Below, piece by piece: positions 1-64,000 of a stretch of DNA of 64,000 nt. Below the pieces are notes generated by a model. It was not told the DNA's origin. It saw only the letters and a list, made by a program, of their open reading frames with translations, and did no database searches. Source of the stretch: Lingula anatina (taxonomy: Eukaryota; Animalia; Brachiopoda); NCBI GenBank assembly GCA_051362555.1, contig CM120646.1, positions 3,100,001-3,164,000 of the forward strand, read 5' to 3'. Numbering within the stretch: the first letter of the stretch is position 1; each line of letters starts with the position of its first letter. Both the position numbers and the translations under genes were made by a program.

Positions 1-780
1 AAGCTATCGGGGCAGAAAATACTACAAAGCAACTTCATTCAGATGTCAGGTTGTTCTGAAAGTGAGTCCTGTCTGGATTAGTTTCAGGCAAACCACAAAA
101 CACAAAAAGTCCACCCTTACTATAAACATTGCGTCAGGCAGTGAAACCCGCAAGCGTGACCTTTTTCACACATTTGTGTCACGAGCACTCATGTGTCAAT
201 CTGGGGGATTTTTAGTCAAAACAAAGCAATTATTTCCAAGTTCTGATACTGTGCAACGTGGTGTAATTACCTTGCTTTTGTTCACCTTCACAGGTCTTAC
301 AAAACTCACCAATGCCACAAAACGCAGCAGACACCATGTAATATCTGATTTTTTTCAATAACACTCCATAAACTCAATTGCCCAAAACCCATGCATCCTG
401 CCGTTTCAACGTGTAGCTCTTGTTTTGACTGAAGTTCAAGGTAGTTGTTTCAGAGGAATTGACAGCTTTCCGTCACATGTTTGTCTCTGAATCAAGTTGC
501 ACTAGCACAGATGTGGGAAAAAAACACCAATACATAATGTTTCTCGGTATGATATTTTTCGCCATAATTCGTTTTTTTTTCAGCAGGGAAGAGACGGATG
601 AATATACCGCTGAATAGAACGCTGTAAACAAAAACAGGAAGGCTCTTGACACCGCGGCCTCCTCACAGAGGGTTTAGTGTTAAGTTGTCCAACATTTCTC
701 TTTGGGGGATTGGTCTGAAAGAGACGTATGTCTGGGATGACGATATTGAATACAACATGCTCTAATTCCATCTACTTGGG

Positions 781-796
781 AGTTGCCATGGCAACT
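781..796. promoter_or_regulatory. Perfect palindromic RFX X-box-like motif (AGTTGCCATGGCAACT)
   Basis: 16-bp palindrome containing the RFX consensus GTTGCCATGGCAAC. No target gene is visible and the motif could be TE-derived. Confidence 0.3.
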
Positions 797-995
797 GGTC
801 GACCCATCGTATCGTTTGCGTATGTCGTTCCAATTGGGAACTATCAGCACTGGAGGACACACTCGTTATACGGCATTTATTTTCATAAAATCTGAACTTT
901 TTTGCTCATTTTTTGCAGGTCTCTTTTGAACGAGGAAAAAACAATTAGCATGTCTATGGTGCATGTAACCGCCATATGTTCTTCACAAACACAAA

Positions 996-1080
996 AGTGT
1001 GTGTGCATGCGTGCGTGTACCTGTGTGTGTCTATGCATGCGTGCGTGTTTGTGTGTGTGTATGTGTGTGTGTGCGCGCGT
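996..1080. repeat. Imperfect (GT)n microsatellite
   Basis: Visible GT/GC dinucleotide runs; they generate the spurious CVCV/THTH ORFs. Confidence 0.9.
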
Positions 1081-4000
1081 CTGTACCACGCCTGACAGGG
1101 GACAAAAACAGTGGATAACTGCACTCGCCAACCTGTGGCTGTCATAACAGTCATCCCATACCGGTTGCGATGCCGGGAGTTCACCCAGTGCAAGCTGCTT
1201 CTTTGGATTAGTCGATAGCACAAGAAAATGTGGTTTCTTCCGATAAAGAAAATAAACAATGCCCGATAAAAAAGGGTCCCGCACACGCGCCTCCCAAGTG
1301 TTATTTCCTGTAGAGCTCGTGCCTATTATGAACGCCAAATTAGACTTGGTTGGTGCACGGTTCATTAAGTGAGCTGGTCCTGAATTAAGAACGGAGTCTC
1401 GTTCTATTTCAGTCCTAGCGCGGCGGATGGGGCTTCAATCACGGCACTCAGAAATGAAATTTTGCTTTTGCCTTTTGTTCCTGCCGCGTTGAATAACACT
1501 GTCGGTCATAGAGCGTGCTTACGAAGACGTATGAGTAGTTAAATCGCTGACTTAACATGTATTTTTTGATTCGCACCAGCTGTCCGACTATGTTACAAAA
1601 ACATCCTATTATTACAAAAGACATGGGGAGAGTATTTTTCGGGAACTCGCCCAATCATTCAGAGGGATTGGCACTAAATGCCCTTATGCGCGTGAACCCT
1701 ATCAAACCGCCTTCACCTTAACACAAGTGAACACTGAACTTCATATCTGATATACACTTTTTGAGAATAAATGAATATTCAAGGTGCACTCTATTCGACC
1801 ACACAGAGCCTTTACTACCTATGAAATCCGCATTCGCATGCAGTGAGCCTTTCCAACTTTAGGCGCGGACATGATCCCAGTCTTGTAGCATTCTGGTTAT
1901 ACAACCAGCCAGGCACCTTGTAGTCACGTATACAGGTACACAGGTACCTTTCGCACGTACGCGTGAAATCACGGATAGCCTGGGATGCTTTGTATGAAAC
2001 CATAAGTCCAAAGCAATAAACAATTGATTTCCCAAAACGAACTCATATATTTCAACTGCTTAACACGTGTTTTTTTTAGTTTTAGAGCAAATATATGTGT
2101 CTGGTGTCGTTGAAACCTTTACCCAAAGTCGATCACCGGCCCATGTCCATCACACGATGATGAAACTACACAAGGTAACGTTTTACTATTTGCAGGGCTC
2201 AAGTCACTTTTCAGAGAAGTTTCAGCGTATACGTTTTGGCGCCACTACCCGGTGTTATTTTGTAATGAGATAATTTTGTTTCTAACCCGCGCTCCTTAAA
2301 CTTTAGGCCAATGTATTCCCGTCTCCTTTCAGAAGATTTATTTTCAACCTTATTAGCCCCGTGAAAGACGACCGCGCATACTCTTACGTTGGAAATGCCA
2401 TGTCTGCGTGCTAACCAACAGGTCCTCTACTGTATACATTTTCTTTCTTTTCTTTTTTCATTTTTTTTCATTGATGTATGTCTATCATTTCATAAAAAAG
2501 AGATACCTTTCTTTTCACTTGTTTAGTTTTTCTCGTTAATATTTTCTTTGCTAAGCGCCAAACACACACATGCACGCACACACACACAAACACACGCACG
2601 CACACACACACGTGGCGGGCCCTCTTCAGACAGTTATTATAACAACGTGACCATGACCCAGACCTTCATCTTAATCCAATAAAATTTGTTGACACAGTGA
2701 TAAAGCGTGGTTATGCATGCCGGCTGGAGGTTGACTAACCTTGGCAAGCTGATAACACAGAGAAGTACTTCTACCAGAACTGGAATGTGGTACAGCACGG
2801 CAGCCAGAGCGTGAAATGCGCAGTGCTATCACCCGAGAATTGCCACCATTTCTGGATGTATCCGGTATCGGTATCCCTGAATATATCCGATATCCCTGGA
2901 TATATCCAATATCCCTGGATACATCCGGGAGCTGGTATATGACCTCCCACTTATCGAGTAAAAACCAAGGAGGACATGTTACAAATAATGCTACTGTTAC
3001 AAACTGTGATAATATTGCTTCCTGATGAATACCAGCAATTCCCCGTCATGAATATGTTATATTATATAAACCAAGTAAACTACTCTATATCGGTTTCTAG
3101 GGGCATGCACCCTCATTGTGAAACTGCCAGTCAATGATTTACCTCTGTTTACTCCAATATACAAGTCAATACTAAATTAACGATTAACAGGTTTTTACAC
3201 ATGTTGGGGTATTTTCATAATCACCCTATCAATGTGTGGTCAGAGGCATATCAATGACATATTAGCAAATATATGTCTGAACTGGTGGTGTAAGGGTCGA
3301 TTTGTATCAAACGGACTTATCTAAGTCTGAAGCAATAACGACAAGCGCACACTTTAGGAAGCTGCGTGTCCAGCACAGAGCTTACTGTACCTGGATGGGG
3401 CATTAACTCGGCGACTCAATATTAAACGCAGTGTTTAAATATATTGAGAAAAAAGTGGTCCTAACCCCTTCTGACCCTTTCTCCAATCTGTACTAGCCAT
3501 CACAGTAACCTCACTGTCACCCCCTTCACCTGAGCGTCTGTAGACGTGATCATTATCATTTATTAGGAGATACTATCTTGTTGCCTCTCCATTTTTGATA
3601 TGTCACGTTTGACTGGGAACGTGGCACACCCCATTATTACAGTTTCACCGGATGATACATAAATTGTGGTAAAGACCGTACTTCTCAGTCATTACTGACA
3701 GAAAAAAAACTAACTTATGGCTTCAACGTGTAGCATGGCTAAGTCGAAAACCGTTCAAGCATGACTACTTTAGATCGAAAATAGGGTAATTGGCGCCTTC
3801 GGACGACTTAAAAAGCAGTTTCGAATGATCTATGTTGTTTTGCCTTTCTGTGAAGACTGGAGATGAGATCGTTTTCTCGTCTGAATACACCTTTCCGCGA
3901 CGTGTCCTTTCTACGGGCGCACACATGAACTATCGCACGTTCACATAAGGAAATCGTGGTACTGTCTAACCGCATGGTTTTACTTACCATATTATGGAAA

Positions 4001-5435
4001 ACAAAACTCATTTACGAAACAATATTCAACGAGTCTGTCAAAAAGTTCTCTCTACTTGCATATGAACAACCAGTTGACCACTGACAATATTTCTGCACTT
4101 ACATCAGAAACGTGGTTAACCACGAGGATCCCTCCCCGCCACGAACGCCCAGACGTTCGACTTGTCTATCGTCTGATTCTGAAACCTTTGACCCTGCCGA
4201 TCCTCTCCACAAGACCATGTGGTCGGTAATCAGTGACCGTAACGTTAGCTAGGCGCAACATGCGGCCTTCTCGTCTCTATAGATTGAGGTCATCATGATC
4301 ATTAGAAGTCAATATCAAAAGTCAGTGAGGAGCGTTTTGGTATATCTGGAAGCCACCCAAATAGTTGTAAAATAGGAATTAAAATTACACAACTTTACAG
4401 CATCAATGAAATACGCAGTTGTAGCCGAGATATTAGATGTAACTATGAAAAGGAGGGCATTTACCCCAGTGCAAGTTTTTTTTTTTTTTTTGTTTTACTT
4501 ACAATCTTAATCGCAGTGTCTGTCTGCAATCAAAAGAGATTGAATAAAAAGCTGTATATTAACGACTTCAACCATGAATCTCATATAGACCGAGACAGCG
4601 GGTAGTTTACACTTTACGCCAGGGTTCGTAACTTTTCACAATTGTGTCGTCCAGGGTACACGCCAGATCCAAAACCTTACGTACACATTGCCTTTTGTTC
4701 CGTCACGGTACAACCCCCGAATGCTATTTTTACCATCTAACCCTTTTTTCTCCTTCAACAAAGAAAATTCAGATGCCAATATCCATGAAAGTGGGCCCTT
4801 TGTTATATAAACTTTACCTAGGCCTTACGAGTGGGAATTTCATGAGTCAAATTGTTCCGGTTTTACTGTGTATAACGAGAAACGTGCACGTGTACAGTGA
4901 GTGTACATATATTTGTGTGTACCTGTACATTATTATGTGCCATTGCTCCACTATCCGTTGCCTTTTATCTGATAGGTTTATAGTACGGGAGCCCTGGCCT
5001 GTCTCTTTGGCAAACATCTACCTCGCTCCAAACAAATTTTATCTCTGCTTATTTTCTTCTCATTGCACACCCATAAATCGAAATAAATGTCCTCTTTGTG
5101 TGCGGATGATGTGTGCGTATATTTCCTAAATTTGAAACGAAATCGGAGTTAATCATTTCGGCATGATCTTATTTTAAAATCTTTTCCTCAGCAACGTCGG
5201 GTCGGAGTTGAAGACGTACTGGACCAGGCTAGGTGATGTAACTAAGCAGTCGCTGTCTGTCGATGCTATTTTCGGCCCAAGGTGAACTTTTCTGAGCAAT
5301 GAATCACACTACATTATGGGAGGATTTTTTTTTCTTAACCACAAAAATCAAATTAAAAATCAGCTGATGGCCCCAAGGCGCGTCTGTCAACATTGACTGA
5401 CGTTTATTGCATTGCGCGGTAATGGGGTGCTTTAT

Positions 5436-5436
<1 letters not shown>

Positions 5437-5483
<47 letters not shown>

Positions 5484-5596
5484 CCACACTCACACCTCTT
5501 TCTCGCTCTCTACCTTTCTCTCTCTTTCTTTTTTCCCTCTCTCTCGGTTTTTCTTTCTGTCTCTTTTCCTCTCTCTCTCTCTCGCTCTCTCTCTCA

Positions 5597-5628
<32 letters not shown>
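5437..5628. repeat. Compound (CT)n/(CA)n microsatellite
   Basis: Visible dinucleotide runs; they generate the LSLS/RERE ORFs. Confidence 0.95.
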
Positions 5629-5634
<6 letters not shown>

Positions 5635-8519
5635 TTGCACCCGTTTTCTGTATCCATAGCGCACTCACAATGCCATACCCAACTCTGGCGTCACCAGAGC
5701 CCTTTAAATCTACTTATTAAGCGATATATAATACTTTCTGCTGGGCCGTTGCCTGGGCAATTTACCGAGAGAAACTGCTGTCCCGATTCGCGCACGTGAA
5801 GTTATGGCAGTTGCGGTACACCACTAACGGCACTCGCACTGCTCAACGTCCGCCTACCAATAGCTATAGAGAACATATACCGCTGTCATCTCGTAATTAA
5901 TGACTAATTTTTTATTAGGGGGCCAATGTTCGCAGGGTTAATTTTCACTACTATACTTAATTCTACTTCCTTTTTTAATTCTTGAAAACGTTTTGGCCGT
6001 ATGAATATCCGGAAAATACCTCCATCAATGTTATTTCTTCTTTTTTCAAAGAAAAAAAAATAAATAAAATAATTCTCTTATCCTTACGTATAACTAACTT
6101 TTCATCAAAAAATCAAAGATCCCTTTTATATAAACGTCAGTTTGTTCTATGCAGGTCTATAATATATCTCTACAGCGCTTTTTACTGAACTGTCTGGTAA
6201 TAATGCGTATCACGGAACTATGATTCAGTGTACTGCAAATATATTCCTCCAGCTTGATTCTTAGAATTATCCACATGAAAATGCACATTATGTCATCTTA
6301 TTCATAGAATCTTCTATCCAAGAAAATTGACAGTGTATTCACACAGCGCATAAATTGTTAAACGACCCCTATCATTTAAAAAAAAAAGAGAAAAAGAACA
6401 TGAGTGAAAAATCGTTGGCGTTTTCAACCCCTGCCCGAAGAGAAACATATACTTCTGTATGATCATTAAAATATTACAAAACAACACCAACACGATAGTG
6501 AAAGCCAATCCCCGGATCACTATCTGGGAGTTTCAAAATTAATACAAATTTTGTTTATACAAATGTACCCACTGGCCTCTGATACATGTACATATCTATT
6601 ATATACGACTTTGTTTTTCATCAAAAGCACCCTAATCTCAGATAATATTCGTCACTTGCTTCTTTTTTTCCTGACACTAACCATATGCCAGTTATAGACA
6701 TAACAAAAGGACAATGTGACGGAATATGATGACAAATGTGTTGTTCTCAGTTTCTATATCGCACTCCCACCACCCGAAATTTTTAACCGCCCCCGACATG
6801 AATGACGTGAGCACACGCAAACCTAAGTTAACTGAATTTTAATAACCTTAACGAAATACATCTCAAGCTGTCATAACAAGAAGACAAGCCTCAAATTATC
6901 GGGTTGATACTCATTTATGAAAGAAAATGTCATAAATTTCCTTTTCAAGGATGGGAGCGGGGGTTATCTCTCTCAGAAAACAATATTATTATCGATGTAT
7001 GGAAATGCTCTTACTCTGCTGTAATGTCAAAATAGTGCCTATATACTGTACATTGTGGGTGTTAATGATAAGCTCATTAATCCGAAATGCGCTTGGTTCG
7101 ATTTGTGAAAATTCGTTCGATTTCCGATGAAACATATATTGGTCTCCTTAAAATAAGTACGCGTTTAAATTTACAGTCGCTATTGCGTTAGGGTCCATAG
7201 TTTTCAAAAGTAAGTATGGTAAAAGTAGCTTTACAGGCATTAAAATAATTCCTATTTCTTTTGTCATATCGGAATATCTTTGAGTTAGGTTAACGTTCAC
7301 TGCGCTGCGAAAAGCTCTGCTCTTCTTATATGTTTTCACCGTGGTATGACAATAATTGACAGTGTAATATTATCCTATGTATCTATAAATAACTGTTTGT
7401 AATCCAGCCGTAAAGTTCAACAGAGGACGAAATACAGGCCATAACACACAAATCCCCCCCAAAAAATTATCATTTCAATAGAACAAGAAACATATGTAAA
7501 CACTTAAGTTTATCCCTTCTTTCTCAGTTACCTGCCAATCACTGAAATCCTTAAACCATCTTTCTTTTTAATCTGCGTTCCATAGGACTTAACTAATGGA
7601 AATTCCCAAGTGTTTCTTGAACTAAGAATTCACACCGCAACGTATAAAGCGTAGTAAATCTAAGTCGAATACGGCGGCGTTTCGGAGCGTGGCGCAATAC
7701 AATGTCAACATTTCATGAGTAAACCTGACTTCATACTGGTATATTATAGGACATGAATGACCACATTACATGCACCGGGGCATATCTTCATTCCAGCAAC
7801 CAACAAGACAGTACAGAAGCATTAGGCACTCTACCATACCCTCACCTCGTGCCGACCTGGGCCCCTCTCTTCGCCCGGTTGCTCTCCGCTCTTATCTGTC
7901 CGTTATCTAATGGCCTATTAGTGGCGATAATCACACCACTGACCACACGAACAAAATACCATATCGCACTGACCACAAGGACAGCCACATATCGCACGCT
8001 AGAGAGCCTTTCCGAGTTGGGACGAGATCGTTAAACCTCTTTAAGGCACTAACGTATTTAAACTCGCTCCTACCTCGTGTAAGAATATATAACCAGTATA
8101 CTCATCTAACATTAAACACGCCTGTGAAGCTGTATAGAATGAATGACTTATCAATATATGCCGGTATCTTATCCGGTTTTTATGTAGTCTGAGTAAGACC
8201 GCATATCGAATCATCCTAATAATTAATTATCATATTATATATATGATGAAAACAACCATAATATTTGCGACCAATGTCTATAATCCCTATGATAAACCTT
8301 AGGCCTACACTTTGAGGGTAGCCATAATACACAGGGGAAGTTTTCTAAGACTTTTTTGTCAGTTATATATTTGTGTTTACCTTAAATCCCAATTCAAATA
8401 CAGTAAAAAGACAATCACACTCAAATGACATTTATATCATATACTTAATTATGTTATCAACCAGACCCATCAGACACAATTTACACTAGTATAAAAAAAG
8501 ATACAGCGTGTCGACTTAC

Positions 8520-8542
8520 CGGTCTCCAAGTCCATTCTTCAT
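8520..8542 (-). CDS. Candidate first coding exon (MKNGLGDR) of an unidentified - strand gene running left
   Basis: Minus strand reads gcgATG AAG AAT GGA CTT GGA GAC CG|GTAAGT, a consensus donor. A GC-richer leader and a CCAATCA motif (~8948) lie upstream. I found no downstream exon. Confidence 0.25.
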
Positions 8543-10602
8543 CGCCAGCCTCAGATTGAAAAATCCCTAGCTTGACTCATATCAGCTGGTCGACCGCAAT
8601 CGATGCAGATGTCAGCCTTAGTGCTTGGCAGCGAGGAAAATAACCCCTGGAAATCGACAGTCAGTCAGCTGTGCCTTTTACTGCTTCTCACCCCGCTCGC
8701 CAGCTCGCACTGCAGTGTGCAGTGTCCTTAATTTAGCAATCATTAAACTTTTTGTGTGCAACTCACACAGTGCACATTGGTAAGAGTTTCAAATTATTTT
8801 ATAACTTACCAATTTTATGTTTCAAAAACAATTTTATTTTGTGCGCATATGGATTTATTACACTTTAAGTGCGAGTTTTTAACCTGGGTGAAGGCGTGAC
8901 CTCTAACAGCAAAGCGCGAGGATTAAGCGGGGTGTGTAGGCTAACAGCCAATCAGAGCGCGCCTTAAAGAGATGGTGTTATTTTTAGAATGCAAGCATGG
9001 AGACTGCAACTGTTTAGTTTAAAGCGATCGCTGAGCATAAACCTACTGTGCTTTCGTCGTATTTGCCACGGCTAGGAGTTGCTTTCTCAGTGCGAAAAGA
9101 GTTCTCTCCTCCTAGCAACGGGGCTATACGCTTTAGTTGAGATACTCCCCATTAAATAAATGCTCATATGCCGAATATAACATACAAGCTTGACGATGTC
9201 GAAACAGTAGCGATCGTCATTATATTCAGTTCCATACCACTGTACTTGTCGTATTATATATGCATATCTATTATTATACTCATTCGGTGATAGACGTAAA
9301 ATAAACTTATGTCGCAATGGCAAATAATGATAAGATAATAATAAAGAGGGTAATTATTATCATATTTCCGTGTATAATATAACGTCTGAGCCTGTGCATT
9401 AGAATTCAACAGCAGTGTAAGAGCAATAGAAATGAATAGAACGCGATTCGTCATGTTATTGTTTCAATATTGCACGTAATTTCCTACATAACAATAACTC
9501 CTAGCGGGTAAATGTACTTTACTTATCCCTCAGCCAATGGGGAACCTTTTCATGATAAACCCAAACCTGTTTATGGGCTTCCATGATACCTGTAGAAATT
9601 TTCTGCCATAATATATAAGATTTTTTTTCCTTGAAGGCTTCGCCATAATTGAACTAACTCCAGCAAGGTCACCTCATCGATCTAGTAATTTATGTCGTAA
9701 GAATGGCATTAAAGTATGAAAAAAGGGGGAAAAGAACAATGGCGAAAATCCTGCGTGACAGAAAAGATCTACAGTAGTTTCTATAGTTGTATAATACCGC
9801 TGCCTTGAAGCCTTAAAAAGATCTCTTCCGTATTCATTCATGTACCTGCTGAGCCAAGAACTTAATATTAGTGACAGCGTTCATGGCATCGAGCAGTGGT
9901 TTTCCTGCTGCACCATGTTAACAAATATCGTAACGGTTTTGAAATTGAATCTGGGGACACAAGATTTTACTCGTAATTTCACGTCTGTGGCGCATGTTTC
10001 GGAGGGTCCCAGTCTGCTCAGTCCACCCGTTCTTCGCTCATAGAGCGTTCCGCAGAACACCGGAATTCTACGGTCGTCTGCTACATTATTTAGAGCGGAT
10101 TTACATTTTTTTGTGTGTGTGTGTTGAATAAGACATATTCCTTCATTTTCAAGAAAACACATCAGGTATTAGTATAAAATATAATATATATGGTAAAAAT
10201 ACACGAGGCAAAAGATCAAGGATTTGAACCAAAAAAAAAAAAAAAAAATTCTCAAAATTATAAATCTAAATCGTTTGTATTTCTCTTCGATTCGACTTTT
10301 AACGAAAAAATGTTTCACTGTCCATTCTCCCTCTAACTGCTCTCTCTCTCTCTCTCTCTCTCTCTCTAGCCCCTTGTTAGAAAGATAGGACGCCTCTAAA
10401 GAGGCCTGGGTTCATATTGAAGAAATTAAGATTGAGGAAACCTTTGGAGCAGCTGTGTTATGTTTTTCAGTTGTCGCTGTTCAGACTCTGGCTAGGGCCT
10501 TGACCGATATTCCCGCTGAAGATATGTGGAATGTTCCTGCAGCAATATATAACATTTACGTAATAGCAAAATAACATTATTTACTGTTTCTCTTATTATT
10601 TA

Positions 10603-10644
10603 TGTGTGTGTGTTTGTGTATGTGTGTGTGTGTGTGTGTGTGTG
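10603..10644. repeat. (GT)n microsatellite
   Basis: Visible repeat. Confidence 0.9.
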
Positions 10645-13600
10645 ATAAGAGTAATTGAAATATGCACATATATACTTACGCGGAGAAAAATATAAAGTCA
10701 ATTTTAAGCTCAGAATGCTTTTCACTGAAACAAAACACGGCTTAACCAGGTTAATCTTATATGCGTTGGCAGTTCATGCTTGATCGGGTTCGCAATAAAA
10801 TCTTCATGCAACAGGTAACCCAATCAACCGGTGCTGTTTACCAGCGTGACACGCACCAAGGCCACGTCTATGTAAATGTTGTTTTAAGTCGCTTACAGTA
10901 TTGCGGAGTATCCCAGTTCTTGGAGTATTAGTAAACAGCCATGGCCGTGTGGATATCGCCCTGTGGTGGTCGGAATAAATTTTGGCAATAAGCTCAAGAC
11001 ATTTTCAAGCGTATTGTAAGAACTTTTTTTAAATCTTAATCGTAAGATATAGCGAACATATATCAATTTAGCACACGCGCGATTTTCTTCTGAGGTCAAC
11101 AATGGATTACAGAAAAGCTTTTTATCACGACCGTTAATTTTAATTAAAATAATTTGTGTGCCTGTGTTTCTACCAAATAAATGTATGAAAAAGAAAATGT
11201 TAATTTCCTTAAATCAATGTTTATCTGAAATAAACTCAAAATAATTCTGCGTACAGGGAGCGTTCCAGTCGCGCCAAACAGGGCCTTGTTCACAATTTCA
11301 GGACAGCCGGTAAATACGTACTGCCAACTGCTCCAACTGCAGCTGTTGACTTGATACAGTTTCAAAACCCGTATAGGTCACGTGGTCGCATCTAGGGCCC
11401 TTTGTGCAAAGACCGTGTCTAGTTAATATTAAATTCAGTCTTTTCATCCATGATGAGAGATCAAATAATTTATGCTCAAAATTTCTTCATTTTTTTTCCT
11501 TTTTAAATTTATTAGACTGTTTTTAAATTTGCAGTAGGGAAAAAAGAAGAAAACTGGATAGGATTAGAATAGAAACCACGAGTCTCTTTGGTTTAGAAGT
11601 TCGTCGCCTGAGATTTTTTTCTTTTCAAACTTACCTGATATGTCTGTCATCATTGACTAGGTTAGGTGTGAAACGCCCGTGCTGATAAATTGCTCTGGAT
11701 ATAATAACGTGAATATGAATTGTTCAAGTAAGGGAATGTATTTCATTTACGGCGGTTGTGGTAAATGGGGACGTATACCGTAAGTAAAAATTTTGGCTTG
11801 TGCTGAAGGATTTCCAAATTACATCAGAAACAATTGTAGCAGTCTTTGGTCTGTGTAACTCCAGTTCATACCTGTAGTAGCGGCTGCAAGCCAGGGCAGT
11901 TTGGACTTCATTAATGTGTTAGATGAGCTGCGCATGTCACAACAGCACAATCGGGCCACAATTGTGTCCTCTTATTATACTTTCGTCCACAATCTCTCTC
12001 TCTGAAGGACGTTGTTACGGCAGTATCATAAAACATACCCTTAGTACATTTACTTATTATTATAAATGAATTATTTTAATGATTTTCCAATCTTTACAGC
12101 CTGTTCACTCCACTGAGACACCCGACTCCACATTTTCTACCGAGCAGCCCGTCTATCCAGCCGCCTGTATGGCCTCGTAAACGACAAATGTATTCTATTT
12201 ATATAGCTCTGCTTAACACACAATATAATCATCATGGATTATGATTTTACATCCATAAATCTCAGGAATGGCGAAATAATATATTGACCTGTGACACCCT
12301 ATCTATGATGTTTTCACTGATATTTGACCAGTCAGAGAAGAGAGCACATGTTATCAGTCATACGCCAACCATTCCGGATTATGTACAGCGATGTTTTATG
12401 TTAAAATTATAATTTCAAGTCATTTTGGAGGATGTTGATGTTGAATTATACAATAAAAAATCATTGACTTCCAGACTTACACCCCAGACCAAAGATACAG
12501 TGCATAAAAATTTCCAAAGTTACATGTATATCTGGGATGGGATTTCCGCATGTTGAACGCATATTGGCATGTATGTGTCTGAAAATGATAAATAGATGTC
12601 ATTTAAAAAGAAAAACGATATACAATTATTGTCTTTGACTGAGACCGCCACTTGGCTAGGTTCAACCCGAAGCTGAGCACTCACCTACTTAACTGATCGA
12701 CGCCGAAGAGGTGACTGATGCACAAAGTCTACTGGTATAACTGCTTGGTTACACGATCACAGAGTTTTAAGACGATTGTGTTTTCATAATGGGCTATATA
12801 TAACTGGCGGCATGTACATTAACAGTCCGAAAACGCCCCAGGAAATTAAAAAAGGGAGGACAGAGGAAACGGAATGAGGAGAACGAGAAGTAACCCTATA
12901 GTAGTGAATAAAGAATTATGCTAGAACAAAAAGGTGTTTCTGGTTTTTACCTTGCGTATCAATAAAGATGTGCCAACAGTGCCAACAGTGTTTATAAACA
13001 ACCTGGTTACAACATCCAGGCTACCGACGACATAAATGATATGCTAATTATATCATTGTTGGTGATTTGTATGGAAAAGACTGCTGGTACTCTTGGAATA
13101 ATTGTTTTAGATAGTGAAAAGGTTTGTGAATTTTGTCTTTAACGAAGTGTCATGAAACCTAGGAAATATTACTGATGTGAACATTTCCCTTTTTTAAGAA
13201 GACCAAAATCAGCTGGGATTTTAAAATTGTTTTTATTAATTTGTTTTATACTTTTCAGTTAGAACTCATTTACCTCTAAGGATCCGAAGTAATTGGAATA
13301 TTTCAAGCTGCCCAAATGTCTGAAGGCATTATGACCCGTTTTAAATAAAGCAAGACAACTACAGGCCATGCTTGCAGCTCCTTATGAATACCACCATAAT
13401 TACTGAAGACAGTGATTTCTTTTTGTATTTTTAAGTATCATATATAAACTGACGATTGTTTCTCAGGAAAACTAGCCGTGTCCAGACAAGGAAACATTTG
13501 CTTGGTACTGCGCACCTTCTGTGACATTCCATTCCTTGATATTACAATTTTGGATTAAGAAACTTGCATAATCAAAGAATTGGCATATCTATTTCATTTA

Positions 13601-14396
13601 AACGTGAAAATGCTGAAATGTAGAAGCAAAAATATAATACTCAGTAATTGAGCTGTTTTTGGGTAAGTGTCATTTGTCCTCTGTTAGCGGTCTGTTGCAT
13701 ACCCAGTGAAACCTTGAGAAAAAAAAACTACTCAGAAATAAACTTTTTTAAAGAAAAGTTGTACGGGATTCCTTTGTGAGTCACTTGGATATACTTTCAG
13801 TCAGTATGTTTACAATGCACTGGTATATTTATTTACTTCATCTAATGGTAATTGCATAATGTCTCTCTAAGATTCATGATGTTTTTACAGAAACTGGTCT
13901 TAATGATTTTTTTCACTATCCAAGTAATTATGATGAAAAATTTATTGTACCTCTAGTATATCAAAAACTGATGGATATTAAACAACAAGCTATATTGTCA
14001 GAGATTAACGACTCGAGAAAGTGCTGGCTCTATAGACACCTTATCGACCGTGTTACTATTCAAACTTATCTTACAAACCAATCCCGCTCCAGTTTAAGAA
14101 AATGATTAGTAAAATAAGATTATCATCCCATAAACTTGCAATTGAAACGGGCAGATACAGTAAAATCCCTATTTCACAAAGAAAATGTTCCTATTGCAAT
14201 GATGTGGAGGACGAATTCCACTTTATACTGGGTTGCTCTAGATATTTAGATTTAAGAAAAAGGTTCATCAAACCTTTCTACTGTAATAGACCCTCGGTGT
14301 TCAAATTGGTTCTCCTGCTGAATTCTTCCAGTAAGAAAGTATTATGTAACCTGGCACGATATCTTAGCCAAGCAGGAAGGCTTCGGCATGAGATCT

Positions 14397-14460
14397 AATC
14401 TAATTTGATCTAATTTGATCCAATTTGATCTCATTTGATTCAATTTGATTTAATTTGATT
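14397..14460 (+). repeat. 10-bp tandem repeat (TAATTTGATC)x~6 in the LINE 3' UTR
   Basis: Directly visible, degenerating towards the 3' side. Confidence 0.85.
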
Positions 14461-14588
14461 TATTTAAGTAGTTTATTTATTTAAGTACTCATGTATTTAA
14501 TTTACTACAGGTACTATTATTATTGTTATAATGATTATGATTACGATTATTACTATTATAATTATTCTTTGCAATAACCCTATAGTTG

Positions 14589-14820
14589 AGCAAAAAGGTT
14601 CATTAGCTTGGTTGTTGGATAAATATGAAAATTCTCAGACACAAGCCTAAAATTTTCCGTACCGTTAGCTTACGGCCAACCTGGTCGAAGGCCTTCATCA
14701 GACTGACGGTCAGTGAGTGTGAACAACTACTCACGTCAGTCTGATGAAGGCCTTCGACCAGGTTGGCCGTAAGCTAACGGTACGGAAAATTTTAGGCTTG
14801 TGTCTGAGAATTTTCATATT
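14589..14820. mobile_element. Penelope-like retroelement remnant: perfect 89-bp inverted repeat with 14-bp target-site duplication
   Basis: Arms 14620-14708 and 14734-14822 are exact reverse complements around a 25-nt loop. TAACCCTATAGTTG flanks the insert at 14575-14588 and 14821-14834. Each arm carries a hammerhead-like core, as in Penelope pseudo-LTRs. Confidence 0.65.
14737..14781 (+). ncRNA. Degenerate minimal (type I) hammerhead ribozyme motif, mirrored on the - strand in the left arm
   Basis: CTGATGA (14741-14747), A, stem II GGCC...GGCC, then GTAA (14769-14772) where GAAA is expected, then a short AGCT palindrome. Confidence 0.45.
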
Positions 14821-15064
14821 TAACCCTATAGTTGTTGTAACTATAGTCGTTGTAACATTTGTACCAGTACTAGACTGATGGTCCTCAAGAGACCAAGGTA
14901 ATAAATAAATGAAATGAAATGTCATACATGTATCACCATTCATAGTTGATGTTCTGAATACAAGTCAAACATTACTAGGCACATCAATAATCCCTTACTT
15001 GATTAGAAATGTAGATTCTATTAGACTACCTTGTTTACCATCCTAGAAACAATTAAGGGAAGGG

Positions 15065-15125
15065 TTTATTTGCATTCAAACATCAAAGCAGATATAATGT
15101 TACATCATTGACCGGAAGAGAGTGC
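15065..15125 (+). promoter_or_regulatory. Upstream block shared by both CTHRC1-like paralogs (octamer ATTTGCAT, TCF-like ACATCAAAG, ETS-like CCGGAAG)
   Basis: Aligns to 27428-27487. Motifs at 15068-15075, 15080-15088 and 15112-15118. Confidence 0.35.
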
Positions 15126-15883
15126 TTCACAGGTACATAGTGTACCCTGCGAGGCAAGGTGAGTGCTCAGCACTTTGCTTTTCAACTTTCGGTGCCATGT
15201 GTTTTCATTAACATGTTTTAGGTCGCTCAGTGTTCCGATAAGCCACGTAAACAGATGTATTCAAGTCTACTGGGTTATAATTATTTTGGTTGCAGGCCCG
15301 TAGCCGGATATTTCAAAAGGGGGTTCTTTTTCTAAAAACGTGGACCCTTTACATGTGCCATGAAACCCTTGTGTGCCTATATCAAATTTTACCCAAAGGG
15401 AACCTTTTTCCGGCAAAAGAGGGGTTCATTCTACCCCCCCCCCCCCAAAGAAAAAATTATCAAACCATGCCGTCGAAAAATCTGCTTCAACTTCGCACTC
15501 ACGGCTCCATTCCCGTGTACCGGTACTTCCAGCTAAAAATCACCAGGCAGCTTCACGTCTTACACCATTCGACGTCACTTCCTGTCTCCTCCTGTACCTT
15601 TTATTCTAGTCCCAGTTACTGTTATAAACTAATTGAAATCATCTGTATTGTGTCAGCCATTGGAGAATTCCTCAGGGAGGCACAAGGGTCGCAGCTCAGT
15701 GTAAAGAGGGCACTGATTAAAGCACGCGTATATTTAGCAGTGCCAATCAATCGTCCGTTACTCAGGGTAATAATATTATGATTGCCATATCGTGATTTCT
15801 CTCGGATTGAAAAATCGATTATTGTCAATGCAGAGGTACATACACTTGTGATAGTAATTGGACGCAATCCCATTTTGTTAATT

Positions 15884-16011
15884 GACATTTTCCACCTAAG
15901 TGCTCTTGTTATATGCCTGGCGACTTAGAAATCTTTGCATAACAAGCTCACACACGGTACGGGGAGTGGAAGCTTTGGTCGAAAATACAAGGATTCCTTT
16001 TGCACATCAAG
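15884..16011 (+). other. Probable non-coding 5' exon of CTHRC1-like gene A
   Basis: Aligns with 27624-27750, and both end in AAG|GTAAGT. The ATG exon has its own acceptor (ttacag|, exon from 16658). Start approximate. Confidence 0.65.
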
Positions 16012-16672
16012 GTAAGTGACTATATAGCCCAAATGTATTGAAATGTTGTATTTTAATTTTTATTTATTTACCTATGCATGTTTAAATTCACCTACTAATT
16101 TATTCATTTACCTATTAATAGAGTGTACGTGAAATGTATCTTGTTTTTTTTTTTGTATTTTTATTTTCAGTGTAGGTTGATTAAATCAAGACACACAACG
16201 TACGTAAATTATAGACTGATAACTGTATTTATCCTTTTAAGCCGGTGCCAACCAAGAAAAATAAAAAATCAAAGCAGTGCAATATGCAGAAAAAATGTAG
16301 TGTAATATTTACACTTCATTTCAAGGTGAAAAGTTTAAGGAACAAATGAAATTGATAACCGAGAGATCGAATAATGTCCCCCACCATTCATTTACTATTT
16401 GTGTAATCAATATACATTCACATACAGTGTTAACACAATCAAATGTTCTATTTATTCATGAGCTCTTTTGTTAACTTATTTTTGAATTTATGAATTTAAT
16501 TAACTAATTAATTCAGTCAGTCACCGATGTAATCATTTACATGTATTTATTTATTCATTCACTGTTTTGGTTTTCTTATTTACATCAATTTAAATGAAGG
16601 AACTCGTTACCTATAGTTTATAAGGTTATCCAATCGCAAGTTTTTATTTAATTACAGAAATACACAAGAACC

Positions 16673-19600
16673 ATGGCCAGTGTGCTAAAGATTTCCTTGG
16701 CACTGTTGCTTCCCTTGGTGGCACACGCCAACATCGAGTATGCAACAACTCACGAGATGGAAGAGTTTGCAAAGTTTACAGAGCCAGTGGATCTGGCCGG
16801 CTTTAACAACGACAGCTGCTCTGCGTCCGGCACTGAAGATAACGTCGTTTGTCAGGTAAGAGTTGAGACTCGCAATTGCAGCGCTATGTATAGCTTTTGA
16901 CAATAGATTTCACATTATCATCTGCAAAAAAAGTTTTAGACCTGTCTAATTACATTAATTTATCGTATATATTGATTACTTCCACCGTTGGCAATTTAAA
17001 TATTTCATTACTACCTATAAGCTTCTCCGTCAAAACAGCATTTTTTTTCTTGTGCAATTGTTAAGATATTGAAATCCTATCTTTTAATTAACTTTTTTTG
17101 TGGTTGGTTTTTATTCGCTCGATAGTAATTAGAGTAGTTTGTATGAATATCTGAATTAACTTAAAATAAGCATATATACCCAAGATCCTGACGTTAACAG
17201 GTTTTGAAAATTTTCTCTTTATACATATATATATTTCTTTCACCGTTGGCGACTTAAACATTTCGTTACCAGGTAAGCTTTTAAAAACAAAACAGCATGT
17301 TTTTCACTTGTGCTTTTGTTTAATATTGAATTCCGATATTTTTATCAGCTGCAGTTTTTGTCGTTTACCTTGTTTGTTTAATACGCTCGATAGTAATTTA
17401 GTAGTTTGTCTGAATATCAAATTAAACCAAAGAGAACCATGGATGCCTGATGGCATGGTGTCGACAGTTCAAAGAGGAAAATTGTATGATAAATCTATAG
17501 TTCACCTCGAGCTGTAAAGCTTCCTGAAACAAAAGAAAAAAGTTTGCAATTGGTGTTTATTGATCTACTAGCTGTTTCTACCTTTATTCTTTTAATTGAT
17601 TATTGGGTATTATAAGGTTATTGAATCAATAATTCCATCTTTCTCCTTTTAATTGATTAATAGGTAAATTTAGATTATTGATCTTATGTTTCCACCGTTC
17701 TTCGTTTCACTGCTTATAAGGTATTCTTACATTGTTTGACGTGCCTTCATCCGGAGACGAAGGTAGAGAGATTTTATAGAATCGGCTGCCTATTAGCCCA
17801 TTAGAACTGAAGCTACATGTAGTACTGATATCTAGAAAAGACACCAGAACAATTTTACTTTAATAGTATTTCAACTAATATTACATTTCACTTTCATCAT
17901 GAAAGTCAGATTAATTATAGTCTTATAATGCATATCTTAATATTCGGTTTAGATTTACTCCATAAATTGTGGTCTTAATCTTTTATTCAGTTTTTTTCCA
18001 CTAAGATCTAAATTATTTTTTACTTATAATGCAACGGTGCTGAAACACATACATGCATATAAATACAAGCAGCATAATGAGGGCTGTTCTGAGGCAACCA
18101 AGAGACAAGAGATAACTCGTCTTTTTAAAAAAGTAATTGAGCCGTCTGATATCATTGTTTGTTTTTTTAAACTTGAAATGCATCGTAGTCTATTTGCCCA
18201 ACGTAGAATATTCGTAAGTGGAACTTTGAATCATTGTCGTTATTTCAACTCATCATCTACTTCACATCTAATAAATCTCACCTTTTTCACGTGAAGCTTT
18301 CTTCATATTCAGGGGAGTCATTCAGCAACATATACACTGCTAATCACCCCATGTTGGTCAAAATCTAAGGCCATCCGCCTCCCTCACCGACCTCGTTATC
18401 TCACTGTCTGTCTGTCCATCCGTCCGTCCGTCTGTCTGTGTGTCTGTCTGTTTGTCCGTGTGGCTTTAAACAGTTTTGGTGAATGTAACTAAAAGCTTAC
18501 ACATTTACACGTGGTCTTTTACTTAATTTTTTTGTATTCCCAGATGAATTCGACAAGCTTTGGTAACTGTCAACGTCAGTGTCACCGCAATGTCCACAGA
18601 TGTCAAACAGCCAAGTACTCTGCCAACAGCAACAAATGTACAGTCTACCTGGACAATACCACACGTAGGTACCGATAGACTTATAAAAACAAGAGAAGCG
18701 ATGATGAAGTGATAGATTTAAAAAAAAAGTGTCAGTCATCCAGCTGATGTAAAACCCCCTTTACACTGGACGGCGTCCTTTCTGCGTCCTTTGTGCGAAC
18801 ATGAAACTGGCCAGGACGCCGTTGGACGCTCAAAGAACGCACAGTGATCGCCAAGGTTGCACAAAGAACGTTCAAGCATCGCCGAGGACGCCATGGACGC
18901 AGCGAAGTTTTGAGCATGTTCAAAACAACCGTAGAGAGAACGCGATGGAGGATGGTCGCTCAATGGACGCAGAAAGGACGCAAAAGCATCGCCGTGGTCG
19001 CAGAGAGGACGCACAAGCATCGCCGCGGTCGTAGAAAGGAGGCACAAGCATCGCTTTGGTTGCAGAATGAAAACTCAAAGATCGTCCAGTGTTCGGCACG
19101 TAGAACATTATTTTTTTCACTCTCAAACGGGGCCGTGCTGAGGTATTTTTCACCAGACAGGAATTCTAAGGGCAACAGTTGTCTTATATCAGCCTCCGAT
19201 TGTTTTTCCCCTAAAATTCAAGAAACGATCAATTTTTTTGAGGTTATTATAAAACGAATATTTTGCCTTTTTTACACGATGCATTAATTGTCAGAACTTT
19301 TTGCAGAACGCGTCATTTGAAAACGGATTCAAATATTCTATGTTGTGTCAGTCACACTTTCTCGTTTCGGCGCCTGTCCATCCTTCTTATAAGGATAACA
19401 ATGAGCATCTGGCTGATTATCAGTCCATGCAGATCTTGCATCACTATAGTTTAAAGCGTTTATTACCATTTATTTGTTTTGTGTGCTGGAAATGTGCTTA
19501 ATTGGAAGGCCTGGTTAGAACCGATGAAAAAATATGAGTTAGAATATATAGAGATGAACGCCCAAACAACGCTCATCGGTCAAGCAGGATGCAGAATGAT

Positions 19601-22600
19601 CGTAAAATAGACGCCACTGATCGCCGATGAAGGTACAGAGAGCGCAGCAAGAATGGTCAAAGGTCGCTCAAACATCGCAATGGACGCCTTGGTTTGCACA
19701 GGGGACGTACAGTGGAGGCAGGCAGGTTGCTCGCAGTTTTACAGGTAAAATCAAGATTCGGTCGTTCAAAGGACGCACAAGGGACGCAGACGCCTTTACA
19801 CCGAGACACGATTTAATTTCTTTGGCGACCGTTGAGCGTCCTGACCACATTTTTGAACGCAGAAGGGACGCAGAAAGGACGCCGTCCAGTGTAAAGGGGC
19901 CCTAAATAAATATATTGCATCTTCTTACAGTGCATAAGTGAATTTGCAAATACATGTAGTTTGAATTAAAAAAAGTGCTAAAAAGCAGTGGAGACAAAAT
20001 ACATGTATATCGAATAAATTTCTGTTATGTAAATCTTTGCGGTCAAGTCCGCTGGTCAGTCTGACCTACTGTCGGAGAGTAACCGCCTCGGTTATTATAG
20101 GATGCCTAATTAACTGACCCCACTGACCAAGTTATGACTTTGGCGATCTCAAGAACTCCCTCTTTAGTCAGAATTGATCTCCACACCTTTGTTGTTTGTT
20201 TTCACTTCCACTTGGCTATACCTGAAATAATCGCATTACGACACATTTATAAGTTTGTGTAGATATCTTCCAAATGTATGATATGTATGATTACGAAATC
20301 ATATATTATTATTATTATTATATCTTAGGAGGCTGCGATAACTTGGGGGTCACCAATCTAAGGCAGTACACTCGCAGATATGGAGATGGCAGATCAAGCG
20401 GGGAAAGCTGGGTGAGTGAAAGCGGTGTTCAATCAGATACATGTACAGACAACAGATGAATACCGATTTTCGATGTGAATTTGACCCCCGCCTCCCCCTC
20501 CCCCCCAACAATATAGTAGTAAGGCACACATAGAGAGTAAAGATCAATGCCCATTACTAATTGATCGGTCAATCGATGATCACTGCAATCTAACTGATTA
20601 TACGTCAGCTATTTTCGACCTTACGACATTGATTTACCAAAATCCGTCCATTAATTTTCGAGTTAGCTTAGTAACTAATAAACCAACAAAGTCAAAAAAA
20701 CTTTGTCAGGTCATTTTATGCCACTCACTAGCGCGCACGTGTGCTGAACAAAAAGCTCAGAATGAGTTTTTCTTTTCACTCGAAATAAAAATAAAAGATA
20801 AACCAAGGTTGTGTGAGTGAACACACAAACACACACGCGCGAGCGCGCACGCACACGTACGTATATCTATCTAAAAAGCCCATGGTCCTCCAATCTAAAT
20901 TCGTTGCCAACGAAGTCATTAAAAGCTTCCGTACGTGCTTTTTAAATAACACGTTTTCTTTACAAATCAAAAGATTCATAATTTTGATTATAAATGATAA
21001 AATTGATAAAATACGTTACAATGGATATCAATCGCTAGCTAAGTTTTATAGGTAGGCTATAGGTATATACCGCCTCAATTTCTTCCTCTTTGTCTTTCAG
21101 GGGGTCACATACACAAAGCTATACGACTTTACCGGACTCCGTGTGCGATTTGCAGGCAACTTGCGGGTTAGTTCGGGCGTTAACAATCATGCAGCCCGAT
21201 TTTACGTTAAGTTCAACGGGCAAGAATGCTCAAACCCGGCTACCATTGAATACGTTGGCAAAAACGACGGCAACCGCAGGGATGAACTGAAACATGATGA
21301 ATGTAAGTACAATTGCTCTATTAGTACAGCAAATTGTTGGTTCCTTCATTACACACACAGAAACGGGAAAAAAACGTTACTGTATAGAGTAGCTGTCACT
21401 ACTGGCTTTTGTATTAAAAGCTGAAATGTGTGAAGAATAACATAAAATATGCCATGCCTAAATAAATAGATGAGTAAATGAGTAACTAAATACATGAAAA
21501 AACAGATATGTAATTGAAATGAGATAAACCATTGTCACCATCGGAAAAGATATGAACATTCACTGCATGATTATCAACCATTCTAGTTGAAGGGATCTGC
21601 GAGGGTTTGGCGGCCGGAAGTATAAACATTGGAATATACACAGGAAACGTACCGGGTTATAGTGTTAGCGGTGCGCACATTGGTTGGGACACAGCCAATA
21701 GGATTTTAGTGGAGGAGGTCGACACAAGACCCGTCCAAGGTAATTTTAATCTTATTAATTCTTAGGATTTTATCTCGCCCTCTTTTTGTAAGGTCTTTTG
21801 GGATACTTCATCTGGCATAATTATTAAACATGCGTGTATGGCTATGTTAATGCAAGTACACCATTTCCCAAACCTACCGAGACATGTATGTCCTACTATA
21901 AGCAAAACAGAAACAATTTTTCTGATAACAATGAACTTAATGTAGCACATTGTTTACTGGGTAGAGCTTAAATTTAGATTTCTGTTAAGTTAGAAGTGAT
22001 ATATTTCTGTAAAAGAGGTTTGCGTAATCATTTTAGCTCCCTGCGCACTTCTAAGTCTGTACAACGTCAAACAATACGTGTTCCCGAGTTTCACGCATGA
22101 GCAGGATAATGGCGTTATTCCTGGATTGGTAAGTGCCCCCCTCTCTCTCTCTCTCTCTTACATACACACATTTCCATTACCCATTTTCAAGGCATCAACA
22201 AACACACCCTTCAGAGCATACAAAAATTAAGAATATTCGTCGTTTTTTATGATACCCACAGACAGACGCGCGCTCATGTACATCACTACAAAGGCACCAG
22301 CAAAGACACGCTCAAAAACATACGACTCGACAAAATTATTTTTTTTAGTACACGTGTACTCAAAGACACGTTTGGAGTCAATCTCACATCTTCTTCATTC
22401 TACGCTGTCGCCATTGGCTGTGAACTACAAATTAACATTACCAAACTGTTACATCTATTTCAACAAATATTAAAATCAATTTAACTTTTCTAGGATGTTT
22501 CCTACGAGAAAGTCGCCTCAGACAGCGCACTCCGGGTAAAGTGGTTTGGGGTACTGAGAGGCTATCAGGGAAATTATTGCCGCCGGTGGTTCTTTACTTT

Positions 22601-25435
22601 CAATGGAGTGGAGTGCACCTCTCCCTTCCCACTCGATGGTGCAGTGGGGTTCCTGCACGGTAACGACGCGTCCCCACAGTATATGTTTCGAACAAGTAAG
22701 TTTAAATGGGCAAGCTCTGTAATGCCTGAAACTAAAATAGTCGCTGCCTATAAGGGCGATAACATGAACGATAATTGATATTATAAGATGAAAATTAATA
22801 AAATAATAACATGTATTCCGATTTTCAAAAAAAAAAAAAAAAAAAAATTAAGTTCGTTTTGTGAGACCGGTCCCTTTGACTCCACTATATTTCAATATAT
22901 AAATATTTTTAAAAAATGTGTATTTCAGTTGAAGGTATATGCGAGGGTTTGGGGAAAGGACCGTACACTATTCAGTTCAATGTTGGAGCCTGTCCTACCA
23001 GCTCCTTCTCACACCATAATGCGTACACTGGGTTTTCTAACACTGTTTCCCGCATCATAGTGGAAGAAGTCCGATTAGGAAGAGGGGAAAATCAAGGTTT
23101 GTAAATGTATTACAGTTGTTAATACTTGTATTTGTATAATAACATTGCAGACGATCTATCCAATGATATAAATGTTCTTAAGGTAGGACTGCAAGTTGGA
23201 GATTTTAGCTTTTAAGATTATTTCTTTTATTTGAACTCACATAATTGAAAACATCCAACTTTTTGGTTGCTTTAATTTTTTTAAAACTTATTTTGTTATG
23301 ATAGATATATAATTTTAATTGCTTTCAATAATACAGCAATGATATATCGCTTGAATATGCGTCATACTCCCGCTGGTTTCAGGGCTTGATAATTTTCCAA
23401 TGGTATATTTTATTTGTTACATCTGATTTTTTCACAACAGTAATTATGCAGCTTGTCAAAAATAGTATTATCATATATAAAAAAGACGCATGACAATCAC
23501 AATGTTTCCGTATATTACAGTGATACTGAACGAAGGGTATAAGCTGACCAACTCTGTGTTTAACGTACATCATTGGAACTGGTATGCCGTGGACAGCACC
23601 GACAACAACGCAGAAATTAAGGTGCGTTTCTGTTTGTTTATTTTTGCTTCGCATCTCAATGGAATTCGTGTACTTCGAAGCATGTTGTTTATTTAAGAAG
23701 TTTATAGTTTTCATCTCATAGGCATGGTATATATATAAATATAGAGCTTTTTTTCCTTTTAAAGTTAAACCCTCATTTTGTATTCGGTTATTGTCGGGTT
23801 TATACATACAGTATATGCGTCATATTTGTCTGTATGTGCAGCATTCTATGATTTGTTTTAGAATTATTTTTTGTTTCTCGTTTCTCGGAGAAGACTACAC
23901 AGCTGTGGGATCGAAACCAGCGGTATCTGAAGTGAAAATAATAAAATCCTTTGAAATTTTTTCAGAGGTTCAACTACATCAAGATGAGTAGCAGTACCAT
24001 CCTTCGCGTAACCTTTAACGGCGTGATTCGACCTGCAACGTGAGTAATAAGTATACACGTGCATTTTGAAATAAATTCAAATCCAGTGTCTGAGTGGGGG
24101 TGGGGGTGGGACAATAGCTCCTATATCAGATATTTTTAAAAGAATAAATATTTGAAATATGCATGTGGTATTTTAGCCTTTACCCTTTTTCCAGTCCAGT
24201 AGATTTTAGTCTTCACTCAGCGTCAAAATTAGTACCATACCACATTTGGAGCAGATTACATTCCTGCACAAGACAAGAAATGAGAATTGAACTTTCTGGG
24301 GTCTTAGAGTCAATAGAATCCATACTCCCTCATCCTCCAAAATCTGTCTGTAGCGTTTTTCCAACTATAAGCTAAACCCTAATTTGGGGGGAAATGCCTG
24401 TAGCCAGCACCCAAGGCATTTTTCCCAACATGCTGATACATATTATTATTCATTATTATTATTCATTATTCTCGTCTGTGTATCATTTCATTAGTAATAT
24501 CAGAAGAACATGCATTTATCGCAGAATGTGGTTCTAGGCTCTTTGACACATGTATAAAGAAAGGAGGAGCTGATTTTTAAAAACCCAATCCGCCAACCAT
24601 CTCCCAGTTTTTGAAGTATTTACAAAAAGACTTAAAAGTGAGTGCATGCAAGCACCTGTTGTCCTCAGCTTGTGTCTCCTCTCCTCCTTTGGAAGGATGT
24701 GGGTAATCATGCATTCACCATTTTGTCCTATCAATATGGTCCATAATCGTACGATTGTGACCCATCTCTGGTATTCATTATAAATGGCAGCAGAATTAAT
24801 GGCGATATGTTAAGTCAAAATATTAATTTACGTTTTACTTTCGTTTTTTTTTTCGTTTACCAGTAATTTACGTTTTTTTTTCTGTAGGTCTCGCGGGCAC
24901 TGTGCACGGTGGTTCTTCAAGTTTAACAATAACTTGTGCTCCAACCCTGCCACAATTGAAGGAGAGTGGTACGAAAACAGCAGCGATTATGCTGAATTGG
25001 ACAAAAGGGTCCCGACATCAGGTAAATGACGGCATGTAGAAAATGTGGTAAATGGACTTGCGCAAAACAAGCACCGGAAGTTTAAAAAGAACTTGGGCTC
25101 CAACCATCTTCCGTGGGTTATCGTACTTATTTATTTATTTACAAGTAGTTATTTTTGGTGTTTTTGTATATGGTATGTTGTATGCCTAAATGTCTGTGCA
25201 ATCCACATTTACGTACAAGTCCAAAAATGGAAAACTTTATACTATATCACTATTAGATTTCATGAATGTTTTATTTCTTACAGTAAGCGGAATGTGCAAG
25301 GGCCTGAACGCAGGAAGCGTGTTGGTCACATTCAACATTGGTCAGTGTAATTCTGGCCACGGGCTTCACAGCACCTATACCGGCTGGATGACCAGGATGA
25401 CCATCATAGTGGAGGAAGTTCACGCCGAAGCTTAA
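16673..25435 (+). CDS. Gene A: secreted protein, signal peptide + PAN/apple-like domain + 3 tandem CTHRC1-type C-terminal domains, no collagen repeat (554 aa)
   Basis: Exons 16673-16855, 18544-18664, 20329-20411, 21101-21302, 21587-21739, 22037-22128, 22494-22695, 22929-23096, 23521-23621, 23966-24039, 24888-25021, 25284-25435. All introns GT-AG with compatible phases; 1665 nt open to TAA. Motifs SALRVKWFGVLR..CRRWFFTFNGVECTSPFPLDG..IEGICEGLG..VGAC..AYTG..VSRIIVEEV match the CTHRC1 C-terminal domain. CQRQC..RCQTAKYSANSNKCTVY fits a PAN domain. N-terminus is hydrophobic. Confidence 0.9.
18753..19902. mobile_element. Non-autonomous PIF/Harbinger-like element in gene A intron
   Basis: TIR core CCCCTTTACACTGGACGGCGTCCTTTCTGCGTCC is inverted at both ends, with TAA on each side (18750-52, 19903-05). 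Internal GGACGC repeats, no transposase. Absent from the 153-bp equivalent intron of gene B. Confidence 0.85.
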
Positions 25436-25741
25436 ATATCTTAGGATTTGCTGAACACTTACTGACCAACATTTTGAGTCCTTATGCCTATACTCCTAGT
25501 ACACGTTTAACCACATGATATAAGCTAATTAAATGACCACCATTAAGGGTCTGGATGTTCTCCTTTTTATTGCATGTGTATAGCGTGCGCTGGCGTTAAT
25601 AGTATATGTGACAGATGTGTAATGATAATGCCTTAAACTACTAAGACTTATATGTCGTGCATATTTGTCTTGAAATGTTAGCGTACATTTTGCTGTAAAT
25701 ACTGTGCCGCAGGGAGCGTCAGATGGCGACTTTCAAAATTA

Positions 25742-26280
25742 AAGCCTAGATTACATTTGCCTAAAGATGTCCTTGCACTCCTCCTGTAATGTTTCTTTTT
25801 CGTGCGGTGTCCGGCGGAGGCAGGTTGTGGTCATGCAAATCCGTACAGATTCGCAGCCCCCGCATATGATTTTGTCAAGCTTAAGCTTTTGGCTAATTTT
25901 GAAAATCGATAGACTGTAGGGCGTAGCGTTATCGTAGATGGCATTGCACAGTTCCCTCATTGTTTGGTGGACTTGCGGTGATCGTGATAATGGCTGAACC
26001 TGTTGTTGATCGCTTTCCCTTCCACCTTTGGTGATTTTAGGAGGCAAAATAATAGTAAAGATGTTTTAAAAGTAGTGTAATTCAATTGCATGAATTCGAA
26101 GTTGTTTGTTTTCTTATTCAAAGAAGTGTACGTACGGACCTGCACCAACAGCTTATCGATCTGCACGGAAGGCGTACAGTAACTCCACTGACACTGCATA
26201 CTTACGGTGTCATAAAAAACGAACAGAAAATCGTTAACCAAACCATCGTGCGGCGCCCGTCGCAAATGTAGTCTAGGCTT
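25742..26280. mobile_element. MITE downstream of gene A
   Basis: TIRs AAGCCTAGATTACATTTGC and GCAAATGTAGTCTAGGCTT, flanked by TA on both sides. Absent downstream of gene B. Confidence 0.75.
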
Positions 26281-27427
26281 TAGTTAATATAAATTTTCTT
26301 TTTTTTTCATTAGTTCCATATGTTTCACTATGAGTGAGACCTTTGTTTTGTTTGAATATTAAGTGTGCTTAAATTATATGATTTTCATATCTTAAAATGT
26401 TTTTATCCCTACATAAACAGGGCATGACCTTTATTAAATTTAGCAAAGTGTGTAATGCACTGAAACAGGCAAATGTTGTTTCCTTATTTGAAAATAAAGT
26501 TTTCAGCTCTAACTTGGTTAATTCTTATATGGTTTAAAACACTCCAAAAATACCAAGGCAAAGGTATCGACGGTAGGCTCGTAGAATAAATTCCAACACA
26601 CTAAAAACATTGCGTATTTGATTGTTACGGAAATATAATTATCTCGCCGCTCTCTGCCCGTTTCCGTAAAACATTTGCGGCTTTACAAGGGCAGAGACAA
26701 AGGCCTAAATATGTTATACTAAAATCAATCGTTTCATTACATATTTCCAATAAAGGGAAAGAAAAAAATGTAAGACCCAAGTTGTTGGCACTTCTGTTCA
26801 GCTCTGTGCACCTTGTCTTAAGACGTTCTTTTTCTTTTCATTTTTTCTTTTTTTTATTTATTTTTTTATTTTTTTATTTATTTATTATTTTTTTTGAGAC
26901 ATTATAGTATTACGTGCTTCACTGTCCTTCCAGGCGACAATCCCTGAGATGTGTATTAAACAGGAATATTAAAAATATCGTGCTGTCGTTTTTTAGCTGT
27001 GAGCAACACTCAATGAGACAGATATATAATGTGGCTACATGTATAGTTACTCTCACAGTAAATCTCTTACGCTAGCACCCCACCTAAGTTACTAAGTTTA
27101 TAAAGCGCGGAGATTTTGAAAGAAAGTGAACTAGCCAGTGCTACGTCGTAATTTCCTGTATAGTTAAGCATAATTTTCTGTTTCACTGTAGTAAATATGA
27201 TAGAGTAGTTCATTTAGCATAATTACGAAGGGTGGTACTAGATTATCAATTGTTTTCTTAAAGTTACGCTGTGAAATGTTAAAAAAGAAGTAGAAATTCA
27301 GCATATTCTTCTTCATCCCTACTACAAATATGCTTTACACTTGGGTGAAATGCTACTGAGCGGTCATAGTGCATTTTCGTGATGTGATTAAACTGCCTAA
27401 ATTGCCATCGTTGTGACGAGGGAAGTA

Positions 27428-27487
27428 TTTATTTGCATTCACACATCAATGCAGATATCAAGTTCCATTATTGCCCGGAAGAGAGTG
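27428..27487 (+). promoter_or_regulatory. Paralogous upstream block of gene B (ATTTGCAT, ACATCAATG, CCGGAAG)
   Basis: Aligns to 15065-15125; lies ~140 bp upstream of the putative non-coding exon. Confidence 0.35.
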
Positions 27488-27623
27488 ACACACATGGAGC
27501 CTGTGAGACTGTTCTCAGGATCTTTTTTGTTTCCACCTTTCACTTTGGGATTGGGTCGATGAGGGTTAATGCATAGGTACAAACTCTCAAACAAAAAATG
27601 GATACCATTCCTTGTTTATAGAT

Positions 27624-27750
27624 TGACATTTTCCGCCTTAGTGCTCTTATTATACGACTGGCAACTTGGAAATCCTTTCATAACAGCAGCGGACACGGCC
27701 CAGGAGGGAGAAGCGTTTGGTTGAAAAAAGGGTTGCTTTTGTATTTCAAG
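27624..27750 (+). other. Probable non-coding 5' exon of CTHRC1-like gene B
   Basis: Homologous to 15884-16011 and ends CAAG|GTAAGT. Confidence 0.65.
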
Positions 27751-28370
27751 GTAAGTAACTGTTCAATGGTACTAGTAGTGTATATGCAAGAATTATCACT
27801 TTTCAAATAATAAACGAATCAAATGAGTGGTGGTAAACATTAGTTGAAAATGCTTTTGGTGCGCAATTCGCTTCCATCAACATACAATTACTCGGTTATC
27901 AGTTGTTTTCTGAATGCTTAAATTGTAAGTATTACATTTTAGGTTTTCCGAAATATATATATATATACTCTACTGTTTTCATTTTTGCCTGGTTAAGGAG
28001 ATGAAGTAACTGAAATACTGTGATTTACGAACGTTATGTTTTTTTGTTAATAGTCCGACACCGCAAACATATTTTTTCAATCAGTGACTTTTACATATAG
28101 GTACCAGCACTAACATATTAAAATACTCGTTTACTCATTAGTTGACTTTTTTTTGTATTTTCGAATTTACAGATTTTTCATGAAAATAATCATTTGTTTT
28201 TTGCTCTATCTATTTCTTCCTTTATAAATCTATCTACATGTACACTGTATTTATCCACCCATTTATCAATCCATTTATTCATGCAAGTGCAGATAGTGAA
28301 AAAATGTTTAATTTAGTTTATATAGCCATTTATCCATTTTTGATTTCTTTATATTATTACAGAATATAAC

Positions 28371-30177
28371 ATGGACAGTGTGCTTAAGATTTCCTTGGCA
28401 CTGTTGCTTCCCTTAGTGACACACGCCAACATCGAGTATGCAACAACTCACGAGATGGAAGAGTTTGCTAAGTTCATAGGACCAGTGGATCTGGCCGGCT
28501 TTAACAATGACAGCTGCTCTGCCTCCAATATTGAAGATAACGTCATTTGTCAGGTAAGATTTTTAGCTCTGTGGGATGGCTTTTGACTGATTTGAAATAA
28601 CCAGCTTCAAAAAAACTTTTATATAAATATTGATTACTTTCACCACCTGAGGCAAGTTAAATATTCCATTACCACTAAGCTTTTTCGTCAATACAACATG
28701 TTTTCTATGGTGCAATTGTTAAGATATTGAATACCTATCCTTGGTCAACCTCTGTTGTTGGTTCTGTATTCGCTTTGTAGCAATTAGTGTAGTATATCTA
28801 ATTATCGAAATTAAATGATAGAAGCATGGTGCCCCTGTCCTGATGTCGGCAGTTCACTTACGTAAATCAGAGGATACATCAATAGTTCGTCTGGAGCTGA
28901 AAAGCTGACTGTAAACCTAGGACATATTTAACAAACTGCAATTGACAATTATTATCTACTGTTTCCAGTTTTTTACTTTGAATTGGTTATCAGGTATTTG
29001 TTAGATTGTTAGACGTGCTTCCATCAAGCGGCGAAGGTTGAGTGATTTTATGGGGTCAGATGCCTCAAAACGTGAGAACTGAATCTGGCACTGATGCGGT
29101 TTAAATTATCTCAAAACATTTTTTTCAAGAGCATATTCCAACTGATTTTACATTTTACTTTCATTTCAAAGTCAGCTTCATAGTCTTATAATGTACCCCC
29201 TGTATATCTCACCTTGTATATATCTAAAATGTATATTTTTCATCATAAATTTAAGCTTGTCTGTCATTCCGATATTTTTACGAAGATCTTGAATTGTACA
29301 GTAACGTCGTAAGTTCCTTCCGAAATGCAGTAATTTAGTACTAAATTATAAAACTAAAATGGAAAAAGACATCAAATCCAAGTACAGGTAGGGAGTGGTA
29401 GAGCAAAGATTCGTGAGTTATGGAAATTGTTTCTTTCCGAGAGAAATTTATTTTGACGGTTATATCCCGTACAAAAACAATCTAATCAACAGTTTTTATA
29501 GTGACGTCACAGTTCTGTGGTCATTGATCGAACAAGCCGAGCTGGCCATTTAGTCATTTTTTTTTTTTTTTTTTTTGTAAATTGAGTCAGCTTCTTGTAT
29601 CACTGATGTAACCTCAACTATTCTATATTCTATTTAACCAATGCAGAAAACCAATGAAGAAAATTTGGAAGGGGAAGTTCACACTTTGTATCAAAGTCCA
29701 TTGTCCATATTTCAAATAGGCGCGTATTTTAAAGCTTTCTACTGTCGAATTTTACTACCTTTGTACAATAGTCTCATTCATCGACATTCGCTCTATGTGT
29801 CCTTCTGTTGGACAAAAAATACGAGACCATAAATTGACCATAAATTGTCTCTTTGTCTGTTTGGTTGACTGATTTTAAGCAGTTTTGGTCAATGCATCTT
29901 ATTACTTACAAATATACAATAGGTTTTATTACTTAATTCCTTATCTTACCAGGTGAATTCGACAAGCTTTGGTAACTGCCAGCGTCAGTGTCTCCGCAAT
30001 GCCTACAGATGTCAAACTGCACAGTACTCGGCCAACAGCAACAAGTGCACTGTCTACTTGGACAATACAACGCGTAGGTAGACGCTTGCTTGTAGAAGTG
30101 GTAAATCTTGAAAATTAACATTCACCTGTAAATATTCCTTACTATTGCATGATATATATTATTAAGAGGGTAGTTCA

Positions 30178-30221
<44 letters not shown>

Positions 30222-31662
30222 CTTAGGAGGCTGTGATAACTTGGGGGTCACCAATTTCAGGCAGTATTCCAGGAGCGGCTGGTCAGACTCTAGATCTAGC
30301 GGGGAAACCTGGGTGAGTTACAGAAGGTGGTTCTTATATGTTCTAACCGAAGTATTTCGATTTAAAATGTGAATGTTTGCTTCATGAATCATGCGATTCA
30401 TATTTTTGATTATAAATGAGTAAAATGATAAAATGTATGTAATGGTTATCAATCACAAAACTTTATCTTTTATTGGTATGAAAAGCGGGACCCTTTGACT
30501 TTAGGCACTAGCTCCCGTTTAAGATCCTTGCTCAAAAGCACGTAGAAGCTTCAACGGTATCCTTCTTTCAGGGGGTCACATACACCAAGCTATACGACTT
30601 TACCGGACTCCGTGTGCGATTTGCCGGGAATTTGAGGGTTAGTGCGAACGTTAACAATTACGCAGCACGATTTTACTTTAAGTTCAACGGGCAAGAATGC
30701 TCAAATCCTGCCACCATTGAATACGTCGGCAAAAACACAGGCAACCAGAGAAACCAAAGGAAACATGATGAATGTAAGTACACTTGTCCTATTATCGCTG
30801 TTATAGTTATAATGTTATTTTGACACAGGCTGAGAGCAACGTCGCTGAAGCGCTGCTGGGATTTGTTTGAAGCAAAGTCAAAATATCCCAGATGTGTGGA
30901 GAATGACTATATACGAAAGTCAAGCCACACCCTTAGTTTAAGGTATATATTACAATATAAAATTAAGATAATCTCAGCTAGAATCAGTGTGAAAAAGTTT
31001 TCTTAAGGATCTTTGAGCCTGGTCACTTTGTTTCAGTTAAGTAAAATATATAAATGAATGAATAAATATATAGATGAATTAGATAAAATTTTCACCATCG
31101 GAAAACAACCCGACCTTTTTACTGTTTGCCGACAATTTTTTCACATTCTAGTTGAAGGTATCTGCGAGGGTTTGGCGGCCGGAAGTATAAACATTGCCAT
31201 GTTTACGGGCAGTGTACCGGGTCATAGTGTTAGCGGTGCAAAAATAGGCTGGGACACAGCCAATAGGATTTTAGTGGAGGAAGTGGACACCAGACCCGTC
31301 CAAGGTATATCAGTCTTTTTAATTCTTTCTCGCTGGAAGTTCATCCAATACACTTCATCCGGCCTGCACTTGGTGATGTTTTATATTAGTACTTCTTACC
31401 AAACTTACTGGTATGCGTTTGCCATTCTAAGCAAAGAACAGTTAGTTTTCTCATAACGATGAGCTTTATATAGTACAATTTTTACTTGATATAGTTTAGA
31501 CATTTGTTTCACTTCTGAAAAAGAGGTTTGTCTTATCCTCTCAGCTCCCTGCGCTTTTCTAAGTCTGTTCAACGTCAAACAATACGTGTTCCCGAGTTTC
31601 ACGAATGGGCTGGATAATGGCGTAATACCTGGGTTGGTAAGTGCCTCTCTCTCTCTCTCTCC

Positions 31663-31695
<33 letters not shown>

Positions 31696-34600
31696 TCATA
31701 CATACCACTACAAAGAAATGCTCAAAAACATGCAGACTCGACAAAAAACAAGTGTCTTCTTAGTAAATGTTTTTGTCACAAACGAATATTTTTATACATG
31801 TACTCACAAACACTTTTTGAGTCAATCTGACATTGCCTTCTATGTGCACTGTTGTCATTGACCGAGGATTACCAATGAATATTACAAAACTGATGAATCT
31901 ATTTCAACAGATATAAAGAGCTATTTTAATTTTTAAGGATGTCTCCTACGAAAAAGTCGCCGCAGACAGCGCACTTCGAGTAAAGTGGTTTGGGGTACTA
32001 AGAGGCTATCAGGGAAATTACTGCCGCCGGTGGTTCTTTACTTTCAACGGAGTGGAGTGCACCTCTCCCTTTCCACTCGATGGTGCAGTAGGGTTTATGC
32101 ACGGTCACGACGCGTCCTATCAGTACATGACACGATCAAGTGAGTTTAAATGCGCACGCACTCTATGGCTGAATAGAATAGAAGTTATTGTTCTAGCAGG
32201 ATCGATCTATCTTAGCGGTTATTCTCGCTTCGGCGCAGTCAATGTCATCAGCTAAATTGTCTGGCACTTCCCCCTCGCAAAGCAACATGAACATCATCAT
32301 GGATCACAAAGTATTCCCGGCTTAACTCAAATACGAGGCGCGTTAGGCGTGTTACGAGGGGCGTGCCAGACAATTAAGGTGTTTACATTGACTGAGCCTT
32401 AGCGAGAATCACTGCTAATATAGATCGATCCTGCTAGTAAGATACATCCTACTCTCAACACAGTCTAACACACGTAAATCTGCATATGAACTGATAAACA
32501 ATTAATTTATATTGTCAGCATTAACAAAAATATAATTAAATTCCAACTTTCACCATTTTCATTTGTATTGAATCGTTTCCGTTAAAGCTCTTCATGTGTT
32601 TCAAAAGAATGTTGGATCCAAATATATGAATACTCTTTAGTTTTCTTTATAAATATAAAAGCTCATTAACTAAATGTCTCATAAATGTACAGTGCCTTTA
32701 ACGACAATTTAGGTTCTTTTAACACATAATGATAAAATGGCCTTTTTCAATGAGCGTTATGATTGATTAACGTAGAGTGAAATGTGACCTTGAAATACTA
32801 GTATGAATTCACTCTGAAGGAATTGTTAAGTTTAGAACTAAACAGAGATAATTTATCTCATTTTAATTTAATTTATCTAGAGGGCGTAAACAGTAAAATA
32901 CACGTACACCATTCTCAAACTTGAAATCAGAAAAGTTTTTAATTTGATATTGATTAATTATTGTTTTGTACCAGGGTGGAACAGTTCCACAAATAATTGA
33001 CTTTACTATATATTTATATAAATGTTTTCTTTTAAACTTGCGTATTTTAGTTGAAGGTATTTGCGAGGGTTTGGGGAAAGGACATTACACGATTCAGTTT
33101 AATGTTGGAGCTTGTCCCACCGGCTCCTTCTCGAACTACAACGCATACACTGGGTTTTCTAACTCTGTCTCCCGCATTATCGTGGAAGAGGTCCGTTTAG
33201 GACGACGGGAAAATCAGGGTTTGTACACGTGTCACATTTGTTGCTGTTAATATAATAACAATGTAAATTGAAAGGTGATAAGTATTTTATAATAAACAAC
33301 GTAATGTTATAGCAAAACTTAAGCTTTGATAAACACTTGCGCACTGCATCATACCTGTTGGTGCTTTACGTTGGGTTCGAGGTTTGGTAGCCTTCAAATG
33401 TCAATCTATTTGTTTGGTATTATTTTCACACTAAAGTAATCATGAAATTCGTTGAGGTGGGTATTTTCAATTCGTAAATGTTTCCATATATTACAGTGAT
33501 ACTGAACGAAGGGTATAAGCTGACCAACCCTGTGTTCAACGTACATCACTGGAACTGGTATGCCGTGGACAATACCAATAATAACGCAGAGATTAAGGTG
33601 CGTTTGCCTTAAAGGTTCTTTTCTGAATCTTTCCTAATGTATTTGCATTTTCCATCGTGGACAACATTCTGGGATTTGATAATGCAGTTAATTTGAAGGG
33701 ATAAAATCAAGTCTTGTAAAACTTGTTTCTTTTTTAATATTAAACTACATGGAGTAAATAACTGAAATCTTGTAAAATTTGTTTTTTTTTTTTCAGAGAT
33801 TCTACTACATCAAGATGAGTAGCAGTTCCGTCCTTCGTGTAACCTTCAACGGTGTGATTAGACCTGCAACGTTAGTTGGTGTATTCTTTCCTCTTTTAGG
33901 AAGGAAATAAGGACCCACAATTTTGCCTTTTTTGATAAATTACAATTGATAATGTAAATCCCGGTTCCTCGTAAGCTTAGGCACATAATCGAACACATTT
34001 AAACCTTCTTTCGAATTGGCTACAGCAAAAATGTCGATACGTTAAGTCAGATGATTAAAGTCTTTTCTCCATTTTTTTCGGGGGGGGGGGGTGCATATCC
34101 TTGTGCATATACTTTTTTAAGTCATTATTTCTTGAATTAAGAACATTCATATTGGGTGGTTGCAACAAAATTAAAAAGCATGCTACTCTTAAGTTCTATT
34201 GTATGCAGTTAATGCACCACAAATTGTGCTTAGAAAATTATGTACCTGAAAGTTTGAAAATATTGAGTAAGTACCGTTATTCATGTTTTTCTACAGGTCT
34301 CGCGGGTACTGTGCACGGTGGTTCTTCAAGTTTAACAATAACTTGTGCTCCGACCCTCAGACAATCGAAGGAGAGTGGCACGAAAACAGTAATCAGTATG
34401 CTGAAGTGGACAAAAGAATCCCGACATCAGGTAGATATTGTAGAGAAGGTCGTTAACGAAGATTTGTGACGCACCCGTACACACACAACGACACATGAAG
34501 TTTTTGGAAAACGTACGTCCGAACTGTATTCTGTTGATTAATTTATCTATTTATTCGCCTGTTTTAGTTTAGTATGCTGTTTTGGTAAGTTTGACTAAAT

Positions 34601-34841
34601 TTCTGTGCAACGCATATTCACTTAAAATCCAAAATATAGAACTATTTGTGCTGCATTTCTATTACACCACATCTATTCATATCTTTCAGTAAGCGGAATG
34701 TGCAAGGGCCTGAGCGCGGGAAACGTGTTGGTCTCCTTCAACATCGGCACATGTAACGCTGGCACCGGGCGACACAGCACCTATACCGGCTGGATGACCA
34801 GGATGACCATCATGGTGGAAGAAGTTCACGCGGAAGCTTAA
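28371..34841 (+). CDS. Gene B: paralog of gene A (signal peptide + PAN-like + 3x CTHRC1-type domain, 555 aa)
   Basis: Exons 28371-28553, 29953-30073, 30227-30312, 30572-30773, 31152-31304, 31545-31636, 31938-32139, 33051-33218, 33497-33597, 33797-33870, 34297-34430, 34690-34841. Same sizes and phases as gene A except +3 nt in the third coding exon. Frame is open; ~87% aa identity to gene A by hand count. Confidence 0.9.
30179..30219. repeat. (TAT)n microsatellite next to a splice acceptor
   Basis: Visible; a shorter version sits at the paralogous site ~20304-20321. Confidence 0.85.
32194..32436. mobile_element. MITE with TAG...CTA termini in gene B intron
   Basis: ~85-bp imperfect TIRs (TAGCAGGATCGATCTAT... 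/ ...ATAGATCGATCCTGCTA). Absent from the equivalent gene A intron. No clear TSD. Confidence 0.7.
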
Positions 34842-35217
34842 ACATCTTAGGATTTGTTGAACACTTAATGACCAGCGTATTATTTCTTTATTCCTGTACC
34901 CCTGACACACGTTTTGTGACATAAAATAAGCTATCATTTTTCTGAGCGATTGACTCCTTCCCACTGTTTGTAGTGTGCACTGGCGTTAATAGTAAATGTG
35001 GCAAAGACATGGGATGATAATGCATAAAACTACATACATACATGTAGGTTATATGTTCGTGTGTGGTGAAATTCGAGATCTTGTGCGTAGACGCACAAAA
35101 TGTCAAAGTAAAAATCAATTTAAAGGTTTATTTGAATAAGACTTGTAATTCATAGATGCAGTTTCTGTTTTCAAGTCCAACATTTTAGTCACATTCATTG
35201 CTGCTGCCGTTCATCAA

Positions 35218-38200
35218 TCATGACTTCAAATATCTCCACTTCTTGTTGAATATGAGCAAAAACGTTGCCAAAACGAACACGCCAAAACATGACGCAATGG
35301 ACAGGAACACTGCGTGGTAGCTTCCTGTGGCGTCACGGATATGTCCTGTAGAAAAAAAAAGGAGTAAGAAATAATAATGATACCAGAATATAATGTCGGG
35401 ATATCATCAAATTTGATTTAGTCAGAACAGAACTGATAATAGTTACGATACTACTGGTGCAGTGGTCATATATATTTATTTAGAGTTCCTATCATAGGAA
35501 AAGAATTTGAACAGAAAGTAGTGGTCATCATAGGACGGCGGAAACAAATATCTGTTTCCAATAAATTTCAGTGCAATGCCAAGAACATTTTTTACTTCAT
35601 GTTATAATGGTCAATATATTAAGCGTTTTCTTGATGTATTTAGTGTATTTTATGGGGTCTAACACAGCAGCTATTATTTACCATATTGCAGTACAATAAA
35701 TCAATTATTACCACATTGGTAAAATTAAGTAAGTTAGGTATAAATTATTTAATTATTTTTATTGCGGTGAAAAATAACAAAATGAATATGTATAGAAAAT
35801 GCACCGTGCAGGAACAGTAAGAACTAAAATTACCTGCCAAGTAGGGTCCCACGGTAGCTCCGACTCCTTTGCTCAAACGCATTGTCAAGAATAACGTATA
35901 GATATTCTCTCCGTCCATGATTTCATTGTTGACAGCATAATACCCGGCAAGGTATGGGCCAAGAAAAAACCCCGAGACTACAACATTGGTTAATACTTTG
36001 ATAAGAATAACTGCCATATCAAAAATTGAATTTTAACTGAGTCTCGTATTATCTTAACAAGGGAAGCCATGCAATGTGCACTACCGACTGGTTTCTGACT
36101 GGCATATTGAAATACATACTTATGTCAACAATGTTTTGCTTGTTTGTGTCTAATAAGAAGATATAAAGAATACTTTTTTTAAATCGCATCTTTAAAATAC
36201 ATATATCGATGCGATTCTAATACTAAATCTAATTATGGAGGCCAAACATCAAATGTAAAAACGTACCCACCAGCACAATATACATATACAGCAGTCAAAG
36301 ATGTCGAATATGCTGCTATAATATTATTCACAGTGAGCACCGTAGCCGCCACAAGGTTCACCACCATAATATATCCCTTCACATAATCCCCAACCAATGA
36401 GGCAAACGCCTGTCCAATCGCACCTACGGTCCCAAATACTGATATAACTTTCACTGCGTCGGCTTCCTTATAACCAAGGTCTATCAAATGTTTTGGCTGA
36501 AGAAAATAAACCATTACGAAAGAAGTGATATGTATAACAAAAAATGCAACTGAAATAAAGTTAAAACACTGTTTGGTGTCATCTAATTTTGACTTTACAA
36601 GAAAAAAATATCTTACTATTCGAGAAGTATAAAACTTTTACTTAATATACTTTACTCGACAATAATAACTTTCATATTAACAATATGTTATTGTGAGTGT
36701 TTGAACTTTTGCATCTTCCTTTGACATCCAGCTTTCTTTAATTGTCAAACAATTGAAAAATTGCGCAAAATACATATAACATATTAATCTGCTGTTATCT
36801 GCTTGGTGGGAAGTACGAACTACATGTATTTTTATCTTCTGCTCTCGACTGATCACTATTTAACTTTTTGTTAGTCACCAATCTCCCAAAATTTAATGTT
36901 CTTTATTTCACGTACGTTACAGTTCATGCGACAAAACCAGTTAAAACATGGCACAGCAGTTTCGAAAACCGTTGGAAAAATAACTGAGTTTTAAATTAGA
37001 GCGTTTTCGATTCATACCTTTCATATTTTGAGACACTTCCCTGGTTAGAATAAATTGGTGCATCGTTGTTGTGTTGCTGTTTGATTTTAATTCATTACAC
37101 GTCTTTGCATGCTATAGTAATGATATAACATGATCGGTGCATATGCAAATTAGAATATGCGACCAAAACTACTTTAAGATGCTTCACATACAATAGTAAT
37201 TTTGTATACTTACTAATATAACCATTGGTATGAAATAAGCAATTCCTTTACAGCACATTGCTATTGACCAAATTCCATGAGTAACGACTTTAGAACGCAC
37301 AGACCATGGAGGTTTCTGAATATTCGGTGACCTGAAAGACCGTTATTTGTATTTAAAATGCAACAACAGATATCATTTTCGTATCCTTATATACCACACA
37401 TGATCTCTTCATGGTCAACAAGTTCATATTCTCAAAATATGGAAACTGTATTGGAATATTTTTATTTTTAACCAAGGCCCCTTTTACACCCACCTGTGAC
37501 CTTTGTGCCCCCTTTCTGCTAATTTAAATGTGCAACCAGGACGATCAATGGAGGTGACGAAAATCGCACAATGTTTTTGTAACTTTTAAAGTGCTGTTTA
37601 TGAGACCTTGAAGAGACATTAAAGTAAATAATGTTGCACTTGCATTTCCTGGAATATGGAAGCAAAGGCTGTGGCCGCATTCAAAACAGTGGACTAACTA
37701 GTCCGAGGGTCAAATATGGCGACCCACCAAAAAGCTGGCCGTCTATTCCGCTAATAGACACTGAATAGATCCCCCTTGGGGAAGTATTCAAGTGGGTCGG
37801 TCACATTTGACCCGCAGACTAGTTAGTCCACTGTTCTGAATGCAGCATATGACTTGATTACTAACATCAAGATAAACCTACTTTTCATTTGGCATAGCTT
37901 CTTGCTGTTCGGACGACACTATTGGGGGATTACCGAATACCGCAAGAAGAAGTGAACCCATAGAGCTAAAAACGGCAGCAAAAAGTCGAAATGCCCAGCG
38001 CCATCCCAGTGAGGGGTCGGCGCACATGTTAGCAACGACAGCATTTACTACTGTTATACCTTAAATTACAATTAAGAACAAGTGCAACATAAAATCATCA
38101 AAGGTAAATCTGAAAATAAAATGATTTCAATGACGAGTTAAAGGACTATTTGAATACACGTTTAGGATTAAAATGCACAGATAGGGAGATGCTTAAGCTG

Positions 38201-39311
38201 CAGCATTTTCTTTTGTGGTTATGTCACCATACTTACCAAGGGGATCCATTGCAGACAACACACTGGTTGAGAAAACATGAAACCGGTGAGACCATGGAAA
38301 CCAGAGTGCTATCACTATGTACGTGCAAACTGTTAAAACCCCAATGCCACTTCCCGAAAGAATACCAAAAGATGCAGCCACAAATTGTGGACTGTCGGCA
38401 AAAGACGTCAGAAACAGTCCCAGCACCATAAGGAATACTCCAAGAGCTGTAAATTGCCGAAGGCTCAACTGTCCATATTTAAACAGTGCCATGTAGATAA
38501 GGTTACTGAGGGATAATTTAAACGCTAGGAACACTGATAGCGGGGCCCCTGTAAAATAATAAAAAATAATGTGTACAACAGTACGACATAATACATACGC
38601 TAAACAGCAGCTCAGATTTACATGTATATTAGCATTAAATTATTTCGTTACCTTACGTTAGTCTCGGCAGCTATGATGGGGCCCTCCTCCATACCTGGTA
38701 CCTGTCTTATCTAAGATAATCGACGGATTTTTACGGTCTTGCTCTAATAACGTTAACTCCTATTATGAAACCATTGAGGTTAAAAAATATATGTAAGCAA
38801 CTTCAATGTGGGTAGCGAGTATATTCGATAACAAAGGACAGAGCGATGCTTGATGGAAATTGGAGCTGCCATTTACGAAGATTGCATTTTTCTTTTTGTG
38901 TAGTTAGCGTTATGAATTGTGCACAAATTACATACGGTGACGTAACCTTCATATAATTTGGAAAGGGTCTATGGAGACTCCTCAGTAATTTGCTACTTAT
39001 AACCAGCCACTTAGATTTAGTAGGAATCATTATAACTAGCAGATACGCCCAACGACATTGATAATATACATTAATTAGATCAGAGAGAGAGAGAGACTTT
39101 AACAAAGATACTAAAGGTGTATATTGTAATTTGATGAACGCAAAGATGAACCCTTACCTAGCAATGCGAGAGTCGACTGTGGAAAATCTTCATCCTGCTG
39201 AAAACACAAAATTGTTGTCCCCCACGCACCTTCTATTCCCTTTTGAGTCATAAATAGAATAACAGCAATCCCCAGCACAACCCAGCCTCTGTAGATACCA
39301 GGGGATATCAT
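35218..39311 (-). CDS. MCT-like 1: divergent SLC16/monocarboxylate-transporter-like MFS protein (419 aa)
   Basis: Exons 39311-39158, 38548-38237, 38059-37882, 37331-37214, 36496-36271, 35977-35834, 35345-35218. GT-AG, 1260 nt open. About 12 hydrophobic segments. SLC16-like motifs: RGWVV, SFGILSGSG, LGWRWAFR, YFIPMVILP, GPYLAGHIRDATGSY. Confidence 0.85.
37673..37847. mobile_element. MITE in MCT-like 1 intron 3 (decayed copy ~44037-44175 in MCT-like 2)
   Basis: ~55-bp TIRs GCATTCAAAACAGTGGACTAACTAGTC... / ...GACTAGTTAGTCCACTGTTCTGAATGC. Absent from the same intron of MCT-like 3. Confidence 0.75.
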
Positions 39312-39737
39312 TACCGGGTGCTGAGGTGTCTGCTATGATGTTGTATTTCCGAAGTAAGTACACAGATACAGCCAGTTATGTATTGGTGAATGTAAATAAA
39401 ATCATTTGTCCATGAACTGAGCATCAACCCACGAAGACAGCCTGCACCTTAAAGTATTGACCGCCGCATTTTTTCCTACATGTAGACATGGGAGTCTGAT
39501 CGGTTGAATATCAAAGGTTTTCTTTCAGTCTTTCAGCTACAAAATACTTAGTGAACTTATAATATGAAAACTATCGCCTAATCTAAATAAATGCCTCTGG
39601 CAAGAGGAGGGCTCAAAACCAGTTTTAGTGTGAAGTATAACCCCTCAAAACCAGTTTTAAGGTGAGGTAGAACTACAGTGTATTGCGACAAAAGGTTATC
39701 CTACACTGCTTTGATGGATCCACTCATGTACTCCTCT

Positions 39738-39785
<48 letters not shown>

Positions 39786-39857
39786 CAAGTGGGTCATAAA
39801 GTACGTAGAATAACTTGACAAATAGAACACATCAAGTGTGACTGAAATGTGACATGC

Positions 39858-40026
39858 CAGGGGCGGATTTAGGCCGTCTTCTGGGTCTTCCGGAAGACGG
39901 TCAGATTTTCACGTTTACATTGACGGGTATCTAATTTTTTCCTGGTGGAAGACGGTCAGAATTGGAGGATGAATCAACAAATAAAATTTGGAAGACTGTC
40001 AGTAAATGGCTCTGGATCCGCCCCTG
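39858..40026. mobile_element. 169-bp MITE with 5-bp TSD (CATGC)
   Basis: TIR CAGGGGCGGAT / ATCCGCCCCTG, with CATGC on both sides. The empty paralogous site gaCATGCcatacagg is at ~46261. Confidence 0.9.
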
Positions 40027-40728
40027 CATGCCATACAGGTACAAAATATATCTGTGTATAAACAGAGCCGAGGTTAGTGTAACCCATTTAAAGCTTAGTA
40101 AAAGATACCTTTGATAACAAAGAAAGAGCAATATAGTTGATCTCACCTTGAAGCTGTAGTGTCATCTACAAAGTCCACGCATTTCTCCGTTATATTTAGC
40201 AACACTTTTCACCCTATTGACACTGTACACTTAATTCATACATGATAACGCCACAAGAAAAGGGTGGCACTGGGTCTTCAGTGCCATAGCTCTTTATAAC
40301 TGTCCATTTAGATCTAGTAACGTTCAGTAAAACTAGCTTAGATGCATGGGTGCCCATGACTCACCTATTTAAAGGGATAATAACTCTTCGTATGAGATCT
40401 ATATTTCACAAAAAAAACATTGTGAATAATTCATAGAAATTTAATACTGTATATTCTGTTTTACCACAAAAACGGCAGCTATAGCTATTATTCTGCTCGT
40501 CTTTAGACCACGTGATCTCCACTGAAGGCTATACTCTGTTATAATCTCTTAAGAGATTTTAACAAAAAACGAAACTTTTTAGAAAAAATCCAGGGACTAA
40601 CTTTGAATGTAAAAATTGATTCATTAACCATTGGTAAGTAAGGGAAAATTATTGTTTACTCCAGGAAAATTCATTTTTTTAAAGTTTGAAAATTTTGACT
40701 CTTTGAAAATATTAATATTTTTCTATAG

Positions 40729-41275
40729 GTCTCGAAATCACTGTGCGCGATGGTTCTTTAAGTTCAACAATAACTTGTGCTCCGACCCTCAGACAATCAA
40801 AAGAGAGTGGCACGAAAACAGCAATCAGTATGCAGAAGTGGACAGAAGGATCCCGACATCAGGTAAATATTGTAGACAATGTTCCAAACGAAGTTGTGTG
40901 ACGCATGTATACATACAGCGGCACGTGAAATTTAAGGAAAACTTACGTTCCAACTGTATTCTGTTGATTATCATATCTATTTATCTATTATCTGTTTTTA
41001 GTTGTATGCTGTTTGGGAAAGTTTGTTTACATTTCTGTGCACTGCATATTCAAGTAAAATCCTAAATATGGAACTATTTATGCTGTATTATACCACATGC
41101 ATTCAAATCTTTCAGTAAGCGGAATGTGAAAGGGCCTGAGCGCGGGAAACGTGTTGGTCTCCTTCAACATCGGCACGTGTAACGCTGGTTCCGGGCGACA
41201 CAGCCCCTACAGGGGTATATCGGCTGGATGACCAGGATGACCATCATGGTGGAGGATGTTCACGCCGAAGCTTAG
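40729..41275 (+). pseudogene. Orphan copy (C) of the last two exons of the CTHRC1-like gene
   Basis: Exon 40729-40862 is open (SRNHCARWFFKFNNNLCSDPQT...). The exon from 41116 has TGC>TGA at 41127-41129 and an 8-nt insertion at ~41208-41215. Upstream exons are absent. Confidence 0.9.
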
Positions 41276-41658
41276 CTATCTTAGAATATGCTGAACACTT
41301 ACTGACCAACGGATTTTTTCTTTATTATTATACCCCTGACACACGTTTTGTGATATGAAATAAGCTATCATTTTTCCGAGCAAATTGGCTCCTTCCCAGT
41401 GTATGTATTGTGCACTGACGTTAACAGTATATGTGGCAAAGATATGGAATGGTAATGCATAAAACTACATGCATGTAGGTTATATGTTCGTGTGTGGTGA
41501 TACGAGATCTTATGTGTAGACGCACAAAACCCGGTGGTTGGGAATGTCAAAGTGAAAATCAAATTAAATGTCTATTTGGATAAGACATGTAATTCATAGA
41601 TGCAGTTTCTGTTTTCAAGTCCAACATTTTAGTCACATTCATTGCTATCGTTCATCAA

Positions 41659-42660
41659 TCAAGACTTCAAATATCTCCACTTCTTGTTGCATATGAGTAA
41701 AAACGTAGCCAAAATAAACATGCCAAAACATGACGCAATGGACAGGAACACTGCCTGGTAGCTGCCTGTGACGTCACGGATATGTCCTGAAGAAAAAAAA
41801 AACGCAGGAGTATAAGAACTTAAAATGCCATAGAATACAACGCCGGGATATCATCACATTTGATTCCGTCATATATACAGAGCTTATAATCGTTACGATT
41901 CTACTGGGGCAGTGGTCATATATATTTATTTCGTGTTACTGTAAGAAGAATAGATTTAAAAAAACATAAAGTATTGGTTGTCATATGATGGTGGAAACAA
42001 ATATCTGTTTTCAATATATTTAATGCAATACTAAGAACAGTCATGTTTTTACTTCTTGTCCTTCAAAATTACACCAAATGTAATGGTCAATATATTAGGT
42101 GTTTTCTTGATATATTTTATGGAGTCTAGCACAACAACAATTATTTCCCATGCAGTAAAAATTATTACTAAGGTAAATCATTTATTATCACACTGGTAAA
42201 ATGAATAAATTAAGTGGAATTATTTAATTATTTTCACTGCGATGGAAAATAACAAAATGGAAATGGATAGAAAATGCACCGTGCAGGAAAAGTAAGAACT
42301 AAAACTACCTGCCAAGTAGGGTCCCACGGTAGCTCCGACTCCTTTGCTCAAACGCATTGTCAAGAATAACGTATAGATATTCTCTCCGTCCATGATTTCA
42401 TTGTTGACAGCATAATACCCGGCAAGGTATGGACCAAGAAAAAACCCCGAGACTACAAAATTAGTTAATGCTTTAATAAGAATAACTGCCACCTGTATAA
42501 TTTGGTTTTTAACTGAATCTCAAATTATCTTAACAAGGGTAGTCATGCAATGTGCATTTCCGACTGGTTTCTGACTTACATATTAAAATATATACTTATG
42601 TCAATAATGTTTTCTTTGTTTGTGTCTTTAAAAATCGCATCTTTGAAAATACATATTTCG

Positions 42661-42725
<65 letters not shown>

Positions 42726-45474
42726 TATTATGGAGGACGAACATCAAATGTAAAACGTACCCACCAGCACAATATACATAAACAGCAGTCAAAGATGTCG
42801 AATATGCTGCAATAATATTATTCACAGTAAGCATCGTAGCCGCCACAAGGTTCGCCACCATAATATATCCCTTCACATAATCCCCTACCAATGAGGCAAA
42901 CGCCTGTCCAATCGCACCTACGGTCCCAAATACTGATATAACTTTCACTGCGTCGACTTCCTTATAACCAAGGTCTATCAAGTGTTTTGGCTGAAGAAAA
43001 TAAGTCAGTACAAAAAAGTGATATGTATAACAAAAATGCAACTGAAATAAAGTTAAAAAACCGTATGGTTTCATCTAATTTTGACTTCACAAAATACAGT
43101 ATTATTGAGAAATATTAAAATTTTACTTCATACACTTTATTCGACTATAATAACTTTTATATTAACAGTCTGTTATTGTAAGTGTTTGAACTTTTGCGTC
43201 TTCGTTTAACATCCAGCTTTCTTTACTTGTTAAACAATTGAAAAGCTGTGCAAAATACTAACATATAACATATTAATCTGCTGTTATCTGCTTGGTGGGA
43301 AGCATGAATTACTCTTTATTTTCTGCTCTCGTCTGATCACTACTTAACTTTTTATTAGTCACCAATCTTCCAAACTTCAGTGCTCTTTATTTCACGTACG
43401 TTACAGTTCATGTGACAAAACAAGTTAAAACATGGCACATCAGTTTCGAAAACGGTTGGATAAATAATTGAGTTTAAAATTAGAGCGTTTTTGATTCAAA
43501 CCTTCCATATTTTGAGACACTTCCCTGGTAAGAATAAATTGGTGCATTGTTGTTGCATTGGTGCATTGTTGTTGCTATTTGATTTTAAATCATTTCACGT
43601 CTTTGTGTGCTACAGTAATGATATAACATGACCGGTACATATACACATTATTATATGCGACCAAAACTACTTAAAGATGCTTAATATACTATAGTAATTT
43701 TGTATACTTACTAATATAACCATTGGTAAGAAATAAGCAAATCCTTTACAGCATATTGCTATTGCCCAGATTCCATGAACAACGACTTTAGAACGCACAG
43801 ACCATGGCGGTTTCTGAATATTCGGTGACCTGAAAGACCTGAAAGAAAATGCAACAACATATTTCATTTTCGTATCCTTACATACCACACATGATCTCTT
43901 CATGGTTAAAATGTTTATATTCTCAAAATATGGAAACTGCATTGGAAAGTTTTCGCTTTTAACTAAGGCCTCCTTTACACCTACCTGTGACCTTTGTGCC
44001 CCCTTTCTGCGACTTTAAATGTGCAACCAGGTCGAACACATTCAAAACAGTGGACTAACTAGTCCTAGAGCCGAATATGGCCCAAAAGCTAACAGACACT
44101 AACTTTTGGGAAGTATTCAAGTGGGTCGGCGGATTTGACCCGCAGACTACTTCGTACACTATTCTGAATGCAGCATATGACTTGATTACTAACATCAAGA
44201 TAAACCTACTTTTCATTTGGCATAGCTTCTTGCTGTTCGGACGACACTATTGGGGGATTGCCGAATACCGCAAGAAGAAGTGAACCCATGGAGCCAAAAA
44301 CCGCAGCACAAAGTCGAAATGCCCAGCGCCATCCTAGTGAGGGGTCGGCGCACATGTTAGCAACGACAACATTTACTACTGTTATACCTTAAATTACAAT
44401 TAAGAACAAGTGCAACATAAAATCATCAAAGGTAAATCTGAAAATAAAATGATTTAAATGACGAATTAAAGGACTATTTGAATACACGTTTAGGATTTAA
44501 ATGTACAGAGAGGGAGTTGCCTAAGCCGCAACATTTTATTTTGTGGCTATGTCACCATACTTACCAAGGGGATCCATTGCAGACAACACACTCGTTGAGA
44601 AAACATGAAACCGGTGAGACCACGGAAACCAAAGTGCTATCACTATATACGTGCAAACTATTAAAACCCCAGTGCCACTTCCCGAAAGAATACCAAAAGA
44701 TGCAGCCACAAACTGTGGACTGTCGGCAAAAGACGTCAGAAACAGTCCCAGCACCATAAGGGATACTCCAAGAGCTGTAAATTGCCGAAGACTCAACTGT
44801 CCATATTTAAACAGTGCCATGTAGATAAGGTTACTGAGAGAGACTTTGAACGCTAGGAACACTGAGAGCGGGGTCCCTGTAAAATAATAAAAATAATAAT
44901 GTGTATCTGTGTTTAACACCCATTCAGCCAACAACAGTATTTCGTTACTTTACGTTAGTCTGGGCAGCTATGCTGGGGCCCTCCTCCATATCCTGTACAG
45001 TACCTGTCTTATCTAAGATAATCGACGGATTTTTATGGTTTTCCTCTTATAACGTTAACCCTTTTAATGAAACCATTGAGGTTTAAAAATATAATGTTAG
45101 AAGTGAGTATATTCGATAACAAAGGACAGAGCGATGGTTGATGGGGTTTGTATCTGCCATTTACGAAGATTGCGCTTTTCTTCTGTGTAGTTAGCCACGT
45201 CATCTTTGTAATGGATTGTGCACAAAATATATATGATGACGTAACCGTCATATAGTTTGGAAATTACTCAGTAATTTGCTACTATAACCAGCCACTTAGA
45301 TCTAGTAGCAATCATTATAACTAGCAGATCATTGTGCCAGATACATGTATGTAAAATCTGTATATATCAGCAGGGTACTTGGCTTTACAAAGATAACTTC
45401 CGAACCCCTCTTGCCAGTTTCAGCTGAGGAAAAACGAAGTGGCCAGATAGATTAAGACTATCTCGCCGTATCTA

Positions 45475-45512
<38 letters not shown>

Positions 45513-45744
45513 GTTTAAATTACGAAGGCCTTTAACAAAGATACTACAGGTGTATATTGTAATTTGATGAAAGCAAAGATAAAGCCTTACCTAGCAATGC
45601 GAGAGTCGACTGTGGAAAATCTTCATCCTGTTGAAAACACAATATGGTTGTCCCCCACGACACCTCAATTCCCTTTTGAGTCATAAATAGAAGGGTTGCA
45701 ATCCCCAGTACAACCCAACCTCTGTAGATACATGGAGATATCAT
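41659..45744 (-). CDS. MCT-like 2: SLC16-like MFS transporter, recent duplicate of MCT-like 1 (419 aa)
   Basis: Exons 45744-45591, 44876-44565, 44387-44210, 43829-43712, 42990-42765, 42452-42309, 41786-41659. Exon sizes identical to copy 1; frame open. Confidence 0.85.
42668..42723. repeat. (TA)n microsatellite
   Basis: Visible; absent at the paralogous position in MCT-like 1. Confidence 0.95.
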
Positions 45745-46695
45745 CGCCGTGCGTCTTGATAATTAAAACCAAAGGACGGGTGCTAAGGTGTCTGTTATGA
45801 TGTTATAATTCCGAAATTATTGCACGAATGCAGCCAGTTACGTATAAGTGAATGAAAAATAAAATCATAAGTCCCTGATTTGAGCATCAACCCACCTAGA
45901 CAGCCTGTACCTTGACATAACTATCATTGCATCTTCACCTGTGCAAGCGCGTCTGATCGCTTCAATATCAACATTTTCTTTATGCTACAAAATACTTAGT
46001 GAACTTATAATATGAAAACTATCGCCTAACCTGAATAAATGCTTCTGGCAAGAGGAGGGCTCAAAACCAGTTTTAGTGTGAAGTACATGTAGAACCCCTC
46101 AAAACCAGTTTTAGGGTTAGGTAGAACTACAGTGTATCACGACAAAATGTTATCTGACACTGCTTTGATGGATCCACTCATGTGTTCCTCTGTTTTTTTG
46201 TAAGTGGGTCATACGTAGAATAACTTGACAAATAAAACGCATCGAGTGTGACTGAGATGTGACATGCCATACAGGTACAAAAATTTGTGTGTATAAACAG
46301 ACGCCGAGGTTAGTGTAACCCATTTAAAGCTGGGTAACAAGTACATTTGATAACAAAGAAAGAGCAAAATAGCTGAACTCAGCTTAAAGGTGTAGGGTCA
46401 TCTACAAAGTTCACGCATTTCTTCCTTATATTCAGCAACACTAGAAAATGATACCAGAAAATGATAAGGGTGGCACAAGGTCTTCACAGACATATAGCTC
46501 TTTATTACTGGTCACTTAAATCTAGTAACGTTCAATAAAACTAGCTTAGATGCATAGGCGCCCATGACTTACTTAAGGTAATTTTATAATATAATAACAT
46601 AAGGCCGCATTCACATCTACTTGAGCCATGGTTCTACAAAGCCACGACCTAAATATGGCGGACGTACATGAAAGGAAAACCGCCTAATCTTTTAA

Positions 46696-46817
46696 TAGTC
46701 TCCCCGCCTCTCACACGCCCCCCCACCCCCATGCGTCGTCCCTGTGGGGGTACAGTCATTAAATCTCGGCTCCATTGGGAAGACACATGGGGAGGCGTGT
46801 GAGAGGCGGGGAGACTA
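46696..46817. mobile_element. Small MITE with TAG...CTA termini
   Basis: 24-bp perfect TIR TAGTCTCCCCGCCTCTCACACGCC / GGCGTGTGAGAGGCGGGGAGACTA. Flanks differ, so no TSD. Confidence 0.75.
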
Positions 46818-46820
46818 TTA

Positions 46821-48075
46821 TTTCTTTATTTGAACAGTGCCTTCTTAATCCTCCTGCATTCCAAGTAATAACCTTAATATTTTCACTATTTACATTTTCA
46901 TGTATGTTTGTACTCTTTGCCCGGCCACTCCCATAGTCCATATTCACTTGTGTCTCCCGTCGCCTGGAATGGTCACCACCAACCAACACTGAGACATTTT
47001 TTTCTTTGTCGAATGTGTATGTTTGGCCGTCGACAACTAGTACGTCGTACTTGAAATATGGACTTTTATCCTTCTCTATACACTCTTTGAAAAAAGGTTG
47101 CAGATCGCGTCGCAATTTTGAGACTCCTTCCGGTAAATCTTGACTGATGCGGAAAGGGGAGATTTTGATCATTACGTTTTGATTGAAATGCAGACAAAAT
47201 CCCATCCTTTATTCTCAGGCTACTGCAACTTATCAAGACGGGTCTCGGCTTCGTTCTACAAGGGAGACGAAATACACTTTCGAAGCGCAAGTCTTCGTCT
47301 GTAAGCTTTAGATGCTCCTTAAATTTATCTATGACCTTGGAGCACGTTGTTGTGGAATTATCAGCTTCATCCTCTGCAATGTTAAATACTTTTAAATTCT
47401 TTAATTTACTATGCTTTTCAATGCGCTCCTGTTTTTTTTATTGTGTCTGCTAATTTTCCTTCAACTTTTTACAATTTTGCGTTCAATGCTGTCATACTTT
47501 CAGTTAGTATCGCATTTTCTTCTTTGAGCTTTTTATTTTCGTCTTTTAATTCAAGCACAGACTTTTCAAGATGGTCGATTTTTTTGTTCATGGATTTGAC
47601 ATCTCTACGTATTTCGAGTAAAAGCCCTTTTGTGTCCGTGTCAGAGTTTTCCTCATCCGAACCCTTAGAACCATCCGTATTTCCACTAACTGAGATCAAT
47701 GAATGACTCTCACGTCCACTGCCCCGTTTGGATGCTCCACCTCGTGATTTTCTACCTGTCATATCAAATGCAACTCAGGGTGTGTTGTCAAGGTCACTTA
47801 GCTGGGCCACTGAATGTATCTACTATTATGTAATCCACACACAACCACTATTGACGTAATGCAAGGTGTGAGTAGTAGTCACTCTTACAAAAAATGTTTG
47901 ATTCACTCACATTTCTAATCATTTTGCCATAGTTCAACTTTTCAGTATACCATTTCCATCGACATTGGGATCTCGGAAAGTTCTCATTTCTTCTGATACC
48001 ACTTTTGTCCACTTTTAGTTACATCTCATGCTGTAAATTTACAATATAACGCAGCACCCGAATGTTCATGTCTGC
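46821..48075 (-). mobile_element. 5' part of a LINE: 5' UTR, disrupted ORF1 (coiled coil + L1-type RRM/CTD) and start of the ORF2 AP endonuclease
   Basis: ORF pieces 47762-47469 (heptad repeats), 47290-47066 (RLP...KPRPVLI) and 47205-46759 (ISQDLP...LRRDL...YDVLVVDGQTY, then IKVITWNAGGL, an endonuclease motif I). Stop and frameshift present. 5' boundary approximate. Confidence 0.8.
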
Positions 48076-48661
48076 CCAACCCAGTAGTCAGATAATTTCC
48101 CTTCAAAGAGTATTTAAGACATATCAGAGACAGGGTTTGTTTGGATCTCTGTAGATGACATATAAAAGAGACAAACGATGTTTTCCATCAAAATCCCTAT
48201 ACATGTACACATGTATGCCGTCAAGGTAACTTGAAAATGTTTGGCCTGGGTTTCAAAATGTCTCATTCGAAGTTGTATGCCGCCTGTATTATTAAAAGCA
48301 AATACAAATCCTGGACGACACATCAGTAAAGCACGGGTGCTGCAAGTTACGCTGTAATAGCAAGGTGCCTTCATATACCCGAGATCTCAGCATTAGAGAA
48401 CTTGCTTAGATCTTGATTGGAAAAGTGCGAGAAATAACTTCCAGTGCAAAACCTTAAACTGCTCCACACTAAAATCTGCCTTTGCTCTAGTTTGACTGTG
48501 AGCTACAACGTTGTTTGGAATATCTCAGTAGATTAATACGAGATCTTGTGTGTAGACACATTGTACGGATGAAATATCAACGTCATTAAGGTCAATCCAC
48601 ATTGTCATTTGAAAACATTGTGATGGTGCATGGTGGACGAAGGTTATTTTTTTCCAAATTT

Positions 48662-51600
48662 TCAGTTGAACGAATTTCTGTTCTTTATCACTTCAAAACT
48701 TCTCAAATCCCTGCACTTATTGATGAATATGAGCAAAGATGTTGCAAAAACGAACGCGCCAAAACAAAAGGCAATGCTCAGGAACACTGCGAAGTAACTG
48801 TCTGTGACGTCACGGATATATCCTGAAGAATCCAAAGTGTGGGTATAAGAGGTCAATATTTCAATGCTAGTAATGAAAGGTTACGACGGGTTTTTGCTTT
48901 ATGGATGAATTAAATTTGATGTATTTGATACCACAAACAAAACAGAGATATTTACATTCTGTTATAATTAGTATCATACTCTTACATTGTAGTATGACAT
49001 AATTGTATGGCTTGGATAAAGAGAGGATGAAACAAACCAAAACGTCTCCACAGTCGAACAATTATAGTCATATATATTCAAACTGTCAAACAAACCTTTT
49101 AATTACCATAATTGCGATGGACATAGATCCTGAGAGGAAGAAGTATCCTAGAGGATTAATGTTTTTTTTATAACATGACAGGAATAGCCTGTCGAACTAA
49201 AACTTACCTGCCAAGTATGGCCCCACAGTTCCTCCAACACCCTTACCTAAACGCATTGTCATGAATAACGTATAGACATTCTCTCCGTCCATGATTTCAT
49301 TGTTCACAGCATAATACCCGGCATTGTATGGACCAATAAAAAAACCCGACACTAAAAAACGTGGTTAAAGATTTTTAATTGATTCTGATATAACCCCAAC
49401 AACGGTATATGAAACATTACGACTGGATTTTGACTACATATTCTAAATGCATATGCGTGTCAACAATGTTTTGCTCTAATATTATCTTATAAAGAGAATT
49501 TTTTAAAAAGTTACATCATCTTTAAAAATCCATATATCGATGCATATTTAATATATAATATTAATATATATAATATATATAATATATATATATGCATATT
49601 ATATATATAAGCTAATTTCGGAGGTCAAAAATCAAATGTAAAAACGTACCTACCAGCACTATATACATATACAGCAGTCAAAGATGTCGAATATGCTGCA
49701 ATAATATTATTCACAGTGAGCACCGTAGCCGCCACAAGGTTCGCCACCATAATATTTCCCTTCACATGGTCTCCAACCAATGAGGCGAATGCCTGTCCAA
49801 TTGCACCTACGGTCCCAAATACTGTTATAACGTTCACTGTGTCGACTTCCTTATAACCAAGGTCTAACAAATGTTTTGGCTGAAGAAAATAATCCAGTTC
49901 AAACAAAATAACTGATATGCATAAAAAATGCGACTAAAATAAAATTAAAACACAAACTGCAATGCTAATTATTTCCCGCGTCACGTACGTTACATGTACA
50001 TTTCATGTGAGAAAACCCGAGTTAAAACATGACACATTATGCAGCTTTGAAAGCCTATTGAAAAAATTAAGATTATTATTAGAGTTTCGATTCATAACTT
50101 TCATTTTTTGAGACACCTATTTAGCAATAAGAGTTGGCAAATTGCTGTAATGATGGTATTTGACTTTAAATCATGACACGTCTTTGCATGCCATGGTATT
50201 GATATTAAATTGTCGGTGCATATACTTATAAGCATATGTTGTCACATTGCAAAGCTACTCGAAGATGCCAAACATACAATAGTAATTTTGTATACTTACT
50301 AATATAACCACTGGTAAGAAATAAGAAAATCCTTTACAGCACATTGCCATTGCCCAGATTCCATGAATAACGACTTTAGAACGCATAGACCATGGCGGTT
50401 TCTGAATAATCGGTGAGCTGAAAGACGGTTATTTTGTATTTTAAAATGCAATGTCAGATTTTATTATGGTATTCTTATATAACACTATCAATCAAATTTT
50501 TATATTTTCAAAATATGGAAACTGCTGTCACCTTTGAGTCCCCAGGACGTTCATTGGTGGAGAAGAAAACTGCACGTTTTGTGAAACTTTTAAAATGATG
50601 TTTATGAGACCTTGTAGAGACATTGAAGTAATTATGTTGCATTTTTGATGGATAAAATTTTATTTCTTGGACTATAACGACAAAAAAGCTATGAGTCTGA
50701 TTGCAAACATCAAAATAAACCTACTTTTCATTTGGCATATTTTCTGGCTGTTTGGACGACGCTGTTGGGGGATTGCCGAATACCGCAAGAAGAAGGAAAC
50801 CAATAGAACCTTGAACGGCAGCAAAAAGTCTAAATGTCCATCGCCATCCTGGGGAGTGTTCGGCGCACATTTTAGCATCGACAGCATTGAAAACTGTTAG
50901 ACCTAAAGTTACAGTTAAGGACATGTGCAACAAAAAATCATCAAAATTTTAGAAAATGATAAATGAAAGATCATTTGAATTAAAATTTAGGATTCAATGA
51001 GAACAGCTAAGGGGTAAAAGCTTTTTGAAATATCCGTGTTGCCTTTAAATGCTACGCGTGAAACTCTCTTTTTTGCTAGGTACAAATGTAAAGAGAAAAT
51101 GTATAAGCCCCAGCATTTTATCTTGTGGCTATGTCACCATTCTTACCAAGGAGATCCATTGTAGCCAACACACTGGTTGAGAAAACATGAAACCGATGAG
51201 TCCATGGAAACCAGAGTGCTATCACTATATACGTGCATATTATGAAAACCCCAGTGCCACTTCCCGAAAGAATACCAAAAGATATAACCACAAACTGTGG
51301 ACTATTGGCAAAAGACGTCAGAAGCAGCCCCAGCACCATAAGGGATACTCCAAGAGCTGTAAATTGCCAAAGACTCAACTGTCCATATTTAAACAGTGCC
51401 ATGTAGATAAGGTTACTGAGAGAGACTTTGAACGCTAGGAACACTGATAGCGGGGCTCCTGTAAAATTAAAAGAAAATGAATGTGTATCTTTGTTTAACA
51501 CCCAGTCAGCGCATAGCAGGAGGATATGTAATATGCACACTAAACAGTAGCTTAGAATGTATCTCATTAAATTATTTCATTACTTTGCGTTAATTCTGAT

Positions 51601-51991
51601 TGCTCTTCTTGAATGGATAATAGAGAACGGTAAGTTATAGCGGAAGATGGTTATTTTATACAGCTTCCTAATCCTAAATGTTCTTACATACCATGCTTTC
51701 TCTGACTCCCATGCATTTTCGCCAATACACACCATGAACAATTCTTCCATTTAAAAACAGGTTGAAATGTCACCGTTTCACGGAGCATAAATGGTATTTA
51801 ACATGTGTCAATAGTAAAGAAGAAACCTTACCCAGGAGAGCAAGAGTCGACTCTGGAAACTCTTCGTCCTGTTGAAGACACAACATTGTTGTCCCCCACG
51901 ACTGCTCAACTCCCATTAGAGTCATAAATAGAAGAAGAGCAATTCCCAGCACTATCCAACCTCTGTAGATATATGCACTTGGACAAACCAT
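48662..51991 (-). CDS. MCT-like 3: SLC16-like MFS transporter (432 aa)
   Basis: Exons 51991-51832, 51458-51147, 50902-50725, 50417-50300, 49879-49654, 49351-49208, 48822-48662. Same phases as paralogs; frame open. Confidence 0.85.
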
Positions 51992-53066
51992 CGCCAAGCG
52001 TCTTAACAATAACGATAACCCTGTGCGTGTGCTCTCAGTTTTTGATCAAATTCAATAGAGGTGATACGTCCTTGACATGGACATGAGTCCATCAAGACAC
52101 TGGCATCGAATTATTCATTCACTTGTATCTACGACTGATCTCTTGAGTATCGAAGGGTTTCTGTCAGCAATAAATACTCATTGCTTTTTTTTTTTAAATC
52201 CTTATCTATACCCAGTATCTGAACCACTTGCACCGTCATCTTTCAACAAACGTTTTTATCTAAATAAATGTGTTTAAAATACCCCTCAAAACCAGTTACG
52301 GTATGAGGTCAAAAGATCGCGGCCATAAAGGTTCGTGGTCACTCTTTTCATATGATGGCGATAAATGTGTACCTCAATATCAATAAGTAGGCCATTAAGA
52401 AGAATTATTTGATACATAAAAAGTTCATTTAGACCGAAACCTGTGTCATGCAGAGGTAGAAAATAGGAATGCTAACAGGCGGCATGGTTAATGTTCATGT
52501 ACGTCATTTTAAAAGTTGGGCAGCCAGTAAATTTGATAGGATCGGGAAGACTGAGTCAGCGAGAGCTCAGCTTGATTCTGTACTTGACATCTAAAATGGT
52601 CGCACGCTCTTCCGTTATATAAAATAACTCACGTTCTCCCGACGCAATTGCATTATCTTTGTTTAATATGCATATACAGTCATATATTCTTTTTGAAATA
52701 TGAAAACTGGATGTATTGGAATATTTTCGTTTCCAACTGAATAACTGAAGATCAACCTGGAAAGGGAATAATAAACATGCACTTCATGCATATTAAAATT
52801 CATTACTTACTTGAGTAGGGATTTCCATAGAAAATCAAGGTCTAATCCAGTTACTGTCAATTTGCGTATTCTAAACGCAAAGTGCCATATATCACCTAAA
52901 GCTATAACAGGTAATTGTTTTCAATGAACGTTGATGGTGGGCATTCATTTAATACTCTGTAATGAGGCAATGTTCTGCATTTTTTCGTGTAAAATGTATT
53001 CATTTTTTTTTACTTTTGAGAGAAACAAAGCAATACCTCTGTTAACACATATCAAAATAAACATAC

Positions 53067-56000
53067 TTTTCATTTGGATTTTCATCCTGTTGTTCCGTCG
53101 ACGCTATTGGAGGGCTGCTGAACACTACAAGAAGAAGAAAACCAAAGAATCCAAAAACAGCAACATAAAGTCTAAATGCCCAGCGCCATCCCAGGGACGG
53201 GTCCGAGCACAATTTGGCATTGACAGTATTTAAAATTGATGGACCTGAAGGTAGAGTTAAGAATAATCGAATAACTGTACGTGTTTGCTTGGAAATGCGA
53301 AATGCAGAGAGAGAATGAGACTTGAGTATTTTAGGTGCAACTATTTATCCTATGATTTTATCATAATTTCACCGTACTTACCAAAGAGTCCCGGTATGGT
53401 CAGCACACTGGTTGAGAAAATATGACACCTGTGAGTTCATGGAAACCAAAGTGCTATCACTATGTACGTAGATACTACGAAAAAGCCAGCACCAGTAGCG
53501 GCAATAACGCCAAAAGATACGACCAAGAACTGTGGAGTATTGGCAAATGATGTCAGAACCAGACCCAGCACAGCAAGAAATACCCCGAGAGCTGTCAATT
53601 GCCGAAGACTCAACTCTCCAACGGCATGAAGATTAGGATGCTGAGGCATGTTTTAGACGCAAAGTATACGGGAAGTGAGGCCCCTGTAAAGCAATACAAA
53701 CTTTTTTGAGCCCTGTATATATTTGAACATTTGTATTTAACACCGATTTACTGTACAACTGTAGTACGTGTAATACAAGCGCTGAAAACAGCTTATTTCA
53801 ATTAAGCTATATTAAACTAGCTATATTAAATTCCGTTGCATATGAAACTCTTCTGAAGCTGAAACGGATACATATAGTCTATGGGCCAATGTAGACCCCC
53901 CTCCCCCCCCTTAGTGATTTTCGTTCACTATGTTTTTCTGATAGCTTAGGTCCTAAACTTTGATTTTCCGCTTGTTTGCCATTAAACTGGTGGTGGGTGT
54001 GTGTGCTACAGCCGTTGCCATGGTAACGTCTGAGATAAAAAATTGAAATTTCTGAGACCAAAAAAATATTAAATTATTCAAATGTGTTAAGTGAATGGAA
54101 TTCAAAATCCTTTCAGATGTATAGTTTAAGAGCTGCACTATACTTTATGATCCTCAAAATATTCCAAGATGGCTGTAAATTCAAGATGGCGGCCAATTTT
54201 TGCTAATTTTTGAGTAATTTCAATTATTTTTCATATTTGAGTCTTTATTCAATAATAAAGGAATAAGAATGTGGGATATGTTTTGATGCGCCGGAATAGC
54301 ATACAGTCTCTACTTGCTACCTACAGTATTTATTTTAGATGAAACCTTTTAATTTTGTTGTAAAATCCTGAAATCCAAAATGGTGGCCAAAATATAAGTC
54401 TGCTGTCCCAACTGGAAAGATGTCAGATTTATCATCAAAGTGTCATTCTTTATTACTTTTAATAAACTGAATTCGAGCTTAGGGCTTTTTAAAACAATTT
54501 GCATTAATTCTGATTACATTAAGACTTTCAAAATTCAAAATGGCCGCCAATATGCTTATACACACTGGCTAAAATTGATATAATATATTTCCCAACAGAA
54601 TATTTATTTAAATTATCTCCCACCAACTTAGTCCCATTAGTGATTTTTGTTTACTATTATTTTCTGGTAGGTTAGGCCCTTAGCTTTTATTTTCTGCTTG
54701 TTTGCCATTAACCTGGTGGTGGGTATGAGTAACAGAGCTGTTGCCATGGTAATGTCTGGGGTTGAAAATTGATATTTTTGAGACCAAAAATAAAAATTAA
54801 AAATTCCAAATGCATTTAAAATCATGGAATTCACAATTATACCAAATGTGTAAATTTAGAAGTGTGCTATACTTCACAATCATCAAAATGTCCCAAGATG
54901 GCAGCAAATTCAAGATGGCTGCCAATTATTGCTCATTTTTCAATAATTTTGGGAATTTTTTTATATTTGAGTTTTTTATTTAATTATTAAGAAATTGCAA
55001 TGTGGCATGTGTTTTGATGTTCCATAATGGTAAAAAGCCTCTGCTGTCTGCCGAAAGTGCTTGTTGAAGATTTAACCTTTTAATTTTGACGTAAAATCCT
55101 GAAATCCAAGGTGGCTGCCACAAAACATGTCTTTTACATACGGCTGTCCTCACTGGAAAGATGCCACATTAATCATTCCAAATTACATTCTTTATTACTT
55201 TTAGGTGTACTGAATATGGACCTAGGACCCTTTTCTATAACTTGTGTTAATTCAGATTGCATTATGACTTTCGAAATTCAAAATGGCCGCCAATTTGCTT
55301 ACACATGAAATGATATAATACATTATTCCAATACAAAATAAAATTTAATAAACTCAAGCTAGCTCTGCCCTATTAGCAATTTTTATTTACTATGATTTTC
55401 TGATAGCTTGGGCCCTAAGTTCAAATATTCTGCTTGTTTGCCATGTAATAGGTGAAAGGTGTGACAGATTCAGCTGTTGCCATAGTAACACAGGGGTTTT
55501 AAAATTATAATTTCTGAGACCTTTAAATTGGCATGTATTTCAAATATATGATCTCGCTGTATTGTAAACTTTTTTAAAAAATTAGACTTGGACCTCAGTT
55601 ATCAACAAAATTATTTGAAAAAATTATCGTAGTTAAATTGCCAAAATGGCAGTCAATCCAAGATGACGATAGATTTATGTTAATTTTCTTCTTATTACTG
55701 AAAGTAGCTTTTTGTAAACTTTGAAAGCAGCATTGGAATTGAAAAATGTTAGGTTTTTGGATATGCTGATATGAACAGAATTGCATAATTACTGTTTACA
55801 GTGATTGTTACTCCTATATCCTCTTTTTTAAGTGTAATAAAACCTAAAACCCACGGTGGCCATCACAAAACAGGGTTCATACATATTGCTGTGCTGACCG
55901 AATATATATTACATTTTCGTTTCAAAATGCCTCTTTTGCTCTTTCTGATAAACTGAATTAACCTATTAGGATATTATCTAAATATAAATCATTTCTATTC

Positions 56001-59000
56001 ATTTTCAGCCAAATTATATTTACTTGGCTATTCCAAAATTCACCATGGCCACAAATGGCCATGACAGTGCAGGTATGAATTTTGCTGCAATAATATTAAA
56101 CAGTGCACCAAACAAATAATTCTAAAATTTGTGCAATATAATCAAATTTGCCCTTTCTACACTGCTTTCACGGAAACACTTGTCCATATTTAGTTAAATA
56201 TTTAGGATTAAGGCCTTTTTGGAAATGTATGAAATGTCTTGGCTGTAGTCTTTTTTCATGAAGAATGTTCACTGGAAAGCCAATTAAAATTTGCTGTTAC
56301 CTCTGAAACTGAGTTTTTGTTACAATCTAAGATGGTGTTCATCTATATGAATAAATGGAATAAAACATTTACATGTATATGCCATAACTCAGCTTCAAAC
56401 TGCTAGAGAGGTAAAATTATATCCACGTTTTGGAAAAATCAATATATCCACTAACTTCAACTGAATATATAATTTAATTTTTTATAACATTTTACTTAAA
56501 ATATAATTGTATAGAAATGCAAAATCGCCATCTATATTTGCAAACTAGTTGCCTTTCACTCAAAATCAGACTATTTTGTGTCATTCAACTTGCCCAATAG
56601 ATGGTAAGAGATGATCAAATAATTTCAGCCATCTACGGCACGATAATTTAAATACTTGTAGACCATATTGAGTTATTACAAATGTTCACAATCTTGGTTT
56701 CATATTATTCAAATTCAATACATCAAAAGGTAGCAACAAATACAAAAGAATAAAATAAGGCAATTTCGGAGAACAATATACAATATTAGAAGTTTAATAG
56801 GACAGCAATATATACCAAAGTAAATCACCCAGGATTTGTTCGGGTCATTTTGGATTTCAAGTTTGTTTTTTTTTTGTTCTTAAAATGATAATTATAGCAA
56901 TAACAAACACTATAAGCCGTAAGTAAAGACTTAAATACCATATGGATATCAAAATACTTAACATTTCTCGATCCCATTAAATTTATTAAATTTTCAACGT
57001 TAGTTACTTACAGTAGAAACAGGTTTAGAAATCAGCTTGAACCGGCCGCAATTTTGATATTGCTGCCATCCTGAAAAAAATCACATCATCTTGGATGTTC
57101 AAAGAATGTTTTGCCATCATACCACGAATACAGATGTCTTCTTAAGTTTACATTATTGTTGAAGTTAATATATTTGAAATGTATGAAATTTTCTTAGTCT
57201 CAGAAATGTCAATTTCGAACCCCTGTGTTAGTATGGCAATGGCTGGGTTAATTGAATAGAAAACAAGCAGAAAATGGGATCTTAGGATGTAAACGATATA
57301 TAATAGTAAATAAAAGTCGCTAAAGGGGGATTCAGGTTGATAAAATCAATCTAAGTAACATTCTTTTGGAATATAATTTTCAATCAATTTTTTAGCAAGA
57401 ATGTATCATATTGACCATAAATATATAGTCCCCTATACTCATTGACAGCCATTTCTTTCAAATGCGACAGAATACATTAGTATTTCAACTCAAAAGTATT
57501 CTTTCCCATGTCAAATGTGAGTGATTAGCATGTACATGAAACTTTGTGTGATTTCTTAGGTCAAATGTGAGTGACTTGCATTTATGGGGGGTATTATAGG
57601 TCTATTATCTAGTCTAGGTTATTGTTGACCATTTGATCTTTCTTTTTTTTAATCATTTTACATGACCACACATCTAGTAGTGATCAGCACTATTAAAACA
57701 TAAGTATTCATCCAAACTTAAGATAAAATTAGGAATATTGCTGTCATATTTTAGTCTACTGGTTACAAAGATGTAAATTCACGGTCATTGGCGGCCATTT
57801 TGAATTTTGAAAGCCATACTGTAATCCAAATTAAGTCAAGTAATTGAAAAGGGTTCTGTTTTTATATTCAGTGCACCAAAAGTAATGAAGAACTTAATTT
57901 GGGATGATAAATCTGTCATATTTCCAGACAGGACAGCTACATGTAAAAGACTTGTTTTGTGGCAGCCATGTTGGATTTCAGGATTTTTCATCTCATTAAA
58001 AAGATTGCACCTTGAACAAACACTACAGGCAGAAAGTAGAGATTCCATGCTACACTGTTGCATCAAAATATCCCAGATATTGCAATTCTTTAATAATTAA
58101 ATAAGAATTAAAAAATTAAAAATTATCAAAATTTCTGAAAAAACAGCAAAAATTGGCGGCCATCTTGGATTTGCCGCCATCTTGGAAAATTTTGTTCATC
58201 GTTAGGTATAGTGCACATCTTAGATTACATGTCTAGAACGATTTTGAATTCTATTTAGTTTATGTATTTGAAATATTTTAGATTTTGTTGGGCTCAGAAA
58301 TGTCAATTTCTAACCCGTGTGTTACCATGGCAACGGCTGTAGCACCCACACCCACCACCAGTTTAATGGCAAACAAGCAGAAAATAAAAGCTAAGGACCT
58401 AAGCTATCAGAAAAACATAGTGAACGAAAATCACTAAGGGGGGGGAGGGTTTCGGTATTTGGCCCACGGACTAATATGGGTACGTGGGTATTTGGATAAG
58501 GAAGTCCATTTGATAGAAGAAATATATCTTTTCCATGCATGCTTGTATTCAGTCGTTCTTATTACCTCTAACAAGGAGGTTATGGTTTTAGTTCCGTTTG
58601 TGTGTTTCACTGTAAGCAACATTATACAAAAACTTGTGAAGATTCTTTTGCCTATAGCTATTTATATTTGTCTGGTCTTACCAGCCAATATTTCGTCTGC
58701 TTGCAGTTAGACCTCAAATTCATCATGCAGGATTGTTTCAGACAAAGTAGTCGATTAATCAGCAGTGGCACACCTGACTTAACACTTTTCTAACGTATCT
58801 TGTATGAGATAACTAGATATACCTTTTTATCCCAGGCACCCTTTTTAAGCTTGAATAGACACCACAGAGTATTGAATATCAAACCTGCATCTTTCTGATA
58901 TCCCAGTGTGTGTATAATAGATGTACATATCTTCAGGACATGTGTCTTTCAACGATAATTTACTCACTCCCCTTGTCAGTTTCATCAAAAGAAATAGATT

Positions 59001-59352
59001 AAGACCACGTTTTATTAAGTATTAACTCCCCGCATGCAGCCATGTTAAGTGAAGGACCGCACTCCTTTTAGCCTTTGACCATATTTATGAAACTATTATG
59101 TTTATATTTTTGTATTTCTTGTATAATATACGCCATCCTCAAATAAAGACACTGTTTTTTTTTAATTTGATGAACGCAAATATGAACCCTTACCAAGCAA
59201 TGCGAGAGTCGATTCTGGAAGAGCTTCAACCTGTTGAAAACACCTAATTGTTGTCCCCCACGATTCTTCAATTCCAATTTGGGTCATAAATGGAAGAATA
59301 GCGATGCCTAGAACAACCAAACCTCAGTAGATACCTACCAGGATATATCTTT
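53067..59352 (-). pseudogene. MCT-like 4 pseudogene (exons 1-3 only)
   Basis: Exon 1 (~59352-59194) lacks the ATG and has TGA at 59324-26. Exon 2 (53683-53382) is 302 nt instead of 312 (frameshift) and has FPW>FP*. Exon 3 (53244-53067) is open. Exons 4-7 are missing, and intron 1 holds a 4.6-kb TIR element. Confidence 0.85.
53875..58473. mobile_element. Non-autonomous Academ-like DNA transposon (4.6 kb)
   Basis: Termini TAGTCTATGGGCCAA... / ...TTGGCCCACGGACTA, 3-bp TSD ATA (53872-74, 58474-76), and ~690-bp imperfect TIRs. The TIR unit is tandemly reiterated inside (~53910, ~54637, ~55371; inverted ~57040-57330). No transposase ORF. TAG ends, 3-bp TSD and long TIRs fit Academ. Confidence 0.75.
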
Positions 59353-59968
59353 GCCAAGCGTATTTTACATTGGTTTATTATCCTGAACTGAGAGCATTGC
59401 AGTAGCAAGTTTTGTCTAGGCGGATTTAAAGGCATGCAGTCATGAAATGAGCATCAACCCACCTCGTCAATCTGCGCCTTGACAAAATTAACCGGCGCAC
59501 CTGTGCGTCTGTGACTGATAATGTGAATATTAACGTTTTTTCTTTCCGCTGCAAAAATTGATTTCATTTGAAACAAATGGCACTTTTTATACGATTATGA
59601 TGTTATCATTATTTAATTGATTTTACATCAAGTCTCCCGTTAATAAATCTAGCTGCAGGTCCCACGCCAATAGCAAACAATAAGCGAACGATTCACATTT
59701 TATTCACGCTTACTGTAACGGAGCAGGTAATGGTGACTTGGAGTATGGAGAAAGCCAAAAATACAAAGATTAAAGAACCCTAAACCTAACTTATGTGACT
59801 TAAAACTTCCACGTAATTTTGAATATCATAGCTCGTGTGCATGGTGAAATACGAGATACACACAATAGAGGAAATTTCAAGGTAATAAAAATCTAAGCAA
59901 CTTTAGGTTTTTATTTTGAAAATACGTAATTTATAGTGAACGATATTTCACAGTTTATTTCCAAAAAT

Positions 59969-62900
59969 TCAGTCAAAAAAAATGCTGTTCTTCTTCCCCT
60001 CAAGACTTTTCAAAACTTTCCACTTCTTGTTGAAAATGAGCAAAAGCGTAGTCAAAATAAACGCGCCATAACATGACACAATGGTCAGGAACACTGCGTG
60101 GTAGCTGCCTGTGACGTCACGGATATATCCTGAGGGAAAAATGAAGACACGCATTAAATTGACAACGGTGAAATGGCAACTGAAGGTGTTGTAAACTTGA
60201 TATGAAAGGCTAGTATTCGTTTAACTACGCCCCTGAAATGGTATTTTAACGTTAACTTTACTACAATATTAAAGCTTTCGCTCTGGAGTGAACATTGCTA
60301 AAATGAAAAAAAGATCAAGCTCGTCATATCACCGAACAGAATACAAAGGATCTTCATACTGAACCCTGCACTTGTAGGCTTTCTTAAAAACTGCAGGATG
60401 TCAAAATGCCAAGAATTCAATAATAATAATTGAGCTAAGGGTCCATGAGGAATTATTTTTGTAAGACCTTAACCTACCTGCTACATATGGCCCTACAGTT
60501 CCTCCGATACCTTTGCTGAAACGCAATGTCATGAATAATGTGTTCACATATTCTCCGTCCATGATTTCATAGTTGACGGCAAAGTGCCCAGCATTGTAAA
60601 GGCCAAGAAAAAATCCCGAGGCTGAAAAATTATTTCAAGTCTTGGTTAGAATAATTTTCACTTGAATTTAACCAAAAATCATGCATAGCAACGGCAGCCA
60701 TATAATGTACATTAGCAACTGGATTCTGACTACAGTATTGTTAAATCACATGCATGTCAACAATTTTTTGCTCGATCCATGTAACGTTAAGCCAGCAATT
60801 GCGTTAAAATTTAACTCGTAGTACCTTAAAGATACATATATGCTGTTGTATTACACAGAGGAAAAACAATCAAAGGGCCAAAATTCAAATTTGAAAACAC
60901 TCACCAGCGCAATATACATATATAGCAGTCAAAGATGTAGAATACGCAGCAATAATATTATTCACAGTGAGCACCGAAGCCGCCGCCAGGTTCGCCACCA
61001 TAATATTTCCCTTCACATAGTCACCAACCAGAGATGCAAACATCTGTCCAGTCATACCCATGATTCCGAACACTGCTATCACGTGCAATGCGTCATCTTC
61101 TTTATAACCAAGGTCTGTCAGATGTTTTGGCTAAAACAGGAAAGCATGCAGTACATAGAAATGAAGAGGTATTTTAGGATAAATTTAAATTCAATTCAAT
61201 TTAAATACTGGGTGAACAAATATTGTTGAATTCACACTTCAAAATAGCGATTTCTACGTGATGCACTAAGCGTACACTACACAAGGTTTCACAGACCAAT
61301 TGTATTTCATATAACCCTTCTGTTTCATTGTAGGAGGAGTTCCCGTTTGAAACCCAAAATATTTTGTGTACCTCGTAATCAAGGCAATACTGGAACTAAA
61401 ACTAAATATACAAGCTTCAAACAGCTTGATAAGTATTGGGAAGCACTGAATATACTAAACATTTCCCTTTCGTCTACGTGGCCCCTAATCTGTCATCAAC
61501 CGACATTGCTTTTATGCTGCATTGGTCCATTGTTTTATATCCTACCCTCTTAAAGACAAAAGAAATTCTTCACTCTTTCTAAGGAACAGGAAGGTGGTTT
61601 TATTAATTGCCTTTAGTCACCACTTTACATACTTTTCAAGACCGTTGAGGTTACAACATTTAACCGTTTTTTGAGCGTTAATATTCACAATTTGAGACAA
61701 TTGTGTTTTAAAGCTGGAAACATTAAAATGTTGGATGTAACTTTTTGATTAAAAACCATCTTTTGTGCCTCGCTGTTCCCCTTTAACATGTCGTAGACAT
61801 GTACATACTATCAAATCTACTTAGATATGACAAATCCCGCACGAAAATGCAGTAATATCGAAGTAGCAAAAAGCATTAACGAAGTAGTGGTGTGGAGCAT
61901 ATTTGCAGCAGAAATGCAGCATAGCCTTCTGCAATTCTACTCCAAAAGTACATAGGTTTGTACAGAGAGGAGCATTAATGCAGTAGATTAGCAGCATGAT
62001 AGAAGCATGTTTCAATTATGCTAATTAGCTCCCAAATCGAAGCAGATTTGAAGCATGTTTGCAGTACGATTGCAGTAGTCTACTGCGCTGAAGTATCTAC
62101 TGCGTTTTCTTGCGGGATATATCAAGTCATATTGTTCATTTTGAATACTTACTAATATAGCCGTTGGTAAGAAGAAAGCAAATCCTTCACAGCATATTGC
62201 CACTGCCCATATCCCATGGACAAAAACTTTAGAACGCAAAGAACATGGCGGTTTCTGAATGAATATTGACCTGAAAACCATGCTGTGCATTCATTTATCC
62301 TAGATATTCTAAGGGCAGCATCCTCAAGCCTATAAACAGTGTGTGTGTGTGTAGTTGTGGGTGTGCTCTTTTTCAAAATATGAAAAGGGTGAATTAAAAT
62401 ATTGTAGTTTAAAACTGAATAACTGAGGATAGCCTTGGAAAGAAAGTAAAAATTATACTTCAAGAACAATGAATACTTTGAGAAGTGCATTTTCCAGATG
62501 CAATTTCACTTCAGAACTTTTAAGAGAACAACGTTTTGCTTTGATGACATGAAACAAAATGGACATACTTTTCATCTGGTCCATCTTCATGCTGTACTAA
62601 CGGAGGATTGCTGTACAAAGCAAGAAGAAGAAAACCAAAGGAACCATAAGAAGCAGCAAAAAGTCTGAATACCCAGTGCCATCCCAATGACGGGGCGGCG
62701 CACACTTTAGCATCAACAGCATTTAAAATTGAAACACCTGGAGAGAGAGTAAAAACCTTATGACTAACATTACGTATTTGATTTAAAATAAAAACGCATA
62801 TATGTAGATTGAGATGGAGGAGAGGAAGATACATGTTTTAGGTGTAGCATTTTACTTTGTTGGGAAGCCATGTACTTACCAAGGAATGACAGTATGGTCA

Positions 62901-63741
62901 CCAGACTAGTTGAGAAAACATGAAACCGGTGAGACCATGGAAACCAAAGTCCAATCACTAAATAATTGCATACTGTACATAATCCGATGCCAGTTCCGGA
63001 TAAAACACCAAAAGATATAACTACAAATCGTGTATTATTGCTAAAAGACGCCAGTACCAGCCCCAGCACTGCAAGAAATAATCCGGTAGCTTTTATTTGC
63101 TGAAGACTCATCTGCCCGACGTTAGACAGTGCCATGTACATTGGGTTACTTAGGGATAGTTTGAACACAAAGTAAACTGATAGCGGTGCCCCTGTAAATG
63201 AGAGAAATTCATGTTAAGTCTTGTATCTGTGTATTACTCTGATTTATGTATGCGATAAACACCACTTTTTATAAAGAATCAAATCTGCTTTGAGGTACAA
63301 TAAATCCCCCCTTATTTTTAAAACCATTGCAAGTATACACCATTATTTTATTTTGTATTATAACACCGACCTCCTTGTCTTAAGATATAATTTACTTGAA
63401 AACCTGAACACAGAAGGTAACAGAGATGGGATAAAGATGAACAGAAAGAAAGCAAAAACCACAAGGTTCACAAAATCGTCAAACATGGAGAATTCTGCGC
63501 AGGCCATCCGCCAGTAGTGGTGTGACCAGCTGAGATGAAATGAAAAGAGATGAAATTTAATTTGATGAAAGTAAAGATAGACCTTACCTAGCAGTGCTAA
63601 AGACGATTCTGGAAAATCTATGTCCTGTTGAAAACATAATATTGTTGTCCCCCACGAACCTTCAATTCCAGTTGCAATCATAAATAAAAGAACAGTAATC
63701 CCCAGTACAAGCCATCCTCTGTAAATATCAAGAATTTTCAT
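59969..63741 (-). CDS. MCT-like 5: most divergent SLC16-like paralog (427 aa)
   Basis: Exons 63741-63588, 63191-62880, 62737-62569 (9-nt in-frame deletion), 62270-62153, 61130-60905, 60621-60478, 60129-59969. Frame open. Confidence 0.85.
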
Positions 63742-64000
63742 TACTGTACGTATTTGTTATTGTGTTATAATCTAATATGAGAACCCACGGAACGATGTCA
63801 ACCTGTCTAGACGGTTGAACCTTGACACCCAACGCTCTATATTCGTTATTGCATGTGCAACTGGTCGTATGAATATCAGTGTCTTTCTGCAAAAAAATGT
63901 TGATTATGTTTGAAACACATTGCAATATATATATTTGAATTGTTATGTGTATATAATTTCTTTTATTTCGGGTTACCTGTTAAAACATGTAGTTGCGGGT

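What the first reader, a model, noticed from the sequence alone, without database searches (positions are those of the whole stretch)
16673..34841. Unusual secreted protein family: PAN/apple + three tandem CTHRC1 domains with no collagen helix (possible single-chain pseudo-trimer)
Seen: two intact genes encoding signal peptide, Cys-rich PAN-like domain and three CTHRC1-type C-terminal domains, with no Gly-X-Y run. Known: canonical CTHRC1 has one such domain behind a short collagen helix that drives trimerisation and is linked to Wnt/PCP and TGF-beta signalling. PAN/apple domains bind proteins or carbohydrates. Inference: triplication may replace collagen-driven trimerisation, giving three different heads in one chain with PAN as a targeting or lectin module. 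Candidate roles are immune recognition, mucus/adhesive, matrix or toxin-like. I do not recognise this architecture from any characterised protein, but cannot exclude unannotated database entries.
Basis: partly seen in the sequence, partly recalled or inferred. Interest (0 to 1): 0.85.

Follow-up and report, generated by a model that had tools for sequence, protein, structure and literature searches.

The report
Three-headed, collagen-free CTHRC1 proteins of Lingula
Two neighbouring genes of the brachiopod Lingula encode proteins with a likely secretion signal, a likely PAN domain and three different copies of the CTHRC1 head domain but no collagen; the three heads likely pack into a one-chain version of a C1q/TNF-type trimer that would bind sugars on microbes or mucus, a design that other organisms appear to have reached separately.

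Summary
Observation confirmed. Two intact 12-exon genes (554 and 555 aa, dN/dS 0.20) encode signal peptide, a borderline PAN domain and three Pfam CTHRC1_C heads, with no collagen. They match uncharacterised Lingula anatina RefSeq proteins. They belong to a small family: another Lingula gene, several fragments and one unnamed intron-free record share the architecture, head-to-head linker lengths and a cysteine in front of heads 1 and 2 only. Head 2's predicted fold is a TNF/C1q jelly roll, closest to trimeric bacterial fucose lectins (Z 11.4-11.8). Collagen-free relatives mostly carry three or nine heads, and the nine-head protein repeats in units of three (p 0.003). This is the main support for a single-chain pseudo-trimer. 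The support is indirect: my AlphaFold2 models did not pack the heads confidently (pTM 0.34 and 0.39), and four-head relatives exist. Ligand and tissue are untested. I found no description in the papers searched. The concept is known from oyster triple-C1q proteins, and this scan noted a bacterial triple-head version before (e1-1519963). Verdict: new variant of a known kind.

The parts
16673..25435 (+). Gene 1, 12 coding exons (16673-16855, 18544-18664, 20329-20411, 21101-21302, 21587-21739, 22037-22128, 22494-22695, 22929-23096, 23521-23621, 23966-24039, 24888-25021, 25284-25435), 554 aa
   Evidence: equals XP_013399589.1 but for 3 residues
16673..16855 (+). Gene 1 exon 1: likely signal peptide (about aa 1-19), a 30-residue acidic extension, and the start of the PAN-like domain (Cys49, Cys60)
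   Evidence: hydrophobicity; no Pfam hit for this exon
18544..18664 (+). Gene 1 exon 2: core of the likely PAN/apple domain (C-x3-C-x6-C-x11-C)
   Evidence: PAN_1 20.7 bits, just under cut-off; strand-helix-strand-strand in both models; atlas features list PAN clusters at 0.84-0.87, a lead only
20329..21739 (+). Gene 1 head 1 (exons 3-5, aa about 105-245), preceded by Cys104; a phase 1-1 module
   Evidence: aligns to BAFF at Z 8.2, rmsd 2.8, 114 residues
22037..23096 (+). Gene 1 head 2 (exons 6-8, aa about 251-397), preceded by Cys250; the most canonical head
   Evidence: PLTL lectin Z 11.8, rmsd 2.6, 125 residues
23521..25435 (+). Gene 1 head 3 (exons 9-12, aa about 410-554); no cysteine in front; conserved strand-H arginine replaced
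28371..34841 (+). Gene 2, 12 coding exons (28371-28553, 29953-30073, 30227-30312, 30572-30773, 31152-31304, 31545-31636, 31938-32139, 33051-33218, 33497-33597, 33797-33870, 34297-34430, 34690-34841), 555 aa, same architecture
   Evidence: The RefSeq model XP_013399537.1 starts instead at an in-intron stretch near 29641 and lacks the signal peptide
15815..16011 (+). Likely non-coding first exon of gene 1, ending in a GTAAGT donor; inferred
   Evidence: 73% alike to 27556-27760 upstream of gene 2; acceptor-like AG shortly before each ATG
27556..27750 (+). Likely non-coding first exon of gene 2; inferred
40729..41275 (+). Broken third copy: only the last two exons, with an in-frame stop and a frameshift, carried in a 6.4-kb tandem duplication

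Best explanation
These two intact paralogous genes encode likely secreted proteins in which three divergent CTHRC1-type heads, each predicted to be a TNF/C1q jelly roll, likely pack around a pseudo-three-fold axis within one chain, and the clefts between heads would likely bind glycans on microbes or mucus. Shown here: exon structure, domain content, absence of collagen, purifying selection, a wider family with the same layout. Predicted: the fold. Inferred: (1) an ancestral brachiopod-type Cthrc1 head module, bounded by phase-1 introns, was triplicated long ago and placed behind a PAN exon; (2) covalent linkage replaced the collagen stem, with linkers of fixed length and a likely Cys104-Cys250 bond holding the bases of heads 1 and 2; (3) freed from symmetry, the heads diverged and give three unlike clefts; (4) PAN adds a further binding or anchoring site. 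My odds: single-chain trimer about 0.7; glycan or pattern recognition as its job about 0.45.
For: Fold: the ten best rows of the wide search for head 2 are TNF/C1q-type heads: PLTL lectin Z 11.4, Pgp3 11.0, BclA 9.9, EDA-A1 9.5; C1q scores 8.6. BC2L-C N-domain Z 11.5-11.7. In PLTL the sugar pocket lies between adjacent protomers (PMC12914763, passages). Foldseek's best hit for the whole model is single-chain C1q head, E 1.9e-7. Counting: of 33 multi-head proteins held, 11 are collagen-free, complete at both ends and have adjacent heads; 8 of these 11 have 3 or 9 heads (one is a splice isoform of another). The nine-head protein P0161 repeats with period 3: 59.4% identity in phase against 36.1% out of phase, p 0.0033 in 20,000 shuffles; periods 2 and 4 show nothing. 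In P0020, heads 1/4 are 94% and heads 2/5 82% identical. Family constraints: spacing from strand H to the next head's first strand is 20 then 27 residues in 4 of 4 full-length members at about 30-35% identity to the window's pair. A C-x6-N cysteine precedes head 1 in 5 of 5 and head 2 in 7 of 7 members that cover those places, and precedes head 3 in none. The strand-H arginine (86% of single heads) is replaced in 7 of 7 third heads, against 3 of 6 first and 3 of 7 second heads. Selection: dN/dS 0.20 overall, 0.15-0.25 for the four mature-protein regions. The atlas's own model has pTM 0.65.
Against: My two AlphaFold2 models have pTM 0.34 and 0.39. The match to single-chain C1q has rmsd 12.7 A and TM 0.23, and VIA aligned only one head to it (116-117 residues), so trimer packing was not reproduced; only head 2 had a deep alignment. 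Four-head relatives exist: P0013 (Oscarella, with collagen) and P0007 (at least four, N-end incomplete). P0005 (Lamellibrachia) has two heads and no collagen. The three-head query may favour three-head hits. The cysteine bond could merely close head 1's own ends. Trees do not cleanly resolve heads by position. Identity to the lectins is only 10-13%, and a shared fold shows no function. No binding data exist.
Confidence: 0.6

Rival explanations
1. The heads do not pack with each other in one chain. They are independent beads, or three chains assemble so that each head forms its own homotrimer.
For: Low pTM in both models; rmsd 12.7-16.5 A to single-chain C1q, APRIL-BAFF and adiponectin trimers; two- and four-head relatives.
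Against: Duplication in units of three in P0161 and P0020; fixed linker spacing and position-specific residues; atlas model pTM 0.65.
Confidence: 0.22
2. Same single-chain trimer, but it acts as a signalling ligand or modulator that binds protein receptors, as vertebrate CTHRC1 and TNF ligands do, not glycans. This rival concerns function only.
For: CTHRC1 is linked to Wnt/PCP and TGF-beta (PMC7058181, abstract and discussion). TNF ligands (EDA-A1 Z 9.5, TL1A 8.7, BAFF 8.2) are close fold neighbours. No excess of amino-acid change between the paralogues, whereas immune lectins often diverge fast (recalled).
Against: The heads keep only 27, 35 and 29 of 47 positions that are at least 90% conserved in 51 canonical single heads (part of that conservation is forced by the search motif). 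Lingula keeps 8 canonical Cthrc1 genes for that job. The best fold matches are lectins and adhesin tips.
Confidence: 0.25
3. A structural matrix protein of shell, pedicle or chaetae, like the NC1 heads of collagens VIII and X.
For: Secreted, disulfide-rich; collagen VIII NC1 matches at Z 8.6; PAN domains occur in phosphate-shell proteomes (PMC13425148, passage).
Against: None of 8 family accessions searched occurs in that paper's supplementary tables, while 2 control accessions do. Pedicle and chaetae were not examined.
Confidence: 0.1
4. Gene-model artefact: separate single-head genes wrongly joined.
For: No spliced read across a head-head junction was obtained here; tandem Cthrc1 genes are common (PMC7058181, passage).
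Against: The introns between heads are only 240-424 bases and hold no ATG-led hydrophobic ORF; all 22 introns are GT-AG and in frame in both paralogues. RefSeq has the same joins. P0010 carries the whole layout in a 611-aa frame on a 2,632-base contig, which leaves no room for this intron set. Linkers are conserved across the family.
Confidence: 0.03

Closest known systems
CTHRC1 / Cthrc1 family (Pfam PF25815; Leclere et al. 2020, PMC7058181)
   Same: Head domain, likely secretion, predicted C1q/TNF-like fold. Like the Lingula canonical genes seen in that paper's supplement, the heads lack the cysteine of strand A and its partner.
   Different: No collagen helix; three heads only 27-35% identical to each other; N-terminal PAN-like domain. 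None of the 8 Lingula sequences seen in that supplement resembles these heads by eye.
Oyster smultiC1q proteins (Gerdol et al. 2019, PMC6835236)
   Same: Secreted, collagen-free, several C1q-fold heads, 'three in most cases', in tandem gene clusters.
   Different: Built from PF00386-type C1q domains (accession recalled); no C1q family hit here; no PAN mentioned in the passages read. An analogue, not a relative by sequence.
TNF-like fucose lectins PLTL and BC2L-C N-domain (PMC12914763)
   Same: Best fold matches to head 2 (Z 11.4-11.8, rmsd 2.6-3.2 A, 124-128 residues); trimers with sugar sites between protomers.
   Different: Bacterial, three separate identical chains, 10-13% identity; binding residues could not be mapped.
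Engineered single-chain trimers: C1q head (5hkj, 5hzf), APRIL-BAFF-BAFF (4zch), adiponectin (4dou)
   Same: Show that three such heads can be linked in one chain; top Foldseek hits.
   Different: Artificial; my model did not superpose on their packing (rmsd 12.7-16.5 A).
Uncharacterised Lingula family members LOC106162620, LOC106180490, LOC106175063, XP_013388928.1 and unnamed P0010
   Same: PAN plus three heads in the two complete ones; same linkers and front cysteines.
   Different: P0010, P0011 and P0016 have an extra five-cysteine spacer between PAN and head 1 that the window's genes lack.

Membership tests
Cthrc1 (as defined by Leclere 2020: collagen repeat plus C-terminal domain) | Cthrc1 C-terminal domain | tested here: met
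   PF25815, three stretches, 259.9 and 260 bits
Cthrc1 (as defined by Leclere 2020: collagen repeat plus C-terminal domain) | Collagen triple-helix (Gly-X-Y) segment | tested here: not met
   Longest run 2 triplets; full-length canonical coding frames have 10-39
Cthrc1 (as defined by Leclere 2020: collagen repeat plus C-terminal domain) | One head per chain | tested here: not met
   Three heads
Cthrc1 (as defined by Leclere 2020: collagen repeat plus C-terminal domain) | Secreted | tested here: inconclusive
   Hydrophobic N-terminus in both genes; no predictor or proteomic evidence
C1q/TNF fold superfamily | Jelly-roll sandwich with TNF/C1q topology | tested here: met
   Predicted model; head 2 Z up to 11.8, head 1 Z 8.2 to BAFF; head 3 less well tested
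C1q/TNF fold superfamily | Three heads packed around a three-fold axis | tested here: inconclusive
   pTM 0.34 and 0.39; indirect support from units of three
C1q-domain-containing proteins (smultiC1q class) | Pfam C1q domain | tested here: not met
   Only CTHRC1_C and PAN_1 listed at E up to 1
C1q-domain-containing proteins (smultiC1q class) | Signal peptide plus several heads, no collagen | tested here: met
   class definition
PAN/apple domain | PAN_1 profile above cut-off | tested here: inconclusive
   Gene 2 passes (21.7, 23.5), gene 1 does not (15.9, 20.7), cut-off 21.4; relatives P0010, P0011, P0016 pass with 22.8-25.8
PAN/apple domain | Core four-cysteine spacing with strand-helix-strand-strand (pattern recalled) | tested here: met
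   Cys70, 74, 81, 93; secondary structure
TNF-like fucose lectins (BC2L-C N-domain, PLTL) | Sequence relationship | tested here: not met
   No such chain among PDB sequence hits at E up to 10; 10-13% identity in fold alignments
TNF-like fucose lectins (BC2L-C N-domain, PLTL) | Fucose pocket between protomers | not testable with these tools
   No coordinates or residue-level structural alignment were returned

The most novel reading that the evidence does not exclude
The CTHRC1 head is an ancient TNF-like lectin module that works only as a trimer. Several lineages independently dropped the collagen stem and fused three (or three times three) heads into one chain. Lingula's PAN-triple-head family is an animal glycan-recognition system with three different inter-head pockets, and it implies that vertebrate CTHRC1 also reads a glycan at its inter-subunit cleft.
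Probability: 0.25. Interest if true: 0.8.

Novelty: new variant of a known kind. Interest (0 to 1): 0.52.

Why it matters
No solved structure matched the CTHRC1 head by sequence, and its C1q-like fold rested on ab initio models (PMC7058181 section 11). A natural collagen-free, one-chain, three-head protein is a practical route to a first structure and to testing whether the head trimerises by itself. The fold's closeness to fucose-binding TNF-like lectins gives a concrete ligand hypothesis for a human protein widely studied in cancer and tissue repair. Repeated fusion in threes would be a clear case of oligomer-to-single-chain evolution. The surprise is limited: oyster triple-C1q proteins and engineered single-chain trimers already show the principle.

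Tried and rejected
RNA evidence: no RNA holder was listed. Four of nine same-species RNA runs laid on the 576-base stretch across the head 1/head 2 junction gave 1 read in all and no joints; this is no test. No whole genome is held, so the Lingula family could not be counted. A homologue search among proteins of 1120-3195 aa found none, yet later showed such relatives (P0019, P0161), so that blank was a sensitivity limit. A locus search with P0007 found no confirmed locus. The first AlphaFold2 run (8 sequences) was poor, pLDDT 52.6. Trees: FastTree grouped first heads (0.868) and second heads (0.692) but split third heads; IQ-TREE grouped 5 of 6 first heads (78) and split the others, so order of duplication is unresolved. 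Fold lists held Cry and Vip toxin chains at rmsd above 24 A; rejected as generic beta-sandwich matches. No PAN structure appeared in the fold lists, which head 2 filled; this is no evidence against PAN. The PDB sequence hit 21nr for exon 2 comes from four weak identical repeats and was rejected. Intron identities are inflated by gapped global alignment and were not used. Literature: 'Lingula anatina'+'CTHRC1' 0 papers, 'CTHRC1'+'PAN domain' 0, 'Cthrc1'+'brachiopod' only PMC7058181; broader searches listed nothing on this architecture. The Lingula immune-gene survey (PMID 29278680) is not held and may bear on novelty.
Full report
Observation. The region holds two tandem paralogues on the + strand. 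Fixing exon ends at GT/AG sites gave stop-free 12-exon models of 554 aa (16673-25435) and 555 aa (28371-34841), identical at 481 residues and without any Gly-X-Y run longer than 2 triplets. Twelve of 20 exon pieces hit Pfam CTHRC1_C. A homologue search with one exon returned the Lingula anatina RefSeq proteins XP_013399589.1 and XP_013399537.1, both 'uncharacterized'. The first has the same 554-aa joins as gene 1 and differs at 3 residues. The second starts inside intron 1 and lacks the signal peptide, probably a mis-called first exon. Each shows three CTHRC1_C stretches (about 260 bits) and a borderline PAN_1 hit.

The genes look real and functional. dN/dS between them is 0.20 (N-terminal region 0.15; heads 0.22, 0.17, 0.25). 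The introns between heads are 240-424 bases and hold no ATG-led hydrophobic frame. Each head is a module bounded by phase-1 introns, and the heads are only 27-35% identical to each other, so the triplication is old. I obtained no spliced reads, so transcription of these two genes is not shown here.

Family. A full HMMER scan of 1.84 billion cluster representatives gave 487 hits at E up to 0.001, of which the best 150 were listed. I scanned 30 of them against Pfam and looked up 10 by name. P0011 (Lingula LOC106162620) and P0010 (unnamed, 611 aa on a 2,632-base contig, so likely a spliced transcript) have PAN plus three heads. P0012, P0015 and P0016 (all Lingula), and by alignment P0022 and P0030, look like fragments of the same layout. 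Across the family, spacing from one head's last strand to the next head's first is 20 then 27 residues in 4 of 4 full-length members; P0016 has 18 and P0012 has 23. A cysteine seven residues before the first strand precedes heads 1 and 2 but never head 3. Counting cysteines leaves these two without partners inside their own heads, so a Cys104-Cys250 bond is likely (inference). All family heads lack the strand A/B cysteine pair found in 87-90% of single heads, as do the canonical Lingula Cthrc1 sequences in the supplement of PMC7058181 (passages). This points to an origin within the brachiopod-type expansion. A two-head Bugula protein (P0018) may be related. Trees did not resolve heads cleanly by position.

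Fold. With 51 single heads aligned on head 2, AlphaFold2 reached pLDDT 67.4 overall, mostly 80-95 in head 2's strands, and pTM 0.39. VIA against 48,161 chains ranked TNF/C1q-type heads first: PLTL lectin Z 11.4 (rmsd 2.7, 124 residues), Pgp3 11.0, a Bdellovibrio C-terminal domain 10.1, BclA 9.9, EDA-A1 9.5, C1q 8.6; head 1 matched BAFF at 8.2. The second look added BC2L-C N-domain at 11.5-11.7 and PLTL with sugar at 11.8. This agrees with the C1q-like fold proposed from ab initio models in PMC7058181 (section 11) and sharpens it towards TNF-like lectins and adhesin tips. Foldseek's best whole-chain hits were single-chain C1q heads (E 1.9e-7), but at rmsd 12.7 A: three tandem jelly rolls are recognised, their packing is not reproduced. 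The atlas's own model has pTM 0.65, which hints at a fixed arrangement, but I could not inspect it.

Why three. Among 161 proteins held, 128 have one head, 12 two, 15 three, 3 four, and one each five, eight and nine. Of the 33 multi-head proteins, 11 are collagen-free, complete at both ends and have adjacent heads. Eight of the 11 have three or nine heads (P0160 is an isoform of P0011). The three two-head cases are P0005 and the apparent fragments P0015 and P0016. The other 22 were dropped as incomplete, collagen-bearing or with distant heads; they include three-head P0068 and P0151, four-head P0013 (with collagen) and P0007. The nine-head protein repeats with period three (59.4% against 36.1%, p 0.0033), and P0020 likewise. 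Heads of P0017/P0019, P0068/P0151, P0026 and P0161 fall outside the Lingula groups in the FastTree run, which suggests separate triplications. The query itself had three heads, which may bias the count, but it cannot create the period-three pattern.

Mechanism. Best reading: a secreted single-chain pseudo-trimer. The collagen stem of canonical CTHRC1 is replaced by covalent linkers and a likely disulfide at the base; the heads diverged, head 3 losing an otherwise conserved arginine in 7 of 7 members; three unlike clefts result. In PLTL the sugar pocket lies between protomers (PMC12914763, passages), so glycan recognition in mucus or immunity is my preferred role, with PAN as an added binding module. 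This last step is inference from fold neighbours only. A receptor-binding signalling role is a real rival. A shell-matrix role is less likely: none of 8 family accessions was found in the supplementary tables of PMC13425148 while 2 controls were.

Comparison and novelty. It is not a Cthrc1 by the published definition (no collagen, three heads) and not a C1q-domain protein by profile. It likely works like oyster smultiC1q proteins, which are secreted and mostly three-headed (PMC6835236, passages). Targeted searches found no paper on PAN plus CTHRC1 heads or on these genes. PMC7058181 (abstract, sections 9, 11, first part of 12, supplement passages) mentions collagen-free heads in choanoflagellates, dinoflagellates and bacteria, but in what I read no multi-head animal proteins. 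I also read passages of PMC10672478 and PMC4595640, which added nothing. The Lingula immune survey could not be read. Verdict: real, undescribed in what I could search, a new variant of a known kind; interest 0.52.

Noticed in passing
window 34249-46575: A tandem duplication of about 6.4 kb (77-85% identity) copies the last two exons of gene 2 together with a neighbouring minus-strand gene; the copied exons are broken. RefSeq has an intact 99-aa model of such a tail, XP_013399588.1, which differs from the window's copy.
   Followed up: partly
window 35745-63756, minus strand: An array of about five or more paralogous multi-exon membrane-transporter genes; two exon pieces give weak MFS_1 hits below cut-off. 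They resemble monocarboxylate transporters (recalled, not tested).
   Followed up: partly
window 18756-19899: An insertion in gene 1 intron 2, absent from gene 2, bounded by 64-nt inverted repeats (86% complementary); likely a non-autonomous DNA transposon.
   Followed up: partly
window 53871-58478: Several tandem and inverted copies of a repeat of about 700 bases; unexplained.
   Followed up: no
window 46759-47774 (minus) and 13860-14398 (plus): Open frames that look like fragments of non-LTR retrotransposons (recalled resemblance); Pfam gave only coiled-coil noise or nothing.
   Followed up: no
proteins P0161 and P0014: An unnamed 1395-aa protein with a signal-like N-terminus and nine CTHRC1-type heads in three triplets.
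   Followed up: partly
proteins P0068 and P0151: Three-head proteins ending in hydrophobic tails, possibly membrane- or GPI-anchored versions.
   Followed up: no
proteins P0013, P0120, P0053: Other CTHRC1_C fusions: collagen plus four heads plus FN2 (Oscarella); RING plus TRAF zinc fingers plus one head; folate-receptor repeats plus heads.
   Followed up: no
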